Source of the DNA: Scenedesmus sp. PABB004
Taxonomy: Eukaryota
DNA: 64,000 nt
NCBI GenBank assembly: GCA_014905635.1
Contig: JABVCE010000015.1
Location: 620,001 to 684,000, forward strand
Direction: 5' to 3'
In this document: in pieces, positions 1 through 64,000 of the stretch
Position numbering within the stretch: position 1 is the stretch's first letter
How the letters are laid out: each line of letters begins with the position of its first letter
The notes under the pieces: generated by a model
What the model was told of the DNA's origin: nothing
Seen by the model: the letters and a program-made list of their open reading frames with translations, nothing else
Database searches by the model: none
Translations under genes and position numbers: made by a program

Positions 1-265
1 GGCGTCTCCGGCAGCCTGTGAGGCACCTCGCCGCAGCCTCTGCGACACACAGCCTGCTGGAGAGGACGCCTCTAGGGCAGCCTCCAGGGCAGCGGCTTGT
101 GTGTGGGGGGAGGGGGGAGGGGGGCACGGCGGGTGCATTGGGGCGCGCGAGAGCCGCACTGCGCACACGCACTGCACTGGCAGCGGCGGCGGCGGCGGCG
201 GTGAGCTGCTGGTGCGTGAGCGCGCGTTGGCGTTGCTGCTGCTGCTCTGGCGGGGGCGGCCACAT
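1..265 (-). CDS. Possible first exon of a gene running off the window start (MWPPPPEQQQQRQRALTHQQL...)
   Basis: ATG at 265 in AAACA-ATG context, preceded by CCTAAACCCTC (telo-box-like). The frame is open to position 1, with a candidate donor GCA|GTGCGT near 172. No recognisable domain. Confidence 0.3.
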   Translation of the reverse strand, partial: MWPPPPEQQQQRQRALTHQQLTAAAAAAASAVRVRSAALARPNAPAVPPSPLPPHTSRCPGGCPRGVLSSRLCVAEAAARCLTGCRRR

Positions 266-1457
266 TGTTTGAGGGTTTAGGACTCTAGCGCCGGACAGGG
301 GAGGTAATGCGCAGGCCTGGCTGGCTCAACACTTGGCGAGCGCGCGATCGCCGGTTACACCCGAACCAGCCCCAAGGAGAGCCCCCCCCCCCTGCTGCTG
401 CTGCTGTGCGTCAAATGGCAAAAGCGCCGGCAGCGATGCCGCCGCCAGCGCAGCACACACGGCGCAGCGCCCCCAGGAGCCCCGCGCGGCGGCGCGGCGC
501 CGCGGCCGGCGCGGCGCCCGCGTCCCGCGGCCCGCGCGTGCCGCCGCACCCCCGGCGAAAATCGAGCCCGCACTCTCGCAGCGCGGGCGGCCGGGGGGCG
601 GCGGGCGGCGCGGGCGCGGGGCGGGCGCCGCGGGCGGCGCGGGCGCCTGCGCCTGCGCGCGGGGGCCTGCTGCGGCGGCGGCCGCCGCCCAGGCGGGGGC
701 TCGTGCTGCACGCACATGCACGCCGATTGAGTGTACAAGGGAGGAGGAGGGATGGGGGGCGCGCCGTCGGCCGCGCCCCCGCGCGGCCAAGCGCCGCCCC
801 CCGCCCGGCTGCCGCGGCGCCGCGGCGCCGCGGCGCGGCGGCGGCGGGGCCCGCCGCACGTGCGCGCCGGCCGGGCGCCGCAGCAGCGTCAGCCCGCGTC
901 AAACAAACGCCCACAATCAATCGCCCGCCGTGCAGCAAAAAGGCCCCCCCCCCTGCCCCGCCCGCCCGCCTGGGTCGCGGTCCGCCCCCGCACCGCACCG
1001 CGCCACGCCGCAACTGCGGCGCGCCGGCAGCGGCGGTGCGCGGGGCGCTCGGACCAGACCGGCCTGGATCCACCCGGACGTGCGGTCGTCCATCCATCGC
1101 CGTCACCGCCTAGGGAGTGTGTTGGTCAACTAAGTGAGTCTGCGTTCAACGCTGCTGCTGGCTGCAAACCCAACGCACACGCCCGCGCACGACACGCACG
1201 CCCCGCCCCGCCCCGGCCAGCCCCTGCCCCGCCCCGCCCCGACCGCCCTCCCACGCGTCGTCCCGCTCGCCGGCGGCGATCACGCGCGCCCGCGAGGGCG
1301 CCCCGCCGCCGCTTTCATTGCGCGCCGCCGCCGCCGCCATAGCCGCCGCCGCCCCGCGTGGCGCGCCCCGTCCGCACGCGCATCGCGCCGGGCCCCCTGA
1401 AGGGCACAAGTGCACAAGGGCGCGGGGGCCGCTGCTTGGAGGTGAGAGAGCCCCGCC

Positions 1458-3864
1458 TCACTTGGAGATGAGCAGATCGATGGCGTCCCGCAGCTTGCGC
1501 CCCAGGCTGGCGCTGCGTCGCGCCGCGGCGGCGGCCGCCGCGGCGCTCGCGGCGGCGCCGGGCGCGCCGCCGCCGGGCAGCGGCGACCCCGCGCCGGACG
1601 GCGGGCCGGAGCCCGAGCGCCAGCTCCCGCTGCTGCTGCTCGCCTCGGAGCCGGCGTCGGAGGAGGCGCGGCGCGGGGGCGGCCCGCGCGCCGCGTGGCC
1701 GCCGCCGCCGGGCGCGGCGGGCGCCGGCAGCGGCGCGTCGTCCTCCGGCTCGGCCGTGCTGCTGCTGGCGGCGCTCGCGGCGCTGTCGCGGCGCGGGACC
1801 GGCCGCCGCGGCGCGTCCTGGTCGCGCGGCGGCGCGGCGTCGCCGCCGCGGCGGCCGCCGCTGCCGCGCCGGCTGGCCGCGCTCACCGCGTCGCCGCCGG
1901 GCGCCGGCTGCGCGGGGCAGTGCTCCGCGAGCCCGCCGCGCCCGGCGGCGCCGGCGCCGCCACGCGCGGGCTCGCCGCCCGCGGCCTCGTCGCCGCCGCC
2001 GCTGGGCGCGAGCAGCTGCTGCGCCGCGCGCTGCGCGTCGCCGGCGGCCGCCGCGGTGGGCGAGCCGCCGGGGCTGGCCTCGCCGAGCAGGCGCTCGTCC
2101 GCGCCGCTGCTGCTGCGCCGCGCGGCCGACACGCTCGCGCAGTGCACCGCCGCGTCGTACGCGCCCGGCCCGGACAGGGTGAGAAGGCTGCCTGCTGGGA
2201 GGGGAGGGGAGACGGGCGGGGCGGACGGCGGGGCGCGGCGGGCGGGTGCGCGCGCGCGTCAGACCCGCCCCCGCCGTCTCGACGCGCGCCGCGCGCGCCG
2301 CGCGCGCGGCGCGCGAGCCTTTAAGCCCCGGCGCCTCCCAAACCCTGTGGTGCGCCGGCGCCTAAACCCTGACCTGAGCTCGGCTCGTCGCAGGTGAAGG
2401 TGATGTTGAGCTCGCTGTCGTCCGGCAGCGCGAACGCGCGGCGGATGGCCTCAGTGAACTGCCGGTACCCGTCCGCGCCCGGCGCGACCTGTGGGGTGGT
2501 GGGGGTGGTGGTGCGTGTGGTGGGGGTGCCGCGGCGTGGGTGCGGGCGCGCGCGCGCGCGGCCGCCGTCTCGACGCGGCGCGCGTCGGAGGATGAAAGAA
2601 CGCGACAGCGGCGCGCGCGCGCCGCAGCACCGCGCCGGCGGGCCGCGCGCGGCGGGCCGCCGACGCCCGCCGGCCGCGCGGGCGCAGCGCGCCGCTGGGT
2701 GGCGCGGCCGGTCCGTTTCCGATGCGGACCGAGCCCGCTACCCAGCCGCGCGCTGCGCCCGCGAGCCCGCGCCCGGACCCCGGCCTCCCCAACCATCAAA
2801 CACGCAGGCGGCGCAGCGGCGCGCGGTGCGGGGCGCTGCCCTCGGGTGCGGTGCGGCGCTCCCTCGCCCACACCACACGCCCACGCGCACCTGGAAGCTG
2901 TAGGTCTTGTTGTCAAAGTTTACGTTCATCACCGCCGGCGCCGTCGCGCCCGGCGTGGGCGTGAGCACGGCCTTCCAGTCGGGCAGCTCGGAGGCGCAGA
3001 AGTCGCAGAAGCGCTCGCGCCTGGCGGCGTGCGTGTGTGCGTGCGTGCGTGCGTGTGGGTGTGGGTGTGGGTGTGCGTGGTGGTGTGGGTGTGGGTGTGG
3101 GTGTGTGTGGGGGGGGGGGGGCGTGAGCGCGCGCAGCGCGTGCTGCTCCTGCCGCTGCCCCCGCTGCTGCGACGGCTGCGCCCGCCGCCGGCGGCGCGCC
3201 GCGCCGCGGCAGGCGCACCTGGTGCCGGCGCTCTGCAGCTGCCACCGCGCGACGCTGCGGGCGGGCGGGCGGCGCGCGCGGGGGGGGCGCGGCGTGCGTG
3301 AGCAGGCGCCCGAAGCAGCGGCAGCACCCCGCGCGCAGCGCCTCCCCCCGTCCCCCCGCGGCGCCGCCGCTCGGCCCGTCGCCCGTGTGATGCGGCCCCA
3401 GCCAGCTGCGTCCACGAGCTGGCAGCGCCCCACACGGGCGTCGGACCGCGCGGCGGCGCCCGCGCAGCGGGTGCGCGCCGGCGCCGGGCGGCCGCACCGC
3501 CGCCCCTGCGCCGCCGCCCACGCGCCGCCCGCTGCCGCGCGGTCCGCCCGGGGCGCGGCCCCGGCCCGCCCGGGCCCCCAGGCGCCCGCCCCGCACCAGG
3601 TTGCGTGGCACCAGCTCGGGCACTTGCAGGGGTGCATCAGCGGGCGGTCGAAGCTGGCTCCGTCGAGGCAGATCCAGCACACGTCGTCGCTCGCGCAGCC
3701 CTGCGCGCCGTGCGGGCGCGGGGTGGGCGGGGCGGGCGGCCGGCCGCGGCGCGCCTCGCGGCGTGCGCCGGGGGCCGCCCCGTCGCGCGCCCGCGACGCA
3801 CCTCGGCGTGCACGCTCACACAGCGCGGCCCGGCGGCGCGCTTGAGGGCGCAGTCGTCGGCCAT
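1458..3864 (-). CDS. RING-variant (C4HC3, MARCH-like) zinc-finger protein with a C-terminal PB1-like domain; multi-exon
   Basis: Spliced exons give MADDCALK...CWICLDG...HPCKCPSWCHATC-VARWQLQSAGTR-RERFCDFC...LPDWK, then VAPGADGYRQFTEAIRRAFALPDDSELNITFTCDEP and LTLSGPGAYDAAVHCA. GT-AG introns are in frame; stop at 1458. Confidence 0.85.
3028..3122. repeat. (GCGT)n/(GTGTGG)n simple repeat plus poly-G within an intron
   Basis: Directly visible: gtgtgggtgtgggtgtgggtgt... followed by a G run. Confidence 0.85.
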
Positions 3865-4474
3865 GGCCCCCGGCCGAGCTGGAATCGCCTGAGCGGCGCT
3901 CGGGACCAGGGCCGCGGTGCTCGCGCCCCAGCAGGCACTCCCGTAGGCGCTGGGCGCCGCCCGCTGCGCTCCGGGCGTCGCTGCGAGAGGCGGGGCTGCC
4001 TGCGCACGAGGAGGGTTGCCCCGCTGCGCTCGCAAGCTCGCACGGTCGGGTGGGGAGCCCGATCTGGCTGCGGCGATGCGGAGAGCCTGGAACTGGGCCA
4101 GGGAGCACGGAGGGCGGGCACGGGGGGCGGCGCGGGACGAGTCCAGTAAAACTCGCCGCCTGCTGGTGCAGCTGCTCGGGCCCGGCCAGCCCAGCGAGCG
4201 GCCGCGCGGCCTCCACATTCGCCGATCGGAGCTGCGTCGGCCCTGGGGCAGTGTACTCTCGGGTCCGCCCCCGCGCCGCCGCGGCGCCGGGCGGGAGCAG
4301 CGCGCGGCGGTCGCCGCGGCGGCGGGCCGGCGCGGCCCGGCGCGGCGTCAGCTGATAGCGCGCACTCACGCCGTGCCATGCGCGCGCGCACCGCTCCTCC
4401 GCAGCGTCGCCGCGCCGCGCGCGCCGCGGGCGCCCGCCGCGGGCGCCCGCCGCGGGCGCCCGCCGCCGGCGCCC

Positions 4475-5135
4475 CGCCGCGAGCGCCGTGTCGTGAGCAC
4501 GATGTGGCTCGACACACGCGCTCTCCCTCGCCCCAGCCCCGCGCCCCTGCGGGCCGGCCTGCTCCGCGGCGGCGGCGGCGCCCGGCACGCGCCGTGGCCT
4601 GTTCCGCGCCGGCCCGCCCGGCGGCCGGCGCGACCCGGGATGGCGTCCCCGCGACAGCTCATGCCCCCACACGCGTACCGCGCCCTGCCGGACGGCGGTG
4701 CCTGCCGTGCCGGGCGCGCGAGGCCGCGTGGGGCGCGGCCCGCCGTGGACCCGCCCGTCTCCCGCTCCGCAGCGCCCTCCCCAGCGCCCCGCACCAGCTC
4801 CCACAGTTCTCGCACACCCAAGCGCACCCCCACCGACACCGCGGCGAGCAGATCGAGCGACCCCCGGCTCCACGCCAAACGCAGCTGCACACGAGCCGAC
4901 ACCAGCGCGGCGTGGGCAGCGTTGATCGGCCCACGAGCTCTCCATAGCTCACCAGCAGCGTCAGCGCGCGCAAGCGCCAGGCGAGTGCTGCTGCCACGGG
5001 CGCGGCGCCAGGCTGGCCGGCGCGCGTGTGCCGCCGCCGCAGGCCCTGCGCGGCGCGGCGCGCGGCGGCGCGCGTGCGGGCTGCTGCGGATCGGGACGGC
5101 TGGTGGGCGAGCTGACCGGCCGCCGGCGCCGCCCG
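4475..5135 (+). repeat. ~660-bp duplicated upstream block, copy 1 (5' of LRR gene 1)
   Basis: Aligns by eye over its whole length to 8465-9130; both contain e.g. gcagatcgagcgacccccggctccacgccaaacgcagctgcacac. Small indels are present. Confidence 0.9.
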
Positions 5136-5172
5136 CAGCGAGCGAGAGCGAGAGCGCGGACGACGCGCGCCC

Positions 5173-7930
5173 ATGTCCGGCCACGGCGCGCCCCGGCCGG
5201 CGGACGGCATGCTCGGCCTGGCGGACGTCGAGGCGGCGCCGGACGCGGCGCCCGCCGACAAGGCGCCCGCCACCGACAAGTCTGGCGCGGGTGGGCTGCT
5301 GAAGCCCGCGGCGGTGATGGTCTACCCTGATCTGTGGGACGGAGTTGACCTGGAGCGCCAGGCGGCGCTGCCGCCGGCGCAGGTGCGCATGCGCGCGCGC
5401 GCGACGGGCGCAGCCCGGGGCACGGCGGACCCGACAGCGCTGTCAGTCGCCGCGGCTGCCGCGGCCCGCCCCGGCCGGCCCCGCCCGACGCGCCGCCCGC
5501 GCCGCGCGCGCAGCCGCCCGCGCGCGCCTGGTGGACGCGGCGCCGCCGCGCGGTCGCGGCGGGGCTCGCCCTCGCGGCCGTGCTTGCGCTCGCGCTGGGC
5601 CTCGGCATCGGCCTCGGCGCCAAGCCTGGCGGCGGCCACGCAGGTGCGCGCGCGCGCTGCGCAGGCAGGCGGGGCGACGGGGCCGGCGCGCGCGCGCGCT
5701 GCGAAGCGGCCCTGCGCGCAGCCGGCGCGCCCGTGCACAGGCGCGCACCACAACGCGCCACCGCGCGCCCCGCCGCCGCCCGCAGGCGCGCCGGGCGGGC
5801 GCCCGGCCGGCGCCAAGCCGCGCGGCGCGGCGGCGCTGCCGCCGCCGCGGCCGCGCGCGACGGCGGCCGAGGCGGGCGACGCCGCGCAGCTGGCCGCGCT
5901 GATGGCGATAAAAAAGGCGATAGACACCGGCGGGGTGTTGGACGCCGACTGGGACCCCAAGACCGGCGGCGGCCGCGGCTACTGCAGCTGGAAGTACGTC
6001 ACCTGCGACGCGGCGGGCGAGGTGGTCGAGAGCCTCAACCTCACCACCGGTGGGTGCGCTCAGTTCAACTGTGTTTGCTGTGCTTTTGGCTTGTGTTGTG
6101 CGTGTGGCAGCAAGGGGCGGCAGAGGGGGCGCGGCGGGCGCGGGCGGGAGGGGTCGTCGCCGCCGCGCAGGGCGGCACTGCGCAGGGGCTGCCGCCGCGC
6201 CGCGCGAGGCCCGGCTCTGGCTCTTGACCCCTAAACCCCGCCACGCCCCCGTGCCCCTTACCCCCCCCCCCCCCCCGCGCAGACTCGTATGTCATGGTCC
6301 TCACCGGCTCGCTGCCGCCCGCGGCCGCGCTCGCGGGCCTGCCCGGCCTGCGCGAGCTGGACGTGCGCATGAACACCATCAGCGGTGCGTGCCTGGGTGT
6401 GCACGTGCGTGCGTGCGCGTGCTCATGTGGGAGGGGAGGGGAGGTGGCAGGCGCCGGCGCCGCGCCGCCGGCGCTGCTGAGCCACGCCGCTCCGCCGCGC
6501 GTGCGCGCAGGCCCGCTGCCGGCCGACTGGTCGGAGCTCGCGGGGCAGCTGGAGGTCGTCCGCCTCGATCAGAACTACATCAACGGTGAGCCGTGTACCT
6601 TTCTTTGTCTTCGTCTAGCCGCCGGGCGCGCACGCCCGGCCCGGGCCCGCCGCCGCCGCCGCCGCCGACGCCGCCGCCGCGCGCGGCCGCCGCGCCGCGC
6701 CGCGCAGGCACGCTGCCCGAGTCGTGGTCGGCGCTCGGCTCGAGCCTCAAGGAGCTCACGCTCTGGGACAACCAGCTCAGCGGTGGGGGTGGGGTTTTGC
6801 CGGGGCTAGGGTTCAGGGCGGCTTGGGTCGGAGGGCTGGCTCACGCCGCGCCGCGGCCAAACCCCGCCACGTCCGACGCGCGCGCAGGCCCGCTGCCCGA
6901 GAGCTGGGCCGACCTGGTGGTGCTGGAGCATATTGACCTCAGCTACAACGACCTCACCGGTGCGCCGCGCCGCGCTGCTGACGCGACGCGCTGTGCTGTG
7001 CTGACGGCGGGGCCGCGCAGCGGGTGCTCTGGGGTCCCTCGGATCGCCTCCGCGCAGCGCCTGCGCGAGCTGGCTACCCCGGCCGCGCGCTACCATGCCT
7101 CACCCGCCGCCCCGTGCGCGGCCGCCGGCGCCGCAGGCCCGCTGCCGGCGGCGTGGTCGGCGATGGGCAGCCGCGGCGCGGGGCTGCGCAACCTGCTGCT
7201 CGACGTCAACGCCCTCACCGGGGAGGTGCCGACGGCCTGGGCGGACCTGGGGGCGCTGGAGAAGCTCTTCCTGTCGGAGAACAAGCTCAGCGGTGATTCA
7301 GCCTTCCGTTGGGGGAGGGGGGGGGGGGGGGGGCAGCTCGCGGGGCGGGGCCGCTGCGCCGCGCGCGCGGGTGCGTACTCCGGCGAGCCGCCGCCGCCGC
7401 CGCCGCCGCCGGCGGCGCCGCAGGCCGCCTGCCCGACGTCGGCACGAGCTGGCCGGGCATGAAGGAGCTGTGGGCCGAATACAACAAGTTTGATGGTGCG
7501 CCCACGCGTCCGCCGGCCGGCGGCGCCCGGCGAGGGGGGCAGCGGGGCGACCGCGCCAGCTGCGCCCAGCCGCGAGGCGGCCAGCCCGGCGACCCCCGCG
7601 CGCTGCTGCCGCCGCGTGCTTGCCGGGCGGCACCCCGCGCGCCGCCCACCGCCGCCGCCGGCGCCGCCGGCGCCCGCCGCAGGCCCGCTGCCGCCGAGCT
7701 GGGGCGCGATGGCCTCGCTGACCAAGCTCGCGCTGAACGACAACGCCTTCGTCTCCACCATCCCGCCGTCCTGGTCGGGCATGGCGTCCCTGGCCAACGT
7801 GTACCTGTTTAACAACCCCGGCCTCTCCGGCTGCCTCCCCGCCGCGTGGCGCGGCCGGCTGCAGGTGTCTGAGGGCTTCACGGTCGAGGACTTTGTGCTG
7901 GACGAGACCAAGCTCAAGGGCTTCTGTTAA
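5173..7930 (+). CDS. LRR protein 1: N-terminal tail, single TM, LRRNT cap and plant-type extracellular LRRs; about 9 exons
   Basis: TM RRRRAVAAGLALAAVLALALGLGIGLG, cap YCSWKYVTC, repeats such as LtGpLPxxW..L..L.L..N (e.g. NQLSGPLPESWADLVVLEHIDLSYNDLTG), C-cap NNPGLSGCLP, and TAA at 7930. Confidence 0.9.
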
Positions 7931-7947
7931 GCGCAAGGGCTGTTGCT

Positions 7948-8040
7948 GAGCTCCAGGGAGGCTGGTGAGCTCCAGGGAGGCTGGTGAGCTCCAGGGAGGC
8001 TGGTGAGCTCCAGGGAGGCTGCAGAGCTCCAGGGAGGCTG
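7948..8040 (+). repeat. Minisatellite: 19-bp unit GAGCTCCAGGGAGGCTGGT, ~5 copies, just after the LRR1 stop
   Basis: Units start at about 7948, 7967, 7986, 8005 and 8024; the last two are slightly variant. Confidence 0.9.
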
Positions 8041-8464
8041 CGGCTGCCGCGTTCTGGCGCTGACCTGGGCTCAAGGGCGAGAGGCGATGATTTGAGGCTG
8101 AGCGCGGGGCAGCCGGGCCAGCGCGCGGGCGATCCGGTCGCCGGGGCCGCGCGGCGGGCAATGCATGCCCGCCTGGATTTGGGGGGTGAGACGACAGCCC
8201 GCATGACTGCTTGCACATTCGCTGTTGGAGCACGCGCGCGGCGCCCAACCTGACCGCGCCGGCTGCGCGCTGGTGACGCCTCTGCGGGCGCGGCAGCCGC
8301 GGAGGCTGACCCCCCTGTTGTGCTCTCGCGCACTGATAGTTTTGTGCGCCTAGGGTCTCTGAAGATGCAGGCGCCAGGTTCTCATAGAGACGGCAACGGC
8401 AGCGGCGCCTCTTGCTCGCCGGCACGTGCGCGGCCCGCCAAACGCTGCCGACCGCCAGCGAGCC

Positions 8465-9130
8465 TGCCGCGAGCGCCCCAGCGTGAGCACGATGTGGTGC
8501 GACACACACGCGCTCTCCCTCGCGCCAGCCCCGCGCCCCTGCGGGCCGGCCTGCTCCGCGGCGGCGGCGGCGCCGGCACGCGCCGTGGCCTGTTTTCGGC
8601 CGGCCCGCCCGGCCGCCCGCGCGACCCGGGCTGGCTTCCCCGCGACAGCTCACGCCCCCACACGCGTATCGCGCCCTGCCGGACGGCGGTGCCTGCCGTG
8701 CCGGGCGCGCGAGGCCGCGTGGGGCGCGGCCCGCGTGGACCCGCCCGTCTCCCGCTCCGCAGCGCCCTCCCCAGCGCCCCGCACCAGCTCCCACAGTTCG
8801 CGCACACCCAAGCGCACCCACAGAGACACCGCGCCGAGCAGATCGAGCGACCCCCGGCTCCACGCCAAACGCAGCTGCACACAGAGACACCAGGCGCCCC
8901 CGCAGCGCGGCGTGGGCAGCGTTGATCGGCCCACGAGCTCGCCATAGCTCACCAGCAGCGCCAGCGCGCGAGCGCCAGGCGAGTGCTGCCGCGGGCGCGG
9001 CGCCAGGCTGGCCGGCGCGTCGGCGCCCGCCGCCGCAGGCCCTGCGGCGCGGCGCGCGGGGGCGCGCGTGCGGGCTGCAGCGCGTCCGGCCAGGTGGAGG
9101 GCGATCTCACAGGCCGCCGGCGCCGCCCCG
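8465..9130 (+). repeat. ~660-bp duplicated upstream block, copy 2 (5' of LRR gene 2)
   Basis: Homologous to 4475-5135; ends just before ATG 9143. Confidence 0.9.
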
Positions 9131-9142
9131 GCGCTGCAGGCG

Positions 9143-11681
9143 ATGGAGCGCAGGCGACCCTGGCTGTGGCTGGCTGAGCGCGTGGCGGGCTGGCAGCAGC
9201 GGCAGCGGCAGGCGCGGCAGGTGGTGGAGCTGGAGCCGCCGCATGGCGGCAGCGACAGCGGCAGGGGCAGCACCGGCACGAGCACCAGCGGCAGCGCCGA
9301 CGCCGCCGTGCGCTGCGAGGGCGGCGACGCGCCGGCGCGGCCGGCGCCGCCGCCGCCGGGCGGCAAGCCGGCCGCGCGGCTCGCGGTGCCGCCGCGCGCG
9401 GTGGTGGCAGTGCTGTCCGGCTATGATAGTGACAACGAGGACGGCCCGGTGCCGCCGCCGCCGCTGGACGTCTGGTCCGAAATCGACCTGGAGCAGCCCA
9501 CCAAGCGGGCGCCGGCGCCGCCCCCGCCGCGCCGCAGCGCGGCCGCCGCCGCGGCGGCGCGCGCCGCGGCGGCCGCGCGGCGCAAGTGGCGGCGCGCCGA
9601 CGGGCGCTGCCTTGCCGTGGTCGGCCTGCTGACGCTGGCGGCAATGGGGCTCACCATCGGCCTTGGTGTCGGCCTCGGCTGCGCCCGCCTCGGCTGCCAA
9701 GGTGAGCGCGCGCGGGGAGGCCGCCACCTGCGCCGCCGCCCGCCGCCCGCCGCACGCGCCGCGCCGCGCACAAGCCCGGCGCGAGCTCCCCGCCCCGCCC
9801 GCGCAGGCGGCCGCCGCGGCGCCGCCGACGTGCTGCGCGGCTTTGTGCCGACGGGCGAGCCCCAGCTGGACGCGCTGCTGCAGCTCGCCCTCTTTCTTGA
9901 CCCTGGGGGCGCGCTGCAGGGCGGCGGCGCGCGCGGGCCGTGGACGGCGGCCGGCGGCGCGCGCGGCACGTACTGCGCCTGGCCGCACGTGACATGCGGC
10001 GGCGCCGGCCAGGGCGTGACGGCGCTCAACTTCACGACCGAGGGCTGGTGAGCACACGCGCGCGCGCGGCGCACACGGCGCGCTAGAGAGAGCCCGCCGG
10101 CGCCCCGCGTGTGTTAACTTCCTGGGCGCCACGCGGTCGCCCCGCAGGGAGTTTATGATGACCGGAGCGCTGCCGCCCGGGGGCGTGCTGTCCGGCCTGC
10201 CGGCGCTGGCGTCGCTCGACGCGCGCATGCACTCCCTGCGCGGCCCGCTGCCGCCCGACTGGGCGGCCCCTGGCGCGCTGCCGGCGCTGCAGGTCCTGAG
10301 ACTGGATAAGAACCAGCTTGGAGGGCCGCTCCCGCCCGGCTGGGGCGACGGCTTCGGGTCACGGCTGCGCGTGTTGACCCTCTGGGACAACGACCTCACC
10401 GGTGAGCGCGGCGCCGCGCACGCCGCCCGCGCCGCGCACCGCGCACGCGTGCCGCCGCACCGGCGGCCTGGCGCGCGCTCGCGTGCGCCCTGACCGTCGG
10501 TGGGCGCGCCGCGCAGGCACGCTGCCGCAGAGCTGGAGCGCGCTCAGGTCGGTGGACAACCTGGACTTGAGCTTCAATGAACTCGAAGGTGTGCAGCGTT
10601 GGGAGTTCAACAGCCAGGGGCTGTTCAACGTGGGGCAGTTCCGAGCCGCTAGCCCCCGCTCACGCACGTGCAAACGCTGTGCCCGCCGGCGCGCACACTG
10701 CCGCCGCGCGCCGCCCCGCGCCGCGCGCGCAGGGTCCATCCCGGAGAGCTGGGCATCGATCGGGTCCAGCGCTGGCGGCCTCAAGCAGTTGTGGTTGGAC
10801 GTCAACAGGCTCACCGGTGCGCACGCACGCGTTGGAGCCCGCTCGCGGCCCGCGCACGCGCGCCAGGCCCACCGGGCTCACCGGGCTCACCCGCGCGCGC
10901 CCGGCGCCGCCGCTGCCGCAACGTTGCCAGGCCCCCTGCCGGAGAGCTTCGGCAGCATGGCCGCCCTGGAGCGGCTCTTTCTGAGCGAGAACGAACTCAG
11001 CGGCACGCTGCCGGAGAGCTGGGGGCGCATGGAGAAGGTGCGGCGCGGCCGCAGCGCGCGGGCGCCGCGACCGCCTGCGCAGCGCGGCGCCGCGGCCGTT
11101 GCCGCCGCGCAGCGCGCGCGCTGAGCCCCGCCGCCGCCGCTTGCGCGCGCATACGCGCATGCACGCCGCCCCTGCCAACCCCCAGCTGCAGGAGCTGTGG
11201 CTCGAGTACAACCCCGGGCTGACCGGCAGCCTGCCGCCAGCGTGGGGCGGCCTGGCCAGCCTGAGCAAGCTGGTGCTCAATGACGACAGGTGAGCGCCGC
11301 GCCGCGCCTCGGCGCCCCCTCAGCATCCCCGTGCCGCCGCGTGCTGGCGCGCCTCGGACGCGGCCGGCTGACCCGCGCGCGCCGCGCCACGCGCCGCGCC
11401 GCAGCCTGTCGGGCGGCGTGCCGCCGTCGTGGGCGGCGCTGGGGCGCAGCCTGACGGGGGTGTACCTCTACGGCAACGCCGGCCTCACCGGCTGCCTGCC
11501 GGCCGAGTGGGAGGCGCCGCTGGAGGGTTCAGGGTTTGACACCGAGTTTTTCCTGCTCCAGGGCACACAGCTGCGGGGCTTCGGCGGCAACTGCAGCGCC
11601 GCGCCGCCGGCGCCGGAACAGCCAACGCAACAGCCCGCGGCGGGGGAGCCCGCGGCGCCCGCCGGCGGCGCAACCAGCTGA
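9143..11681 (+). CDS. LRR protein 2: paralog of LRR1 with the same tail-TM-LRRNT-LRR architecture
   Basis: TM CLAVVGLLTLAAMGLTIGLGVGLG, cap YCAWPHVTC, LRRs (NQLGGPLPPGW, NELSGTLPESW), C-cap GNAGLTGCLP, and TGA at 11679-11681. Confidence 0.88.
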
Positions 11682-11827
11682 GTGTCCCCGCGCGTGAGTT
11701 GCCGCCGGGGGGGCTCGCGCGCCGCCCACGCCCCGCCGCGTGAGTGGGCAGGCGGCTGGGCAGGCGCGGCGCCCGGCGCGCCGCGCGGCTCACGGCGCGC
11801 CGCTGCTGCTGCCCCTGCCTGCCGCAG

Positions 11828-13235
11828 GCCCAGCGCCCCGCCCCAGCCGGCCGCCAGCGCGCTCGCCGGCGCCAGACGTGGCCCGGCGGACGCCGCCGCT
11901 GCGGCCGCGGCCGCCGAGCCGCCCGCGGCTGCCGGCGGCGCCGCGGCCGCCGCGGGCGCCGCAGCCGCCGCGGCCGCCGCGGGCGCCGCAGCCGCCGCGG
12001 CCGCCGTCGCCGCCGCGGCCGCGGCCCCCGCGCGGCCGCTGCCGCGCCAGCCGGTGCCGGCGCGGCTGCCGCCGACCGGCGACGCGCAGCTCGACGGCCT
12101 GCTGCAGCTCCGCGCGGCCGTCGACGCCGGCGGCGTGCTGGCGCAGGCCTGGCGGGGGACGCACTACTGCGCGTGGCGCCACGTGCTGTGCGCGCCGCCC
12201 GACGCGTCGGGGCGGCGCCGCGTGACCGCGGTCAACCTGACCACCGACAGCTACGAGCTGATGCTGACCGGGCACCTCCCCGCCGGCGCGGCGCTCGCCG
12301 GGCTGCGCTGGCTGACCTCGCTCGACGCGCGCACGCACCAGCTGCGCGGCCCGGTGCCGAGCGACTGGGGCGCGCCGCGCGGCGGCCTCGCCGGGCTGAC
12401 TTTACTGCGGCTCGACGGCTCCCGCCTGACCGGGCCGATCCCGCCGGGCCTGTCGCGCCTGGCCAACCTGTCGGTCCTCACGCTCTCGCGCAACCTCCTC
12501 TCGGGCACCATCCCCCGGGAGCTCGGGGCGCTGCGGGACCTCGTGTTCTTCGACGCGAGCTTCAACGCCCTGACCGGCGCGCTGCCCCCGGAGCTCGCGC
12601 GCGCGCGCCGGCTGCGCCTGGTCTACCTCGACGCCAACAGGCTCTCCGGCACGCTGCCGCCCGCGTGGGGCGCCGCCGGCGGCGGGCTCGCCAGCCTCGA
12701 GCGGCTGTACCTTGCTGAGAACGCGTTGACCGGGGAGCTGCCGGCCAGCTGGGCGGGCCTGCGCAAGCTGCAGGAGCTCAGCCTGGAGTGGAACGGCCTG
12801 GCGGGCCGCCTGCCGGCGGCCTGGGGCGCGCTGCGCGCGCTGCGGTCGCTGGTTCTGAACGACAACCGGTGAGCGGCGGGCCGCAGCTGGGGGTGGGCAC
12901 GAGGGGCGCCCGCGCGCCGCCGCTGCGTGCGCAGCCGGCTGATCCGCACCCGCCCTGCCGCGCCGCGCCGCAGCCTGTCGGGCGGCGTGCCGCCGTCGTG
13001 GGCGGCGCTGGGGCGCAGCCTGACGGGTGTGTACCTCTATGGCAACGCCGGCCTCACCGGCTGCCTGCCGGCCGAGTGGGAGGCGCCGCTGGAGGGTTCA
13101 GGGTTTGACACCGAGTTTTTCCTGCTCCAGGGCACACAGCTGCGGGGCTTCGGCGGCAACTGCAGCGCCGCGGCGCCGTCGCGCGGGGCGGCGCCGGCGC
13201 GGGGGCCGGCGCGGCGCGGCGGCGCGGCGAGCTGA
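11828..13235 (+). CDS. Third LRR module (Ala/Pro linker, LRRNT, LRRs, C-cap) with no start codon or TM of its own; probably a 3' extension or alternative end of LRR gene 2
   Basis: Acceptor GCCGCAG at 11827 with CTCAC upstream. One long exon to 12868 (YCAWRHVLC; NLLSGTIPRELGAL...), then terminal exon 12974-13235, which is nearly identical to 11405-11603. Confidence 0.75.
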
Positions 13236-13528
13236 TCGGGGACGGGGTGTGTGCGCCGCGTTCGTTAAGCAAAGGAATAACCAAAAGGCAACAGAGCAAA
13301 ATGACCGTAAGAGCGGATCATGACTGCTTAAGACCGATCGGTGTCGCAAACCATCGGTGGCACAGTCCTTGGCGCGCGGCGCCATGATGCTGGACGCTTG
13401 GGCTCAGTCCCCCACCCCCTCCCCACACGCGCGCCGCACCGGCGCTCAGACTGGACTCGCAGCCCCCCCACCCCCACCCCCGGTGCCGCCCACAACTGCG
13501 TGGCCAACATCTCAACATCAAACCAACA

Positions 13529-15085
13529 TCACTCCGGCCACTGCGCGACCGGCTGCTCCAGCCCGCCGCCGCCCGCCGCGGCCCGCGCCGCCGCGTGCGC
13601 CGCCGCGCGGCGGCGGCGCCGCGCCTCAACGACCGCGTCGGCCGCCGCCGCGAACTCGGCCGCGGCCGCGGCCGCCGCGTCGGCGCGGCGCGCGGCGACC
13701 GCGACGATGGCCCTTGCCGCCGTGGCGGGGTGCGGGGCGCAGGGGTACATCGTGCAGTGCAGCGCGGCGAGCTGCTCCAGGCTGCGCGGGCGCGGACGCG
13801 GCAGGCGCGGCGCGCGGCGGCGGCGCGGCGGGCGGGCGCGTGGGCGGCGACGGCGCGCGGGCGCGCGAGCGAGGGCCGCCCCGTCCTCGCCCCGGGCGCC
13901 GCCGCCGCCGCACCTCAGGCAGCCCCAGGTGTAGCTCACAAACGCGGCCTTGACCAGGGAGTCTTTGCGCATCAGCGCGTCCATGCGCTCAGTGCGGCGG
14001 CGCTCGGCGTCCAGGCGCCGCCGGTATGCGGCGCCGTCGTCCCCGGCGCGGGCCCGCCGCCGCCGCCGCCGCCGTCGCCGGTGCCGCCCGGCGGCGGCGC
14101 CGCGAGCTGCAGGCCGCGCAGCTCCTCGAGCAGGGGGCGCATGATGCCACCAAAGACGGCGAGGCCCCGCGCGACGCGGCGCGCCTGGCGCTCGGAGAGG
14201 TCCAGCGCCGTGACCGCCGCCTCGTGCGCCGCGGCGCTCGGCTCGGGCAGCGGCGGCCCGCCCGGGTCGTCGGCGCGGACGAACGCGAGCCGCAGCGGCA
14301 GGTCGCTGCGGCCGACCTGCGGCACGCGGCGCGGCGCGGCGCGCGGCGCGCGTTGGCCGCCGGCAACAGCCACAGCCACGGCCACAGCCACAGCCACAGC
14401 CACACACCTGATTGAGCGTGAGCAGGAGGTTCAGGTAGCGCAGCATGGTTGCCTCCAGCTCCACCAGCGGCGCCCACGCCGCGCGCGCGGCCGGAGGCGG
14501 CGGCGGCGCGCGCGCGCGCGCGAGGTGCAGCGACAGCGCGCGCACGGTCGCACCGTACTCGGCCGTGAGCGTGGCGAGCGTCATGCCCGCCGCGCCGGGG
14601 GAGGGGGCAGCGCAAAGACGCGGCGAAACAGCAGCAGCGGGTCGCCGTCGGGCGCGATGCTGCCGCGCGCGCCGAGCGGCACGGCAGGCGCGCCGCCGGG
14701 CGGCTCCCACGCGAGGCTGCCGCCCGCCAGCGCGAGCAGCGCCGCCTCGTCGTCCGCGCCCTCACCCGCGAGCGCGCCCGGCGGCACCGCCGCCGCCAGG
14801 CTGCCCTCGTGCGACGCGCCGGCGCCGTCGGCGGCCCCGCGCAGCCAGTCCAGGTTGGCCGCATACGCCTGCGCCACCGGCGGCGGTGTGCGCACGCGCG
14901 CTTGACGCGCACGGCGCGACGCGCGGGGCCGGCGGGCGCGCGGCCCCGCCCCGCGCGGCCGCCCGCGCGCGGGCGCGCACGTGGAGCAGCGCGTGGCGCT
15001 TGCGCAGCTCGTCGTTCTGGCCCTGCAGCTCCGCGGCCTCCCTGCGCTTGGCCTCCAGCAGCTCGGCCAGCTTGGCCACGCTCAT
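13529..15085 (-). CDS. Chlorophyte coiled-coil protein with a bZIP-associated/DOG1-like helical C-terminal domain; apparent frameshift near 14045-14100
   Basis: MSVAKLAELLEAKRREAAELQGQNDELRKRHALL zipper, then LDLSERQARRVARGL and SLEQLAALHCTMYPCAP, typical of algal bZIP/DOG1-like tails (recalled family resemblance). Introns are GT-AG. Confidence 0.6.
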
Positions 15086-15126
15086 CCTCAACACTGGCGC
15101 CGCCGAGGCCGGTGGCGGACTGCACT

Positions 15127-15425
15127 GGCAGCAGCGGCGACGACGCAGGCCCGCCGCGCCGCGCTGCTCACGCCGCTGGCTCCTGCGGCATGCCGATCGT
15201 GTGCAGCTGCGAAAGCGCGACGCCAAAACGGGCGCGGGCAGGCTGCAGCGGCCGCGTCTGGCCAGGGCCGACACTGCAGCAGTTGGCCGGCTGCCGGCCG
15301 GCCCAGGGCCTGCACGCGCGTCGGAGACTGCTCGGGAGCGCGGCTGCGATGCGGGGCGGCGTGGTCGCGAGCCGGGAGGCGGGCGGGCGGCGCGCCCTGC
15401 GCCGCCGCGCTGCTGCTGCCGCCGC
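15127..15425 (-). repeat. ~300-bp dispersed element, copy A, upstream of the gene starting at 15085
   Basis: Reverse-complement homolog of 41000-41299; shared segments include gctgctcacgccgctggct and ggctgcagcggccgcgtctggcca..ccgacactgcagc. Confidence 0.85.
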
Positions 15426-15734
15426 GGGGCTGGGGCCGCTGCGGCTCGTTCTCGGTTCGCGCCGCGGCGTTGTTGGCTGGGGCTCGGTCGCTTTTGCAAC
15501 ATCAAACCTCGTCTTTTCCAGCAGCCCGCGACACGTTGCCGCTCGCCGCCCGCCGCCCGAAAACGCCGCGAAACCGGATGCGCTGGAGGAATGTGTGTGT
15601 ACGATGCTCTGCCAATCACGGGCAAAAGAAAGGAGGCTGCGCTCTGACAACCCACCGCCCACACCGACGACAGTGCCCACCCACCCCGCCCGACAGTGAG
15701 CTTCAAAATTGACGCGCCCCGCGCGCGCGCGCGC

Positions 15735-18700
15735 TCAGCACACGCAGTCGCCCGTCTCGGGCACGCACTGCGGCGGCGCGGTGCAGCGCAGGGGCGGGCA
15801 CTTGACCCCCAGCAGCCGGCAGTAGTCTGCGGGCGGCGGCGGGCGGGCGGGCGGGCGCGTGAGCGCGGCGGCCGGCGGCGGCCACGGAGCAAGCGCGGGC
15901 GCGCGCCGCGCCGCCGCGCCGCCGCCAGCGGCTGCGCGCGCGGCGCCACGCACCGACCAGGTCCACCACGGCACCGCCGGCGTCGGTGCGCTGCGCGGTG
16001 AGCCCCTGCCCAAACGGCGGCAGCGCCGACAGCGCGACCGCGAGGCGCGGCGTCGCGGCGAGCAGGCGGACGGGCATGTCGCGCGGCAGCGGCGGGTCGT
16101 CGGGCAGCGCCGCGGAGAAGCGGAGGTCTCCCATGGCGCTGCCCGTCGGCGCCGTGCCGCCGAGCAGCGCGACCTCGATGCTGGCGACTGGGTAGCCGGG
16201 CGGCAGGTCGAGCGCGGCGTGCACGCCCCGCGACAGCGCGGCGAGCACCAGCGTCTTGTCGGTGCGGGTTGGCGGGAGGCTCGACGCGGGGCCGTGAACC
16301 TTGTAGTACAGCTGGACCAGGCCTGGCAGACAGAGAGAGGGCGCGGCGTAGGGAGGGCGCGGCGGTCAAGGCGTCACCCGCAGCACGGCGGCGCGGTAGG
16401 GAGGCCGCCGGCGGCGCGCGGCAGCGCGCACCTCGGCACGCGCCGGCGATGCAGCGCCCCGGGCGGTCGGCCGTGCCGCAGGCCGTGCCGTCGGGCAGGT
16501 CCGACATGGGGCAGAGCCCGGACAGCGGGTCGCACGGCGCGCCGTCGGGGACGAGGAGCTGCTTGCAGGGCTGGGGCCGGCAGAAGGGCTGGCGGCAGAG
16601 GTCTGCCGCGGCGGCGGCGGCGGGCCGCGCGAGTGAGCGTGGGCGGCTCGCCGGGAGGCGCGCGCCGCTGCCGCCGCCGCACGTGCGCGCCCGCGCGCAC
16701 GCGCCGCGCGCCCGCGCTCACCCAGGCACGCGCCGCCCTGGCAGCGGCTGCGCAGGCCGCGCACGCTGCAGTCGATGGCCGCGCCGCCGGAGACCTCGGC
16801 CGAGCAGCACTTGGGGGTCGAGTCGCAGGTGCCGGTCGCGGGGTTGCAGGCCTGCGCGCGGAGGGGCGGGCGGAGGGGCGGGCACGCTCAGCGGGCGTTG
16901 TCAGCGGGCGTGGTCAGCGGGCGCGGCCGCGCGGCGCCGCCCGCCCGGGGCGCCGGCTCACCAGCGGCACGTCGACCTTGCCGCACACGCCCGTGCCGCA
17001 CGCCGCGCCCCCGCACACGCTCGCGCAGCGGTCGGGCAGCAGCGCGCCCGCGTCGTACGCGGCCGACGCGAACGCCGCGCCGGTCGTCGCGTCGCCGCCG
17101 CCGTCGGCGCCCGGGAACGCGTCGACCGTCCCGCCGGCGAGCAGGTGCTGCGCCATGGCCAGCCCGGGGCTGGGCGCGCCGGCCCAGGCGCCCGAGAGGT
17201 AACCGGTGTATCCGGCAAACGCCGCCACGCCCTCGACGCCCCAGAACGCGCCGGCAAAGCCCCGCGCGAGGCGGCCGTCCGGCGGCGGGGCAGCGCCGGG
17301 CTTGCCGCCGCCGCCCGTGGCGCCGCCGCCGCCGCTGCCGGCCGTGCCGTTGGGCGGTGTGAAGTCACGGAAGGAGCGGTCAGCCGAGAAGAAGACCACC
17401 GTGCCGCCGCCGCCCTTGGCCGGGCCCTGGAGGGCGGCGCCGTGCTTCGCAAACCAGCTCGGCCGCAGCGCGGCGAGGCCGTCCGCGGTCAGCGCGAGCC
17501 GCCCCGCGCCGAGGTCGGGCAGGAAGCGGCCAAAGTCGAGCGGCGCGCCAGTGAGCAGCAGCGCGCTGCCGCCGTTGTCGCTGTCGTCGCCGCGGCTCGA
17601 CACGACGACGGCCGCAAAGCTGCGGCGGCAGCGGCGGCAGCGGTGAGCGCGGCAGCGGCGGCGGCGGCGGCGATGCGGCGGCTGCGGCGGCGGCGGGCGC
17701 AGCGCACCTCGTCCAGCCGACAAAGTCGTCGAGCGCCGGCGCGCCGGCGGGGCAGACGGCCGCGTCGTTGCACTTGAACGTCACGTTGAAGCCGGCCGCC
17801 GCGTAGGCCGCGGCGATGTCGGCCGCCTCGTCGGCAAAGCCCGCCGCCGCGTTCTGCGCCCAGAAAGGCGCCAGCACGAGCACGTCACCCCGCGCCTGCG
17901 CGCAGCCCCAGGACGCGCCGCCGCCGCCGCCCTGCGCCAGCCGGCGCGCGGCGCCGGCCCAGGGCGGCGGCGCGGGGCCCGCGCCGGCGGGCCGCCAGCC
18001 GGCGGCCGGCGCGCTGTGGTCGGGCGCGTGCCGATCGGGCTCCGCCGCCACGCACGGCGCCACGTGCGCCAGGACCTGCCGCCCGCCCTGCGCCGGCGGC
18101 GCGCCGAGCAGGCGCCGGCCGCCGCCGCCGCCGGCCAGTGCGGCCGGCAGGGCGAGCAGGGCGCAGCCGAGGCCCTCGAGCGTCCGAAACTCCACGCGCC
18201 GCGGCGACACCAGCCGCAGCGTCGCCGAGTTGACGCGCTGCAGCGCGGTGCTGAAGTTGGCGCGTGGGCCGCCGCCCGGCACGGGGCCCGCCGCGGGCGC
18301 GGCCGCGGGCGCCGCGACCGCCGCCGCGCCGCGCGGCGCGGCCGCCGGCGCGACGGGCGCGGGCGGCGGCACGGGCGACGCCGGCGCGGCGGGCGCGGGC
18401 GCGGGCGAGCCCATCTGCGCGGCGCGGGGGCGGGGGCGCGGGCGCGCTCGGCGGCTGTGCGCGCCGCGCGCCGAAACGCGCCCGGCACGGCTCTGCGGCG
18501 CCCGCCGTGCCGCGCCGCGCCGCGTGCCGCGCCTGCGTCCACTCGATCAGCAGGTCATACAGCGCCACGGCCGCCTCCTCGGGCGTCGCGCCGCTGCTGA
18601 CGAGGCCGTTGAGCGTCGCCTGCGCCTCGCTCACGGCCTGCTGCGTCGGCAGCACGGTGAGCAGGGAGTCGAGGTTGGTCGTGATCGCGGCGATGCCGAC

Positions 18701-20402
18701 GGGGAAGCTCTGACCCGCCGAGGCGACCGAGACGTAGAAGCTGGTGTAGACTGAGGGAGAAGGGCAGAGAGAGAGAGAGGCAGAGCGTGTGTGTAGTGGG
18801 GCGAGGGCAGAGGGAGGGCGGCGGGGCAAGGGTGGCGTGAGCGGGGCGCGGCGCGACGCGGCGGCGCGCCCATGCCTCTCCCTCCCGCTCCGCCGGCCGC
18901 GGCGGGCCGCGCCGCACCCGGCTCGTCGCTCTCGTCGAAGCTGAGGAGCACCACGTTTGAATACACGCCGTCGCCGGCGTCGCGGTCCTCGTGCGCGCGC
19001 GTGCCGTCGTCGTGCAGCGTCCCGAGCGGCCCCCCGGACACGCTGCCGTTGGCGCCGCCCGACAGGCCGTGCAGCAGCACCGTCGGCGCCGCGCCGGCGC
19101 CGCCGGGCGAGAAGCGCACCCTGAAAATGACGGGCTCGGTGGAGCCCTGCGCCGCGGCCTCGAGGTCCGCCGACAGCCCCGCGCACACGCCGCCGACGCA
19201 GGTGCCCGCGGCGATGAAGCTGTCGTTGCAGGCGCCGCCCTCGTTGGCGGGAGCGAACACGCACGCGCCGCCGACGCAGCCGCCGGTCTGGCAGGGCCCC
19301 GGCGCGCACGCGGGGTCGCAGCCTGCGGCGCGGCGCGGGTCGGGTCAGCGGCGCGACGGCGGCCGGCGCGGCCGCCCGTGCCGCCGGCCTGCGCCGCTCA
19401 CCAGCAGGTGCCGGGCTGGGGCTGGGGCTGGGGCTGGGGCTCAGGCTGGGCGAGGGCGAGGGCGAGGGCGAGGGCGAGGGCGACGCGGCAAAGCTCGCCG
19501 CGAGCTCTGCGCTCGCGCCCGCGACGCTCGCCGCGCCGCCGCTCGCCGCCGCGACGGCGTCGCACACACCGAACGCGCAAGCGCTCGCCGCCGGCGCCGC
19601 CGCCGCCGCCGCTGCGGGGGACGCGGCGTTGATTGCAGCAGCCATTATGGCGAGCTGAGCGTAGACCTTTGCGGCGTCAGCACCATAGTAGGTCAAGTTG
19701 ACCCGCACCGAGCCCGCGGTCACGCCGGCCGCGGGCGCCGCGCGCGCCGTGCAGCGCTTGTCGACGAGCTTTGCGCCCTTGCCCGCGAGGAGCTTCAGCG
19801 CGGCCTGCAGGCTGGCCGCGGCGGCGGCCGACACGCGCGCCGCGCACGCGGCGCCGCCGCCGCTGCGGTGCACGTCGTAGCTGACGGCGAGTGAGCAGCT
19901 CGGCTGCCGGTTGCGCCGGCAGCGCGCGCCCGTGGTGTTGAGGGCGCCGCCGGCGCTGACAAAGCCGGGTGGGCAGGCGAAGCAGAAGCACCGGCCCTGC
20001 CCGTGCCCCGCGGGCGGGAAGCGGAGCGACGAATTGTAGTCTGGGTGCGTGCCCGGCTTGTGGAGCACGCACGCCGGCGCCAGGGCGGGCCAGGAGGCGC
20101 TGCCCGGGTTGAGCACGTGCGAGCCGTAGCCCGCCGCGCACGCTGGCGCGGCAGCGGCAGCGGCGGGCGCGGCAGCGGCGGGCGCGGCAGCGGCGGCCGC
20201 GGGTGAGAGACCGCCGCGCCGGCGGGCGGCCGTCGCGGGGGCCTCCGACAGCCATCCCTGGCATCCCTCCCTCACCGCAGCCCGTGTCTCCTGATTTCTT
20301 GTAGCCTTTCGTGCACTTCACTGCTGCCGCGGCAGCAGCGCCTGCACAGCCGCCCCCAGCCGCCAGCGCGGCGACCAGGAGCAGAGGCAGCAGCCTGGGC
20401 AT
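15735..20402 (-). CDS. Large secreted mosaic cell-wall protein: signal peptide, Cys-rich modules, (SP)n stalk, DDG Ca-binding/anchor-X-like domain, clan-CD-protease-like domain, Cys repeats
   Basis: Signal MPRLLPLLLVAALAAGGGCAG; SPSPSPSPSPSPSLSPSPSPSP; LHDDGTRAHEDRDAGDGVYSN; RRLL processing-like motif; CDPLSGLC/CNPATGTC/CVPETGDC repeats; stop at 15735. Confidence 0.8.
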
Positions 20403-20719
20403 GCCTGCTCACTCCTGGCGGGCTGTCATGGCCCCGACGCGCCGGGAGCGCGGCGCGATGCTGCCGGAGCGCTCGACTCGGCGGGCGGCGCGCCCGAGCG
20501 AGCTGCAGGGCGCGCAAGTCGGCTGGTCGTTCCGTGGGGACGCACGGGCGGCGGAACGACGCGTCGCGGGCGGCCAGGGCGTAGCGGCACCGGCGCCGCT
20601 GGTGACGACGAGCGGGGCGGTGGAACGTCGGCCGCCGCCGCTGGGAATGGCGCTGCTACGCGGCCGCGCCGCGGTGGTTGCCCTCAAACGGTGGGGCGAG
20701 GCTCAACAACGCCTGCTCG

Positions 20720-23700
20720 TCACCCCGGCGGCGCTCCAGCCGCTCCGCCGCGCGACGGCCGACGCTCCAGCCGCTCCGCCGCGCGCAGCCGCGCGGCCTC
20801 GCCCGCCAGCAGGGCGTCCGCCTCGCTGCCGCTCAGGCCCAGAACGCGCAGAGATCTCATCAGCGAGGCGGGCTGCCAGCTCTCCGTGAAGGCGCGCGCG
20901 CGCGCCAGCGCGGCGCCGCGCTCGGCGGCGGCGTGCGTGAGCGCCGGCAGCCGGCAGCGCGCCGCGGCGTACGCCCACATCAGCTACGCGGCGGCGGCGG
21001 CGGCGGCGGCGGTGCGTGAGCAAGGCGCGGCCGCCCCGCCGGTCAGGCGCGGCCCGCCCTTCGCCCGTGTCGCGGGGCTCCGCGCCTCACGCGCCGCGCC
21101 AGGCCGCGCACCTGTGTCAGGCAGGCCGGGGCCATGCCGCCCATGCGCTCCACCGCGGCCAGGCCGAGCACCAGCAGCAGCTGCGGCGGCGCCCAGCCCG
21201 CCGCGACGCAGCTGCGCGCGAGCTTCGCGACGTCGGCGGCTCGCAGCAGCGCGACGCGCGGGTGCCGCGCGAGCAGCGCCCGCGCCTTCCCGTCGCTGTA
21301 GGCGGCGCACGCCTCGCCGCCCGCGGCGTCGGCGTCGCCGCCGTCGTCGCCGGCCCACGCCGCGGCGCCCGGCGCCGGCAGCGGCCGCAGGCGGCCGCCG
21401 CCGCGCAGGCGATAGCGCAGCTGTGCGCCGCCGCCGCCCTCGCTGGCGCCGCCGCCGTCGCCGCCGTCGCCGCCGTCGCCGGCCTCCGCGGCCGCGGCGC
21501 GGCGGTTCCAGGCCTTCTCGCGCAGCCGCTGGTGGCTCGCGGCGTGCGGCCGCGGCGCGAGCAGCGCCGCGCTGAGCGCGGCGAGCACGTCGGTGCGCGG
21601 CCGCCGCAGCGCCGCGAGCGCCCACGCGGCGCCCGCGAGCGACCGCGGGTGCAGGCGCGGCGCGGCGGCCGCGAGCTGCGCGCACAGCGCGTCGACCAGC
21701 GGCTCGTCGCGCAGGCCCAGCGCCGCCGCGGCCCACGCGAGGTGCGGCAGCTCGTGGTGCGCCACCTGGCGGCGCAGGCCCGCCGCGAGCGCGGCCGCGG
21801 CCGCGCCCATCAGCTCCGCCGGCACGGGCACGCCCAGCCGCGCCGCGGCCCACAGCAGCGACAGCGCCACGTCGGCGCGCCACGCTGCGAGGCGGCGCGG
21901 CGTGCCGTCGCGGCCGCTGCGACCGCCGTCCGGCTCGCCGGGCTCCAGCAGCCGCAGCACGCCCCCGACAAACGCGGCCGCGACGGCGCGGCCGTCGTCC
22001 CCCGCGCCGTCGCCCGGCTCCGGCGCGGCGCCAAGTGCCTCGTGCCGCTGCTGCTGCTGCTGCTCGCCGCCCGCGCAGCCCTCTTGCTCTGCGTCGCGCT
22101 CCTGCGCGCGCCGCGCCGCGACCTCACCGGCGAGGCAGCCAAAGCGCCCCGCGGCGACGAGCAGCGCTTTCAGCTGCCAGTAGGGCAGCGCCAGCACGCT
22201 GTCGCTCACGCGCGAGGCGGCGGCGCCGCCAGCGAAGTCGCCAGCGAAGTCGCCGCCGACGCCGCCGCGCGACGGGCGCAGCCAGGGCCCCAGCCCGCGC
22301 GTGAGCAGCTCGCCGGCCGCGCCGCCGTCGCGCCACGCGAGCGCAAGCACGTGCCGCAGCAGGCTCGCCTGCAGCAGGCTGATGCGGTGCAGCTGCGGCG
22401 CAACCGCGCGCACGAGCCAGCGCAGCAGCGCCTCCGGCGGCGCGTAGCCGCACTGGTGGAAGCGGTGCAACAGGAACACCGGGTCGGCCGCCGTCACCGG
22501 CAGCTGCGGGTGCCGCGCCGCCGCCGGCCGCGCCGCGCCCCGCAGCGCGGCGCCCGCGTGCGGCGCGCGTGCGCCGCCGCCGCGCGCCACGCGTGCGCAG
22601 CCTCCTCAACCTGCGCCAGCTGCTGCTGCGCGGCCGCCACGCGCGCGGCGGCGCCACCAGAGACGCGGCCGCCGCAGGCGCCCTCCTGCTCGCTGCCACC
22701 GGCGGCGCCGCAGGCTGCTGGCGCTCCAGCTCTAGCTCGCCCTGCGCCGCCGCGAGCTCGGCCGCCACCTCCACGTGCGCGCACACGAGCAGCGGCGGCA
22801 CGCCCGCCCAGCGCTGCAGCTCGTGCGGCGGCAGCTGCGCCGCGGCCGCTGCCACCTCCGCCTCGTGCTCGTGCAGCGGCGGCAGCCCCGCCGCGGCCGC
22901 CACGAGCGCCGCCGCGGCCTGCGCGAGCTGCCGCGCCGCGGGAAGGCGCCACTCGGCCGCGACGTGCAGCAGCATGGACAGCTCCTGGCAGGACATGCCG
23001 GGGAGGCGCCCCGCGAGCGCCAGCAGCAGCCCGCGCGCGACCGCGCCGCGCGGCGGCGCGGGCTGAGCTGGCAGAGGTGCCGCAGCAGCATCGCCAGGTC
23101 ATAGCACCGCGCGCCCGCGACGGCGCCGGGCGGCCGAGGCGGCGCAGCGCGGCCGCCGTGAGCGGCGCAGCGTCGACCGGGAATTGCGTGACGCCCGCCG
23201 CGCAGAAGGTGAGGTGGCACAGCCTGCGGGCGCAGCGGGCGGCGCCGGCGGGCGGCGTGGGCGCGGCGGGCGGCGTGGGCGCGGCGGGCGGCGGCGCGCC
23301 GCGCCGGGCGAGGGCAGCGCGGAGCGTGGGCGCCGGCGCGGCGGGCGCGCCGGACGCGGCGGGCGCGGCGGGCGCGGCGGGCGCGGCCGACGCGGCCTGC
23401 ACGCTCACTCTGTGATGCTGAGGTCGTCGAGCGCGGTGGGCGCGCGGCGCAGCACGCGCAGCACGTCGCGGACAAGCGGGTCGGGCGCGTAGCCGGCGTG
23501 CGCGTAGCTGTAGCACACCGCGACTGCCTCCGGCAGCGCGAGCCGCCCCTCCTACGCGTCCGCGACGGCGGCGGCCGCGGCAGCAGAGGGTGAGCGGGCA
23601 GCGCTGGGCAGTGCGCGTGCCCCCCCCCTCCCCGAGCCGGGCGCCGCCGCGCCGCGCCGCGCCGCCGCGCGATCGCACCTGCAGCCGCAGCGCCGCCTCG

Positions 23701-25358
23701 CCGATGATGTCGAACCCGCGCGCGCCCGCCCACCAGCTGTGCACGGCGCAGCCGCGGCCGACCAGGCGCGCGGCGAGCCGCGCCGCGGCGACGAGGCCGC
23801 CCGCCGGCATGGCGGCGCCCTGGGCCTGCAGCAGGCCGGTGAGGCGCAGATAGGCTCGCATCAGCTGCTTCAGCTTCCAGCCGTGCTGCTGCTGGGGCGC
23901 CGCGTCCGGGGCGCCGCCGTCGGCGCCGGCGACCCGCTGCGCCGCGCCGCCGCGCTCCGCGGCGCCGGCGCGCCCCGGGCGGCGCGCCGGCGCGCCGGGC
24001 GCGGCGCCGAGCGCGTCGCGCGCCGGGCCACCCCACTCGCGCGGGCGCCGCGCCGCCGACGGCGGGCCGGCCGCCGTGGCGTCACGATAGAACGCTGCGA
24101 GCTCCTCGTCGGTCAGGCGGCGCGGCCGGCCGTCGGCGCAGCGCTCGGCGCGCAGGCAGTCGACGAGCCACCAGCTCACGAGGCACTCGAGCCGCTCCAG
24201 CGCCGCCGCGGTGACGGCGGGCGTGAAGCTGCGGCCCTGTGCCGCGACGACGAGCGTGACCTGCCACGGGTGCTCCGCCGCGGCGAGGCGCGCCAGCAGC
24301 ATGGCCTCGTCCTGTGGGCCCTCGCGCTGCTGCTGCTGCTGCTCCTGCTGCTGCGGCGGCGGCGGCGGCTGCTCCGCCGCACCCTGCCGCCGCGCGTCGC
24401 GACGCTGGCGCTCTGCGAGCTGCCGCTGCAGCTGCTCCAGCGCGCCGCCCGGCGGCGCCAGCGGCGCGCTGGCGCGGTCGCCGCGTGCCATGGACGGCTC
24501 GCGCGCGCTCCACGCCAGCTGCCCGCCCCCTGCGACCGCGTCGGCCGGCGGCGGCGGCGGCTCCAACAGGCTCCAGCCCAACGCGTCGCCTGCCGGCTCT
24601 GCCGCCAGCCCCGGCAACGGGGCCAGGCCGCCGGCTGCGGTGGCGGCGGCGGTGGCCGCTGCCGCCGCCACCTGCTCCGACAGGCTCCAGGGCAGCGTGT
24701 CGGGCGGCTGGGTGAGTGCAAGCTCCGCCGCGCCGCCTAGCGCACGCTGCGCCGGCTGCGCCTGCTCGTGCGCCTGCTCCTGCGCCTGCTGGTGCCGCTC
24801 GCGCGCGTCCTGGAAGCGCCAGCGGATGGCGCCGCCGCCGCTGGCGGGGCTGACGCGCTCAGGCGGCGCCGCGATGAGCGCGGACGCCGAGTGCCCGCCC
24901 GGCGCGCCCGCGCGGCGGCTGGGGCTGCGGCTGCGGATGGCGCTGCGGGGGATGACGGCCGGCAGGCCTGCGCTGCCGGGGATGGCGGTCGGCAGGCCTG
25001 CGGGGCGGTGCGGCGCGGCGCGCGCGTGTGCCGGCCCGCGGCGGCTGGCGCTGCTGCCGCCGCTGGCCGCGCTCGCACCTGCCACGCCCGCGAAGCTCCA
25101 CTCCGGCGGCGCGCCGCGGCGCACGAGCACCTGAATCTGAAACTGCCGGCCGTTGGGCAGGCACACCGTGAGCGGCGCGGCGTCGGCGGGCGGCGCCGCG
25201 CCCGCCTGCTGCTGCACGGCCGCCGCGCCACCGCCGCCGCCGGCGGCGGCCGCGGCGTGCGCCGTGGAGCGCCGGTCGTGGCTGAGTGGCCCGGGTGCTG
25301 CGCCAGGGCCGCGGGTCCGGCCCAGCGGGCGCCCCTGGTGCGCGGGCGGCAGCACCAT
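20720..25358 (-). CDS. Large alpha-solenoid (OPR/RAP-like) protein, putative organellar RNA-binding; apparent frameshifts near 23060 and 22720
   Basis: Repeats ELPHLAWAAAALGLRDEPLVDAL, PRSLAGAAWALAALRRP, CQELSMLLHVAAEW and CLTQLMWAYAAA resemble OPR units. The start codon is uncertain. Confidence 0.65.
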
Positions 25359-25643
25359 CCCGGCGCAGCCCGCGCGGCCGCGGCCGATCAAGGCGCGCCG
25401 CCAACGGCCATGCGTGCGACGAGCTTGCGTCGCGTCGGGCGCGAACGGCCACCGCCCGGCGCTCCTGGGCCGCTGCTTGCTGCCGCCGCTGCTGCTGGCG
25501 GCGGCGGCGAGGCGAGTCGCGTGTGCGGGCCAAGGAGCCTGGGTGTGGAAGGCTGGCAGCGGTGGCGACCGGCACGGCTGGGGCGCAGCGCGCGCAGAGC
25601 CGCGCCCCCTCGACACGCGGGCGCCGCAGTCACACGGCGCGCC

Positions 25644-26489
25644 TCAGCACACGCCCTTGAGGCAGGTCAGCGCGATCTTCCCGCCCCCGCGGCCCGCTCG
25701 GGGGTCGTAGCTAAAGGCAGCGTCCTCGCCGTGGGCGCCCTCCCACCGACCGATGCCGCCTGCGCACGGCGCGCCGCGGCACGCGGTGGCGGCGTCAGCG
25801 AACGGCACGCGGTGGCCCCGGCCAGCTGCCTCGCGCGGCGCGCGGGCGCCCACCTGCAATGACCAGTCTGGCGCGTACGGGGCGGCCCTCGGGGCCGACC
25901 ACCTCGGTGGCGTGCGCGGTCATCGTGGAGCCGTCAGTGAAATCCAGGTGCTTCGTGCACACCGCGACCCATTCGCCCGGCGCCGCGCCGCGCGCCACGA
26001 CGTGGCAGTGCCCGCTGAAGTGCCCGAGCGGCTGCCCGCTGCGGCGCGGGGGTGCAATGTGGCGGCGGCGGCGTCGGCCGTCAGGCGGCCTGCAGGCACG
26101 GGGGTGCGGCGCTCTCCTGCAGCCCCCGCGGCGCGAGACTCACGTGGCGGCGTCTGACATCGCGTACCGAAACACCAGCTGCGCGCCGACGCCCCATGCG
26201 CCCGGCGTGCCGTCCGGCCCAAACACATTGGGTCGGCCTGCGCGTGCGGCGGCGCGCTGGCAGCTGAGCGGTGGCGCGCTGGCGGCCGCGACCGCGGCGG
26301 AAGCGGCGCAGGCGCACCGCTTATCGTGTAGCTCACGGTGGCGTGAACTTTGCGGGCCGCTGCGGCCGCAGGCCTGAGCGCCAGCAGCGCCAGCAGCAGC
26401 AGCCAGGCTGCGGCGCCAGCACCAGGGCGCCGCTCGGCTCGGCGACCAGCGGCCCCGCTGCCGCGCCCGCGGGTGCTCCGAGCTCCCAT
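25644..26489 (-). CDS. Secreted dirigent/allene-oxide-cyclase-like beta-barrel protein (4 exons: 26489-26318, 26237-26144, 26038-25854, 25759-25644)
   Basis: Signal WLLLLALLALRPAAAA. Mature part ...GVGAQLVFRYAMSDAATGQPLGHFSGHCHVV...VCTKHLDFTDGSTMTAH...LVIAGGIGRWEGAHG matches the AOC/dirigent strand pattern and the IxGGTGxxxGAxG motif. Confidence 0.7.
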
Positions 26490-27000
26490 GCGCGTGCACG
26501 CTGTGAACTGGGCGCAGGGCGCACCAGGAGGAGCTCGCCGCGGGGCGCGGCGCCGCGTTGGAGGGCTCGCTGCTGGCGACTGCTGGCAAGTGGGACGCTG
26601 CGTGCCAGCGTGGGAAGACGTCAACAGTCTGGCTCAGCAGCTGCGACGGTGGCTCAATCGGACGCTGCAGCGGCGCGGCGGCGCAGCAGCGACGAAAACC
26701 TTGTCGCGACGCGCCGACCGCCGCCGCCTGCACCCCCAGCACCGCTCACAGCTCGTGTCCGGCGTGCTCGCCGCGGTGACATCTCCGACACCCCCATTCC
26801 GCCCACGCCGACGGCTCGGCCAACCGCCGCGCAGCGAGCAGCGAGCAGCGGGGCCGGCGCGCCGCGCCGCGGCATGTGATCGGCCCGCCCGGCCCGCCGT
26901 GAGCAGCGGGCGCGACGACTCGACGCACCGCGCGGCGGGGCTCGGCAGCGGCGGCCGGCGCGGCGGCGGCGGCGCGCGCGCGGGCAGCAGACGTGCCGCG

Positions 27001-30000
27001 ATGGCGGCGCAGCCCGTGGACTGGCGCGCCGTGGACGCCGCCCTGGCGGCGGTAGCGCCCGAGTTCAAGGACCCAAAGTTCTACGCCCTCAAGCACGTGG
27101 TCGACATCCTCACCGCGCCCAACCCGCAGGCGCTCGTCGCGCAGGTCCGGGCCTCGCCGCCGCCGCCCGCGGCGCCGCCGCGCGGGCGTGCCTGGCGCCG
27201 CGCGCCGCCCGCCCACCGCCCCGGCCCCGCCGCGCCGGCCCGTGCGCGCAGCTGCGCGACCAGGAGGCGGTGCTCGCCGCGCTCGTTGACACCATGGTGT
27301 CCAGCTACCACGCGGGCTTTGCAAAGTCAATTCAAAACTACAGCCAGATCCTGCAGCTCTTCGGCGACGCCAAGGAGCAGGTGTGCGCGCCAGCGCGTGG
27401 ATCGATCAGTGCTGCGGCGGCCGCCCGGCCCGGCCCGGCAGCCGGCGCGGCGGCGGCGGCGCCCGCCCAGCGGCCCGGCGGTGGCGGCGGCGGCGGCGGC
27501 GCCGGCGGCGGCGGCCGAGCGCCCGCGCGCGCGTCACAGGTGGACGGCCTGAAGACGGCGCTGGCCGACGCGAGCCGGCAGCTGAGCAGCCAGTCGCGCA
27601 CGCTGCAGACGCAGGCGCGAGCAGGGGTCGGGGCGCGACCCGCGGCAGCGCCGGCGCGCGCGCAGCGGCAGCGCGCACAGCTGCCTGCCGCGGCAGGCGC
27701 CCGCCGGGGCACCCGCCGAACGCGCGCTGCCGCTGCTGTGCCGCCGGGGCGCAGTGGCGTAAGAGCCTCACGCTCGAGGCGTCGGTGAAGCTGCTGGACG
27801 ACGTACAGGTCGTGGCTGACGCGCCGGGGCGCATCGGCGAGGCGCTGGCCGCCAAGGCACGTGCGCTGCGCGCCGCGCCGCCCTTGGCGGCGCCTCACGC
27901 TCAACCCTTCTCAGCGCAGCGCCGGCGCCGCCGCCGCGCTGAATCTGCCGCCGCCGCCGCCGGGCGCAGGACTGGTCGGCCGCGGTGTCGATTCTGCTCG
28001 AGGCGTGCGCGCTGCTGGTGCGGGAGGAGCTGACCAAGGTGCGGCGCGGCGCGCGGGGCGGCGGTGGCCGAGGCTGGTGCGGTTCCGGGCCTCAAGGGTG
28101 CCGCCGCGCCCCCCGCAGGTGGGCGCGCTGCGCAAGCTGCGCCACGACACGCTGACGACGTGCCTCAGCATCCAGGCGCAGCTGCTGGACGAGCTGCACG
28201 CCCGCGTGTACGCCAGCAGCGGAGCAGCGGCCGCGGCGGCGGCCGCGGCGGCGGCCGCGGCGGCGGCAGCGGCCGCGGCGGGCGGCGGCGCCGCGCTGCA
28301 CGGCGCCGCACTCTACGCCGGGCCGCGGCGCCGGCTCGGCGGCGGCGGCGGCATCGACCGGCGGCTTCTGAAGGACAAGGCGGGCGGCCTGCAGCAGCAG
28401 GTGCGGGCCGGCGCGTGGCGTGTGCCGCGCGGCGTGTGCCGCGGGCGGCAGGGGCGGGGCAGCGCGGGCGGGCGGCGCGCCGGTCCGCGCGCGCCGCGAT
28501 CGCCGCCGCGCCCGCACCCCGCGCGCAGGCCGGCGGCCAGCTGTCGCCCGTGCCCGGCTCGCCGCGCACGCCGCGCTCGCCGGGCTCGCCGCGGTCGCCG
28601 GCGCCGGCCGCGCCGACCACGCCGCGCGCCGGCGGCGGGGGCTCGGCGCCGGCCACGCCCGGCGCGGGCGGCATGCCGTCGTTCGTGCTCGACGCGCTGC
28701 TGGGCGAGGGCGGCGGCGGCGGGCGCTGCGTGTCGCGCTGCGCCGGCGTCGCGGAGCTCGTCACCTGCCTGGGCAGCCTGGACGCGCTGGATGCGGCAAA
28801 GGCCCACCTCATGTCCCACGCGCGCGCGGCGCTGCGTCGAATGGTGCTCGAGGTGCGGCGCGCCCCCGCCCCCGCCCCCGCCCGCGCCCCGCGCGCCGCG
28901 CACCGCGGCCGCGCGGCGCGCCCGCCCGCCGCGCGTCACCGGCGGCGCCTGACGCCCGCCCGTGCGCGCGCGGCGCGCAGGTGGTGGAGTCGTGGGCGTC
29001 CGCGCAGGAGGAGGCGGGCGCCACGCTCGCGCAGCAGCGCGGCCTCGCGGCCACCGCGAGCGCGGCGGCGGGCGGCGAGCTGGGCTGGAGCGTGCGCGGC
29101 CTGATGGCGGCCACCGGTGCGGCGGGCACGCCCCGGAAGGGGGGCCTGGGAGGGCGCTGCGCCTGCGTGCGCACGGGCGCGGCCGGCGCCGCACCCACCG
29201 CCTGCCGGCGCTCGCCCCGTGCCCATGCCGCGCCGCAGCCTCCAGCGCCGGCGCGCCCGGCGCCGCCAGCCGCAAGCAGGCCTGGACGGTGCCGCCGGCG
29301 GTGCAGGGCGCCGCGCAGCGTCTGCTCGCCGCTGTGTTTGACGCCTGCCTGCGGTCGCTCGCCAACCTCGGCTCCCTCCTGCACGAGCTTGCCGAGGCCG
29401 GCGGCGCCGGCGGCGAGCAAGCGCCCGCGGGCGGCCGCGGCGCGGCGCGTGGCGCGGCCGGCGGCGCGGGGCGCAGCAACAAGAGCAAGGTGAGTTACCC
29501 GGGCAGCCCGACGAAGCACCAGGCGGCGGCGGCGGCGCAGCCGCAGCCGCAGCAGCGGCCGCCCGGCGCCAGCAACGCGCTCGCGGCGCTCAAGTCGCAG
29601 CTGGCGGCGGCCGGCGGCGGCGGTGGCGGCGCCGCCGAGCCGGGCGGCGCGCTGCAGCCGGCGGCGGGCGGCGGCCTGCGCGCGTCGCCGAGCAGCGACG
29701 GCCTGCGGGCCTCGCCGAGCGGCGGCAGCCTGCTGGCGCGCGGCAGCGCGGGCAGCGCAAGCTCAGGCAGCCTGGCGGCGGCCGGCGGCGGCGCCGGCGG
29801 CCCTGCGGACCTTGTCGAGGGCCTCGGCACTGCTGAGTACCTGCGGCTGCAGGTGGGTGCGCGGGCGGGAGGTTTTTGCCGCTGCGCGCCCGCCGCGCGC
29901 GCGCGGACGCGCGCGCCGGCAGCAGCCCCGCGGCGGCGCCAGGGCGCCTCCTCCTCACGGGCCTCTGCCCGCGCGCCGCAGGTGGGACACGTGTGGAATG

Positions 30001-33000
30001 AGATGCAGGGCGAGGTCCTGCTGCTGCTCGCCGAGCTGCTGCGCGCGTCGCTGCGGGGCGCGGCCGGCGCCGACGGCGGCGGCGGGAGGTGAGGCGGCAC
30101 GGCCGCGCGGCGCGCGCGCGCTGGCTTGACAGCGCGTGCGGGGCGCTTGCCCTGACGCGCCGCCCGCCCCGCCTGCCCCCGTGCGCAGGCAGGGCGGCTG
30201 GCTGTCGGAGTTTGCTGAGCTCGGCGAGCGCGCCAAGGGGCAGCTGCTGTCCGCCACCGGCAGCATCGCCGCCAGCGCCGGCGCGAGCAGCGCCAGCACG
30301 AGCAGCGGCGGCGCGGGCGGCGGGCCGCCCGCGGCGTCGGGCGGCAGCGGCAGCGGCAGCGCGGGCCGGCGCGGCGCGCAGGCGCCGCCGCTCGGCCTCG
30401 CCGGCGGCGGCGCGGCAGGCCTCGGCGCGGCGGGCGGCTCGCAGCTGGCGTTCACCTTTGACGTCACGTCGGCCGAGCTCGCCAGCGCCGCGGCCGGCGC
30501 GTCCGCGGGCGCCGCGCCGCCGCCCGCGCCCGGCGGCGGTGCGCCCGGCGGCGGCGCGCTCGGCGCGCTCGGCAGCGGCGGCGGCGCGCCGGCCGGCGGC
30601 GCGTCCGTGCTCGCGGTCGGGCTCGGCCGCGACAGCCTCAGCTACGCCGCCCTGCTGCACCGCGGCTTTGCCGGCGCGGCGGGCGGGCCCTACCTCACGC
30701 CGACGGGTGCGGCTGGCGGGGGGGCAGCTGGGGTGCATTTGGCGGGCCGGCCGCGCCGCCGCCGCGCCCGCCGCCGCGCGCTCGACCGCCGCCGCCCGCC
30801 GCCGCTCCCCCCTCCCCCTCCCGGCGCCAGTGTACCTCGCCGTGAGCACCTTTGAGTCGGACGCCCTGTCCGTCGTCGCCGACGCCGCCGCGCTGCCGGC
30901 GCCGCCGGGCGGCGGCGGCGGCGACGGCGCCACGAACGCGCACCAGGCCGCGCTGCTCGCCGTCGCCGGCGACGCGGCGCTGTCGCGCGGCTGGCTGCGG
31001 CAGTCGCTCGAGGATTTCGTGCTGTCCAGCTTCCTGCCCCAAGTCTGGGTCGACCTGCGCGGGCGGTGCACGGCCGCGCTGGAGGACCCAGACGCCTTCC
31101 GCCCGCAGCTCGCCGGCGGCGCGCACGTGCGCAGCCCGTCGCTGCAAAACCTGGCGGCCCTGTCGGCGGCGGCGGCGCCGCCGCCGCCCGCCGGCGCCGG
31201 CGCGGCGGCGCCGGGCGGCGTCGCGCTGCTGCCGCCGCCGCGCAGCGTCATGTCGGCGGCCGGCTTTGCGTGCGCCGTAGCGCTCGAGGTGTCCGCGTGG
31301 CTGCCGGCCATGCCGCGCAGCGCGGGGGGCATGCTGGCGGGCGTGCTCGAGGCGACGCTCGGCCAGGTGCTGGCGGCGATGGCCGGCCACGCCGCCGGCT
31401 GCCTCGCCGGCGCGCGCGCGGGCGCTCGCACTGCACCCCGGCCTCGCGCTCGCGATGGCGGGCGAGCCCGACGCGGTGCTGATGCACCCAGAGCAGGCGG
31501 TCGCGTTCTGCGTCCCCGCCGCCGCCGCCCCCGGCCCCGCCGCCGGCGAGCCCGGCGGCGGCGGCGACTGGGCGGGCGCGTGGGGCGCGGCCGCCGGCGG
31601 CGGCTGGGACCCCGCGGCCTTCGCGGCCGCGCTCAAGTCGGCGGGTGCGGCGCGGCCGCCGCCCGGCGGGGCAGAGGGGCGGGGCGGCTTGGCGCGGCAG
31701 GCGGGGGCGCCGCGCGCGCGCGCGCGCCTGTTTGTCTCCTCCAGCGAGCGCCGCCCCGTGTGCCGCCGCAGACAAGCCGGCGCTCGTCCCGGGGTTTTAC
31801 CGGCCGGCGCAGAAGGTGAGCGGGCGGCGCGGCGCGCGTGCGACCGCCGCGCCGGGCGCGCACATGGGCGCCCCGCTGGCGGCGCTGCCCCGCCGCGGCC
31901 GGCGCCGCGCCCCCGCCTCCCGCCGCCGACCCTGCCGCCCGCACGCCGCCGCCCCGGCCGGCCCGGCCCGCGCAGCTGCACGGCTTTGCGCTCGAGGGCG
32001 AGGCGGCGGCGGAGGAGGTGCTGCTGTTCCTGCTGCGCGAGCGCCCCGCCGCGCCCGACCAGCTGCTGTCCAGCGAGCGCCCGGGCGCGCTCGTGGGCCT
32101 CGCTGCGCTGAGCGAGAGCGCCGACTGGGTCGCGGACAACCTTGCGCAGATCGCGGCCGCCGCCGCGCCGGGTGGGTGCCGCGTGCGCGAGCCTCACGCG
32201 GGCTTCGCGCTGCGGCGCAGCGCGAGAGCTCGGCCGGCTGCGGGCCCTGCCCTCTCGCCACCTCAACCGCGCCCCCGCCCGCACCGCGCGCAGGCGGGCA
32301 GCTTGCGCCCGGCAGCTGGCTCGGGCGAGGCGCGGCGGGCAGCGCGGCGGGCGGCGACGGCAGTCCCACAGCCGGCGGCCGGGGGCGCGGCCGCGGCGCG
32401 AACAAGGGCGGCGCGGCGCCCGACGAGGCCGCGGTGTGCGAGGTCCTGCAGCAGCTCGCCGATCGGTTCCGCGGCTTTGGCGGCGCCTGCTGCCGCGCGG
32501 CGCGGCTCGACCTGCTGCTGCTCGCGGCGCAGCAGCTGCACGGCCTCGCGGCCGCGGGCCACGTGTGCGACGACGACGACGTCATGGAGGTGCGGCGGGG
32601 CCGCCACGTCAGCGGCGAGCTGCCGCTCCCCTAAACCCAAGCGCTCAGCCCAGCTCGAGCGTTTCGGGCGCGGCAACCCTCGGGCGGCACCGGCGCGGGC
32701 GGCGGCGCGCCCGTCGGCCGACCCGCCGCCCCGCGCCGCCCTGCACCGCGCCGCAGGCGCACGCGGCAATCGGGGCCCTCTCCCGGCTCGCGAGCCGCGC
32801 CGCGGAGGAGGTGTCGCCGCACCTCGGGCAGCGCAAGCTCAACTATGTGCTCGGCGCTCTGCCTGGCGCGGGTGCGCCCTGCCGCGGCGCGGCGTGGGCT
32901 GGGCCCTACACCCCAACCCCCAAACCCCGCGCCCTCGGCCGCGCGGCGCCCCGCGCCGCCGCCGCCGCCGGCGCCGCCCACCCGCTGCTGCTCATCCCCG

Positions 33001-34100
33001 CGCGCGCCCGCGGCGGCGCGCCCGCAGCCGCGCGCTACGCGATGTGGGCGCTGGGTGATATCCCCGAAATCAACGCCAACGGCGTGGAGCGCATGGTCCG
33101 CTCGCTCGCGCTGCTGCAGGTGCGCTCGCCCGCCCGCGCGGCGCGCTCCCTCGCCGACCTCGCCGCGGCGGCGCGCCCGGGGTGGCGACCGCGCCCGACC
33201 GCCGCCGCCGCGACGCCGCCGCCGCGGCCGCGCAGGGCCCGCTGTGCGGGCTGGGCGCGTCGCCGGCGGGCGGCCTGGGCGCGCCCGGCGGCGCGCGGAG
33301 CGCCGCGCTGCCGGCAGGTGCGCCGCGCGCGCCGCGCCGCGCCGCGCGCGGCCTGCGCGCAGCCACGGCCCCCGCCACACGCCTCAATGCCCCGCCACGC
33401 GCCAGGCGGCGCCGCCGAGGTGGCGCGCGCGTACGACCGGGCGCGGAGCTACTACACGCTGGTCGGCCTGCCCGCGGGCGAGGTCGTGCGGCTCGCGGCG
33501 GAGCGGCCCACGCGGTTCAGCCTGCCGGAGTGGGAGGCGCTGCTGCAGGCGCGCGCCGCGCGGCGCCCGCGCGCGCGCCGCCGCCGCGCCCGCCGCCGCC
33601 GCCGCGTGACGAGGCGCGCCACTCTGCGCAGGTGCGCGTGCCGGGGCGGCCGGCGGACGAGCGGTCGCTCGCGGCGCTGCACCGCGCGCTGGACAAGACG
33701 TACCCCATCGGGGCGGGGCGCAAAGTCGCGGAGTTTCTGGGCGGCGTCAAGACCAGCGTGCAGGTCCGACCGGCGCGGTGGGAGGGGCTCAGGGGGGCGG
33801 CCCGAGGCGGGCTCTGCGCGCGCGTCGCGCGTGGCGGCGGCCGCCCGCGCGCGCTGACTGACGCGCCCCGGCGCCGGCGCCGCACCGCCTCTGTGCCCCC
33901 GCGGCGCGCAGGCGCCGGTGCAGGGCCTCGCCGGCAGCGTGTCGTCGGGGCTCAAGGGCGGCCTGGCGCAGGCCAAGACGCTGGTGAGCCGCGCGGCCGG
34001 CGCGGTGAGCGACGCGGCCGCCGGCGCGGCGAGCGCGGCCGCGGCGGCGGCGGAGAAGCGGCGCGGCGGCCGCGACGGCGGCGGCGGCGGCGGCGAGTGA
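27001..34100 (+). CDS. SEC8: Exocyst complex component SEC8 (EXOC4); many exons, apparent frameshift near 31420
   Basis: EFKDPKFYALKHVVDIL-LRDQ...VDTMVSSYHAGFAKSIQNYSQILQLF, WRKSLTL, LVREELTKVGAL, INANGVERMVRSLALLQ and YDRARSYYTL are characteristic of plant/algal Sec8. Confidence 0.92.
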
Positions 34101-34931
34101 GCGGCGGCGGTGGCCGCGCGGCGAGTAACGGGCTTGGTGCGTTGCAGGACCGCCGTCGCCGCTGGCTCCCGGGCGCAGTCACAGTCGCAGTGCGCGCATG
34201 TGGCAACGGTTCAGAACGACAGGCGGGCAAGAGGAAGCCAGTTTAAATGAAACGAGCGCTCCCCATCGGCGCGCGCGCCGGCGCGTGCGAGCTCCTGCCC
34301 ATTGGGGCAGCGCACGGTGCCCGGCCATGGCCAGCGGCCGGGCGCGCGCAGCCGAGGGGCGTCAGGGGAGGTGCGGCCATGCCATGGCCACCAGTGATGC
34401 GGGGGAGGGGTGCGATTGGTGACGCAGCGGTGAATTGATGTGTGAGCGACAGCCTGTGAAGGATGGCGTGATGTGGGGCCCCCCAGGGATTGTGTTGATG
34501 CTGAAGGTGCTGCACACACGCTTGGTCTCAATGACCAAGCCCGTCCAAGGCGCGCACGCACGCCCGCCGCGGGGCGCCGCCAGTTCAGTGCTGCGCGCCG
34601 CTGCGCAGCCGCGGTCCGGCCCGGGCACGCGCCCGCAGTTCGGTTGCGGGCGCGGTCGCAACCGCTCTTCGCCCAGTGCCGGCGTGGTGCTGGTGCGGCG
34701 CCGCCGCCTCGCGCGCGTGATGCTGCAGACGTGAGTACATCATTCATCATTTGTGACGCCCGCCCGTTAGGTTGCCGGCGGCGGAGTGCAGGATGCCCAC
34801 ACAGCTCAGATGACAATGCGATGCACAGCAGCAGGCCCCCGGCGCCGAGCCCGTATCTGCTCGACGCCCCGAGCTCGCGCGCGCCGGGGCGGCTGCGGGG
34901 GTCGCCCCGCGCGCGCAGCGCCCAGGCGGGC

Positions 34932-35135
34932 TCAGCCCGCGGCGCGCTGGGGGAAGCCCACCCTGAACACCAGGCCCAGCCCTGAGACGAGGTGCTGCGG
35001 TGGCGGAGGGGGCAAAGGCAGCGGCGGGCGGGCGAGGCGGCGTGAGGCGGCGCTGCGCCGGCGCGCGCGCGTGCGCGGGGGCACCGCGCCGCCGCCAGCC
35101 GTGGGCTGTGGGCGCAGGCTCACCCAGTCGATGCT

Positions 35136-35175
<40 letters not shown>

Positions 35176-38100
35176 GCGGCGGCGCGGGGCGGCGGCGGCG
35201 GTCAGCGGCCGGCGCGCACGCAGTCAAAACCCTGACAGACACATCAAAACCGTCAAAACCGCGGTCAGAGTGCCAGGAAAACAAACAAACGCTCACTGGC
35301 AGTGCATGAGGTGAATCCCGGGGTTGTCCGCGACGAAGCGCAGCACGATGTGGCTGTTGCCAGCGACCGTCACCGTGTCGCGCGCGACCGACGCGACGAG
35401 CGGCGTCGCGCGCGGCCTGCGGGCGCGCGGCGCGCGGGGCGCGTCGGCGGCGTCCACGCGCGCGCGCCGCCGCCGCGGTCCCGTCCGCCCTCCCTCCCTC
35501 CCTCCCTCCCTCCCATCCTGCCCTGCGCCTGCCCCGCGCCGCGCCGCGTCAGTCACCTGAAGTCGCCGTCGCCCTGGAAGCCCACGGCCATGATGAAGAA
35601 CCACATGCCGTGCGTGTGCATCGGGTGCTCGCCTGGCGGGCGGCGCGGGCGGCCGTTATGTTGTCATGTTATGTTGTCATCTTTGAGGTTTTTTTTGAGT
35701 TTTTTTTCCGGCCGTCAGGCGCCGTGCGTCGCCGCCCCACGCAGTCACAAACGAGCACGCGCGCACAGCAAGCGCACGCGTGCCGGCGGTGACCCCTGAT
35801 GCAGTCAGACCACAAACCCTAAGCCCCGCACGCGCACCGTTGTCGTGGTTGTTGATGACGACGTCGACGACCTCGCCGAGCGCGACGTCCACAATCTGCC
35901 AGCCCACCCCAAATGGCGCGCCCAAGGGCGGCCCGAGGCCCTCCGGGTTGCTGCTGTAGCGCTCGAGGAGGGAGGGGCCGTCGGAGGGCGCCATCGCGAG
36001 GGACACGTTGTTCAGGTGCCCGTAGCTGCGCCCGGCGCGGCGGCGGCGGTGCGGGGTTCAGGGGTTATCGGGGCTTGGCTGCCGCTGCAGGGCCCAGGCG
36101 CAGCGGCGGCTGCTGCGCCCGCTCCTCCCTGACGCGCATGCCCCCTAAACACCACCAACACCAAGCGCGGCCGCCGGCACTCACTGCACGCCGCTGGGCT
36201 CGTTGTACATGTCAATGGCATAGGTCAGCGTGCGCGTGGAGTTTGGCGGCACGGCGCCGCCCGCGACCGACATCTGGGGGCAGCGCGGGACGCGGGCGGG
36301 TGAGCAGGGCGGTCGGTGGGTGGGTGGGGGCAAGGAGAGCGAAGCCCCGCCCCGCCGCGTCGTGCCGGCCCGCACGGCGGCGCCGCGCCGTGCTGTGCGC
36401 CCAACCTGCGCCCCTCAAAACCTTGAGCCCCCCCTCCTAAACCTGAGCCGCCCCTAAACCTGAGCCCGCCCCTAGACCTGAGCCGCCCGCGCACCTGGTA
36501 CGGCCCGATCAGCACGTCGCCCAGGTGGCGCTCGTAGTACTCAGGGGAGAGACCTGGGTTTAGGGGGCAGGTGGCAGGGTTTAGAGGTGGGCGGACCCGC
36601 CTCCAGGGCAACGGGGCGGGACGGCGTGCGCTCCGCCCCGCGCCGCGCCCCGCGCCGCCCGCCGCACCCGCCCCTAAACCCCGGGCGCGCGCCTGGGAAG
36701 GTGAGGTTGGCCTTGCTGTCGGGCAGCTGGCGCGGCGGCGCCTCGCCAAAGTGCAGCACCGCGAGCGTGAGGTTGGTGGCGGAGGGGGTGAGGAACTCCT
36801 CGTCCATCATCGTGGCCCTGGGGGAGGGCGGTTTCGAAAACGGGTTTTGAAAACGGCAGGGTTTTGGGCGTGTCGGTGCGCGGCTTGGGGGTTTGGGGGG
36901 CGCGGGCGGGGCGCGTGCGCGGGCGGGCACGCGCGGCCGCCGAGGCGGCGGCGGGGCCGGGCTGTGGGGTGGGCGGCGTGCGGCGGGGCGCGGAACGCGG
37001 GGCGCGGAACGCGGGGCGCGGGGCGCGGGGCGCGCACCGTATCCAGACCGGCGCGTCGCTGAGCACCTCGCCGGCGGCGAGGCGCTGGCAGGGCAGCACG
37101 TCGTAGCGCTGGCCTGTGTTGCACGGTAACGGATGGGTGTGTGTGTGTGGTGGTGGTGGGGGGGGGCGAATGCGGGGCCAGCGTCAGAGGCGGGCGGGGG
37201 CGGCGCCCGCGCACGCGGGCCGGAGGGCTGCGTCGCTGCGTGAGGCTGCCAAACCCTTCAAACCCTTACGACCCTGAACCGCTCAAACCCCGCACCGTTG
37301 TTCAGCGTGAGGCTCCCCACCTCCACCGGCTCCACGCCCACGCCGTCCTGCGACACCACGATCAGCCTGCGGCGGCGGCGGCCAGCGCGCGGCCGCGTCG
37401 GCCCGCCCGCCCCTGGCCCGCCCGCGGCGGCGCGAGCCGCAGCGCGGCATATGCGGCGCGGCGCGGCAGCGGCGGCGGTTGTCCAACAGCCCACGCCCAC
37501 AGCCCCCGCCCACAGCCCACGACCGCGCGCACGCCTGTGGTTGTCAATGCTGACGTTGAACACGGCGCTGCCGCCGGCGTTGATGATACGGAGGCGCGTG
37601 CGCGGGTGGTCGCACGTGCTCGCCACGGCCCGCACGTAGCTGTAGCCGCACGGCGGCGCGTCGGGCGCGGCGCCGCGCGGCGCCGGCGCCGCGCCGGCCG
37701 CGACCGCGCGCGGCTGCGGCGCGCAGTGGCCCTGGCCGTGCTCATTGATGAGGCCAGAGTGCGGCGTCGGCTCGCGCCCGCCCTGCGGCGCGGGGCAGCG
37801 GGGCGGCGCGGGGCGTGGGACGCAGGCGCAGCGGCTCTGCTCCCCCCCGCGCTGCCAAGCGCCACGCGCAAACGCCACCCCCTCGGCCGCGCCCGCGCCC
37901 CAGAGCCCCTGCCCTGGCGGCGCCCTCCAAAACCCTGACGGCGCCCTCCAAAGCCCTTCTCCAAAGCCCTGCCCCAAAGCCCTGCCCACAGGGGCCCCGC
38001 GCGCCTGCTTCCCGGTGCCCATGTAGGCGGCGACCAGCGACTCCGCGGTGTCCGGGTACCAGTCGCGCAGCGCGACGACCGCGTCGGCGTTGTAGCGCCC

Positions 38101-38343
38101 TGCGTCGGCCGGCGCGCGCACGATGAGGTAGCCGGACAGGCCGTCAACGTACTGCGTCTGCGGGCGCGCGTGCGTGCGTGCGTGCGGGGTTGTTATATAG
38201 TTTTGTCATTTTTGTCATGTTGTTGTTATGTGGCGGTTCAGGGGGGAGGCCCGGCCGGCGCGAGGCCTGTGAGACCGCCGCCGCGCGCCGCCGCTGCGCC
38301 GCCGCGCCGCGCGCTCCGCGCGTCGTCCCGCCCCCCGGGCCGC

Positions 38344-38383
<40 letters not shown>

Positions 38384-40176
38384 GCATGCGCGCGCACCAT
38401 GGTGTGCGAGTGCATCCAGAACGTGCCTGCCACGTCCACCACAAAGTTGTACGTGAATGTTTCTGGCAAGGCGGGGCAGGGGCAGGGGCGGGAGGGGTTG
38501 GCGGCCGGGTCCGGCGCGGCGCCGGGCCGGGTCCGGGTGCCGCCACGCCCCGCCCAACAGTCTCAGGGGTCCCTGAGGCTCAAACCAACAACGCCAGCGG
38601 ACGCGGCCGCGGCGCGGGGCGCACCGCCGTCGCGGATGAGGCGCTGCGTCGCGACGTCGGCGCCGTCCATCAGGTTGTACCCGCGCTGGGGCAGGCCGTG
38701 GAAGTGGAGGCTCGTGGGCATGCCGATGGCATTGGTGAGCGCGAGGACGACCCGGTCGCCGACGAGGGCATCGATCTGAGGGAAGAGCTCGTCGTTCCAC
38801 ACAATGACCTGCCCGGGGGTTTAGGGAGGGGTGAGAGTTAAGGGTTTAGGGTTCAGGGTTAAGCAGGGCGAGGCGCGGACGGGCCGGGGCGGGGCGGGCA
38901 GGCCAGGGGCCCGGCGGGGGCGGGAGGGGGCGGTGGCGCGCGTGCTTCACACGCGCACCCACACGCACACACGAGTGCGCGGCGCCTGCGTGAGCACCCA
39001 CGCGCGCTGCGCGCGCACCGGGCGCTCGAAGCCGTCGAGGGCGAGCCGCTTCCAGCGCAGCGTCCACGCAAAGCGCAGCACGCGGCCGCCGCCCGGCGCC
39101 GCGCCGGTGCACGCGGCCGACGCGGGGCTGAGCCCCGCGCGGCAGGTCGGGGCGTGGCAGTAGATGCTCGCGTCGGCGACGCAAAACCCAAACTGGCTGC
39201 GGCGGCGGCGGACGCGGCGGCGGGGTGTCGTCGGCGCTGCGTGGGGCACACGTGTGCGGCGCGCGCCCGCGCGGCGCGGGCGCGAGCGCTCCCGACCTGC
39301 AGCACTGCCGGTGCGGGCAGGTCGCCACGTACACGCCGCACGGCCCGCCGGGCTTGGCGACCGGGAGCGCCGACGCGCGCGGCACCGCAAACGGGAAGGA
39401 CCCGGCGCAGTTGCTCAGCACGCCGCTGAACCTGCGCGGCGGGCGGTCGCCGCCCGCGCGGCGGCGGTTCGCAGGTGCAGCGGCGGGCGCGCAGCGCGGG
39501 GCGGCGGCGGGCGGAGCGCGCGGACGCGCACCTGCACTGGCAGCTGCCGGCGCACGCGACAGCCGACTTGCTGCACACGCCCGCCTGGCCGCAGCACAGG
39601 CCCTGTCGCCGCGCCGCGGGCGGTGGGGCGGTGGGCGGCGTCAGCGGCCGCGGCTGCCCCCCCTCCCGCGCAGGCCCCCTGGGTGCCCCGGCCGCCGCGC
39701 TGCGCCCGCCCGGCTGCACGCAGCGCGCGGGTGCGCGCCCACCATCGCGCACACGGCGACGCCCTCGCCGCACGCGCCGCCCTCGGGCGCGGTCGGCAGC
39801 TCCGCGCAAGCGCCGCTGCCAAAGCCCAGGCCCGCGGCGCCGCGCAGCCCCGCCGCGGCGCCGGCGTCCGCGCCGGCCAGGTGTGCGTAGTTGACCAGCG
39901 AGTAGCGGCTGACGTTGGCCGTGCCCGCCACGCCCTGCCACGCCCGGCCGGGGCGCAGCGCCAGGGGCGCGGGGAGGCGCAGGAGCAGGCGCGCCGGCGG
40001 GCCCACGCCGCGGCGGCGCCGCCGCGCGCCGCGGGCAGCAGCGCGTCCAGCGCCGCCGGCACGCCGCCGGACGAGGCGAGGTGGCGTGCAGTCGCGCCGC
40101 AGCCGCTCGCCAGGGCCAGGGCAAGCGCCAGCGCGATGCACGGGAGCGCGCACGCGCGGCGCTGGGGTGTCCGCAT
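34932..40176 (-). CDS. Secreted multicopper oxidase (laccase/Fet3-like) with two N-terminal hevein/CBM18-type chitin-binding domains; many exons
   Basis: All four Cu motifs are present: TSLHFHGL, GTFWMHSH, HPMHTHG, NPGIHLMHCHIDWHLVSGL. Signal peptide, then CGEGVAVCAMGLCCGQAGVC...C and CGVYVATCPHRQCCSQFGFC...YC. Apparent frameshift near 40010. Confidence 0.9.
36410..36490. repeat. Intronic ~18-bp tandem repeat (CCCCTAAACCTGAGCCGC-like, ~4 copies), telomere-related
   Basis: cctaaacctgagccgcccctaaacctgagcccgccctagacctgagccgccc is directly visible. Confidence 0.75.
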
Positions 40177-40999
40177 CGTCCGCGACTGTCGTCGACAGCG
40201 GGCGGCTCACCCCAGGCGCTGCGGCTCCGGTGGCTGGTCTAGTGGGGAGTGGTGGTTGCGTTGGCGGACTCTGCGCACGATTCGCACGGGCGCTTGTCGG
40301 TGCCCAAGTTGTCGAACGGGTCGACCCGAGTGACGGAGCGACTACAACGTGCGTCGTCGCTGCTGGGTGCTTGAGGGATCGCGTTATGTTAATTGCGAGG
40401 CTGCGGGGGACGGGGGAGCGCACGCCAAGTGCCAAGGAAGTGCAGCAGTTCACTGAGCGCAACAACGCGCCCCGCGCCGCGCCCGCCCGCCGCTCGCGTC
40501 CGCCGCTGCGCCTGAAGGTGCGACGGTAAGACCTCTAGCATCCTGAATGCACGAGCGCGGGCATCGCGCGCCCTGCAGACCGGGGCATGCCGAGTGCCCG
40601 CCGCCGTGCGCTCCCACGTCGCCGGCCCACGCCGCCGCTGCCAGCAGCAGCGCCAGCAGGCGCGGCGCCAGCGTCGGTCACCGCCCGGCACGCGCCCCCG
40701 GCGGCGGCGCGGCCATGCGGCGGGCACGCCGCGGGCACGCCGCAGTGACGCGCTGCAGCGGCGCAGCGCGGGGGGTGTGCAGGGCGTGCAGGGGTGAGCT
40801 GTTCCAGATGCAGCTGACGGGTTGAGCTCGCCCAGACGCAGCTGACGCACACTTGCCGTCGTCCGCTGCCGCTGCTGCTGCCGCGCGCGTGCCCACCTTC
40901 CGGGCGCCCAAAAACTGGCTTGGTGGGACAGTTTTGAGCGCACAGGAGCCTGGGCGAGGCCTGGCGCTCGTTCGTGCGTGCGCGGCGCGGCGTCACCGG

Positions 41000-41299
41000 C
41001 GGCGCAGCAGCAGAAGCGCGGCGGCGCAGGGCGGGCGCAGGGCCGGGCTGGCCACCACGCCGCCCCCCGCATCAGCGTCTCGCTGGAACTGCGTCTGCGG
41101 CGCGTGCAGGCCCGCGCCCGGCCCGCGCCCGGCCGGCCAGCTGCAGTGTCGGTCTTGGCCAGACGCGGCCGCTGCAGCCGGCCCCGCGCCTGTCCCGTGC
41201 ACCCCGCCCTCCAGCAGCTGCGCACGCGCTCGGCATGTCGCAGGAGCAGCCAGCGGCGTGAGCAGCGCGCCGCGGCGCGCCTGCGTCGCTGCCGCTGCC
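41000..41299 (+). repeat. ~300-bp dispersed element, copy B, upstream of the gene starting at 41456
   Basis: Reverse-complement homolog of 15127-15425. Confidence 0.85.
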
Positions 41300-41455
41300 C
41301 GCGCACGCTCTCCCACAGGCACGCTTTCCGCCCCCACGCTCTCCGCGCCTGGTGCGCAGCGGCGAGCCAGGCGCGTGGGCCGGCCTGCACGCGTGCCGGC
41401 GCCGACCGCTCGCGCCGCCGCAGGCGTCACCGGCGCGCACACAGCGCTGCGGCAG

Positions 41456-43099
41456 ATGACGCTGGCGCGGCCGGGCCCGGTGTGGATGGCGGACCGGCGC
41501 ATGGGCGTCATATCCTGTGCGATGTGGCTCGGGACCATCATCCGCGTCTGGCCGCTGCTCACGCCGCTCGAGAACGCGCAGGCGGTGCTCGGCCTCGCCG
41601 TCAGTGCGTTCACGGCGCGGCGGGCGGCCGCGCGGCAGCGCCCACCCGCCCGCCCGCTCTCCCGCCGGCCGCCGGCGCGCGCCAGGGGCCGAGGCGTGCG
41701 CCGCGCCGCGCCGCGCCGCCCCGCGCCGCAGTGTTTGCCCTCGTCGTTGCGTGGCCGACGTGGGCCCTGCCGAGCTACGAGCGCCACCGCCTCGCCGCCG
41801 TCGCCTTCCTGCGCGTCTTCCTGGTGCGCGCCTGCCCCCTTCCCTGGCGCGGCGCGGCGCGGGCGGCGCGGCGCGGCGCGGGCGGCGCGAAGCGAAGCGA
41901 AGCGAAGCGAGCCGCCGCCCGCGCGCCCGCCCCCGGCGCCGGCGCCGGGGCGCGCGCAGGTCGCGCTGCCGTTCAATTTTTCGGGCCGCGTGTTTAACGC
42001 GATTGCGCCCGAGGCGGCCACGGGGCCGGCCGCGGCGCTGGCCAACACCTTTCAGCTTTTCTTGGGTGCGGCGCTTGGGACCGCGCGCCTGGGGACGCGC
42101 GCCGCGCCGCCGGCGCCGCGGGCAGCGACCCCCCGCAACCTCCGCCGCCGCCGCCCGCCGCCGCCGCCGCCGCCGCCGCCCGCCGCCCGCCGCCGCCGCC
42201 GCCGGCGCAGCGCTGCGCATCGCGCTGCTCAACTTCACGGGCCTCGGCTGGCGCGTGCCGTTCAGGCTGCACCTCGTGCTGCAGACCGTGAACGTGGCGA
42301 TCTTCATAGCCTTTGGCCTCAAACCCTACTCTGCCAGCAAGGCACGCGCAAGGCGTGGGCGCAGCCGCCACCGCGGCGCGGCGCGCGCGCCCGCGCGGCC
42401 GGCCGGCGCACGTCGCCCGAGCCGCCGCCGCCGCCGCTGTGCTGCCGCCGGTGCCCGCAGCTGCTCACGAGCGCCGAGCTCGCGTCCACGGCGGCGCGCC
42501 TGCACCGCGGCATGGCGCTCGCCTGCATGCTCGCGCTGCCGTTTGCGCACGTGCCGGTGCCGGCGGGTGCGCGGCCGCCAGCGCGCGTGGAGCGCGTGCA
42601 CCTTGCTCGCCCGCCTGCCCGCGCCGCGCCACGCTGCCTGCCCGCCGCCGCGCGCCGCCCGCCGCCAGGCGACCAGGCTGAGCGCGTAGCGCTGATGCTG
42701 TTCCTGTGGTGTGTGCTGGGCTGGCTGGTGCCCACGCTGCTGGTGCTGCCCGCGGATGACGGCGGCGGCGGCAGCGGCGCGCCGCCGCAGCCGCCGCCGC
42801 GCCGCGGGCTGCTGGCGAGGGCCGCGGCGCGCCCGGCGGAGTGGCTGGAGGGCTGCCTGCGGCTGCTGCAGCCGCCGCCGCGGCAGGGGCCGCCGCGGCG
42901 CCGCTCGGCGGCGGCGCTCGCGGCGCCGCTGGGCGCCGAAACCCGGGAGCAGCTCGACGAGCGCGATACGCGGGCGACGACGCTTGCGAGGTGCGTGCTC
43001 GCCTGGTGGGTCGCCGTGCTGCTGGTCTGGCGCTGCGCCTGCATCTGCGCCGGGCCGACGCGGCTGCTCGCGCCGCCGGCCCCCGCGGCGGCGCCGTGA
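41456..43099 (+). CDS. Polytopic membrane protein of unknown function (green-algal type)
   Basis: Spliced ORF with about 7-8 hydrophobic helices: MGVISCAMWLGTIIRVW, YERHRLAAVAFLRVFL, LGWRVPFRLHLVLQ, LFLWCVLGWLVPTLLVLP, WWVAVLLVW. Confidence 0.75.
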   Translation: MTLARPGPVWMADRRMGVISCAMWLGTIIRVWPLLTPLENAQAVLGLAVSAFTARRAAARQRPPARPLSRRPPARARGRGVRRAAPRRPAPQCLPSSLRGRRGPCRATSATASPPSPSCASSWCAPAPFPGAARRGRRGAARAARSEAKRSEPPPARPPPAPAPGRAQVALPFNFSGRVFNAIAPEAATGPAAALANTFQLFLGAALGTARLGTRAAPPAPRAATPRNLRRRRPPPPPPPPPAARRRRRRRSAAHRAAQLHGPRLARAVQAAPRAADRERGDLHSLWPQTLLCQQGTRKAWAQPPPRRGARARAAGRRTSPEPPPPPLCCRRCPQLLTSAELASTAARLHRGMALACMLALPFAHVPVPAGARPPARVERVHLARPPARAAPRCLPAAARRPPPGDQAERVALMLFLWCVLGWLVPTLLVLPADDGGGGSGAPPQPPPRRGLLARAAARPAEWLEGCLRLLQPPPRQGPPRRRSAAALAAPLGAETREQLDERDTRATTLARCVLAWWVAVLLVWRCACICAGPTRLLAPPAPAAAP

Positions 43100-43911
43100 G
43101 CGCCGCCGCGGAGGCATCTGTTTTTCTTTCTCAGCCGAGGCGCGTGCGGCCGAGGCACAAAATCTGAGTATTTTTTCCGCAGAGTCACCTCGGCACGTTC
43201 AAATCGCGCGCGCCGGCGCGCCGGGCGGCCCCCGTGCGAGGGCTGCAATTGTTTCCCCTCAAGTGGCACCCGAAGTTGGATCTATCAGCACGGCCCTGGA
43301 TCACCTCGCAATCGATTGTCTTAGAGTGGTCTCCACGCACGCACCTGCTCGTTCAAGAGTGACCGGCGCGCCGCGCGCGGCGCGCGCCGGTACGCGCGCG
43401 CTCGCACAGAGGAGCGGCGGCGCCGCGGGGCTGCAGCTGCGAGCGGCTGCTGAGAGCGGCTGCAGCCAGCGTGGCCCTGGCACCGGCAACTGCGGCGGGG
43501 GCCTGTCGCGCGCGCCGCCGCCCTGCCGCCGGAACCCTGCCCCTGGCGCTGCTCTGCCGCGGCGCGTGTGCGCCTTGCCCAGCCCTCCAACCAAGCAGCT
43601 CGCGCACCACAGGCACACGCCGTCTCGCGCTGCGCGGCCTCTCCTCGCCACCGCGCTCTGCGTCTGCTGCTCGCCGCTCTGCGCTGCGCCTCGTCGGGCC
43701 GCGCGGTCTTCGTCCCGCGCGCCCCCCGGGCATGTGGGGGGCGCGGTAGAGGGCCGCCCGGCAGCGGGCAGCCCAGACCCAGCTCCGGGCGGCAGCAGCA
43801 CGCCAGGGCCGCCGGAGATCGCCAGGGCCGCCTGATCGGGCGTGGGCGCGCCCGCGCCTGCCTGGGCCGCGCGCGCAGCGAGCCGGCGGCGGCGGCGGCA
43901 GCGGCGGACAG

Positions 43912-44291
43912 ATGCTGCTGCTGCAGCGCCGCCTCCGGCGGCGCGTCGCCTGCGCGGCCAACGCGCTGGCGCTGACGCTGGTGCTGGGCGTGGTGGCGCT
44001 GCACGTGCTGCACCGAGCGAGCACGCCCAACGTCAGCCCGGGGGGGAGCGGCGGCGGCGGCGCCGCGAGCGGCGGCGGCGGCCCGGCGCCCTGGTGGGAG
44101 GGGCCCGACGGCGGCGACGACGAGCCGGGCCGCCACCCGGCCTTTGCGCTCTCCCTGCGCGCGCTCGGCGGCGCGGCGGCGACGGCCGCCGTCGCGGCGC
44201 TCTGCAGCGGCACGAGCATCGCCGGCGCGGGTGCGCGCGCGGCGCCGCACGCAGCCGCAGCGCCGCCGCCGCGCCGCCTCGTCTCACCCGC

Positions 44292-44324
<33 letters not shown>

Positions 44325-46301
44325 GGCGTGCTGGTCGCCGTGTACGTGTGCTGCGGCTTCGGGGTCAAGGCGGCGGCGGGGCTCGCGCAGGCGTCGGTCG
44401 CGGGCCTCTCGGGCGTCGCGCTCGCGTCGCGCCTCTTCCGCGCGCACCCCTGGGACGGCGGCCGCCCGCTGGTGGACCTCGACCTCGCGCTGCTGCTCGC
44501 GCCGGCGAGCCTGCTGGGTACGGGCGTGGGCGTGGTCGTGAACGACCTGCTGCCCGAGTGGGCGCTCGCGGCGGCGCTCGCCGCGCTGCTCGCGCTCGTC
44601 GCGCGGCGCAAGGCCATCCAGGGGCTCACGCTGCGCGACGAGGAGGGCCGCGCCGAGTCGGCGGCGTGCGCGGCGGCCGTGATCGGCGGCGGGCCGCGCC
44701 CGATGCTGCGCCCAATCTGCACCGTGCCGAGCGGCGACGCCGACGGCGACGGCGCGCTCGCGGCGGCGGCGGGCGCGGCGGTGGCGGCGGACAAGGGCAG
44801 CCCGCCGCCGGCGGGCGGCGCCGGCGAGGAGCCGTTGCCACCGCGCGTAGTCGCGGCGGCGCTGGACGACGACGGCAGCAGCGAGCCGCCAGCGCCCAGC
44901 TCGAGCGGCTGGGGCAGCAGCTCGCCAGAGGCGGAGGCTGAGCCCAAGCCTGAGGCGGAGGCGGAGCCGAAGCAGGCCTGGGGGGCGCGGCGGCAGGCGC
45001 GGCGCGGCCTGACGCGCAACGGCAGCGGCAGCGACGCGAGCGGTCGCAGTGGCAGCGACGACCTGAGCGCGCCGCTGCTGGCGCGCGACCGCGATGGCGC
45101 GGACGCGCGCGGCGCGGACGCGAAGCAACAGCTCGGCGCCGCTGCAGGCGCGGGCGCCTGGCTGGCAGATGCCAAGGCGCCTTGGCCTGGCGTCGGCGGC
45201 GGCGACGGCGGCGGCGACGGCGGCGGCGACGCGGCCCGCGGCGCGGCGGCGCCCCCCGCCGCGCCCTGGCCGCCCGCGGGCGCGGGCGCCGCGCGCCCCC
45301 CGTCGCCGCTGGCCGCGCGGCGCGCGGGCGCGGCGCCGCCCGGCGCGCCCGGCGGCGCCGGCGGCGGCGTCGTGCCGTTTGGGCTGTTCCCCTGGGTCAA
45401 GCTCGCGAGCGTGGGCCTGCTGGCGGCCGGGTTCATCGGGCTGAGCGCGGCGGACGTGCTCATCCCGCTGTGCAGCTGGGCGTACGTGGCGTACGTGCTC
45501 GCACTCCTCGCGCTCACCGCCGCGGTCACCGCCGCGCTGGCGCAGCTCATGCTCGTCGCGCCGCTGCGGCGCAGCGCGGCCGCCGCGGCCGCCGACGGCG
45601 ACGCGGCGAGCGCGATGGAGGAGGAGCGCGGCGGCGGCGGCTGCGGCGGCGGCGGCTGCGCCGGCCCGCTCGGCGGCGCGCCGCGCCGGCTCGCGGCGTG
45701 GCTGGCGGCGCTGACGGGCAGCGCCCCGCCGGCGGCGGCCGCCGCGGCCGCGGCCGCGGGCGGCCCGGGCGGCCGCGTCAGCCTCTTCAGGCAGCACCAG
45801 CTGCGCCAGGGCGCGGCGGCGGCGTGCGGCGACGGCGAGGTGCCGGCGGAGAGCCTCGCGCACGCCGCGGCGGCGGCGGCGTGCGTCGCGGGCGCGGCGG
45901 GCGTGTCGTCGGGCGCTTGCGGGCTCGCGAGCAGCGCGCTGCTCGTGCCGACGCTGCTCGACTTTCGTGTGCACCCCCAGGTCGCCAACGCGACGTCGGT
46001 GCTGCTCGTGTGGCTGTGCAGCTGCACCGGCAGCCTCTGCTTCCTCCTGCAGGGCCGCCTGGTCGGCGCGTACGCTGGCTTCTACGCCGCGGCCGCCGCC
46101 GCCGGCGCGGCGGCGGGGCACGCGGGGCTCGCGCCGGCGCTGCGCGCGTCGCGCGTGCGCGGCAGCGCGCTCGTGCTCGCGCTCGCCGGCCTCGCGGGCG
46201 CCGCGGCCGCCGCGGCGGCGGGCTTTGGCGCGCGCGCGCTGCTCGCCGCGCTGCGGGAGCACGAGGGGCTGGGCTTCCGCGCGCTCTGCTCGCCCACGTG
46301 A
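43912..46301 (+). CDS. TauE/SafE (sulfite exporter) family membrane protein; one intron at about 44231-44326
   Basis: HPWDGGRPLVDLDLALLLAPASLLGTGVGVVVNDLLPEW and VPTLLDFRVHPQVANATS match the plant/algal TauE/SafE pattern. Confidence 0.85.
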
Positions 46302-46969
46302 GCTTGCGCGGCGCGGCGCCGGCGTGTGACTGCGCGTGGGCCCCCCGCGAGCGAGCCAGTGGGTCAAGTCCCCTGTTGCACACACACAGCACACACATAA
46401 CACAACCACACACTGCTGTTGCCTTGTCGCCTTGTTCATTGTTGACCACTGCGCAGCCCCGCACGCTGGCCCTCTCGGCCGGCTCCTCGGACGCGGAACG
46501 TGGGGGAGAGGGGGGGGGGGGCGAAGAAGCACCATGGAATGCGCCTGACCCACCCGCCCGCCGACGCCGCCCGCCTCGCGTGCCCACGCCCCGCCGCACC
46601 AGCCACGCCCCCTCCCCGGGTCGCCGTGGCACGAGGCATTGACCATTGACCATTTGGTGCAAGTATCGCAGGCTCGCTTTCCGCCGCATCCCCTCGCACG
46701 CGCATGTGGCGTGCTTGCCGCCCCCACAACCGAACGAGCACCATGCAGGCAGGCACCTGCCCCCACCTGGTAGGCCGCCAATCCCTCCCCCTGCCCGCCC
46801 TGACTCTTGCGGACCCTGGCAGGAGGCCGTGGCCCGGCGCCGGGCCGCGCCGCGCCAGTTGATTGATGGTGATCAGCGCCGCCGCCCGCAAAGCGAGCCG
46901 GGCGATACAATTGAGGCCAGCCACACCAAGCGCTGCACGCAGCCCGCATCAGCGGTCACACAGCGCCCG

Positions 46970-49864
46970 TCAGTGGTGGTCCGCGTGGACGTAGTCAACA
47001 TAGATAAAGAGCGCCCGCAGCTTGAGCAGCCCCGCCACGGCCGCCGCAGCCGCGGCCGCGACGCCCGCCGCCGCGGCCGCGAGCGGCGCGGCCGCGCCCG
47101 CCGCGCCCGCCGCGCCCGCCGCGCCCGCCGCGCTCGCCGCGCCGGCCGCGGCCGCGACGAGCGCGCCGGCCGCGACCGCGCCGAGCACCGCCGCGACGGC
47201 GATGGCCGCCTGCGTCGCCGCGAGCGCGGCGGAGCAGTGCGGGCAGTGCTCCGTGTGCTGGCGCAGGCGGTCGAACACCGCCTCGCGCGGCAGCGCCGGC
47301 GGCAGCCCGCCCGGCCCGCGCGGCAGCACGGGCAGGCCCAGGCCGTGGCGGTCGAGCCAGCGCCGCCATGCAGCCACGCCGGCGTCCGCCTCAGCAGGCA
47401 TGTAGTACTGCTTGCGCCACGACGACACGTCGCCGCGCGAGTAAAACACGCGCTCCTGCGCGCCGCGCGGCGGCGGCGGACGCCGGCTGGCGGCCGCGCC
47501 GGCGCTGCGCGGCAGCCGGGCGAGTGCGGCGCTGCGCGGCCGCCGCGCAGCCGCCGCGACCCCTAAACCCTGAGCCTCAAGCCCTAAACCTCGAGCCCTG
47601 AACCCTGAATGTCAAGCCCGCACCCCCAGGTGCATGAAGTATGTGTCCCCGTCTATGATGGCGTTGCGGTTGAGCGCGTGCTGCAGCGCGGGGACCTGCG
47701 GGGACGCCGGCGGGCGGCGGGGCCGCCGGCGTGGCGCGGGGCGGCACGGGCGCGCGGGGGGCGCTCAAGAGGGGGAGGGCGACGGGGAGGCGCGTGCGCG
47801 CCCGCGGGGCGCGCGGCCGGGCCGGCACGGCGCCGGGCGCGGCGCCGGGCGGGCTGCTGCCGCGGCGGCGGCGCCGGCGCGGCGCCGTGCTGGGTCGTGG
47901 CGGGTGTCATGTGACATGACGTGACGTGACTCACCCGCTCCACGACGGCGTCCAGGAACCAGTTGAGCAGCGGCGGCAGCGCCGGCGTCGCGGGCCGCGT
48001 CTGCGTGCTGCCCGGCGGCGACACGAAAGACATGATCACCCGGCTCCACCCCGCTGCGCGGCGCGGCGGCCGGCGCGGCGGGGCGCGCGGCGCGGCGGTC
48101 GGCGCGGGGCGCGCGGCGCGGTCAGCGAGCCGCGCGCGCCGCGCGAACCGCGCGAGCCGCGCGCGCCGCGCGAGCGAGGGCGGGGCCCCCAGCCGCCGCC
48201 GGGCGGGCGGGCGGGCGGGCGCAAGCGCGCTGCAGCCCGGGCGGGCCTCACGCGCGCTGGGCATCGCGTAGAGCAACATGCTGATGGGCCCAGGGAAGGA
48301 GAACCTGGCGGCGGCGGCGGCGGGGCAAGGGCAGGCTCAGGGCCCTGCCGTCGGCGCTCGCGCGCACCCGTCCGGCGGCGGCGCGCGGCGCGGCGGCGCG
48401 CACTTGACGAGGCAGGGCGGCGTGAAGTCGACGACCTGCGCGCCAACGCCGCCGGCCTGGGGCGCGAGCGAGACCGCAAAGCCGCCACTGCAGCTCACTG
48501 CGCGGCTCAAGACCATGCCCAGGCGCTGGTCGCTCTCGCGGTCGCCCTGCGCGGCGGCGGCGGCGGCGGCGGCGCGGCCAGGGGGCGTTGTATCGCGCGG
48601 CCCGCCGCCGCGGCCGCGGCGGGCGACGCGCGGCGCGCGGCGGCGGCGGCGGGGCCTCGCACGCGCCGCGCACCAGCACGCCGTGGTGGGACTGTGGGAC
48701 GTGCGATGGGTCAACCAGGTTCTCCATGATGGTGTCAAAGCTCAGCGGGACGTCGCGCTGGAACCACGGCACCGCGAGGTGCCAGCCCTCCGACCCGAGC
48801 TGCGCGCACGCGGCGCGGGGCGGGCCTGCGGGCGCCGGCGCGGCGCGGCGCGGCGCGGGCGGCGTGGGGCGCGGAGCGCGCGCGGTGGCGCGCGCCGGGT
48901 TCAGGGTGCCGCGCGGGGCCGCACCCGCGGCGAGCAGGGCCGCCGCGTCTGCCGAGGCGTCTGGGTAGACCCAAAGCATGCCCTGCAGCTCCTGCCCCGG
49001 GGTCGCCGCCGTCCAGGTGCCGGGCGGGCGGGAGGGGCGGGCGCGGCGCGGGTGAGCCGCGGCGCGGGGCGGCGCCCCGCCGCGCAGCCCGGCTGGCGCG
49101 CGGCCGCGCGCACGCCCGCGCGCCCGCCGGCGGCACGCCCGACCGACCTGCACGGGGAACGAGCGCACGCACGAGCGGCTGCTGGCGCAGGCGGTGCGCA
49201 GCGCCTTGGGGTCAGCGATCTGGGGGATGGCGGTGCACGCGCCGTCGCCGTTCCACCGCCACCTGCGGCGCGGGCGGCGCGCGCGTCAGCTCGGCGCGCC
49301 GGCCCGGCCGGCTGCCGGCGGCGCGGGGCGCCGCCCCGCGCGTGCGCACCCGTGGTATGCGCACTGGATGTCGCCGCTCGCGGGGTGCACGCGGCCCTCG
49401 GACAGCGGCGCCAGCCTGTGCGGGCACACGTCCTCCACGCAGTGCCACGCGCCCGCGGATCGCCAGACGCAGAGCTTGGTGCCCAGGAGCGTCGCGGCGT
49501 TGGGCACATCGGCCTTGAGCGCCGTCAGCGCGGCCAGCGGGTACCACGCGGCGCGCCAGTCGAACAGCTCCTCGCCCGCCGCGGGCGCCTGCTCCTCCTC
49601 GCGCGCCGCCGCGGGCGGCGCCGTGGCAGCTGCGGTGGCCGCAGCGGCCGCCTGCGGCGCGCCGACGTCGCGCCGCGCGGCCTGCGGCCTGGCCTGGCGC
49701 AGAAGGCGCGGGCCCCGGGACGGGCCGGGCGCCGCCCGGCGGGCGCCGCTGGGCGGCCGCTGCCGCCGCTGCTGCTGCCGCTGCTGCAGCACCGCCGCGG
49801 CGCCCGCCGCGGCGCGCGGCGCGCCGCGCCCAGCGGCCGAGAGAGGGCGCCCGGCGGACAGCAT
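46970..49864 (-). CDS. Chloroplast Rieske/mononuclear-iron oxygenase, PAO/Tic55/PTC52 family
   Basis: Transit-peptide-like N-terminus, FDWRAAWYPL, Rieske DVCPHRLAPLSEG...IQCAYHGW, Fe site ENLVDPSHVPQSHHG, QHTEHCPHC, TM segment, and C-terminal FIYVDYVHADHH. Confidence 0.92.
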
Positions 49865-50882
49865 GATGGCGGCGGTGTCGTGAGCGCAGCGGCGGAGGGT
49901 GTGGGCGGGGCTGGCGGCGGCGCGCGGCTGTGGTCGGCGTTTGCTTGAAGCGCGGCGTCGTCAACCGCGGCAAAACGCCCGGCTGCCGGTGGCCGTGACA
50001 GAAAATGGCCTGCGCGCGGGAAATGCGCGAACGTGCGAGCGCAGCTGGGCGTCTAGGCACCGGTCGGAGACCACCGGCCAAGGTCGAAGACCGCCCGGCA
50101 CGACCGCCCTCCAGGGGCGCGTTCAGCTCGTTTTTTACAGCCCTGAAGCACACAGAGGTCAGATAACACAGTTTTGGCGTGCTTGTGCGTCGTTTCCGCG
50201 CCTGAGCAGCGAGCTGTTCAGCAGCTGTGAACTGCAGACCAAGAAGTTTGTGCCCAGGCCTCTCCGGGGCCCAACCCTGACCTGATGATGCTTGCCATTC
50301 CATTGATCGCCTATTGCGCCCGCTGCGGCCGCCGCTGCGGCCTCCTGCGCGCACGTGCTCGCCGGGGGAGGAAGCCCAAGCGGCAATTAGCTCGAGCCCG
50401 GCGGCCCCCGGCCACGCCGCCGCGCGCCGGCCGGCCACCGCAGTGAGCCTCATCAGGGAACGGTGATAGACCACGCACGCGACCCGATTAGCAGCCCGCC
50501 CCGCGCCGCCCACCCGCCCGCCGTCGCGCCTGCTCCGGGCACCTAGCCGCGCGCCACGCACGCGGAACGACATGCCCGACGCGGTGCGTGTGTTCGGGAC
50601 GCGCGCTGCGGCCGCGCGCGCGCCCAGGGCGCCGCCTCAGCCCCCGGCGACCGGCCAGTCGGATGGCAACCCCCGCGCCGCGCTCGCGCGGCCCGCGGCC
50701 CGGCGCGGCCACCGAACCGCTTTATCAGCGGCAGGGGAGCGCCCTGACTGGCGCGCGGCGGCCGTCAGAGGCGCCTGGAGCGCGCGGGCTGTTATGTCTC
50801 GGTACGGACCCGCGCCCACCACACGCTCTCCCGCGCGCCGCAGGTCCGCGAGTCCGCCGGCGAGGGTGAGATCGACTTCACG

Positions 50883-52281
50883 ATGCCCCAGAGCACCAGC
50901 ACCAGCAGCAGCAGCGGGCAGCAGCAGCCGAGCAGCAGCAGCGCCGGCCGCAGCACCGACAGCGCCGGCGGCCGCAGCAGTGCCGGCGGCGCGAGCAAGT
51001 CCTCCTCGTCGAAGCAGTCCTCCAAGCTGTGCAGGGTGAGCGCGCCCGCCCGCCGCGCGCGGGCGCCGCGCGGGCCGCGACGCGCGCCCGCGGCGCGCGC
51101 CGGCAACCGACCCCCCTGCGCGCGCCCCGCTGCGCGCCGCCCAGGCGGTGGGCTGCTGCGTCGACCTCACCGCGCTGAGCAACCCCTACTGCGTCAAGAA
51201 GAACGTCTGCCCCGAGCACCTCAAGGTGCGCGGCGGCGGCGCAGCCGCGCCGGCGGCCCCGCCGAGCGCGCGCGGGGGCCGCGCCGCGCACGGCGGCGCC
51301 GGCGCCCACACGCCGCCCGCCCGCGCGCCGCGCCGCTGCCGCCCGCAGGCCGAGGCGATGCAGATCAAGGGCGGCGGCGACAAGCTCTGGCGCTTCTGCC
51401 AGCAGTGCGGCAAGCTCGAGCCGCTCGTGCGCTTCGCGGGCGACAAGCGCAGCTGCCGCAGCAGCCTGCAGCGCCGCCGCGAGAACGTGAGCCGCCTCAA
51501 GGCCGCGCGCGCGGACGGCTCGTACCGGAGCAGCCACTTCAGCCACCGCGGCGCCGCCACGGCGGGCGCGGGCGGCTTTTACGGGATGCTGCCCGGCGCG
51601 TTCTGGGCCATGGCGGCGCCCGGCGCGGCGGCGGCGGCCATGCACGGCGGCGCCGCGCCTGACGCGCTGTGGGAGCTGCACGCCGCACATGCGCACGCGC
51701 ACGCGGCGGCCGCGGCCGCGGCCGCGGCGCAGCACGGCGGCCTGGCGCAGCAGCAGCTGCTCGGCCTCGGCGCCGCGTGCGCGCCGGGCGGCGCCGCCGT
51801 GTCCGGCCCGCTCCCCGCGGCGTCGGCGCCCGGGAGCGCGCTGACGGGCTCGCCCGAGCTCAGCTCGCACCCCAGCGGCTCGGTCGTGGGCCTGGATGAC
51901 GACAACCTGCTGGACGCCCTGCTGGAGCACGAGATCGGCAGCGCCATGGCGCTGCTGGGCCAGCCGTCCGCGCTCGACGGCGGCGCGCGCAGCGCCAGCG
52001 CGGGCCCGCCGCTCGCGGCCGCGCCGCGCCCGCGCGCCGCGCCCGCGCGCCGCGCGTGCCCCGAGGCGGCGTGGGGCGCCGCCGTCGCCGCGCCGCCGGC
52101 GGCCGGCGCGCTGGCAATCGAGGGTGCCGAGGGGCAGCAGTCGCGCTACAACAGCCTCATGGCCCAGGCGGCCGAGGTGCAGGCCATGCTCGGCGAGCTG
52201 CAGGGCATGATCGAGCAGGAGGGCGCCCAGGGCCCGGCCCCGACGGCCTGGCACCCCCACGCCGGCGCGTTTGCCTGCTGA
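50883..52281 (+). CDS. SBP-domain (SQUAMOSA promoter-binding-like) transcription factor 1
   Basis: KLCR|AVGCCVDL...YCVKKNVCPEHLK|...WRFCQQCGKLEPLVRFAGDKRSCRSSLQRRR; two introns. Confidence 0.88.
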
Positions 52282-54853
52282 GCGCTGCGCGCGCGCCAGG
52301 GCCGCTGCGTGCCCTGGCGCCGCGACGCGCCGGCGGCGCTCGCTCGCATCACCAGCACTTGTTATACGACCCATGCCATGGGTGGGTGGGCTTGAAGCCC
52401 ACAGATGCTCCAACGAACGTTCCGTGACCGCGCTTTAGTTGCTTGCTTTCGACTGCTATACGGCTGCGTGGCTGGCGGCCGACCAGGCGCAGGTCAGGCC
52501 GCACGGGCTCTGCTGCTGGGCGCACGTACGTGTGCGGGGCAGGCAGGCGCGGCAGCGCAGCAACTCCAGGCTGTACGGCCTCTCTCTGGGATGTGTATTG
52601 CTGCGGGCGGCGGTGGCTACCGTCTGGGTTACGCAACAGGCATACGGGCATACGGGCGCAACTGGGCGCGGGCGCGACTGGGCGCGGGCACGGGGGCCAG
52701 GCAGCAGGCGGGTGGCCGGTCGGGTGTGGCCTTGCCGGCGCACGCCGAGCCCCCGCCACTGGTATGGTTGTTTTGTGAGAGGCTTGCCGTGTGGAGGCCG
52801 CGCTGCTGGTGTGCCCGATGCGGCGCCCGCTGTCGCAGCGCCGCTCGTGCGCGGTCGACAGGCGCGCGACCAAGACCACCACCTCGCGCGGGGGTGACCT
52901 AGGCAGACCGTTTGTTGTTGTTGCGGGGAAGGGCTATATGCTGCGGGAACGGGCTTCACACCCTGGCAAGGCATCTGGGGCGGGCGGGCTCGCCGGGCGT
53001 CGGGCCGGGCGGGTCGGCCCCCCACGGGGGCCCTCGCCCGCGCAACTTGCTTGGAGGGCTCCTGGAACCAACGTGGCGTGGCGGGCTCGGGGCTGTCCGA
53101 GAGCATAAGCGGCGGCGCTGGGCGCCCCACGGCAGAGCCACCCAACGCCCCGTGAGCGTTGGGTTGCGCGATGCCCCCCTACTACTGCGTTGTTCTTACG
53201 GCAGCGAACCGGGGTGCGCCCCGGTTGAGTCCAAACACGGCAAGCGGCCTGGCGGCTTGCCGGCACGCTGGCCGCCGCCCTTCTTTTGCTTTCCCTCGTT
53301 CCCCCCGTGCTAAGCAGCGAATAATGCTGCTGCGTGCAGCGCGCTTTTCACTTTAGCGCGGCTCCTCCGCGGCCGCTGCACCCCTTGCAGCGCACCCGCG
53401 CTGGGGCGCCCCCAGGTCGGTCGGTCGGCACCGCCGGGTCGCGCCCGACGATGGGCGCTCCAGGGCGCCCGCCGTGCCCGACCCCTGAACCTGAATGAAG
53501 GCAGGGACAGCGCCGCCGTCGCGCCGCTGGCACGGCACCCGGACGACGACGGCGCACTGTGGCGGCCGCGCTGCCACGCGCGCGCACTTTCTTGCTGCCC
53601 TTGCCCATTCTCCCTTGGCTGGCCTTGCATGCGCTTGATCCTTCTTTGCAACAGCGAGATCCACACACACACACACCTACGTACACTCACTCACACACAC
53701 GCGTATCAGTCTGCCTACCTTTTTTAAGGGCTCTGGCCCCCATCAACCTTGGCGCCCACCTGCGGCGCCCGCCGCCGGCGTGCTGCGGATTCCGCCCGGC
53801 GCGGGCGCTCGCAGGCGCCCCCTTCACTGCTTGTACACGCGAATCAAGTGCGCGCTGCAGCGCACGCACACACTAGAGCGCCTGCTGCTTTTTTTGAGCG
53901 AGGAGGAGTCGCGCTGCAACCCACACGAGTTCGCCCCGCCCCGCTGCCCGCCGCTGTCAGCCCGAGCGAGGCTCCCTCTCCCTGAGGGACACAGCACACA
54001 GCAGTTCCCGCCCGACCCCGTGACCTGCTGGCGGCTCGGCGCTCACACGGCCGCAGCACGTCGCCGCACCGTCGCCACCGCGTCCGTGACGCCGCGCGGC
54101 TCAGAGCGTTGTGCGGCTTGCGCCGCGGGCTCGGCCCGAAATCTGACACGCCTGGGGGCGTGAGGGCAGCGCCAGACCCAGCGCGACGCGCGTCAAGGGA
54201 TCCGCTATCTCCTCCCTTCACGCTTTCGCTGGCCTGCACCCGCGCGAAGGCCCGGCGAGCCCGTGCCGCGCGGCCACAACGCACTTCCAGCGCTGTTTAG
54301 CATGATGGGAGCCCGAATGTGTCAGGGCAGCGCCTCTGGAGCGAGTTCGTACAGTTCACAGGCCGCGCGAACTTCGCGAGCTGCGCGCACCGCGCCGCTG
54401 CACGCCGAGGCTCCGCCCGCCCGCGCCCCCGCCGAGACTTTGTCCGGAGTTTCCAAGGTCCTTGCACGTTGGCGTAACGGCACACGGCGACGCGCGCACC
54501 CATTAGTTGCGCGAGCGCCGCTGCCGCCTGCCCGCGGGCGTTGCCGAGCGCTCGGAGTGGCGATCAGCTGCGATACCACCGGCCCCAGGTGCGCGCGGCA
54601 TGCGCGGACGCAGCCAGCGGCAGCACGAGCCACCGCCGCTGCGCACGCCTCGTGCGAGCCACCCGGCCGCCGGCGGCTCCCGCGCCGCCCCGGCCCGGCC
54701 TGGAGCCTTCCCTGGGAGCGCTCGCACCCGTCCGCGGTGGCCGGCTCGCGGCCTGCCAGGGAGCGCGTCGCGCGCGCGCATTATAATCTTCACCCACGCC
54801 CCGCCCCCCGCCGCCCGCCCGCCCGCGTCGGCAGGCGGCTCCCCGACCCAGCC

Positions 54854-55805
54854 ATGACCACATCGCGTCGGCTCGGCGGGCCGGGCGCCCAGCCCTCGCA
54901 GCAGGAGAGCGCCGGCGGGCCCAAGCTCTGCCGCGTGGCCGGCTGCTGCGTGGACGTGGCCGCGCTGGGCCGGCCCTACAGCGCCAAGAAGCGCATCTGC
55001 CCCGACCACCTGCGGGTGCGCGCGCGATCGGCGCTTGGCGATCGGCGCGCGCCGCGCGCCGCGCGCAGGCCCGCCCCGCTCACGCGCGCGCCGCCGCCGC
55101 GCGCGCCGCCTCGCGCAGGCCCTGTCCGTCTGCTGCAAGGGCGCCGGGGACCAGCAGTGGCGCTTCTGCCAGCAGTGCGGCAAGCTGGAGCCGCTGAGCA
55201 TGTTCGACGGCAAGAAGCGCAGCTGCCGCGCGAGCCTGCGCAGGCGGCGCGCGCAGCTGGAGGTGGCGGCGCCCAAGCCCGCCGCCAGCCAGGCCCTGCT
55301 GCCGCAGGTGGTCGAGGCCGGCCACCCGGCGTCCGCCGCCGCGTGCGCGTGGGCGGCGCCCTGCTGCAGCGACAGCGCCGCCAGCAGCTGGGGCGCCGCG
55401 CCGCCCGCCGCGCCGCCCGTCGGCGCCGGCCTGGCGAGCGCGGAGCTCATCGAGGTCCACATGGGCGCTGAGCTGGACGTGGCGATCCAGCAGATCGAGC
55501 GGGAGATTCAGCTCGAGGCTCTGATTGAGCAGGAGCTGCTCGCCGCGGCCGCGGCGCACGCGCCGGCCAGCCCCGCGGGCTCGGCCGCCTCGGCCGCGAC
55601 CGCCGCGCCGCCGGCGGGCCAGCCGCGCCCGCGCGCGGCGGGCCTGCCCTCGGCGGCGGCGGCGTGCGGCGGCGCCGGCGCAGCGCGCGCGGCGCACGTG
55701 CTGGCGTCCCTGGAGGCGCTCGTGGGCGAGGTCGCTGCCATGCAGGAGCGCCTGCGCCAGGTGCAGAGCCTGCGCCGCGCCGCGGCCGCCGCGGCCGACG
55801 CCTGA
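54854..55805 (+). CDS. SBP-domain transcription factor 2 (tandem paralog)
   Basis: KLCRVAGCCVDV...YSAKKRICPDHLR|...WRFCQQCGKLEPLSMFDGKKRSCRASLRRRR; one intron. Confidence 0.88.
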
Positions 55806-57432
55806 CGGCCCAGACATTCGTCCCATTGCGGGAGCTGCTTCGGTGGGGGCTCGTCCTCGTCGCAACGGCAACGGACGCTTCAATCAAAAGGAATAACAAG
55901 GCTGGCGTGCGGCGCCGCCTTGAGAGCACTCGCCAAACTGCTACTATCGCGGACGGGCCGCTGCATCTCATAATACGCCCCCGCCGAGCCTCGGCGGGTG
56001 GGGGCGAGGGGCATGGCTCGGGGCCCCAGGCCTACTAGAGGGACGCTGCTTCTTCTTCTCCACGCGCCCGCCGCACACCAGCGGCGCGTGCTCTCGAATC
56101 AAGGCGGCGGCCGCGCGCGGCGCGCTTGGCCGGCTGGGATCGTTTGGTGGCACGGCGCGCGACTCCACCGCCGGCCTGGGAGCGAGCACAACCAGCACTG
56201 TGCGTGGCCTGCTTGCTTGCCTTTGGCGGCGGCGCATTCCCCTGCGCCTTCACGGCCAGGCCAGGCCTGGGCGGCCACGCCCACGGCACAAGCGGCGCGC
56301 GCGTGCGGCGGCTCTTCAGCCTGTTCAATGGCGGCACGGTGTGCCGCCACCCCCTACACATCACACACTGCTGGGCGCACGCACACACACTTTGCGTGCG
56401 GTGCGCGTGCGGCTGCTTCCGCTGCACTGCCGGCCCCGACGCCAGCACCACCACTATGCTCAAAAAGTTGCCAACTACACCAAACGGGGCGGACTGCGCC
56501 CCAACCAAACCCCAACGCACGCCACGCTTGCCTGCCTTGCACAACTCGCAACTGCTAGCAGCCCCTTCTTCTTCCCTTTTTCTTCTTCAGCCAGCAAGCG
56601 CGCCCCGGTTGCCCGGCCGCGCGGCATACTTCTGTGCCCACTTAAGTGCCCGGCCGCCGCGCCCTGCCAGGGTCGGCGGCTGCGGACGGGGGAAGGAGGG
56701 CGGGGACGGGAACGGGCTCGGATCGTGTCGTGTGCAGAGTGCGCGCGGTGTGTGGGCTACGCGCGCGCAGGAGGGTGCGCGCGCCCGCTCGGCGCGTCGC
56801 TGGGCTGCCCTTGCTAAGGGCAAGGGCAGCCCGCCTGCGAGCCGGGGCTGGCTGGCTGCGGTGCTGGGATCGCGCGCCGCCGCTCGCTCGCCACGTGCCG
56901 GCTTGCGCGCGCGCGCAAAGGGTGGTGGCGTTATCTCCATTGGCGTCCGCGCGTCTGGTCTGTTTGTTCCTCCGCACTCGCACTCGCACCCTCACACCCC
57001 GCCTCGCCTCGGCGCCTCCGACGACATGGGGCATGGGATGGGCGCCTGCCGGCGGCGGCAGGCGCGCATGCCAAGGCGTGCCACAGGCACGCGTGGCAGG
57101 CTTGTTTTTTTGTTTTTTGTGAGAGCGGGACAGGGTCGGGCCCCAGCCCAGCTGGGGCCCCCGTGACGCACTCTCGCGCGACGCGCGCGGTGTCAGCGCC
57201 GCAACTTCCTGAAAGCTTTTCAACAAATAACGACAGCGTGTTCAACCTTCCCATGCATTGATTGACCGCGGAGGGGACTGCTGCTGCTTGCTTGCAGCAG
57301 ACCCCCCTGCACCGGCGCGCTCGCGCGCCTGCAGCGCGACCCGCGCGAGCGCGGCGCGGGTCGTGGCGCACTGTCGAACGGACGCGGGCGGACGCACTGG
57401 ATTTGTCTGAGCTGAGTGTAAACTAAACCACG

Positions 57433-58418
57433 TTACGACCGAGGGCCGCCACCGCCCGGCGCGTCCAGCCCCTCGTCTGACCCCGCGTCGCGCGCGGCGC
57501 GCTGGGGCGCGCCCGGCGCCGCCGCCGGCGCCAGCAGCTCCTGCAGGCCGAGGTGGGCTAACAGCTCCAACAGGTAGCTGCCCGCCGCCGCGGCGCCCGT
57601 GCACTCGTCGTCCGCGCTGAGCTGCTGCTGCTGTGCGCGCGGCGCAGGCAGGCTGATGCGAGCCAACGGGCTGGCCGCGCCAAACACCGCGCGCGCCTGC
57701 AGCGCCGACACGACGCGGCGGAACGGCGCCGGCTCAAAGGGCCTGCGGGCAGGGCGGCACGGCGCGGCGCGCGTCGGCGAGCGGGTCGCCGCCACGCGCG
57801 GGCGCCCCGGGGCGGCCCCGCGCCCCGCCCAGCTCACAGATACAGCCGTCCCTCCCGGTCGCGCGGCGGCTGCTGGTCGCTGCCCGCCCGCAGCATCCGC
57901 GCCAGCCGGCTGCCAGGCACCTGGCGGGCCGCGGCGCGCCGTGCGGCGCGGGCGCGCGAGCGCGGCGAGCGAGCGGCGTTTGGGCGGGCGGCGTTTGGGC
58001 GTGGCAGCGGCGCGCGGCGGCGCCGCCGCGGCGGCGCCGCGCCCCGCGGCGCAGCGCGGCGCGCCACAAGCCCCCCGCGCCAGCCAGCCGCCCCCTCCTC
58101 CCCCCTGAGCACCTGGTGCAGCGCTGCTGCCGGCAGGCACATGTGCGAGCCGCTCACGTTGAGCTCCAGCAGCTCGCCGGGCCGCTGCGGCTGCGGCTGC
58201 GGCTGCTCGCCGCCGGCGCCGGCGCCGGCACCGCCGCCGCGCGACTGCAGCTCCTCGCGCAGCTCGTGGTTCTCGGCGCTCAGTTGCTCAATCAGCGCCG
58301 CCGCGTCGCCGGCCGCGGCGCGCTGGCGCAGCAGCGAGAGCTCGCGGTCCTTGGCCGCCAGGACGCACTCGAGCTGCAGCAACCGCAGCGACACGTCGCC
58401 CGAGCCCTCGGGCGACAT
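57433..58418 (-). CDS. Coiled-coil plus BTB/POZ (KCTD/T1-type) domain protein
   Basis: LLELNVSGSHM...|VPGSRLARML...PRDREGRLYL|PFEPAPFRRVVSAL matches the KCTD-BTB pattern. Confidence 0.82.
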
Positions 58419-59221
58419 GCCGCCGCCGCCGCGGGCGGTCGCCGCTGCCGCGCTCGGGCGCTCGCGCAGGGCGGTGCACGCAGGCCGCCGCTGCCCGGGC
58501 GCCGCCGCTGCCGCCGCTTCAGGAGGCTGCCAGAGGCGGCAGCCGCTGGTCTGGTCTCACCGCCGCTGCCGGCCCGGGGCGCCGAGCGCCGCCGCGCTGC
58601 GCGGGCGCCGCCGCCACTGCTGCCGCTGCTGCTGGCGCTGGGCACCCGCCTGCTCGCAGTGACCCTGACGCGCCAGGGAAGGACGTCAGGAGGAAGACGG
58701 CAGGCCGGGCTGAGCCTCGCGGGCTCAGGGCCTTGCTGCTCGCCCAAGTGTCCCCGGCACGCGCGCCCCGCGTCCCACAGTCGCCGCAGTCACGCACGCG
58801 GCCGGGCAGACCGCGCAGCCGCGCTCCGCGTCCCTCTCGATCGCCACCGGCTCCCCCGGCCCCCGCAGGCGCGGGCGCAGGCCGGATCCAGGCCCCAGCG
58901 GCGGGCCAGCTCCCTCCTCCCCAGGTGGGCGGCAGCACCGACCCGGGGCGGCGCGCTGGAGCGGGGGCGGGGCCATGCACGCGCCACGGCCCCCCGCTGC
59001 GCCTGCCCGGCGCGTGCTGGCCCGCCCCGCTGCCTCCCATCGCTGCCCGGAGGCGGTCCGGGGGCGGGGCGCTGGCGCCGGCGGCGCAAACGCGGCGGCG
59101 GCGGCGACAACGGCAGCAGCCCGCGCCCGCCCGCGCGCGGCGCTCCCCCTCCCCCGCTTACCCCGGCCCGTCCGTCCTCGCAGGCGTGACACCGTGCGCG
59201 CGCGCGGCGCCAGCAGCAGCC

Positions 59222-59779
59222 ATGCTTGAGGAGGCGCTGCCGCTCGCGATCGGCGTCGGCGCTGCGCTGCTGCCGGCGATGGCGTTTGGCGGCCTCGCCG
59301 CGGCGCGCGCGTTCATCTACCTCGGCGCCGGTGCGGCGAGCTTGGGCGCACCGGCACGCGGGCAGGCGGCGACGCCGCACCGCGGCCCGCCCCGGCCGCT
59401 GCGCGGCACCATGTCGCGCACGCCGCGCCTTGCCCACGCGCCGACGCACCCCGCGCCCGCCGCGCCGCGCAGCCGAGGCGGGCGTGCTGCAGGCGCTGGA
59501 GGAGGGCAAGTCTGAGGAGGAGGCACTGAAGCTCATCGACGCCGCCAGCCCCCTGGAGCGCGGTGAGCAGCAGCGGCCGCGGCGGCGCCCGCGCGCGGTC
59601 CCCAGCGCGGCGGGGCCTGCGGCGGCCAGCGCGCGCGCCGCGTGCGGCGGGCGCCCCTCGTCACGCCCGCGGCGCGCGCTGCCCGCGCCCGCCCCGCAGG
59701 CAAGGCGCCCGTGGTGGCGAGCCCGCTCGAGCGCCCCGGCCGGCCGGTGTATGGCTTTGCCGCGCGCTACGCGCAGTGA
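59222..59779 (+). CDS. Small (~90 aa) single-TM protein, 3 exons, unknown function
   Basis: MLEEALPLAIGVGAALLPAMAFGGLAAARAFIYLGA|AEAGVLQALEEGKSEEEALKLIDAASPLERG|KAPVVASPLERPGRPVYGFAARYAQ*; both GT-AG introns are phase-compatible. Confidence 0.6.
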
Positions 59780-59936
59780 TGCAGCGCAGTGATGTTGCGG
59801 CGCGCGCGCACGGCGGCGCGCGGTGGCTGGGTAACTAAACGATCGGCGCCGGCTCGCTCGCTCGACGGGGGCGTTGCACCACCGCACGCACGCGTGGCCC
59901 GCCCGCCCGGCAGGCAACTCTGCAGACACGGCAACG

Positions 59937-61562
59937 TCAGCCCCGCGCGCGGGCGGACGCCGCCGCGGGCGCGCGGTGGGGCATGAGCGCCTCGCGAGGC
60001 GCCACCGCAGCGCACATGAGCCGCCAGGCCGCGGCGTCCAGGCCAAACACAAACTGACGCGCGGCGCCCCCGCCGGGCTCGTCGGCGCCGCGCCGCGCCG
60101 CGCCGTGCGCCGCGCGGGCGACGCGCACCGCCATCAGCCCCTGCGCGCCGTCCGCCTCCAGCCGCACCCAGCCGTCCCTGCGCGCGCGGCGCCCGGCCGG
60201 CGGCGGCGGCGGCGGCCAGCTCGGTTTGCGATCCTGAACCAGCCGCGGCCGCTCGGCCGGCGCCGCCGGGGCGCGCGCCGCGGTGGCGCTGGGGGAGGCG
60301 CTCACATGCCCCACCCAGCGCAGCGCCGCGCCGCCGGGCGCTCACTCACTTTACCAGGAAGGAGAGTGCAAAGAGGTTTTCGACGCTCTGGCTGAAGCTC
60401 GAGTGGTTGACCACCAGCGCCGCGAGCCGCGCGCGCGGGTGCGCCGCCGTCACCGCGCGCATCGCTGCGGCGCCGCCGGCGGCCGAGGCGCGCGTCGGCG
60501 GCGGCGCAGCGCTCGCGCGCCCCGGCGAGCGCCGCGCCGCGGCGGGGCGCACCCGCCCACCTTCCACCCAGCGGTCGGTCTCCTGCGTCTCCCCCTCCTG
60601 CTCCAGCGGCGCCTCGATCGGCTCGACGCGCGCCGCGACCGCCTGCCGCGCGCGGCGCTGCGCGGGAGGCGGCGGCGGCGGCGGCGGGGCGTGAGCGCCG
60701 TGCGGGCGCCAGCGGCGCGCGCACGGGCTGCGGCGCGGCGCGGCGCCGCGCCGCCGGCGCACCTGCGCCGGCGCCGCGCGCGCGCGCGCCGCCGCCTGCA
60801 GCGGGCCCAGCATGGGGCCCAGCCCCGGCGCGGCGCGCCACAGCCCTGCCGCGCCCGCGGCCGCGGCCAGGGCCGGCCAGTCGAGCGGCGCGCGGGGCGC
60901 GGGCGCGTGCGTCGCCGCCAGCGCGGCCACCAGGTCGGCGGGGCGCCGCCCGCCAGAGTTGTGCTGAAACGCCCGCATCATCACCGCACCGAGCGCGCTC
61001 AGCGTGGCCAGCACGCCTGCGGCCGCGCGTGCGGCCGCGGCGGACGTCGGCGGCGCGGCGCGCGCGCGCGCCCGGCCGCGCGCGCCGCCGCGGTGCGGTG
61101 CGGTGCGGTGCGGTGCGGTGCGGTGCGGTGCGGTGCGGTGCGGTGCGGTGCGGTGCGGTGCGCGGCGCGCGCGGGGCCCCTCCCGCGCCGCGCGCGCACC
61201 GGTCTGCTGCGCCGCCTCGCGCGGCCGCGTCGCGGCGGCGCCGAGCGCGACCACCTTGTCCACGTACCGGGCGAGGCCGTCGCTGCCCGGCCGCAGGAGC
61301 GCCTCCTGCTGCTCCACCAGCTTCCTCTCAACGATGAAAAACCTTTGCCGCAGCTCGCGGCGCAGGCGCTGCTGCGCGGCCACCGCGTCCGGCGGCTCAG
61401 CGGCGTCCCCGTCCGGCTCGCCCGGGCCGCGCTGCCCGGGCGCAGGCGGCGGCGGCGGCGGGGCGGGGGGCTGCCGCTGCTGCTGCCACGGGCGGCGCGC
61501 CCTCGGTGGCGGTGGTGCATGCTCCTGCGTCGCGGGCTGCCGCGGTGGCTGCGTGTGCTGCA

Positions 61563-61597
<35 letters not shown>

Positions 61598-62379
61598 GTC
61601 TGCGTCTGCTGCCGCTGCTGCTGCGTCTGCCGCAGGGGCGACTCCTGTCGCTGCCGCCCCTGCTGCTGCTGGTGGGGCGACTCCCGCTGCTGCGGCAACT
61701 GCTGCTGCTGCTGACGCTGCGTCTGCGGCGGCGGCGCCGGCTCCTGCGCGCTGCGCCCCTCTGGGCGCGGCTGCTCGCCGTCGTCGCTGCCCGCTGCGTC
61801 GCCGCCGCCGTCCGAGCCGTCGGCGGTCGCGTACTCGCTGCTGGACAGCAGCTCGATCTGCTCCGGCGCGTTGCGCGCCGCCGCCGCGTCGCCCTCGAGC
61901 TGGCGCTGCGCCGCGAGTGCGGCGTCGCGGTGCAGCCGGAACGCCGCGAGGCGCGCCGCCTCTCGCGCCGCCGCGCGGGAGCTGCCGGCGCCGCCGCCGC
62001 GCGCGCGCGCCGCGAGCTGCGCGTCGCTGAGCGGCCAGAGGTCAGCAAAGTCAAAGTCGGCCTCCTTCCAGCCCTCCTCCTGCTCGCGCTTCAGCCCCGG
62101 CGGGGCAGCACCCTTGCCCTTGCGGCGCGCGGCGGCGGCGCGGCGCCGCTGCTCCGCCGTCTCCGGCACAATCTCCACGCAGTCGACGGCGTCCCGCGGC
62201 GGCGAGGGCGCGGCGTAGGTGGCGGACAGCCGGTGCTCCAGGCGCGCCCGCTTCGCAGCGCCTGGTGCAGCGCTCCCCTCTGGCACGCGGCGCCGCTTGG
62301 CGGCCCCCGCCGCTGCCGCCGGGCTGGCCTCCCGCGACGACACGATCACAACGTCGCTGTCACTGTCGCTGCGAGCCAT
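59937..62379 (-). CDS. NSE4: NSE4/EID kleisin subunit of the SMC5/6 complex, with a long N-terminal extension
   Basis: RLRRELRQRF...RPREA, LDWPAL...PMLGPL, QETDRWV, VVNHSSFSQSVENLFALSFLVK|DGWV and QFVFGLD...W...LMPHR. Confidence 0.9.
61091..61160. repeat. (CGGTG)n microsatellite, ~14 copies, in an NSE4 intron
   Basis: Directly visible. Confidence 0.95.
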
Positions 62380-64000
62380 CGTGCGAAGCCGTGCGCAGCG
62401 GCGGGGCTAGGCAGCAGCGGCGGCGAGCGGCGGCGCGCGCGGCGGCCCATGCGGGCGCGTTCGAGCCCGCCGCGGGCGCCCGGGAGCGTGCGGATGGGAT
62501 GCAGGAGCGACGGCCGGCGCACGCAGGGGGCGGCGCAGGCTTGTTACAGGCGCAGGGCCTGGCGGCGCGGCGCAGTCGCCGCGGCGCAATCGCCGCGCGT
62601 GAGACATCCATCGCATGCGTTGGGCGCCGCCGCAGGTTTGGGCGCGTTTATTAGGAAAGAGAGGACGCCGCCACGGCGGCGGCGGGCGCCCGCGATCAAA
62701 GGGGCGCCCGCGCGCTGCCCGGGGCAAACCTGCCCCGCTCACCCGCACGCGCACACGTGCGGCCAGCGCGCATCGCCAGCTTCACGGATCGCCAACTCTC
62801 GCAGCACACACACACACAGAATTATCACAGCAGCGGCCCAGCCGCGCGGCGCGCACGCCGCGTGCGTGCCGGGCACGCGCGGGCGCTGCTGTCCCCAGCG
62901 CCAGCAGGCCCAGACTGCACGCGCGCGGCCTCGTGCACGGTAGCTGGCGCGTCACCCCGTTGTCCAGGCTGGCACAGCGCAGCCGCGAGGCAGCGCGGCC
63001 GCGCTTGAGAGCCACGGCCGCGAGTCAACGCTTGCACGCGGCGCCGTCCGATCGGCAGTGAAACTGCGAGGGAAACAAATCGAGAAGCGCCAGCCCCTCA
63101 CGCGCGCCCTTTGGCGCGCGGTCAACGCCGCATCGGCCCTCGGGCGGGGACGCGCTGCCGCCCGGTGGCGGCCGGCGCGCGCTCAAGCAGTCATGCGTGT
63201 GAGCCAAACGGCACGAGCAGCCAGCCTTGCGGCTGCCCGCCCCTCTGAGCACTGGCCATCAGTAAGGCTTGCGTCGCAGGCGCAGGAGCCGAGGGGCCCA
63301 CCGCCGCGGCAGGATTACGGCCGCCTGCGGACGTGGAGGGCGTGGGGTCAGCAGGCGGGAGGGTGCGCCGCGCGGGGCGGCCAGGGCGGCAGCGCTGCCG
63401 GCGGCGGCAGCCTGGCTCTGCTGCTGCCTGGGCTCGCGTCGGCCTGCCCGGCTCAGGCAGGTCGTCGCCAGCGCACCTGTCATTCATTTGCAGCTCTCCA
63501 CCGGGCGGCGTGCAGCTGCGGGGCCGCGAGCGAGGCGTGGTGCTCGTACGAAAGATGCTCTGCTGCCCTGGCGCGCGCGCCAGGGCGGGCAGGCGTCGAC
63601 GCGACGCGCTGACACGCCCAAGCTTCCGGGCGCACACGGCCTGCAGGCGGGCGGCGAGCAGGCAACCGCTGGGGTGTGCCGCTGGGGTGTGGGCCGGCGA
63701 GTCTGCCGGTGACCCGCCCAAACCAGCCCGCGCCGCGCCCCATGACCACGCGCATGGTGCGCGGTCAATCCAGCAAGTTCCTCGGGGCCGGCTGTGCGCG
63801 GCCAGGTCGAGCGGCGGCGGCCGCACACCCCGAGCCGACTAATATGGCGCCCGCGACGCGCCGCATTAGCAAGGACGCCCCAACGGGCGTGAGACGGCCA
63901 CGCAGAGAGAGAATCCACGTCCCTTCGAGACCGTTTTCTTGCCCGCGACGCCGGCGCGGCCTCGCGCTTGCGCGCCTGCACACACAGCATGACGCGCGTC

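Follow-up and report, generated by a model that had tools for sequence, protein, structure and literature searches.

A predicted secreted Fet3-like multicopper oxidase with two hevein-like modules in Scenedesmus sp. PABB004

Introduction

Unlike the three-domain enzymes of the Fet3 type, Chlamydomonas FOX1 is ceruloplasmin-like and has six domains, and none of FOX1, LPR1 and MCO1/MCO3 is known to carry hevein modules. FOX1, which is mentioned in PMC9476460, and the plant apoplastic ferroxidases LPR1 and MCO1/MCO3 resemble the enzyme proposed here in being green-lineage ferroxidases that act outside the plasma membrane. Fet3p of Saccharomyces cerevisiae (1ZPU; CAZy AA1_2 ferroxidases) has three cupredoxin domains, a C-terminal transmembrane segment and a cytosolic tail. 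Fungal secreted laccase-ferroxidases such as Phanerochaete MCO1 are soluble, anchorless multicopper oxidases (MCOs); PMC9880977, from which the roles of the Fet3p residues E185, D283, Y354 and D409 are taken, describes E185 and D409 equivalents in these enzymes and D283 or Y354 in none of 34. They carry no lectin modules.

The sugar-binding domain of hevein, WGA and class I chitinases (CBM18, PF00187, PROSITE chitin-binding type-1) has been paired with this oxidase family before. AA1 was described as 'surprisingly' associated with CBM1, CBM18 and CBM20 and as possibly acting on chitin or starch (Levasseur et al. 2013, PMC3620520), in a passage that gives no organism, subfamily or domain order for the AA1+CBM18 enzymes. 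UniProt automatically names the Tetradesmus copies 'Chitin-binding type-1 domain-containing protein'. Given the 2013 CAZy passage and these names, an earlier note on this DNA overstated the novelty of the architecture in algae, and our literature search found no functional study of such an AA1+CBM18 fusion.

Results and Discussion

Gene model and fusion joint

The window is a 64,000-nucleotide stretch of the Scenedesmus sp. PABB004 genome. Its gene was read by eye and then assembled as follows.

34932..40176, minus strand: coding region, 19 exons, 743 aa
40176-40174, minus strand: start ATG
40102..40176, minus strand: signal-peptide-like N-terminus, aa 1-25, judged by eye
40176-40063, minus strand: exon 1
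39971..39974, minus strand: C-run with an apparent one-base frame slip relative to homologues
39934-39743, minus strand: exon 2
39602-39532, minus strand: exon 3
39431-39297, minus strand: exon 4
39196-39019, minus strand: exon 5, the fusion joint
38808-38625, minus strand: exon 6
38462-38398, minus strand: exon 7
38157-37990, minus strand: exon 8
37782-37535, minus strand: exon 9
37533..37534, minus strand: inferred GC donor, intron 9
37366-37296, minus strand: exon 10
37113-37038, minus strand: exon 11
36817-36693, minus strand: exon 12
36691..36692, minus strand: inferred GC donor, intron 12
36553-36495, minus strand: exon 13
36273-36185, minus strand: exon 14
36025-35838, minus strand: exon 15
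35632-35557, minus strand: exon 16
35416-35297, minus strand: exon 17
35133-35124, minus strand: exon 18, microexon C ATC GAC TGG (CAG acceptor, GTGAGC donor), completing H-C-H-I-D-W
34994-34932, minus strand: exon 19, with His724, axial Leu729, 14 more residues and the stop; no membrane anchor
34934-34932, minus strand: stop TGA

All 18 splice acceptors are CAG and 16 of the 18 donors are GT (8 of them GTGCGC), and the model requires GC at the other two. Intron lengths are 100-240 nt, GC3 of the CDS is 0.94, no in-frame stop occurs across the 19 exons, and residues of P0002 and P0003 run consecutively over the modelled exons (tblastn). The deposited protein P0001, 'fetC [Scenedesmus sp. PABB004]', has most splices in common with this model, including those of the Cys-rich part, and ends short of the last copper ligands, the 10-nt microexon being absent from it.

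The GC donor of intron 9 was inferred because no other donor yields the insert-free N-H-R-L-I-V-V of P0002 and P0003; the deposited model splices at a GT further on, which adds 7 residues of low confidence (block 461-470, pLDDT 61). At intron 12 the GC donor follows from the exon assembly, and the deposited model runs through it into a 30-residue Arg/Gly-rich insert (pLDDT 33-46). The exon 1/2 junction is uncertain because of the apparent frame slip, at which the ATG frame reads C-S-C-A-S-P and the next frame A-P-L-A-L...T-A-N-V-S, two motifs that are contiguous in P0002 and P0003. Either the assembly has an indel here or splicing skips this region. Upstream of it, an Arg-rich start precedes a 13-residue hydrophobic core (predicted helix 11-24 in the structure model), and similar N-termini are found in P0002, P0003, P0005 and P0120.

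In exon 5 one open frame runs from the latter half of module 2 into the opening strand of MCO domain 1, and its translation is 100% identical to the deposited protein. The relative P0005 carries signal, both modules and MCO in a single uninterrupted 2172-nt ORF of L001. Since exon 5 spans the joint, P0001 shares the splices of the Cys-rich part and P0005 is intronless, we conclude that a three-domain MCO is genuinely fused to two hevein-type modules. Everything that the earlier note had described at 34932-40176 on the minus strand, from a signal peptide (here judged by eye) and Cys-rich modules at about 39790-39110 to a three-domain MCO, is present in the sequence.

Hevein-like modules

Module coordinates were derived by hand from the exon table of the 19-exon model.

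39534..39772, minus strand: hevein-like module 1 by Cys spacing, aa 93-125, split by intron 2 (39742-39603)
39109..39340, minus strand: hevein-like module 2, aa 157-200, split by intron 4 (39296-39197)

Both modules have 8 Cys, spaced C-x6-C-x4-CC-x5-C-x6-C-x3-C-x-C in module 1 and C-x6-C-x4-CC-x5-C-x7-C-x4-C in module 2, and resemble hevein domains in the spacing around the CC pair. Module 1 was aligned with the hevein domains of pokeweed lectin-C, WGA and Sm-AMP, and module 2 with WGA C-T-N-N-Q-C-C-S-Q-Y-G-Y-C. At the sugar-binding positions, which we take to be Ser, aromatics and Tyr as in hevein, module 2 has Ser, Phe, Phe and Tyr (CC-S-Q-F-G-F-C...I-Y-C), with Phe in place of Trp/Tyr, while module 1 (CC-G-Q-A-G-V-C) has lost the aromatics; the alignments thus bear out the difference between the modules that had been read from the sequence. 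Against PDB, all 28 matches of an 8-sequence module profile at E<=1 were hevein-domain proteins (best lectin-C, E 2.1e-10, and WGA, 1.4e-8), as were all 22 matches of a 3-sequence profile. The Pfam check proposed for the spliced protein recovered Cu-oxidase_3, Cu-oxidase and Cu-oxidase_2, but for PF00187 none of the 10 tested members reached the cut-off: nine had sub-threshold matches (best 23.8 bits against a cut-off of 27.8; P0001 residues 167-200, E 0.0019, 18.8 bits) and P0006 had none. Judged by their sequences, the modules are divergent hevein/CBM18 domains, which differ from known ones in a conserved Cys-containing linker after module 1 and in being joined to an oxidase, not to a chitinase or lectin.

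Whether such modules still bind sugar bears on their role. Only the copies of Scenedesmaceae, Chlorella ohadii and P0062 retain the aromatic positions in module 2; P0005, P0011 and P0120 have lost them there, as have most module 1 copies, that of the window protein included. Because of these losses in several members, chitin binding is not what the clade conserves. The invariant features of 8 aligned stretches are the Cys residues and, in the linker, the motif C-Q-x-x-x-S-G-x-x-S-x-C. In the full-length model (pTM 0.80) block pLDDT over the modules (residues 91-210) is 82-95, apart from 77 at the inter-module linker 141-150, which fits a predicted fixed position on the enzyme. These features and the sub-threshold Pfam scores are consistent with modules that derive from hevein and are no longer lectins, serving as a rigid N-terminal extension that packs against the oxidase or regulates it, or as a protein-protein or oligomerisation module with no chitin role. 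We hold this to be a tentative, rather doubtful alternative, as it is difficult to see why module 2 would keep Ser-x-Phe-x-Phe in Scenedesmaceae and Chlorella ohadii, and in Scenedesmaceae the Tyr too, unless sugar binding were under selection. It concerns the modules alone and fits either catalytic reading.

Oxidase domains, copper and iron sites

34932..39084, minus strand: three-domain MCO, aa 209-743, exons 5-19 (Pfam, Foldseek)
38695..38706, minus strand: first copper motif H-F-H-G, aa 265-268
38404..38412, minus strand: second copper motif H-S-H, aa 309-311
37771..37773, minus strand: Glu373, Fet3p E185 equivalent (HMMER alignment of P0001 with 1zpu, chain residue 164)
36802..36804, minus strand: Asp506, Fet3p D283 equivalent (P0002 with 1zpu, chain 262)
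36022..36024, minus strand: Tyr593, Fet3p Y354 equivalent (alignment)
35842..35844, minus strand: Asp653, Fet3p D409 equivalent (P0001 with 1zpu, chain residue 388)
35610..35627, minus strand: third copper motif H-P-M-H-T-H, aa 657-662

Pfam analysis of P0001 matched Cu-oxidase_3 (1.4e-27), Cu-oxidase (1.2e-17) and Cu-oxidase_2 (3.4e-27), which single exons of the window gene also match. The last copper motif, H-C-H-I-D-W-H-L-V-S-G-L, needs the microexon, which is backed by the C-termini of P0002 and P0003 and by the H-C-H-I-D-W-H of homologues; with it the copper ligand set of the 19-exon model is complete. Fet3p shares the three cupredoxin domains, the same copper motifs, H-C-H-I-x-W-H-L-x-x-G-L with axial Leu, and all four iron-site residues, at about 24% identity in structural alignment. 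Chain numbering of 1zpu plus 21 gives Fet3p numbering, the offset being fixed by the His motifs, and in the D283 column the window protein was aligned with the orthologue-group protein P0002. The earlier suggestions of an axial Leu, of Fet3-like acidic residues (Glu of G-G-R-E-P-T-P and Asp of N-N-H-D-N-G-E-H-P, aligning with E185 and D409) and of a missing C-terminal anchor were all borne out: the protein ends 14 residues past Leu729, and all 8 clade members whose C-terminus is complete stop 7-13 residues past the axial Leu, while P0013 and P0014, two sister proteins, extend into long tails that include a hydrophobic stretch. In the large alignment, D283 and Y354 equivalents occur in Scenedesmaceae rows only (5 of the 8 clade rows with the four columns filled).

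Fet3p was the only PDB match of P0001 at E<=1e-30 (5.5e-42). For P0002 the top matches were fungal laccases (5.3e-55), level with Fet3p (2.2e-54), and in Foldseek ascorbate oxidase 1aoz (E 2.7e-40) stood level with 1zpu (E 2.9e-40, target TM 0.76, rmsd 3.7). By its alignments, the oxidase is Fet3-like.

Distribution

The Cys pattern was found in 8 of 153 collected proteins, among them two Scenedesmus paralogues, Tetradesmus obliquus and Chlorella ohadii; because it recurs, and only N-terminal to an MCO, it is not a chance pattern. These proteins lie on one side of a branch with SH-aLRT 96 (36 hand-chosen rows), a grouping repeated by FastTree (support 81, 144 rows). The trees thus place the module-MCO architecture in one small chlorophyte clade. 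Outside the clade, most of the relatives that bear a name are MCOs of the fungal Fet3/laccase type; the trees being unrooted, the 'fungal-like ancestry' proposed earlier stands as resemblance only, and it is the structural part of the earlier interpretation that holds.

Proposed function

The presence of all four Fet3p iron-site residues favours a ferroxidase over a phenol oxidase. On balance, and with modest confidence, we take the protein to be a secreted and soluble multicopper ferroxidase of the Fet3 type. It has an N-terminal extension of about 200 residues bearing two hevein-like (CBM18-type) modules, in place of the C-terminal transmembrane anchor and cytosolic tail of Fet3p.

We regard as unlikely the earlier note's reading, a secreted laccase-like phenol oxidase or mixed laccase-ferroxidase held on chitin or GlcNAc polymers, which would cross-link or polymerise wall phenolics or attack chitin-walled parasites such as chytrids. 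The laccase matches of P0002, an axial Leu common to fungal laccases, the lectin residues of module 2, a predicted soluble secreted protein like the laccase-ferroxidases of PMC9880977, and extracellular laccase activity reported for the green alga Tetracystis aeria (as cited in PMC7036934 and PMC10541563) all agree with it. Against it, the laccases in the PDB alignments are non-acidic at E185 and D283, none of the 34 laccase-ferroxidases in PMC9880977 has D283 or Y354, the best PDB match of the window protein is Fet3p alone, and several clade members are without the aromatic lectin residues. The evidence leans away from chitin-directed defence or wall cross-linking and towards a ferroxidase.

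That the fusion is an annotation or assembly artefact, or a decaying paralogue without functional protein, is very improbable: the frame slip, the two non-GT donors and the position of the window copy as the most divergent Scenedesmaceae member (end branch 0.65, 36-row tree) would fit, but the slip lies in a poorly conserved N-terminal stretch (pLDDT <50), exon 5 by itself spans the joint, copper ligands and iron-site residues are intact in 19 stop-free exons, and relatives share the architecture, one as an intronless ORF.

A further difference from Fet3p is that no permease gene was seen near the window gene; an FTR1-type permease domain was sought in 145 ORFs of >=90 aa at 24-50 kb of the window and in 20 ORFs of L001 and was not detected, although short exons could hide one. 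On the ferroxidase reading, the protein would be exported, module 2 may hold it on GlcNAc-containing polymers or glycoproteins in the wall or periplasmic space, and module 1 may act as spacer or scaffold. The enzyme would turn Fe(II) into Fe(III) at the cell surface, with O2 reduced to water, and may thereby serve reductive iron uptake as its oxidase step or else regulate Fe(II) in the wall space.

Gene model and deposited annotation

The window has a GC content of 0.72–0.83 in 2-kb steps, and this extreme richness produces long open frames in all six frames, so that an open frame alone is uninformative. Stop-free frames of several hundred codons were seen on both strands across the same DNA throughout the window. 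The minus strand of 34880–40260 was read by eye into a 19-exon model, with an ATG at 40176 and a TGA ending at 34932, that encodes 743 amino acids with zero internal stops, has a coding GC3 of 0.94 and occupies exactly the coordinates proposed in the earlier note. Introns measured 100–240 nt; all 18 acceptors are CAG and 16 of the 18 donors are GT (eight of them GTGCGC), the remaining two being possible only as GC. These two introns seem to need GC-AG borders because GT donors give no frame that matches the relatives. When two relatives were compared with the window by tblastn, consecutive residues landed on the modelled exons. The coordinates below were derived by hand from the exon table and its numbering, and checked against sequence rulers.

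Features of the multicopper oxidase gene (window coordinates)
37533-37534, minus strand: inferred GC donor, border AG/GCGTGC, GC-AG intron
36691-36692, minus strand: inferred GC donor, border G/GCGCGC, GC-AG intron
35133-35124, minus strand: 10-nt microexon that completes the last copper motif
34932-35296, 36554-36692 and 37367-37534: stretches where the deposited protein departs from the model (missing C-terminal exons and two inserts)

Exon 5 used as a query gave a 100% match to P0001, a database entry of 769 aa under the name 'fetC [Scenedesmus sp. PABB004]', which is the annotated product of this gene. Its splices are identical to ours through the Cys-rich part and it differs in four places: another exon 1/2 junction, a 7-residue insert at the first inferred GC donor, a 30-residue Arg/Gly-rich insert at the second, and a C-terminus at ...H-L-M-H-C-Q. 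Ending there, P0001 includes neither the microexon nor the last exon and consequently lacks a His ligand from each of the T3 and T1 sites as well as the axial residue. The relative P0002 and the Scenedesmus paralogue P0003 have neither insert and end in H-C-H-I-D-W-H-(V/L)-A-A-G-L-G-...-G-F-P followed by 2–4 residues. AlphaFold models the 30-residue insert of P0001 at block pLDDT 33–46 and the 7-residue insert at 61; both look like retained intron sequence. The C-termini of P0002 and P0003 and the low pLDDT of the inserts bear out the splicing of the last copper motif in the earlier note, the microexon included. At the catalytic C-terminus the deposited model is in error, and expression as annotated would yield an enzyme without a T1/T3 ligand set.

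A C-run at 39971–39974 holds an apparent one-base frame slip: C-S-C-A-S-P stands in the ATG frame and A-P-L-A-L...T-A-N-V-S in the next, and P0002 and P0003 carry the two motifs without a break. The slip is due either to an indel in the assembly or to a genuine change that splicing skips. With up to one mismatch tolerated and both strands searched, the window contains 30 copies of the telomere-like sequence GGTTTAGGG where 2.39 are expected, a count of at least 30 being reached in 0 of 100 shuffles. Seventeen of the 30 copies lie inside the gene (35817–38858), every one intronic in the model and in both orientations, with further positions at 6229, 32629 and 47561–47604.

Fusion of Cys-rich modules to the oxidase

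Three independent points argue, at the level of sequence, that the fusion of Cys-rich modules to a multicopper oxidase (MCO) is real, in agreement with the original proposal. Exon 5 (39196–39019) carries the second half of module 2 (residues 157–200) and the first strand of MCO domain 1 in a single reading frame; the pattern C-x4,5-CC-x5-C-x5,8-C recurred in 8 of the 153 proteins examined, always ahead of the first H-x-H-G; and the relative P0005 is encoded by an uninterrupted 2172-nt ORF with signal, both modules and oxidase on a metagenome contig (L001). An artefact or a decaying gene copy fits poorly with these points and with the stop-free model.

The 9.9-kb contig L001 (1–9857) has a GC content of 70–79% and carries this intronless family member at 2716–4890, with adh_short, protein kinase and peptidase M16 genes (the last split over two frames) as neighbours; its source looks like a eukaryote poor in introns.

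Relationship of the modules to hevein domains

The earlier note expected Pfam to recognise both parts of the protein. The three oxidase families Cu-oxidase_3, Cu-oxidase and Cu-oxidase_2 were recovered in P0001 at 96.6, 64.9 and 95.3 bits (cut-offs 21, 21 and 20.4), but Chitin_bind_1 (PF00187) remained sub-threshold at 18.8 bits against a gathering cut-off of 27.8 bits. PF00187 matched nine of the ten clade members tested, all below the cut-off (P0002 17.9, P0003 13.3, P0005 22.6, P0011 15.1, P0062 23.8, the best, P0120 18.4, P0157 19.3 and P0159 12.8 bits), and in the tenth, P0006, the Pfam search found no PF00187 match. Searching Pfam exon by exon is blind to these modules because introns split both.

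Profile searches were more sensitive. A three-member N-terminal profile searched against all PDB sequences gave 22 matches at E≤10, every one a hevein-domain protein, and both modules align to the PDB hevein domains. With an eight-member profile (A4), all 28 matches at E≤1 were hevein-domain proteins, led by pokeweed lectin-C (2.1e-10) and including wheat-germ agglutinin (1.4e-8). Each module has an eight-Cys pattern with a central CC, and the cysteines and linker motif are invariant in eight aligned clade stretches. UniProt automatically names the Tetradesmus copies 'Chitin-binding type-1 domain-containing protein'. In the full-length model the module region has block pLDDT mostly of 82–95, falling to 77 at the inter-module linker (141–150). 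Folding the P0005 modules from single sequence gave a poor model (pLDDT 56.9), for which the first 15 Foldseek rows were all hevein-type, at E 0.015 or worse. Among protein atlas structure rows, 7 of the 10 nearest clusters contain PF00187 members, every TM-score being below 0.5 so that these are leads only, and the atlas feature search gave no usable match. We conclude that both modules are divergent homologues of hevein/CBM18 domains.

The putative sugar-binding residues are less uniform across the clade. In module 2 of the window protein Ser, Phe, Phe and Tyr stand opposite Ser, Tyr and Tyr of wheat-germ agglutinin, and in module 1 (residues 93–125) the putative sugar-binding positions are occupied by Gly, Ala, Val and Ala, in line with the first reading of the sequence. 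Module 2 of P0005, P0011 and P0120 is without the aromatics. The alternative that the modules have lost sugar binding is thus consistent with module 1 and with these three relatives, and the residues kept in module 2 of the window protein may point to a retained site there.

Oxidase type, iron site and C-terminus

The spliced model contains all four copper motifs, HxH, HxH, HxxHxH and HCHxxxHxxxx(L/M/F), the fourth of which hinges on the 10-nt microexon and is supported by homologues. Only exons 6, 9 and 17 scored singly above the MCO Pfam cut-offs (45.6, 26.6 and 37.5 bits), with sub-threshold matches in exons 7, 8 and 16 (18.8, 14.1 and 19.6 bits).

A laccase-like phenol oxidase is a less likely alternative to a Fet3-type ferroxidase of CAZy AA1_2. 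In the PDB sequence search yeast Fet3p (1zpu) was the sole match of P0001 at E≤1e-30 (5.5e-42), and with P0002 fungal laccases tied with Fet3p (5.3e-55 to 2.2e-54). Foldseek ranked ascorbate oxidase (2.7e-40) and Fet3p (2.9e-40) together ahead of laccases, and Fet3p gave the best TM-score and rmsd. These rankings leave room for a phenol oxidase, and residues at the iron site argue for a ferroxidase. With usual Fet3p numbering (chain index + 21, anchored by the His motifs), E373 (the Glu of G-G-R-E-P-T-P) aligns with E185 and D653 (the Asp of N-N-H-D-N-G-E-H-P) with D409, so that both likenesses pointed out in the earlier note hold in the alignment of P0001 with 1zpu. Through P0002, D506 (the Asp of R-A-T-M-(I/M)-D) aligns with D283 and Y593 (the Tyr of V-(Q/H)-Y-(A/G)-H) with Y354. 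According to one study, Fe(II) is bound by E185, D283 and D409, which hand its electron to the T1 copper, Y354 contributes, and D283 or Y354 is kept in 0 of 34 fungal laccase-ferroxidases (PMC9880977). The laccases that we aligned for comparison are non-acidic at the E185 and D283 positions. The full E-D-Y-D pattern was present in five Scenedesmaceae rows of a 95-row alignment; elsewhere in the clade E and D409 are kept and the middle two positions vary, in columns that are less certain in this alignment.

The window protein ends 14 residues past the axial Leu and has no C-terminal transmembrane anchor, as first noticed, and the tails of the eight clade members with a complete C-terminus extend 7–13 residues past this Leu. 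The last copper motif was found in 68 of the other 84 alignment rows, and 14 of these 68 have a tail of at least 40 residues with a hydrophobic stretch, including the sister proteins P0013 and P0014. An anchor exon downstream of 34932 was considered and ruled out, since relatives terminate at the same place.

Family distribution and phylogeny

A word-index search with residues 85–225 of P0001 returned only P0001 itself and a full-length word search four proteins, so that the family came to light only through an exhaustive HMMER search; this gave 6068 proteins at E≤0.001, of which the best 150 were listed. The architecture recurs, the named hevein-bearing members being the two Scenedesmus sp. 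PABB004 paralogues, Tetradesmus obliquus and Chlorella ohadii. Each of two T. obliquus assemblies has a pair of adjacent locus tags, OEZ85_004088/004089 (P0155/P0156) and OEZ86_005810/005811 (P0154/P0157), and these consecutive tags suggest a tandem pair of hevein-MCO genes. A locus search with P0005 recovered L001 and 10 distant loci (L002–L011) with 24–40% identity over the best segment.

In an unrooted FastTree phylogeny of 144 rows, from which P0004 and proteins shorter than 480 aa were left out, nine hevein-bearing rows fell on one side of a branch with a support of 81, and eight of these grouped at 97. An IQ-TREE quick search on 36 chosen rows, also unrooted, grouped seven hevein-bearing rows (SH-aLRT 96), with Chlorella ohadii first to branch, the T. 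obliquus copies grouping with the paralogue P0003 and not with the window copy, and the window copy sister to P0003 plus Tetradesmus. Among 30 clusters looked up, the named outer relatives were fungal (chytrids, Mucoromycota, yeasts, rusts and Suillus) together with a springtail and a rotifer. The fungal-like ancestry suggested earlier finds an echo in these neighbours, but the trees are unrooted and show no transfer, so that 'fungal-type' describes the family.

Genomic surroundings

An FTR1-type permease is the partner of Fet3 and is often encoded by an adjacent gene in fungi. Among 145 ORFs of at least 90 aa at 24–50 kb of the window, a set that short exons could escape, no such permease (PF03239) was detected. 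Pfam matches at E≤0.001 in these ORFs were limited to the following.

Pfam matches around the gene (window coordinates)
about 27250-27390, plus strand: exocyst Sec8 N-terminal domain (Sec8_N), E 4.3e-7
about 44330-44600, plus strand: TauE/SafE-like membrane protein, E 5e-6, below cut-off
about 49345-49545, minus strand: Rieske [2Fe-2S] domain, E 1.5e-15

Proposed function and significance

At the level of sequence the protein combines a complete copper centre, the Fet3p iron site, an export-like signal at the N-terminus and two hevein-derived modules, with no anchor. Yeast Fet3 is held by a membrane anchor, whereas the window protein has in its place two hevein-like modules that we propose to be a lectin tether. 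The protein would be secreted, module 2 would tether it to GlcNAc-bearing wall polymers or glycoproteins, and the tethered enzyme would oxidise Fe(II) at the cell surface. A broader and distinctly speculative reading, to which we give a small chance of being correct, is that core chlorophytes swapped the Fet3-type membrane anchor for a tandem lectin tether and so moved iron oxidation into the wall, away from the permease. Held in the wall, the enzyme might trap Fe(III) on the polymers there, to store iron outside the cell or to buffer Fe(II), without direct channelling to FTR1, and where chitin-binding residues are kept the tether could also reach chitin-walled parasites.

In a literature search that covered few subscription journals, no study turned up of an MCO from algae that carries hevein or chitin-binding modules, and the available portions of PMC11839794, PMC9405338 and PMC9476460 contain nothing on the window protein. 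The novelty claimed in the earlier note is nonetheless overstated, and the architecture is less surprising than it seemed there: UniProt already names the Tetradesmus copies automatically, and CAZy remarked in 2013 (PMC3620520) that CBM1, CBM18 and CBM20 are found together with AA1 oxidases, for which chitin might be a target. What we rate as new is a putative Fet3-type ferroxidase, shared by a small clade of chlorophytes, in which a proposed lectin tether replaces the membrane anchor.

High-affinity iron uptake is poorly defined in green algae outside Chlamydomonas, and Scenedesmaceae and Chlorella are used industrially. For both groups the clade offers a candidate ferroxidase whose architecture is unlike that of either yeast Fet3 or Chlamydomonas FOX1. 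As what may be a natural instance of a lectin-positioned oxidase, it makes testable how the place of a ferroxidase, at the membrane or in the wall, affects iron capture, as well as whether these algae expose GlcNAc polymers, and it offers research on algal iron a clean candidate that is open to testing.
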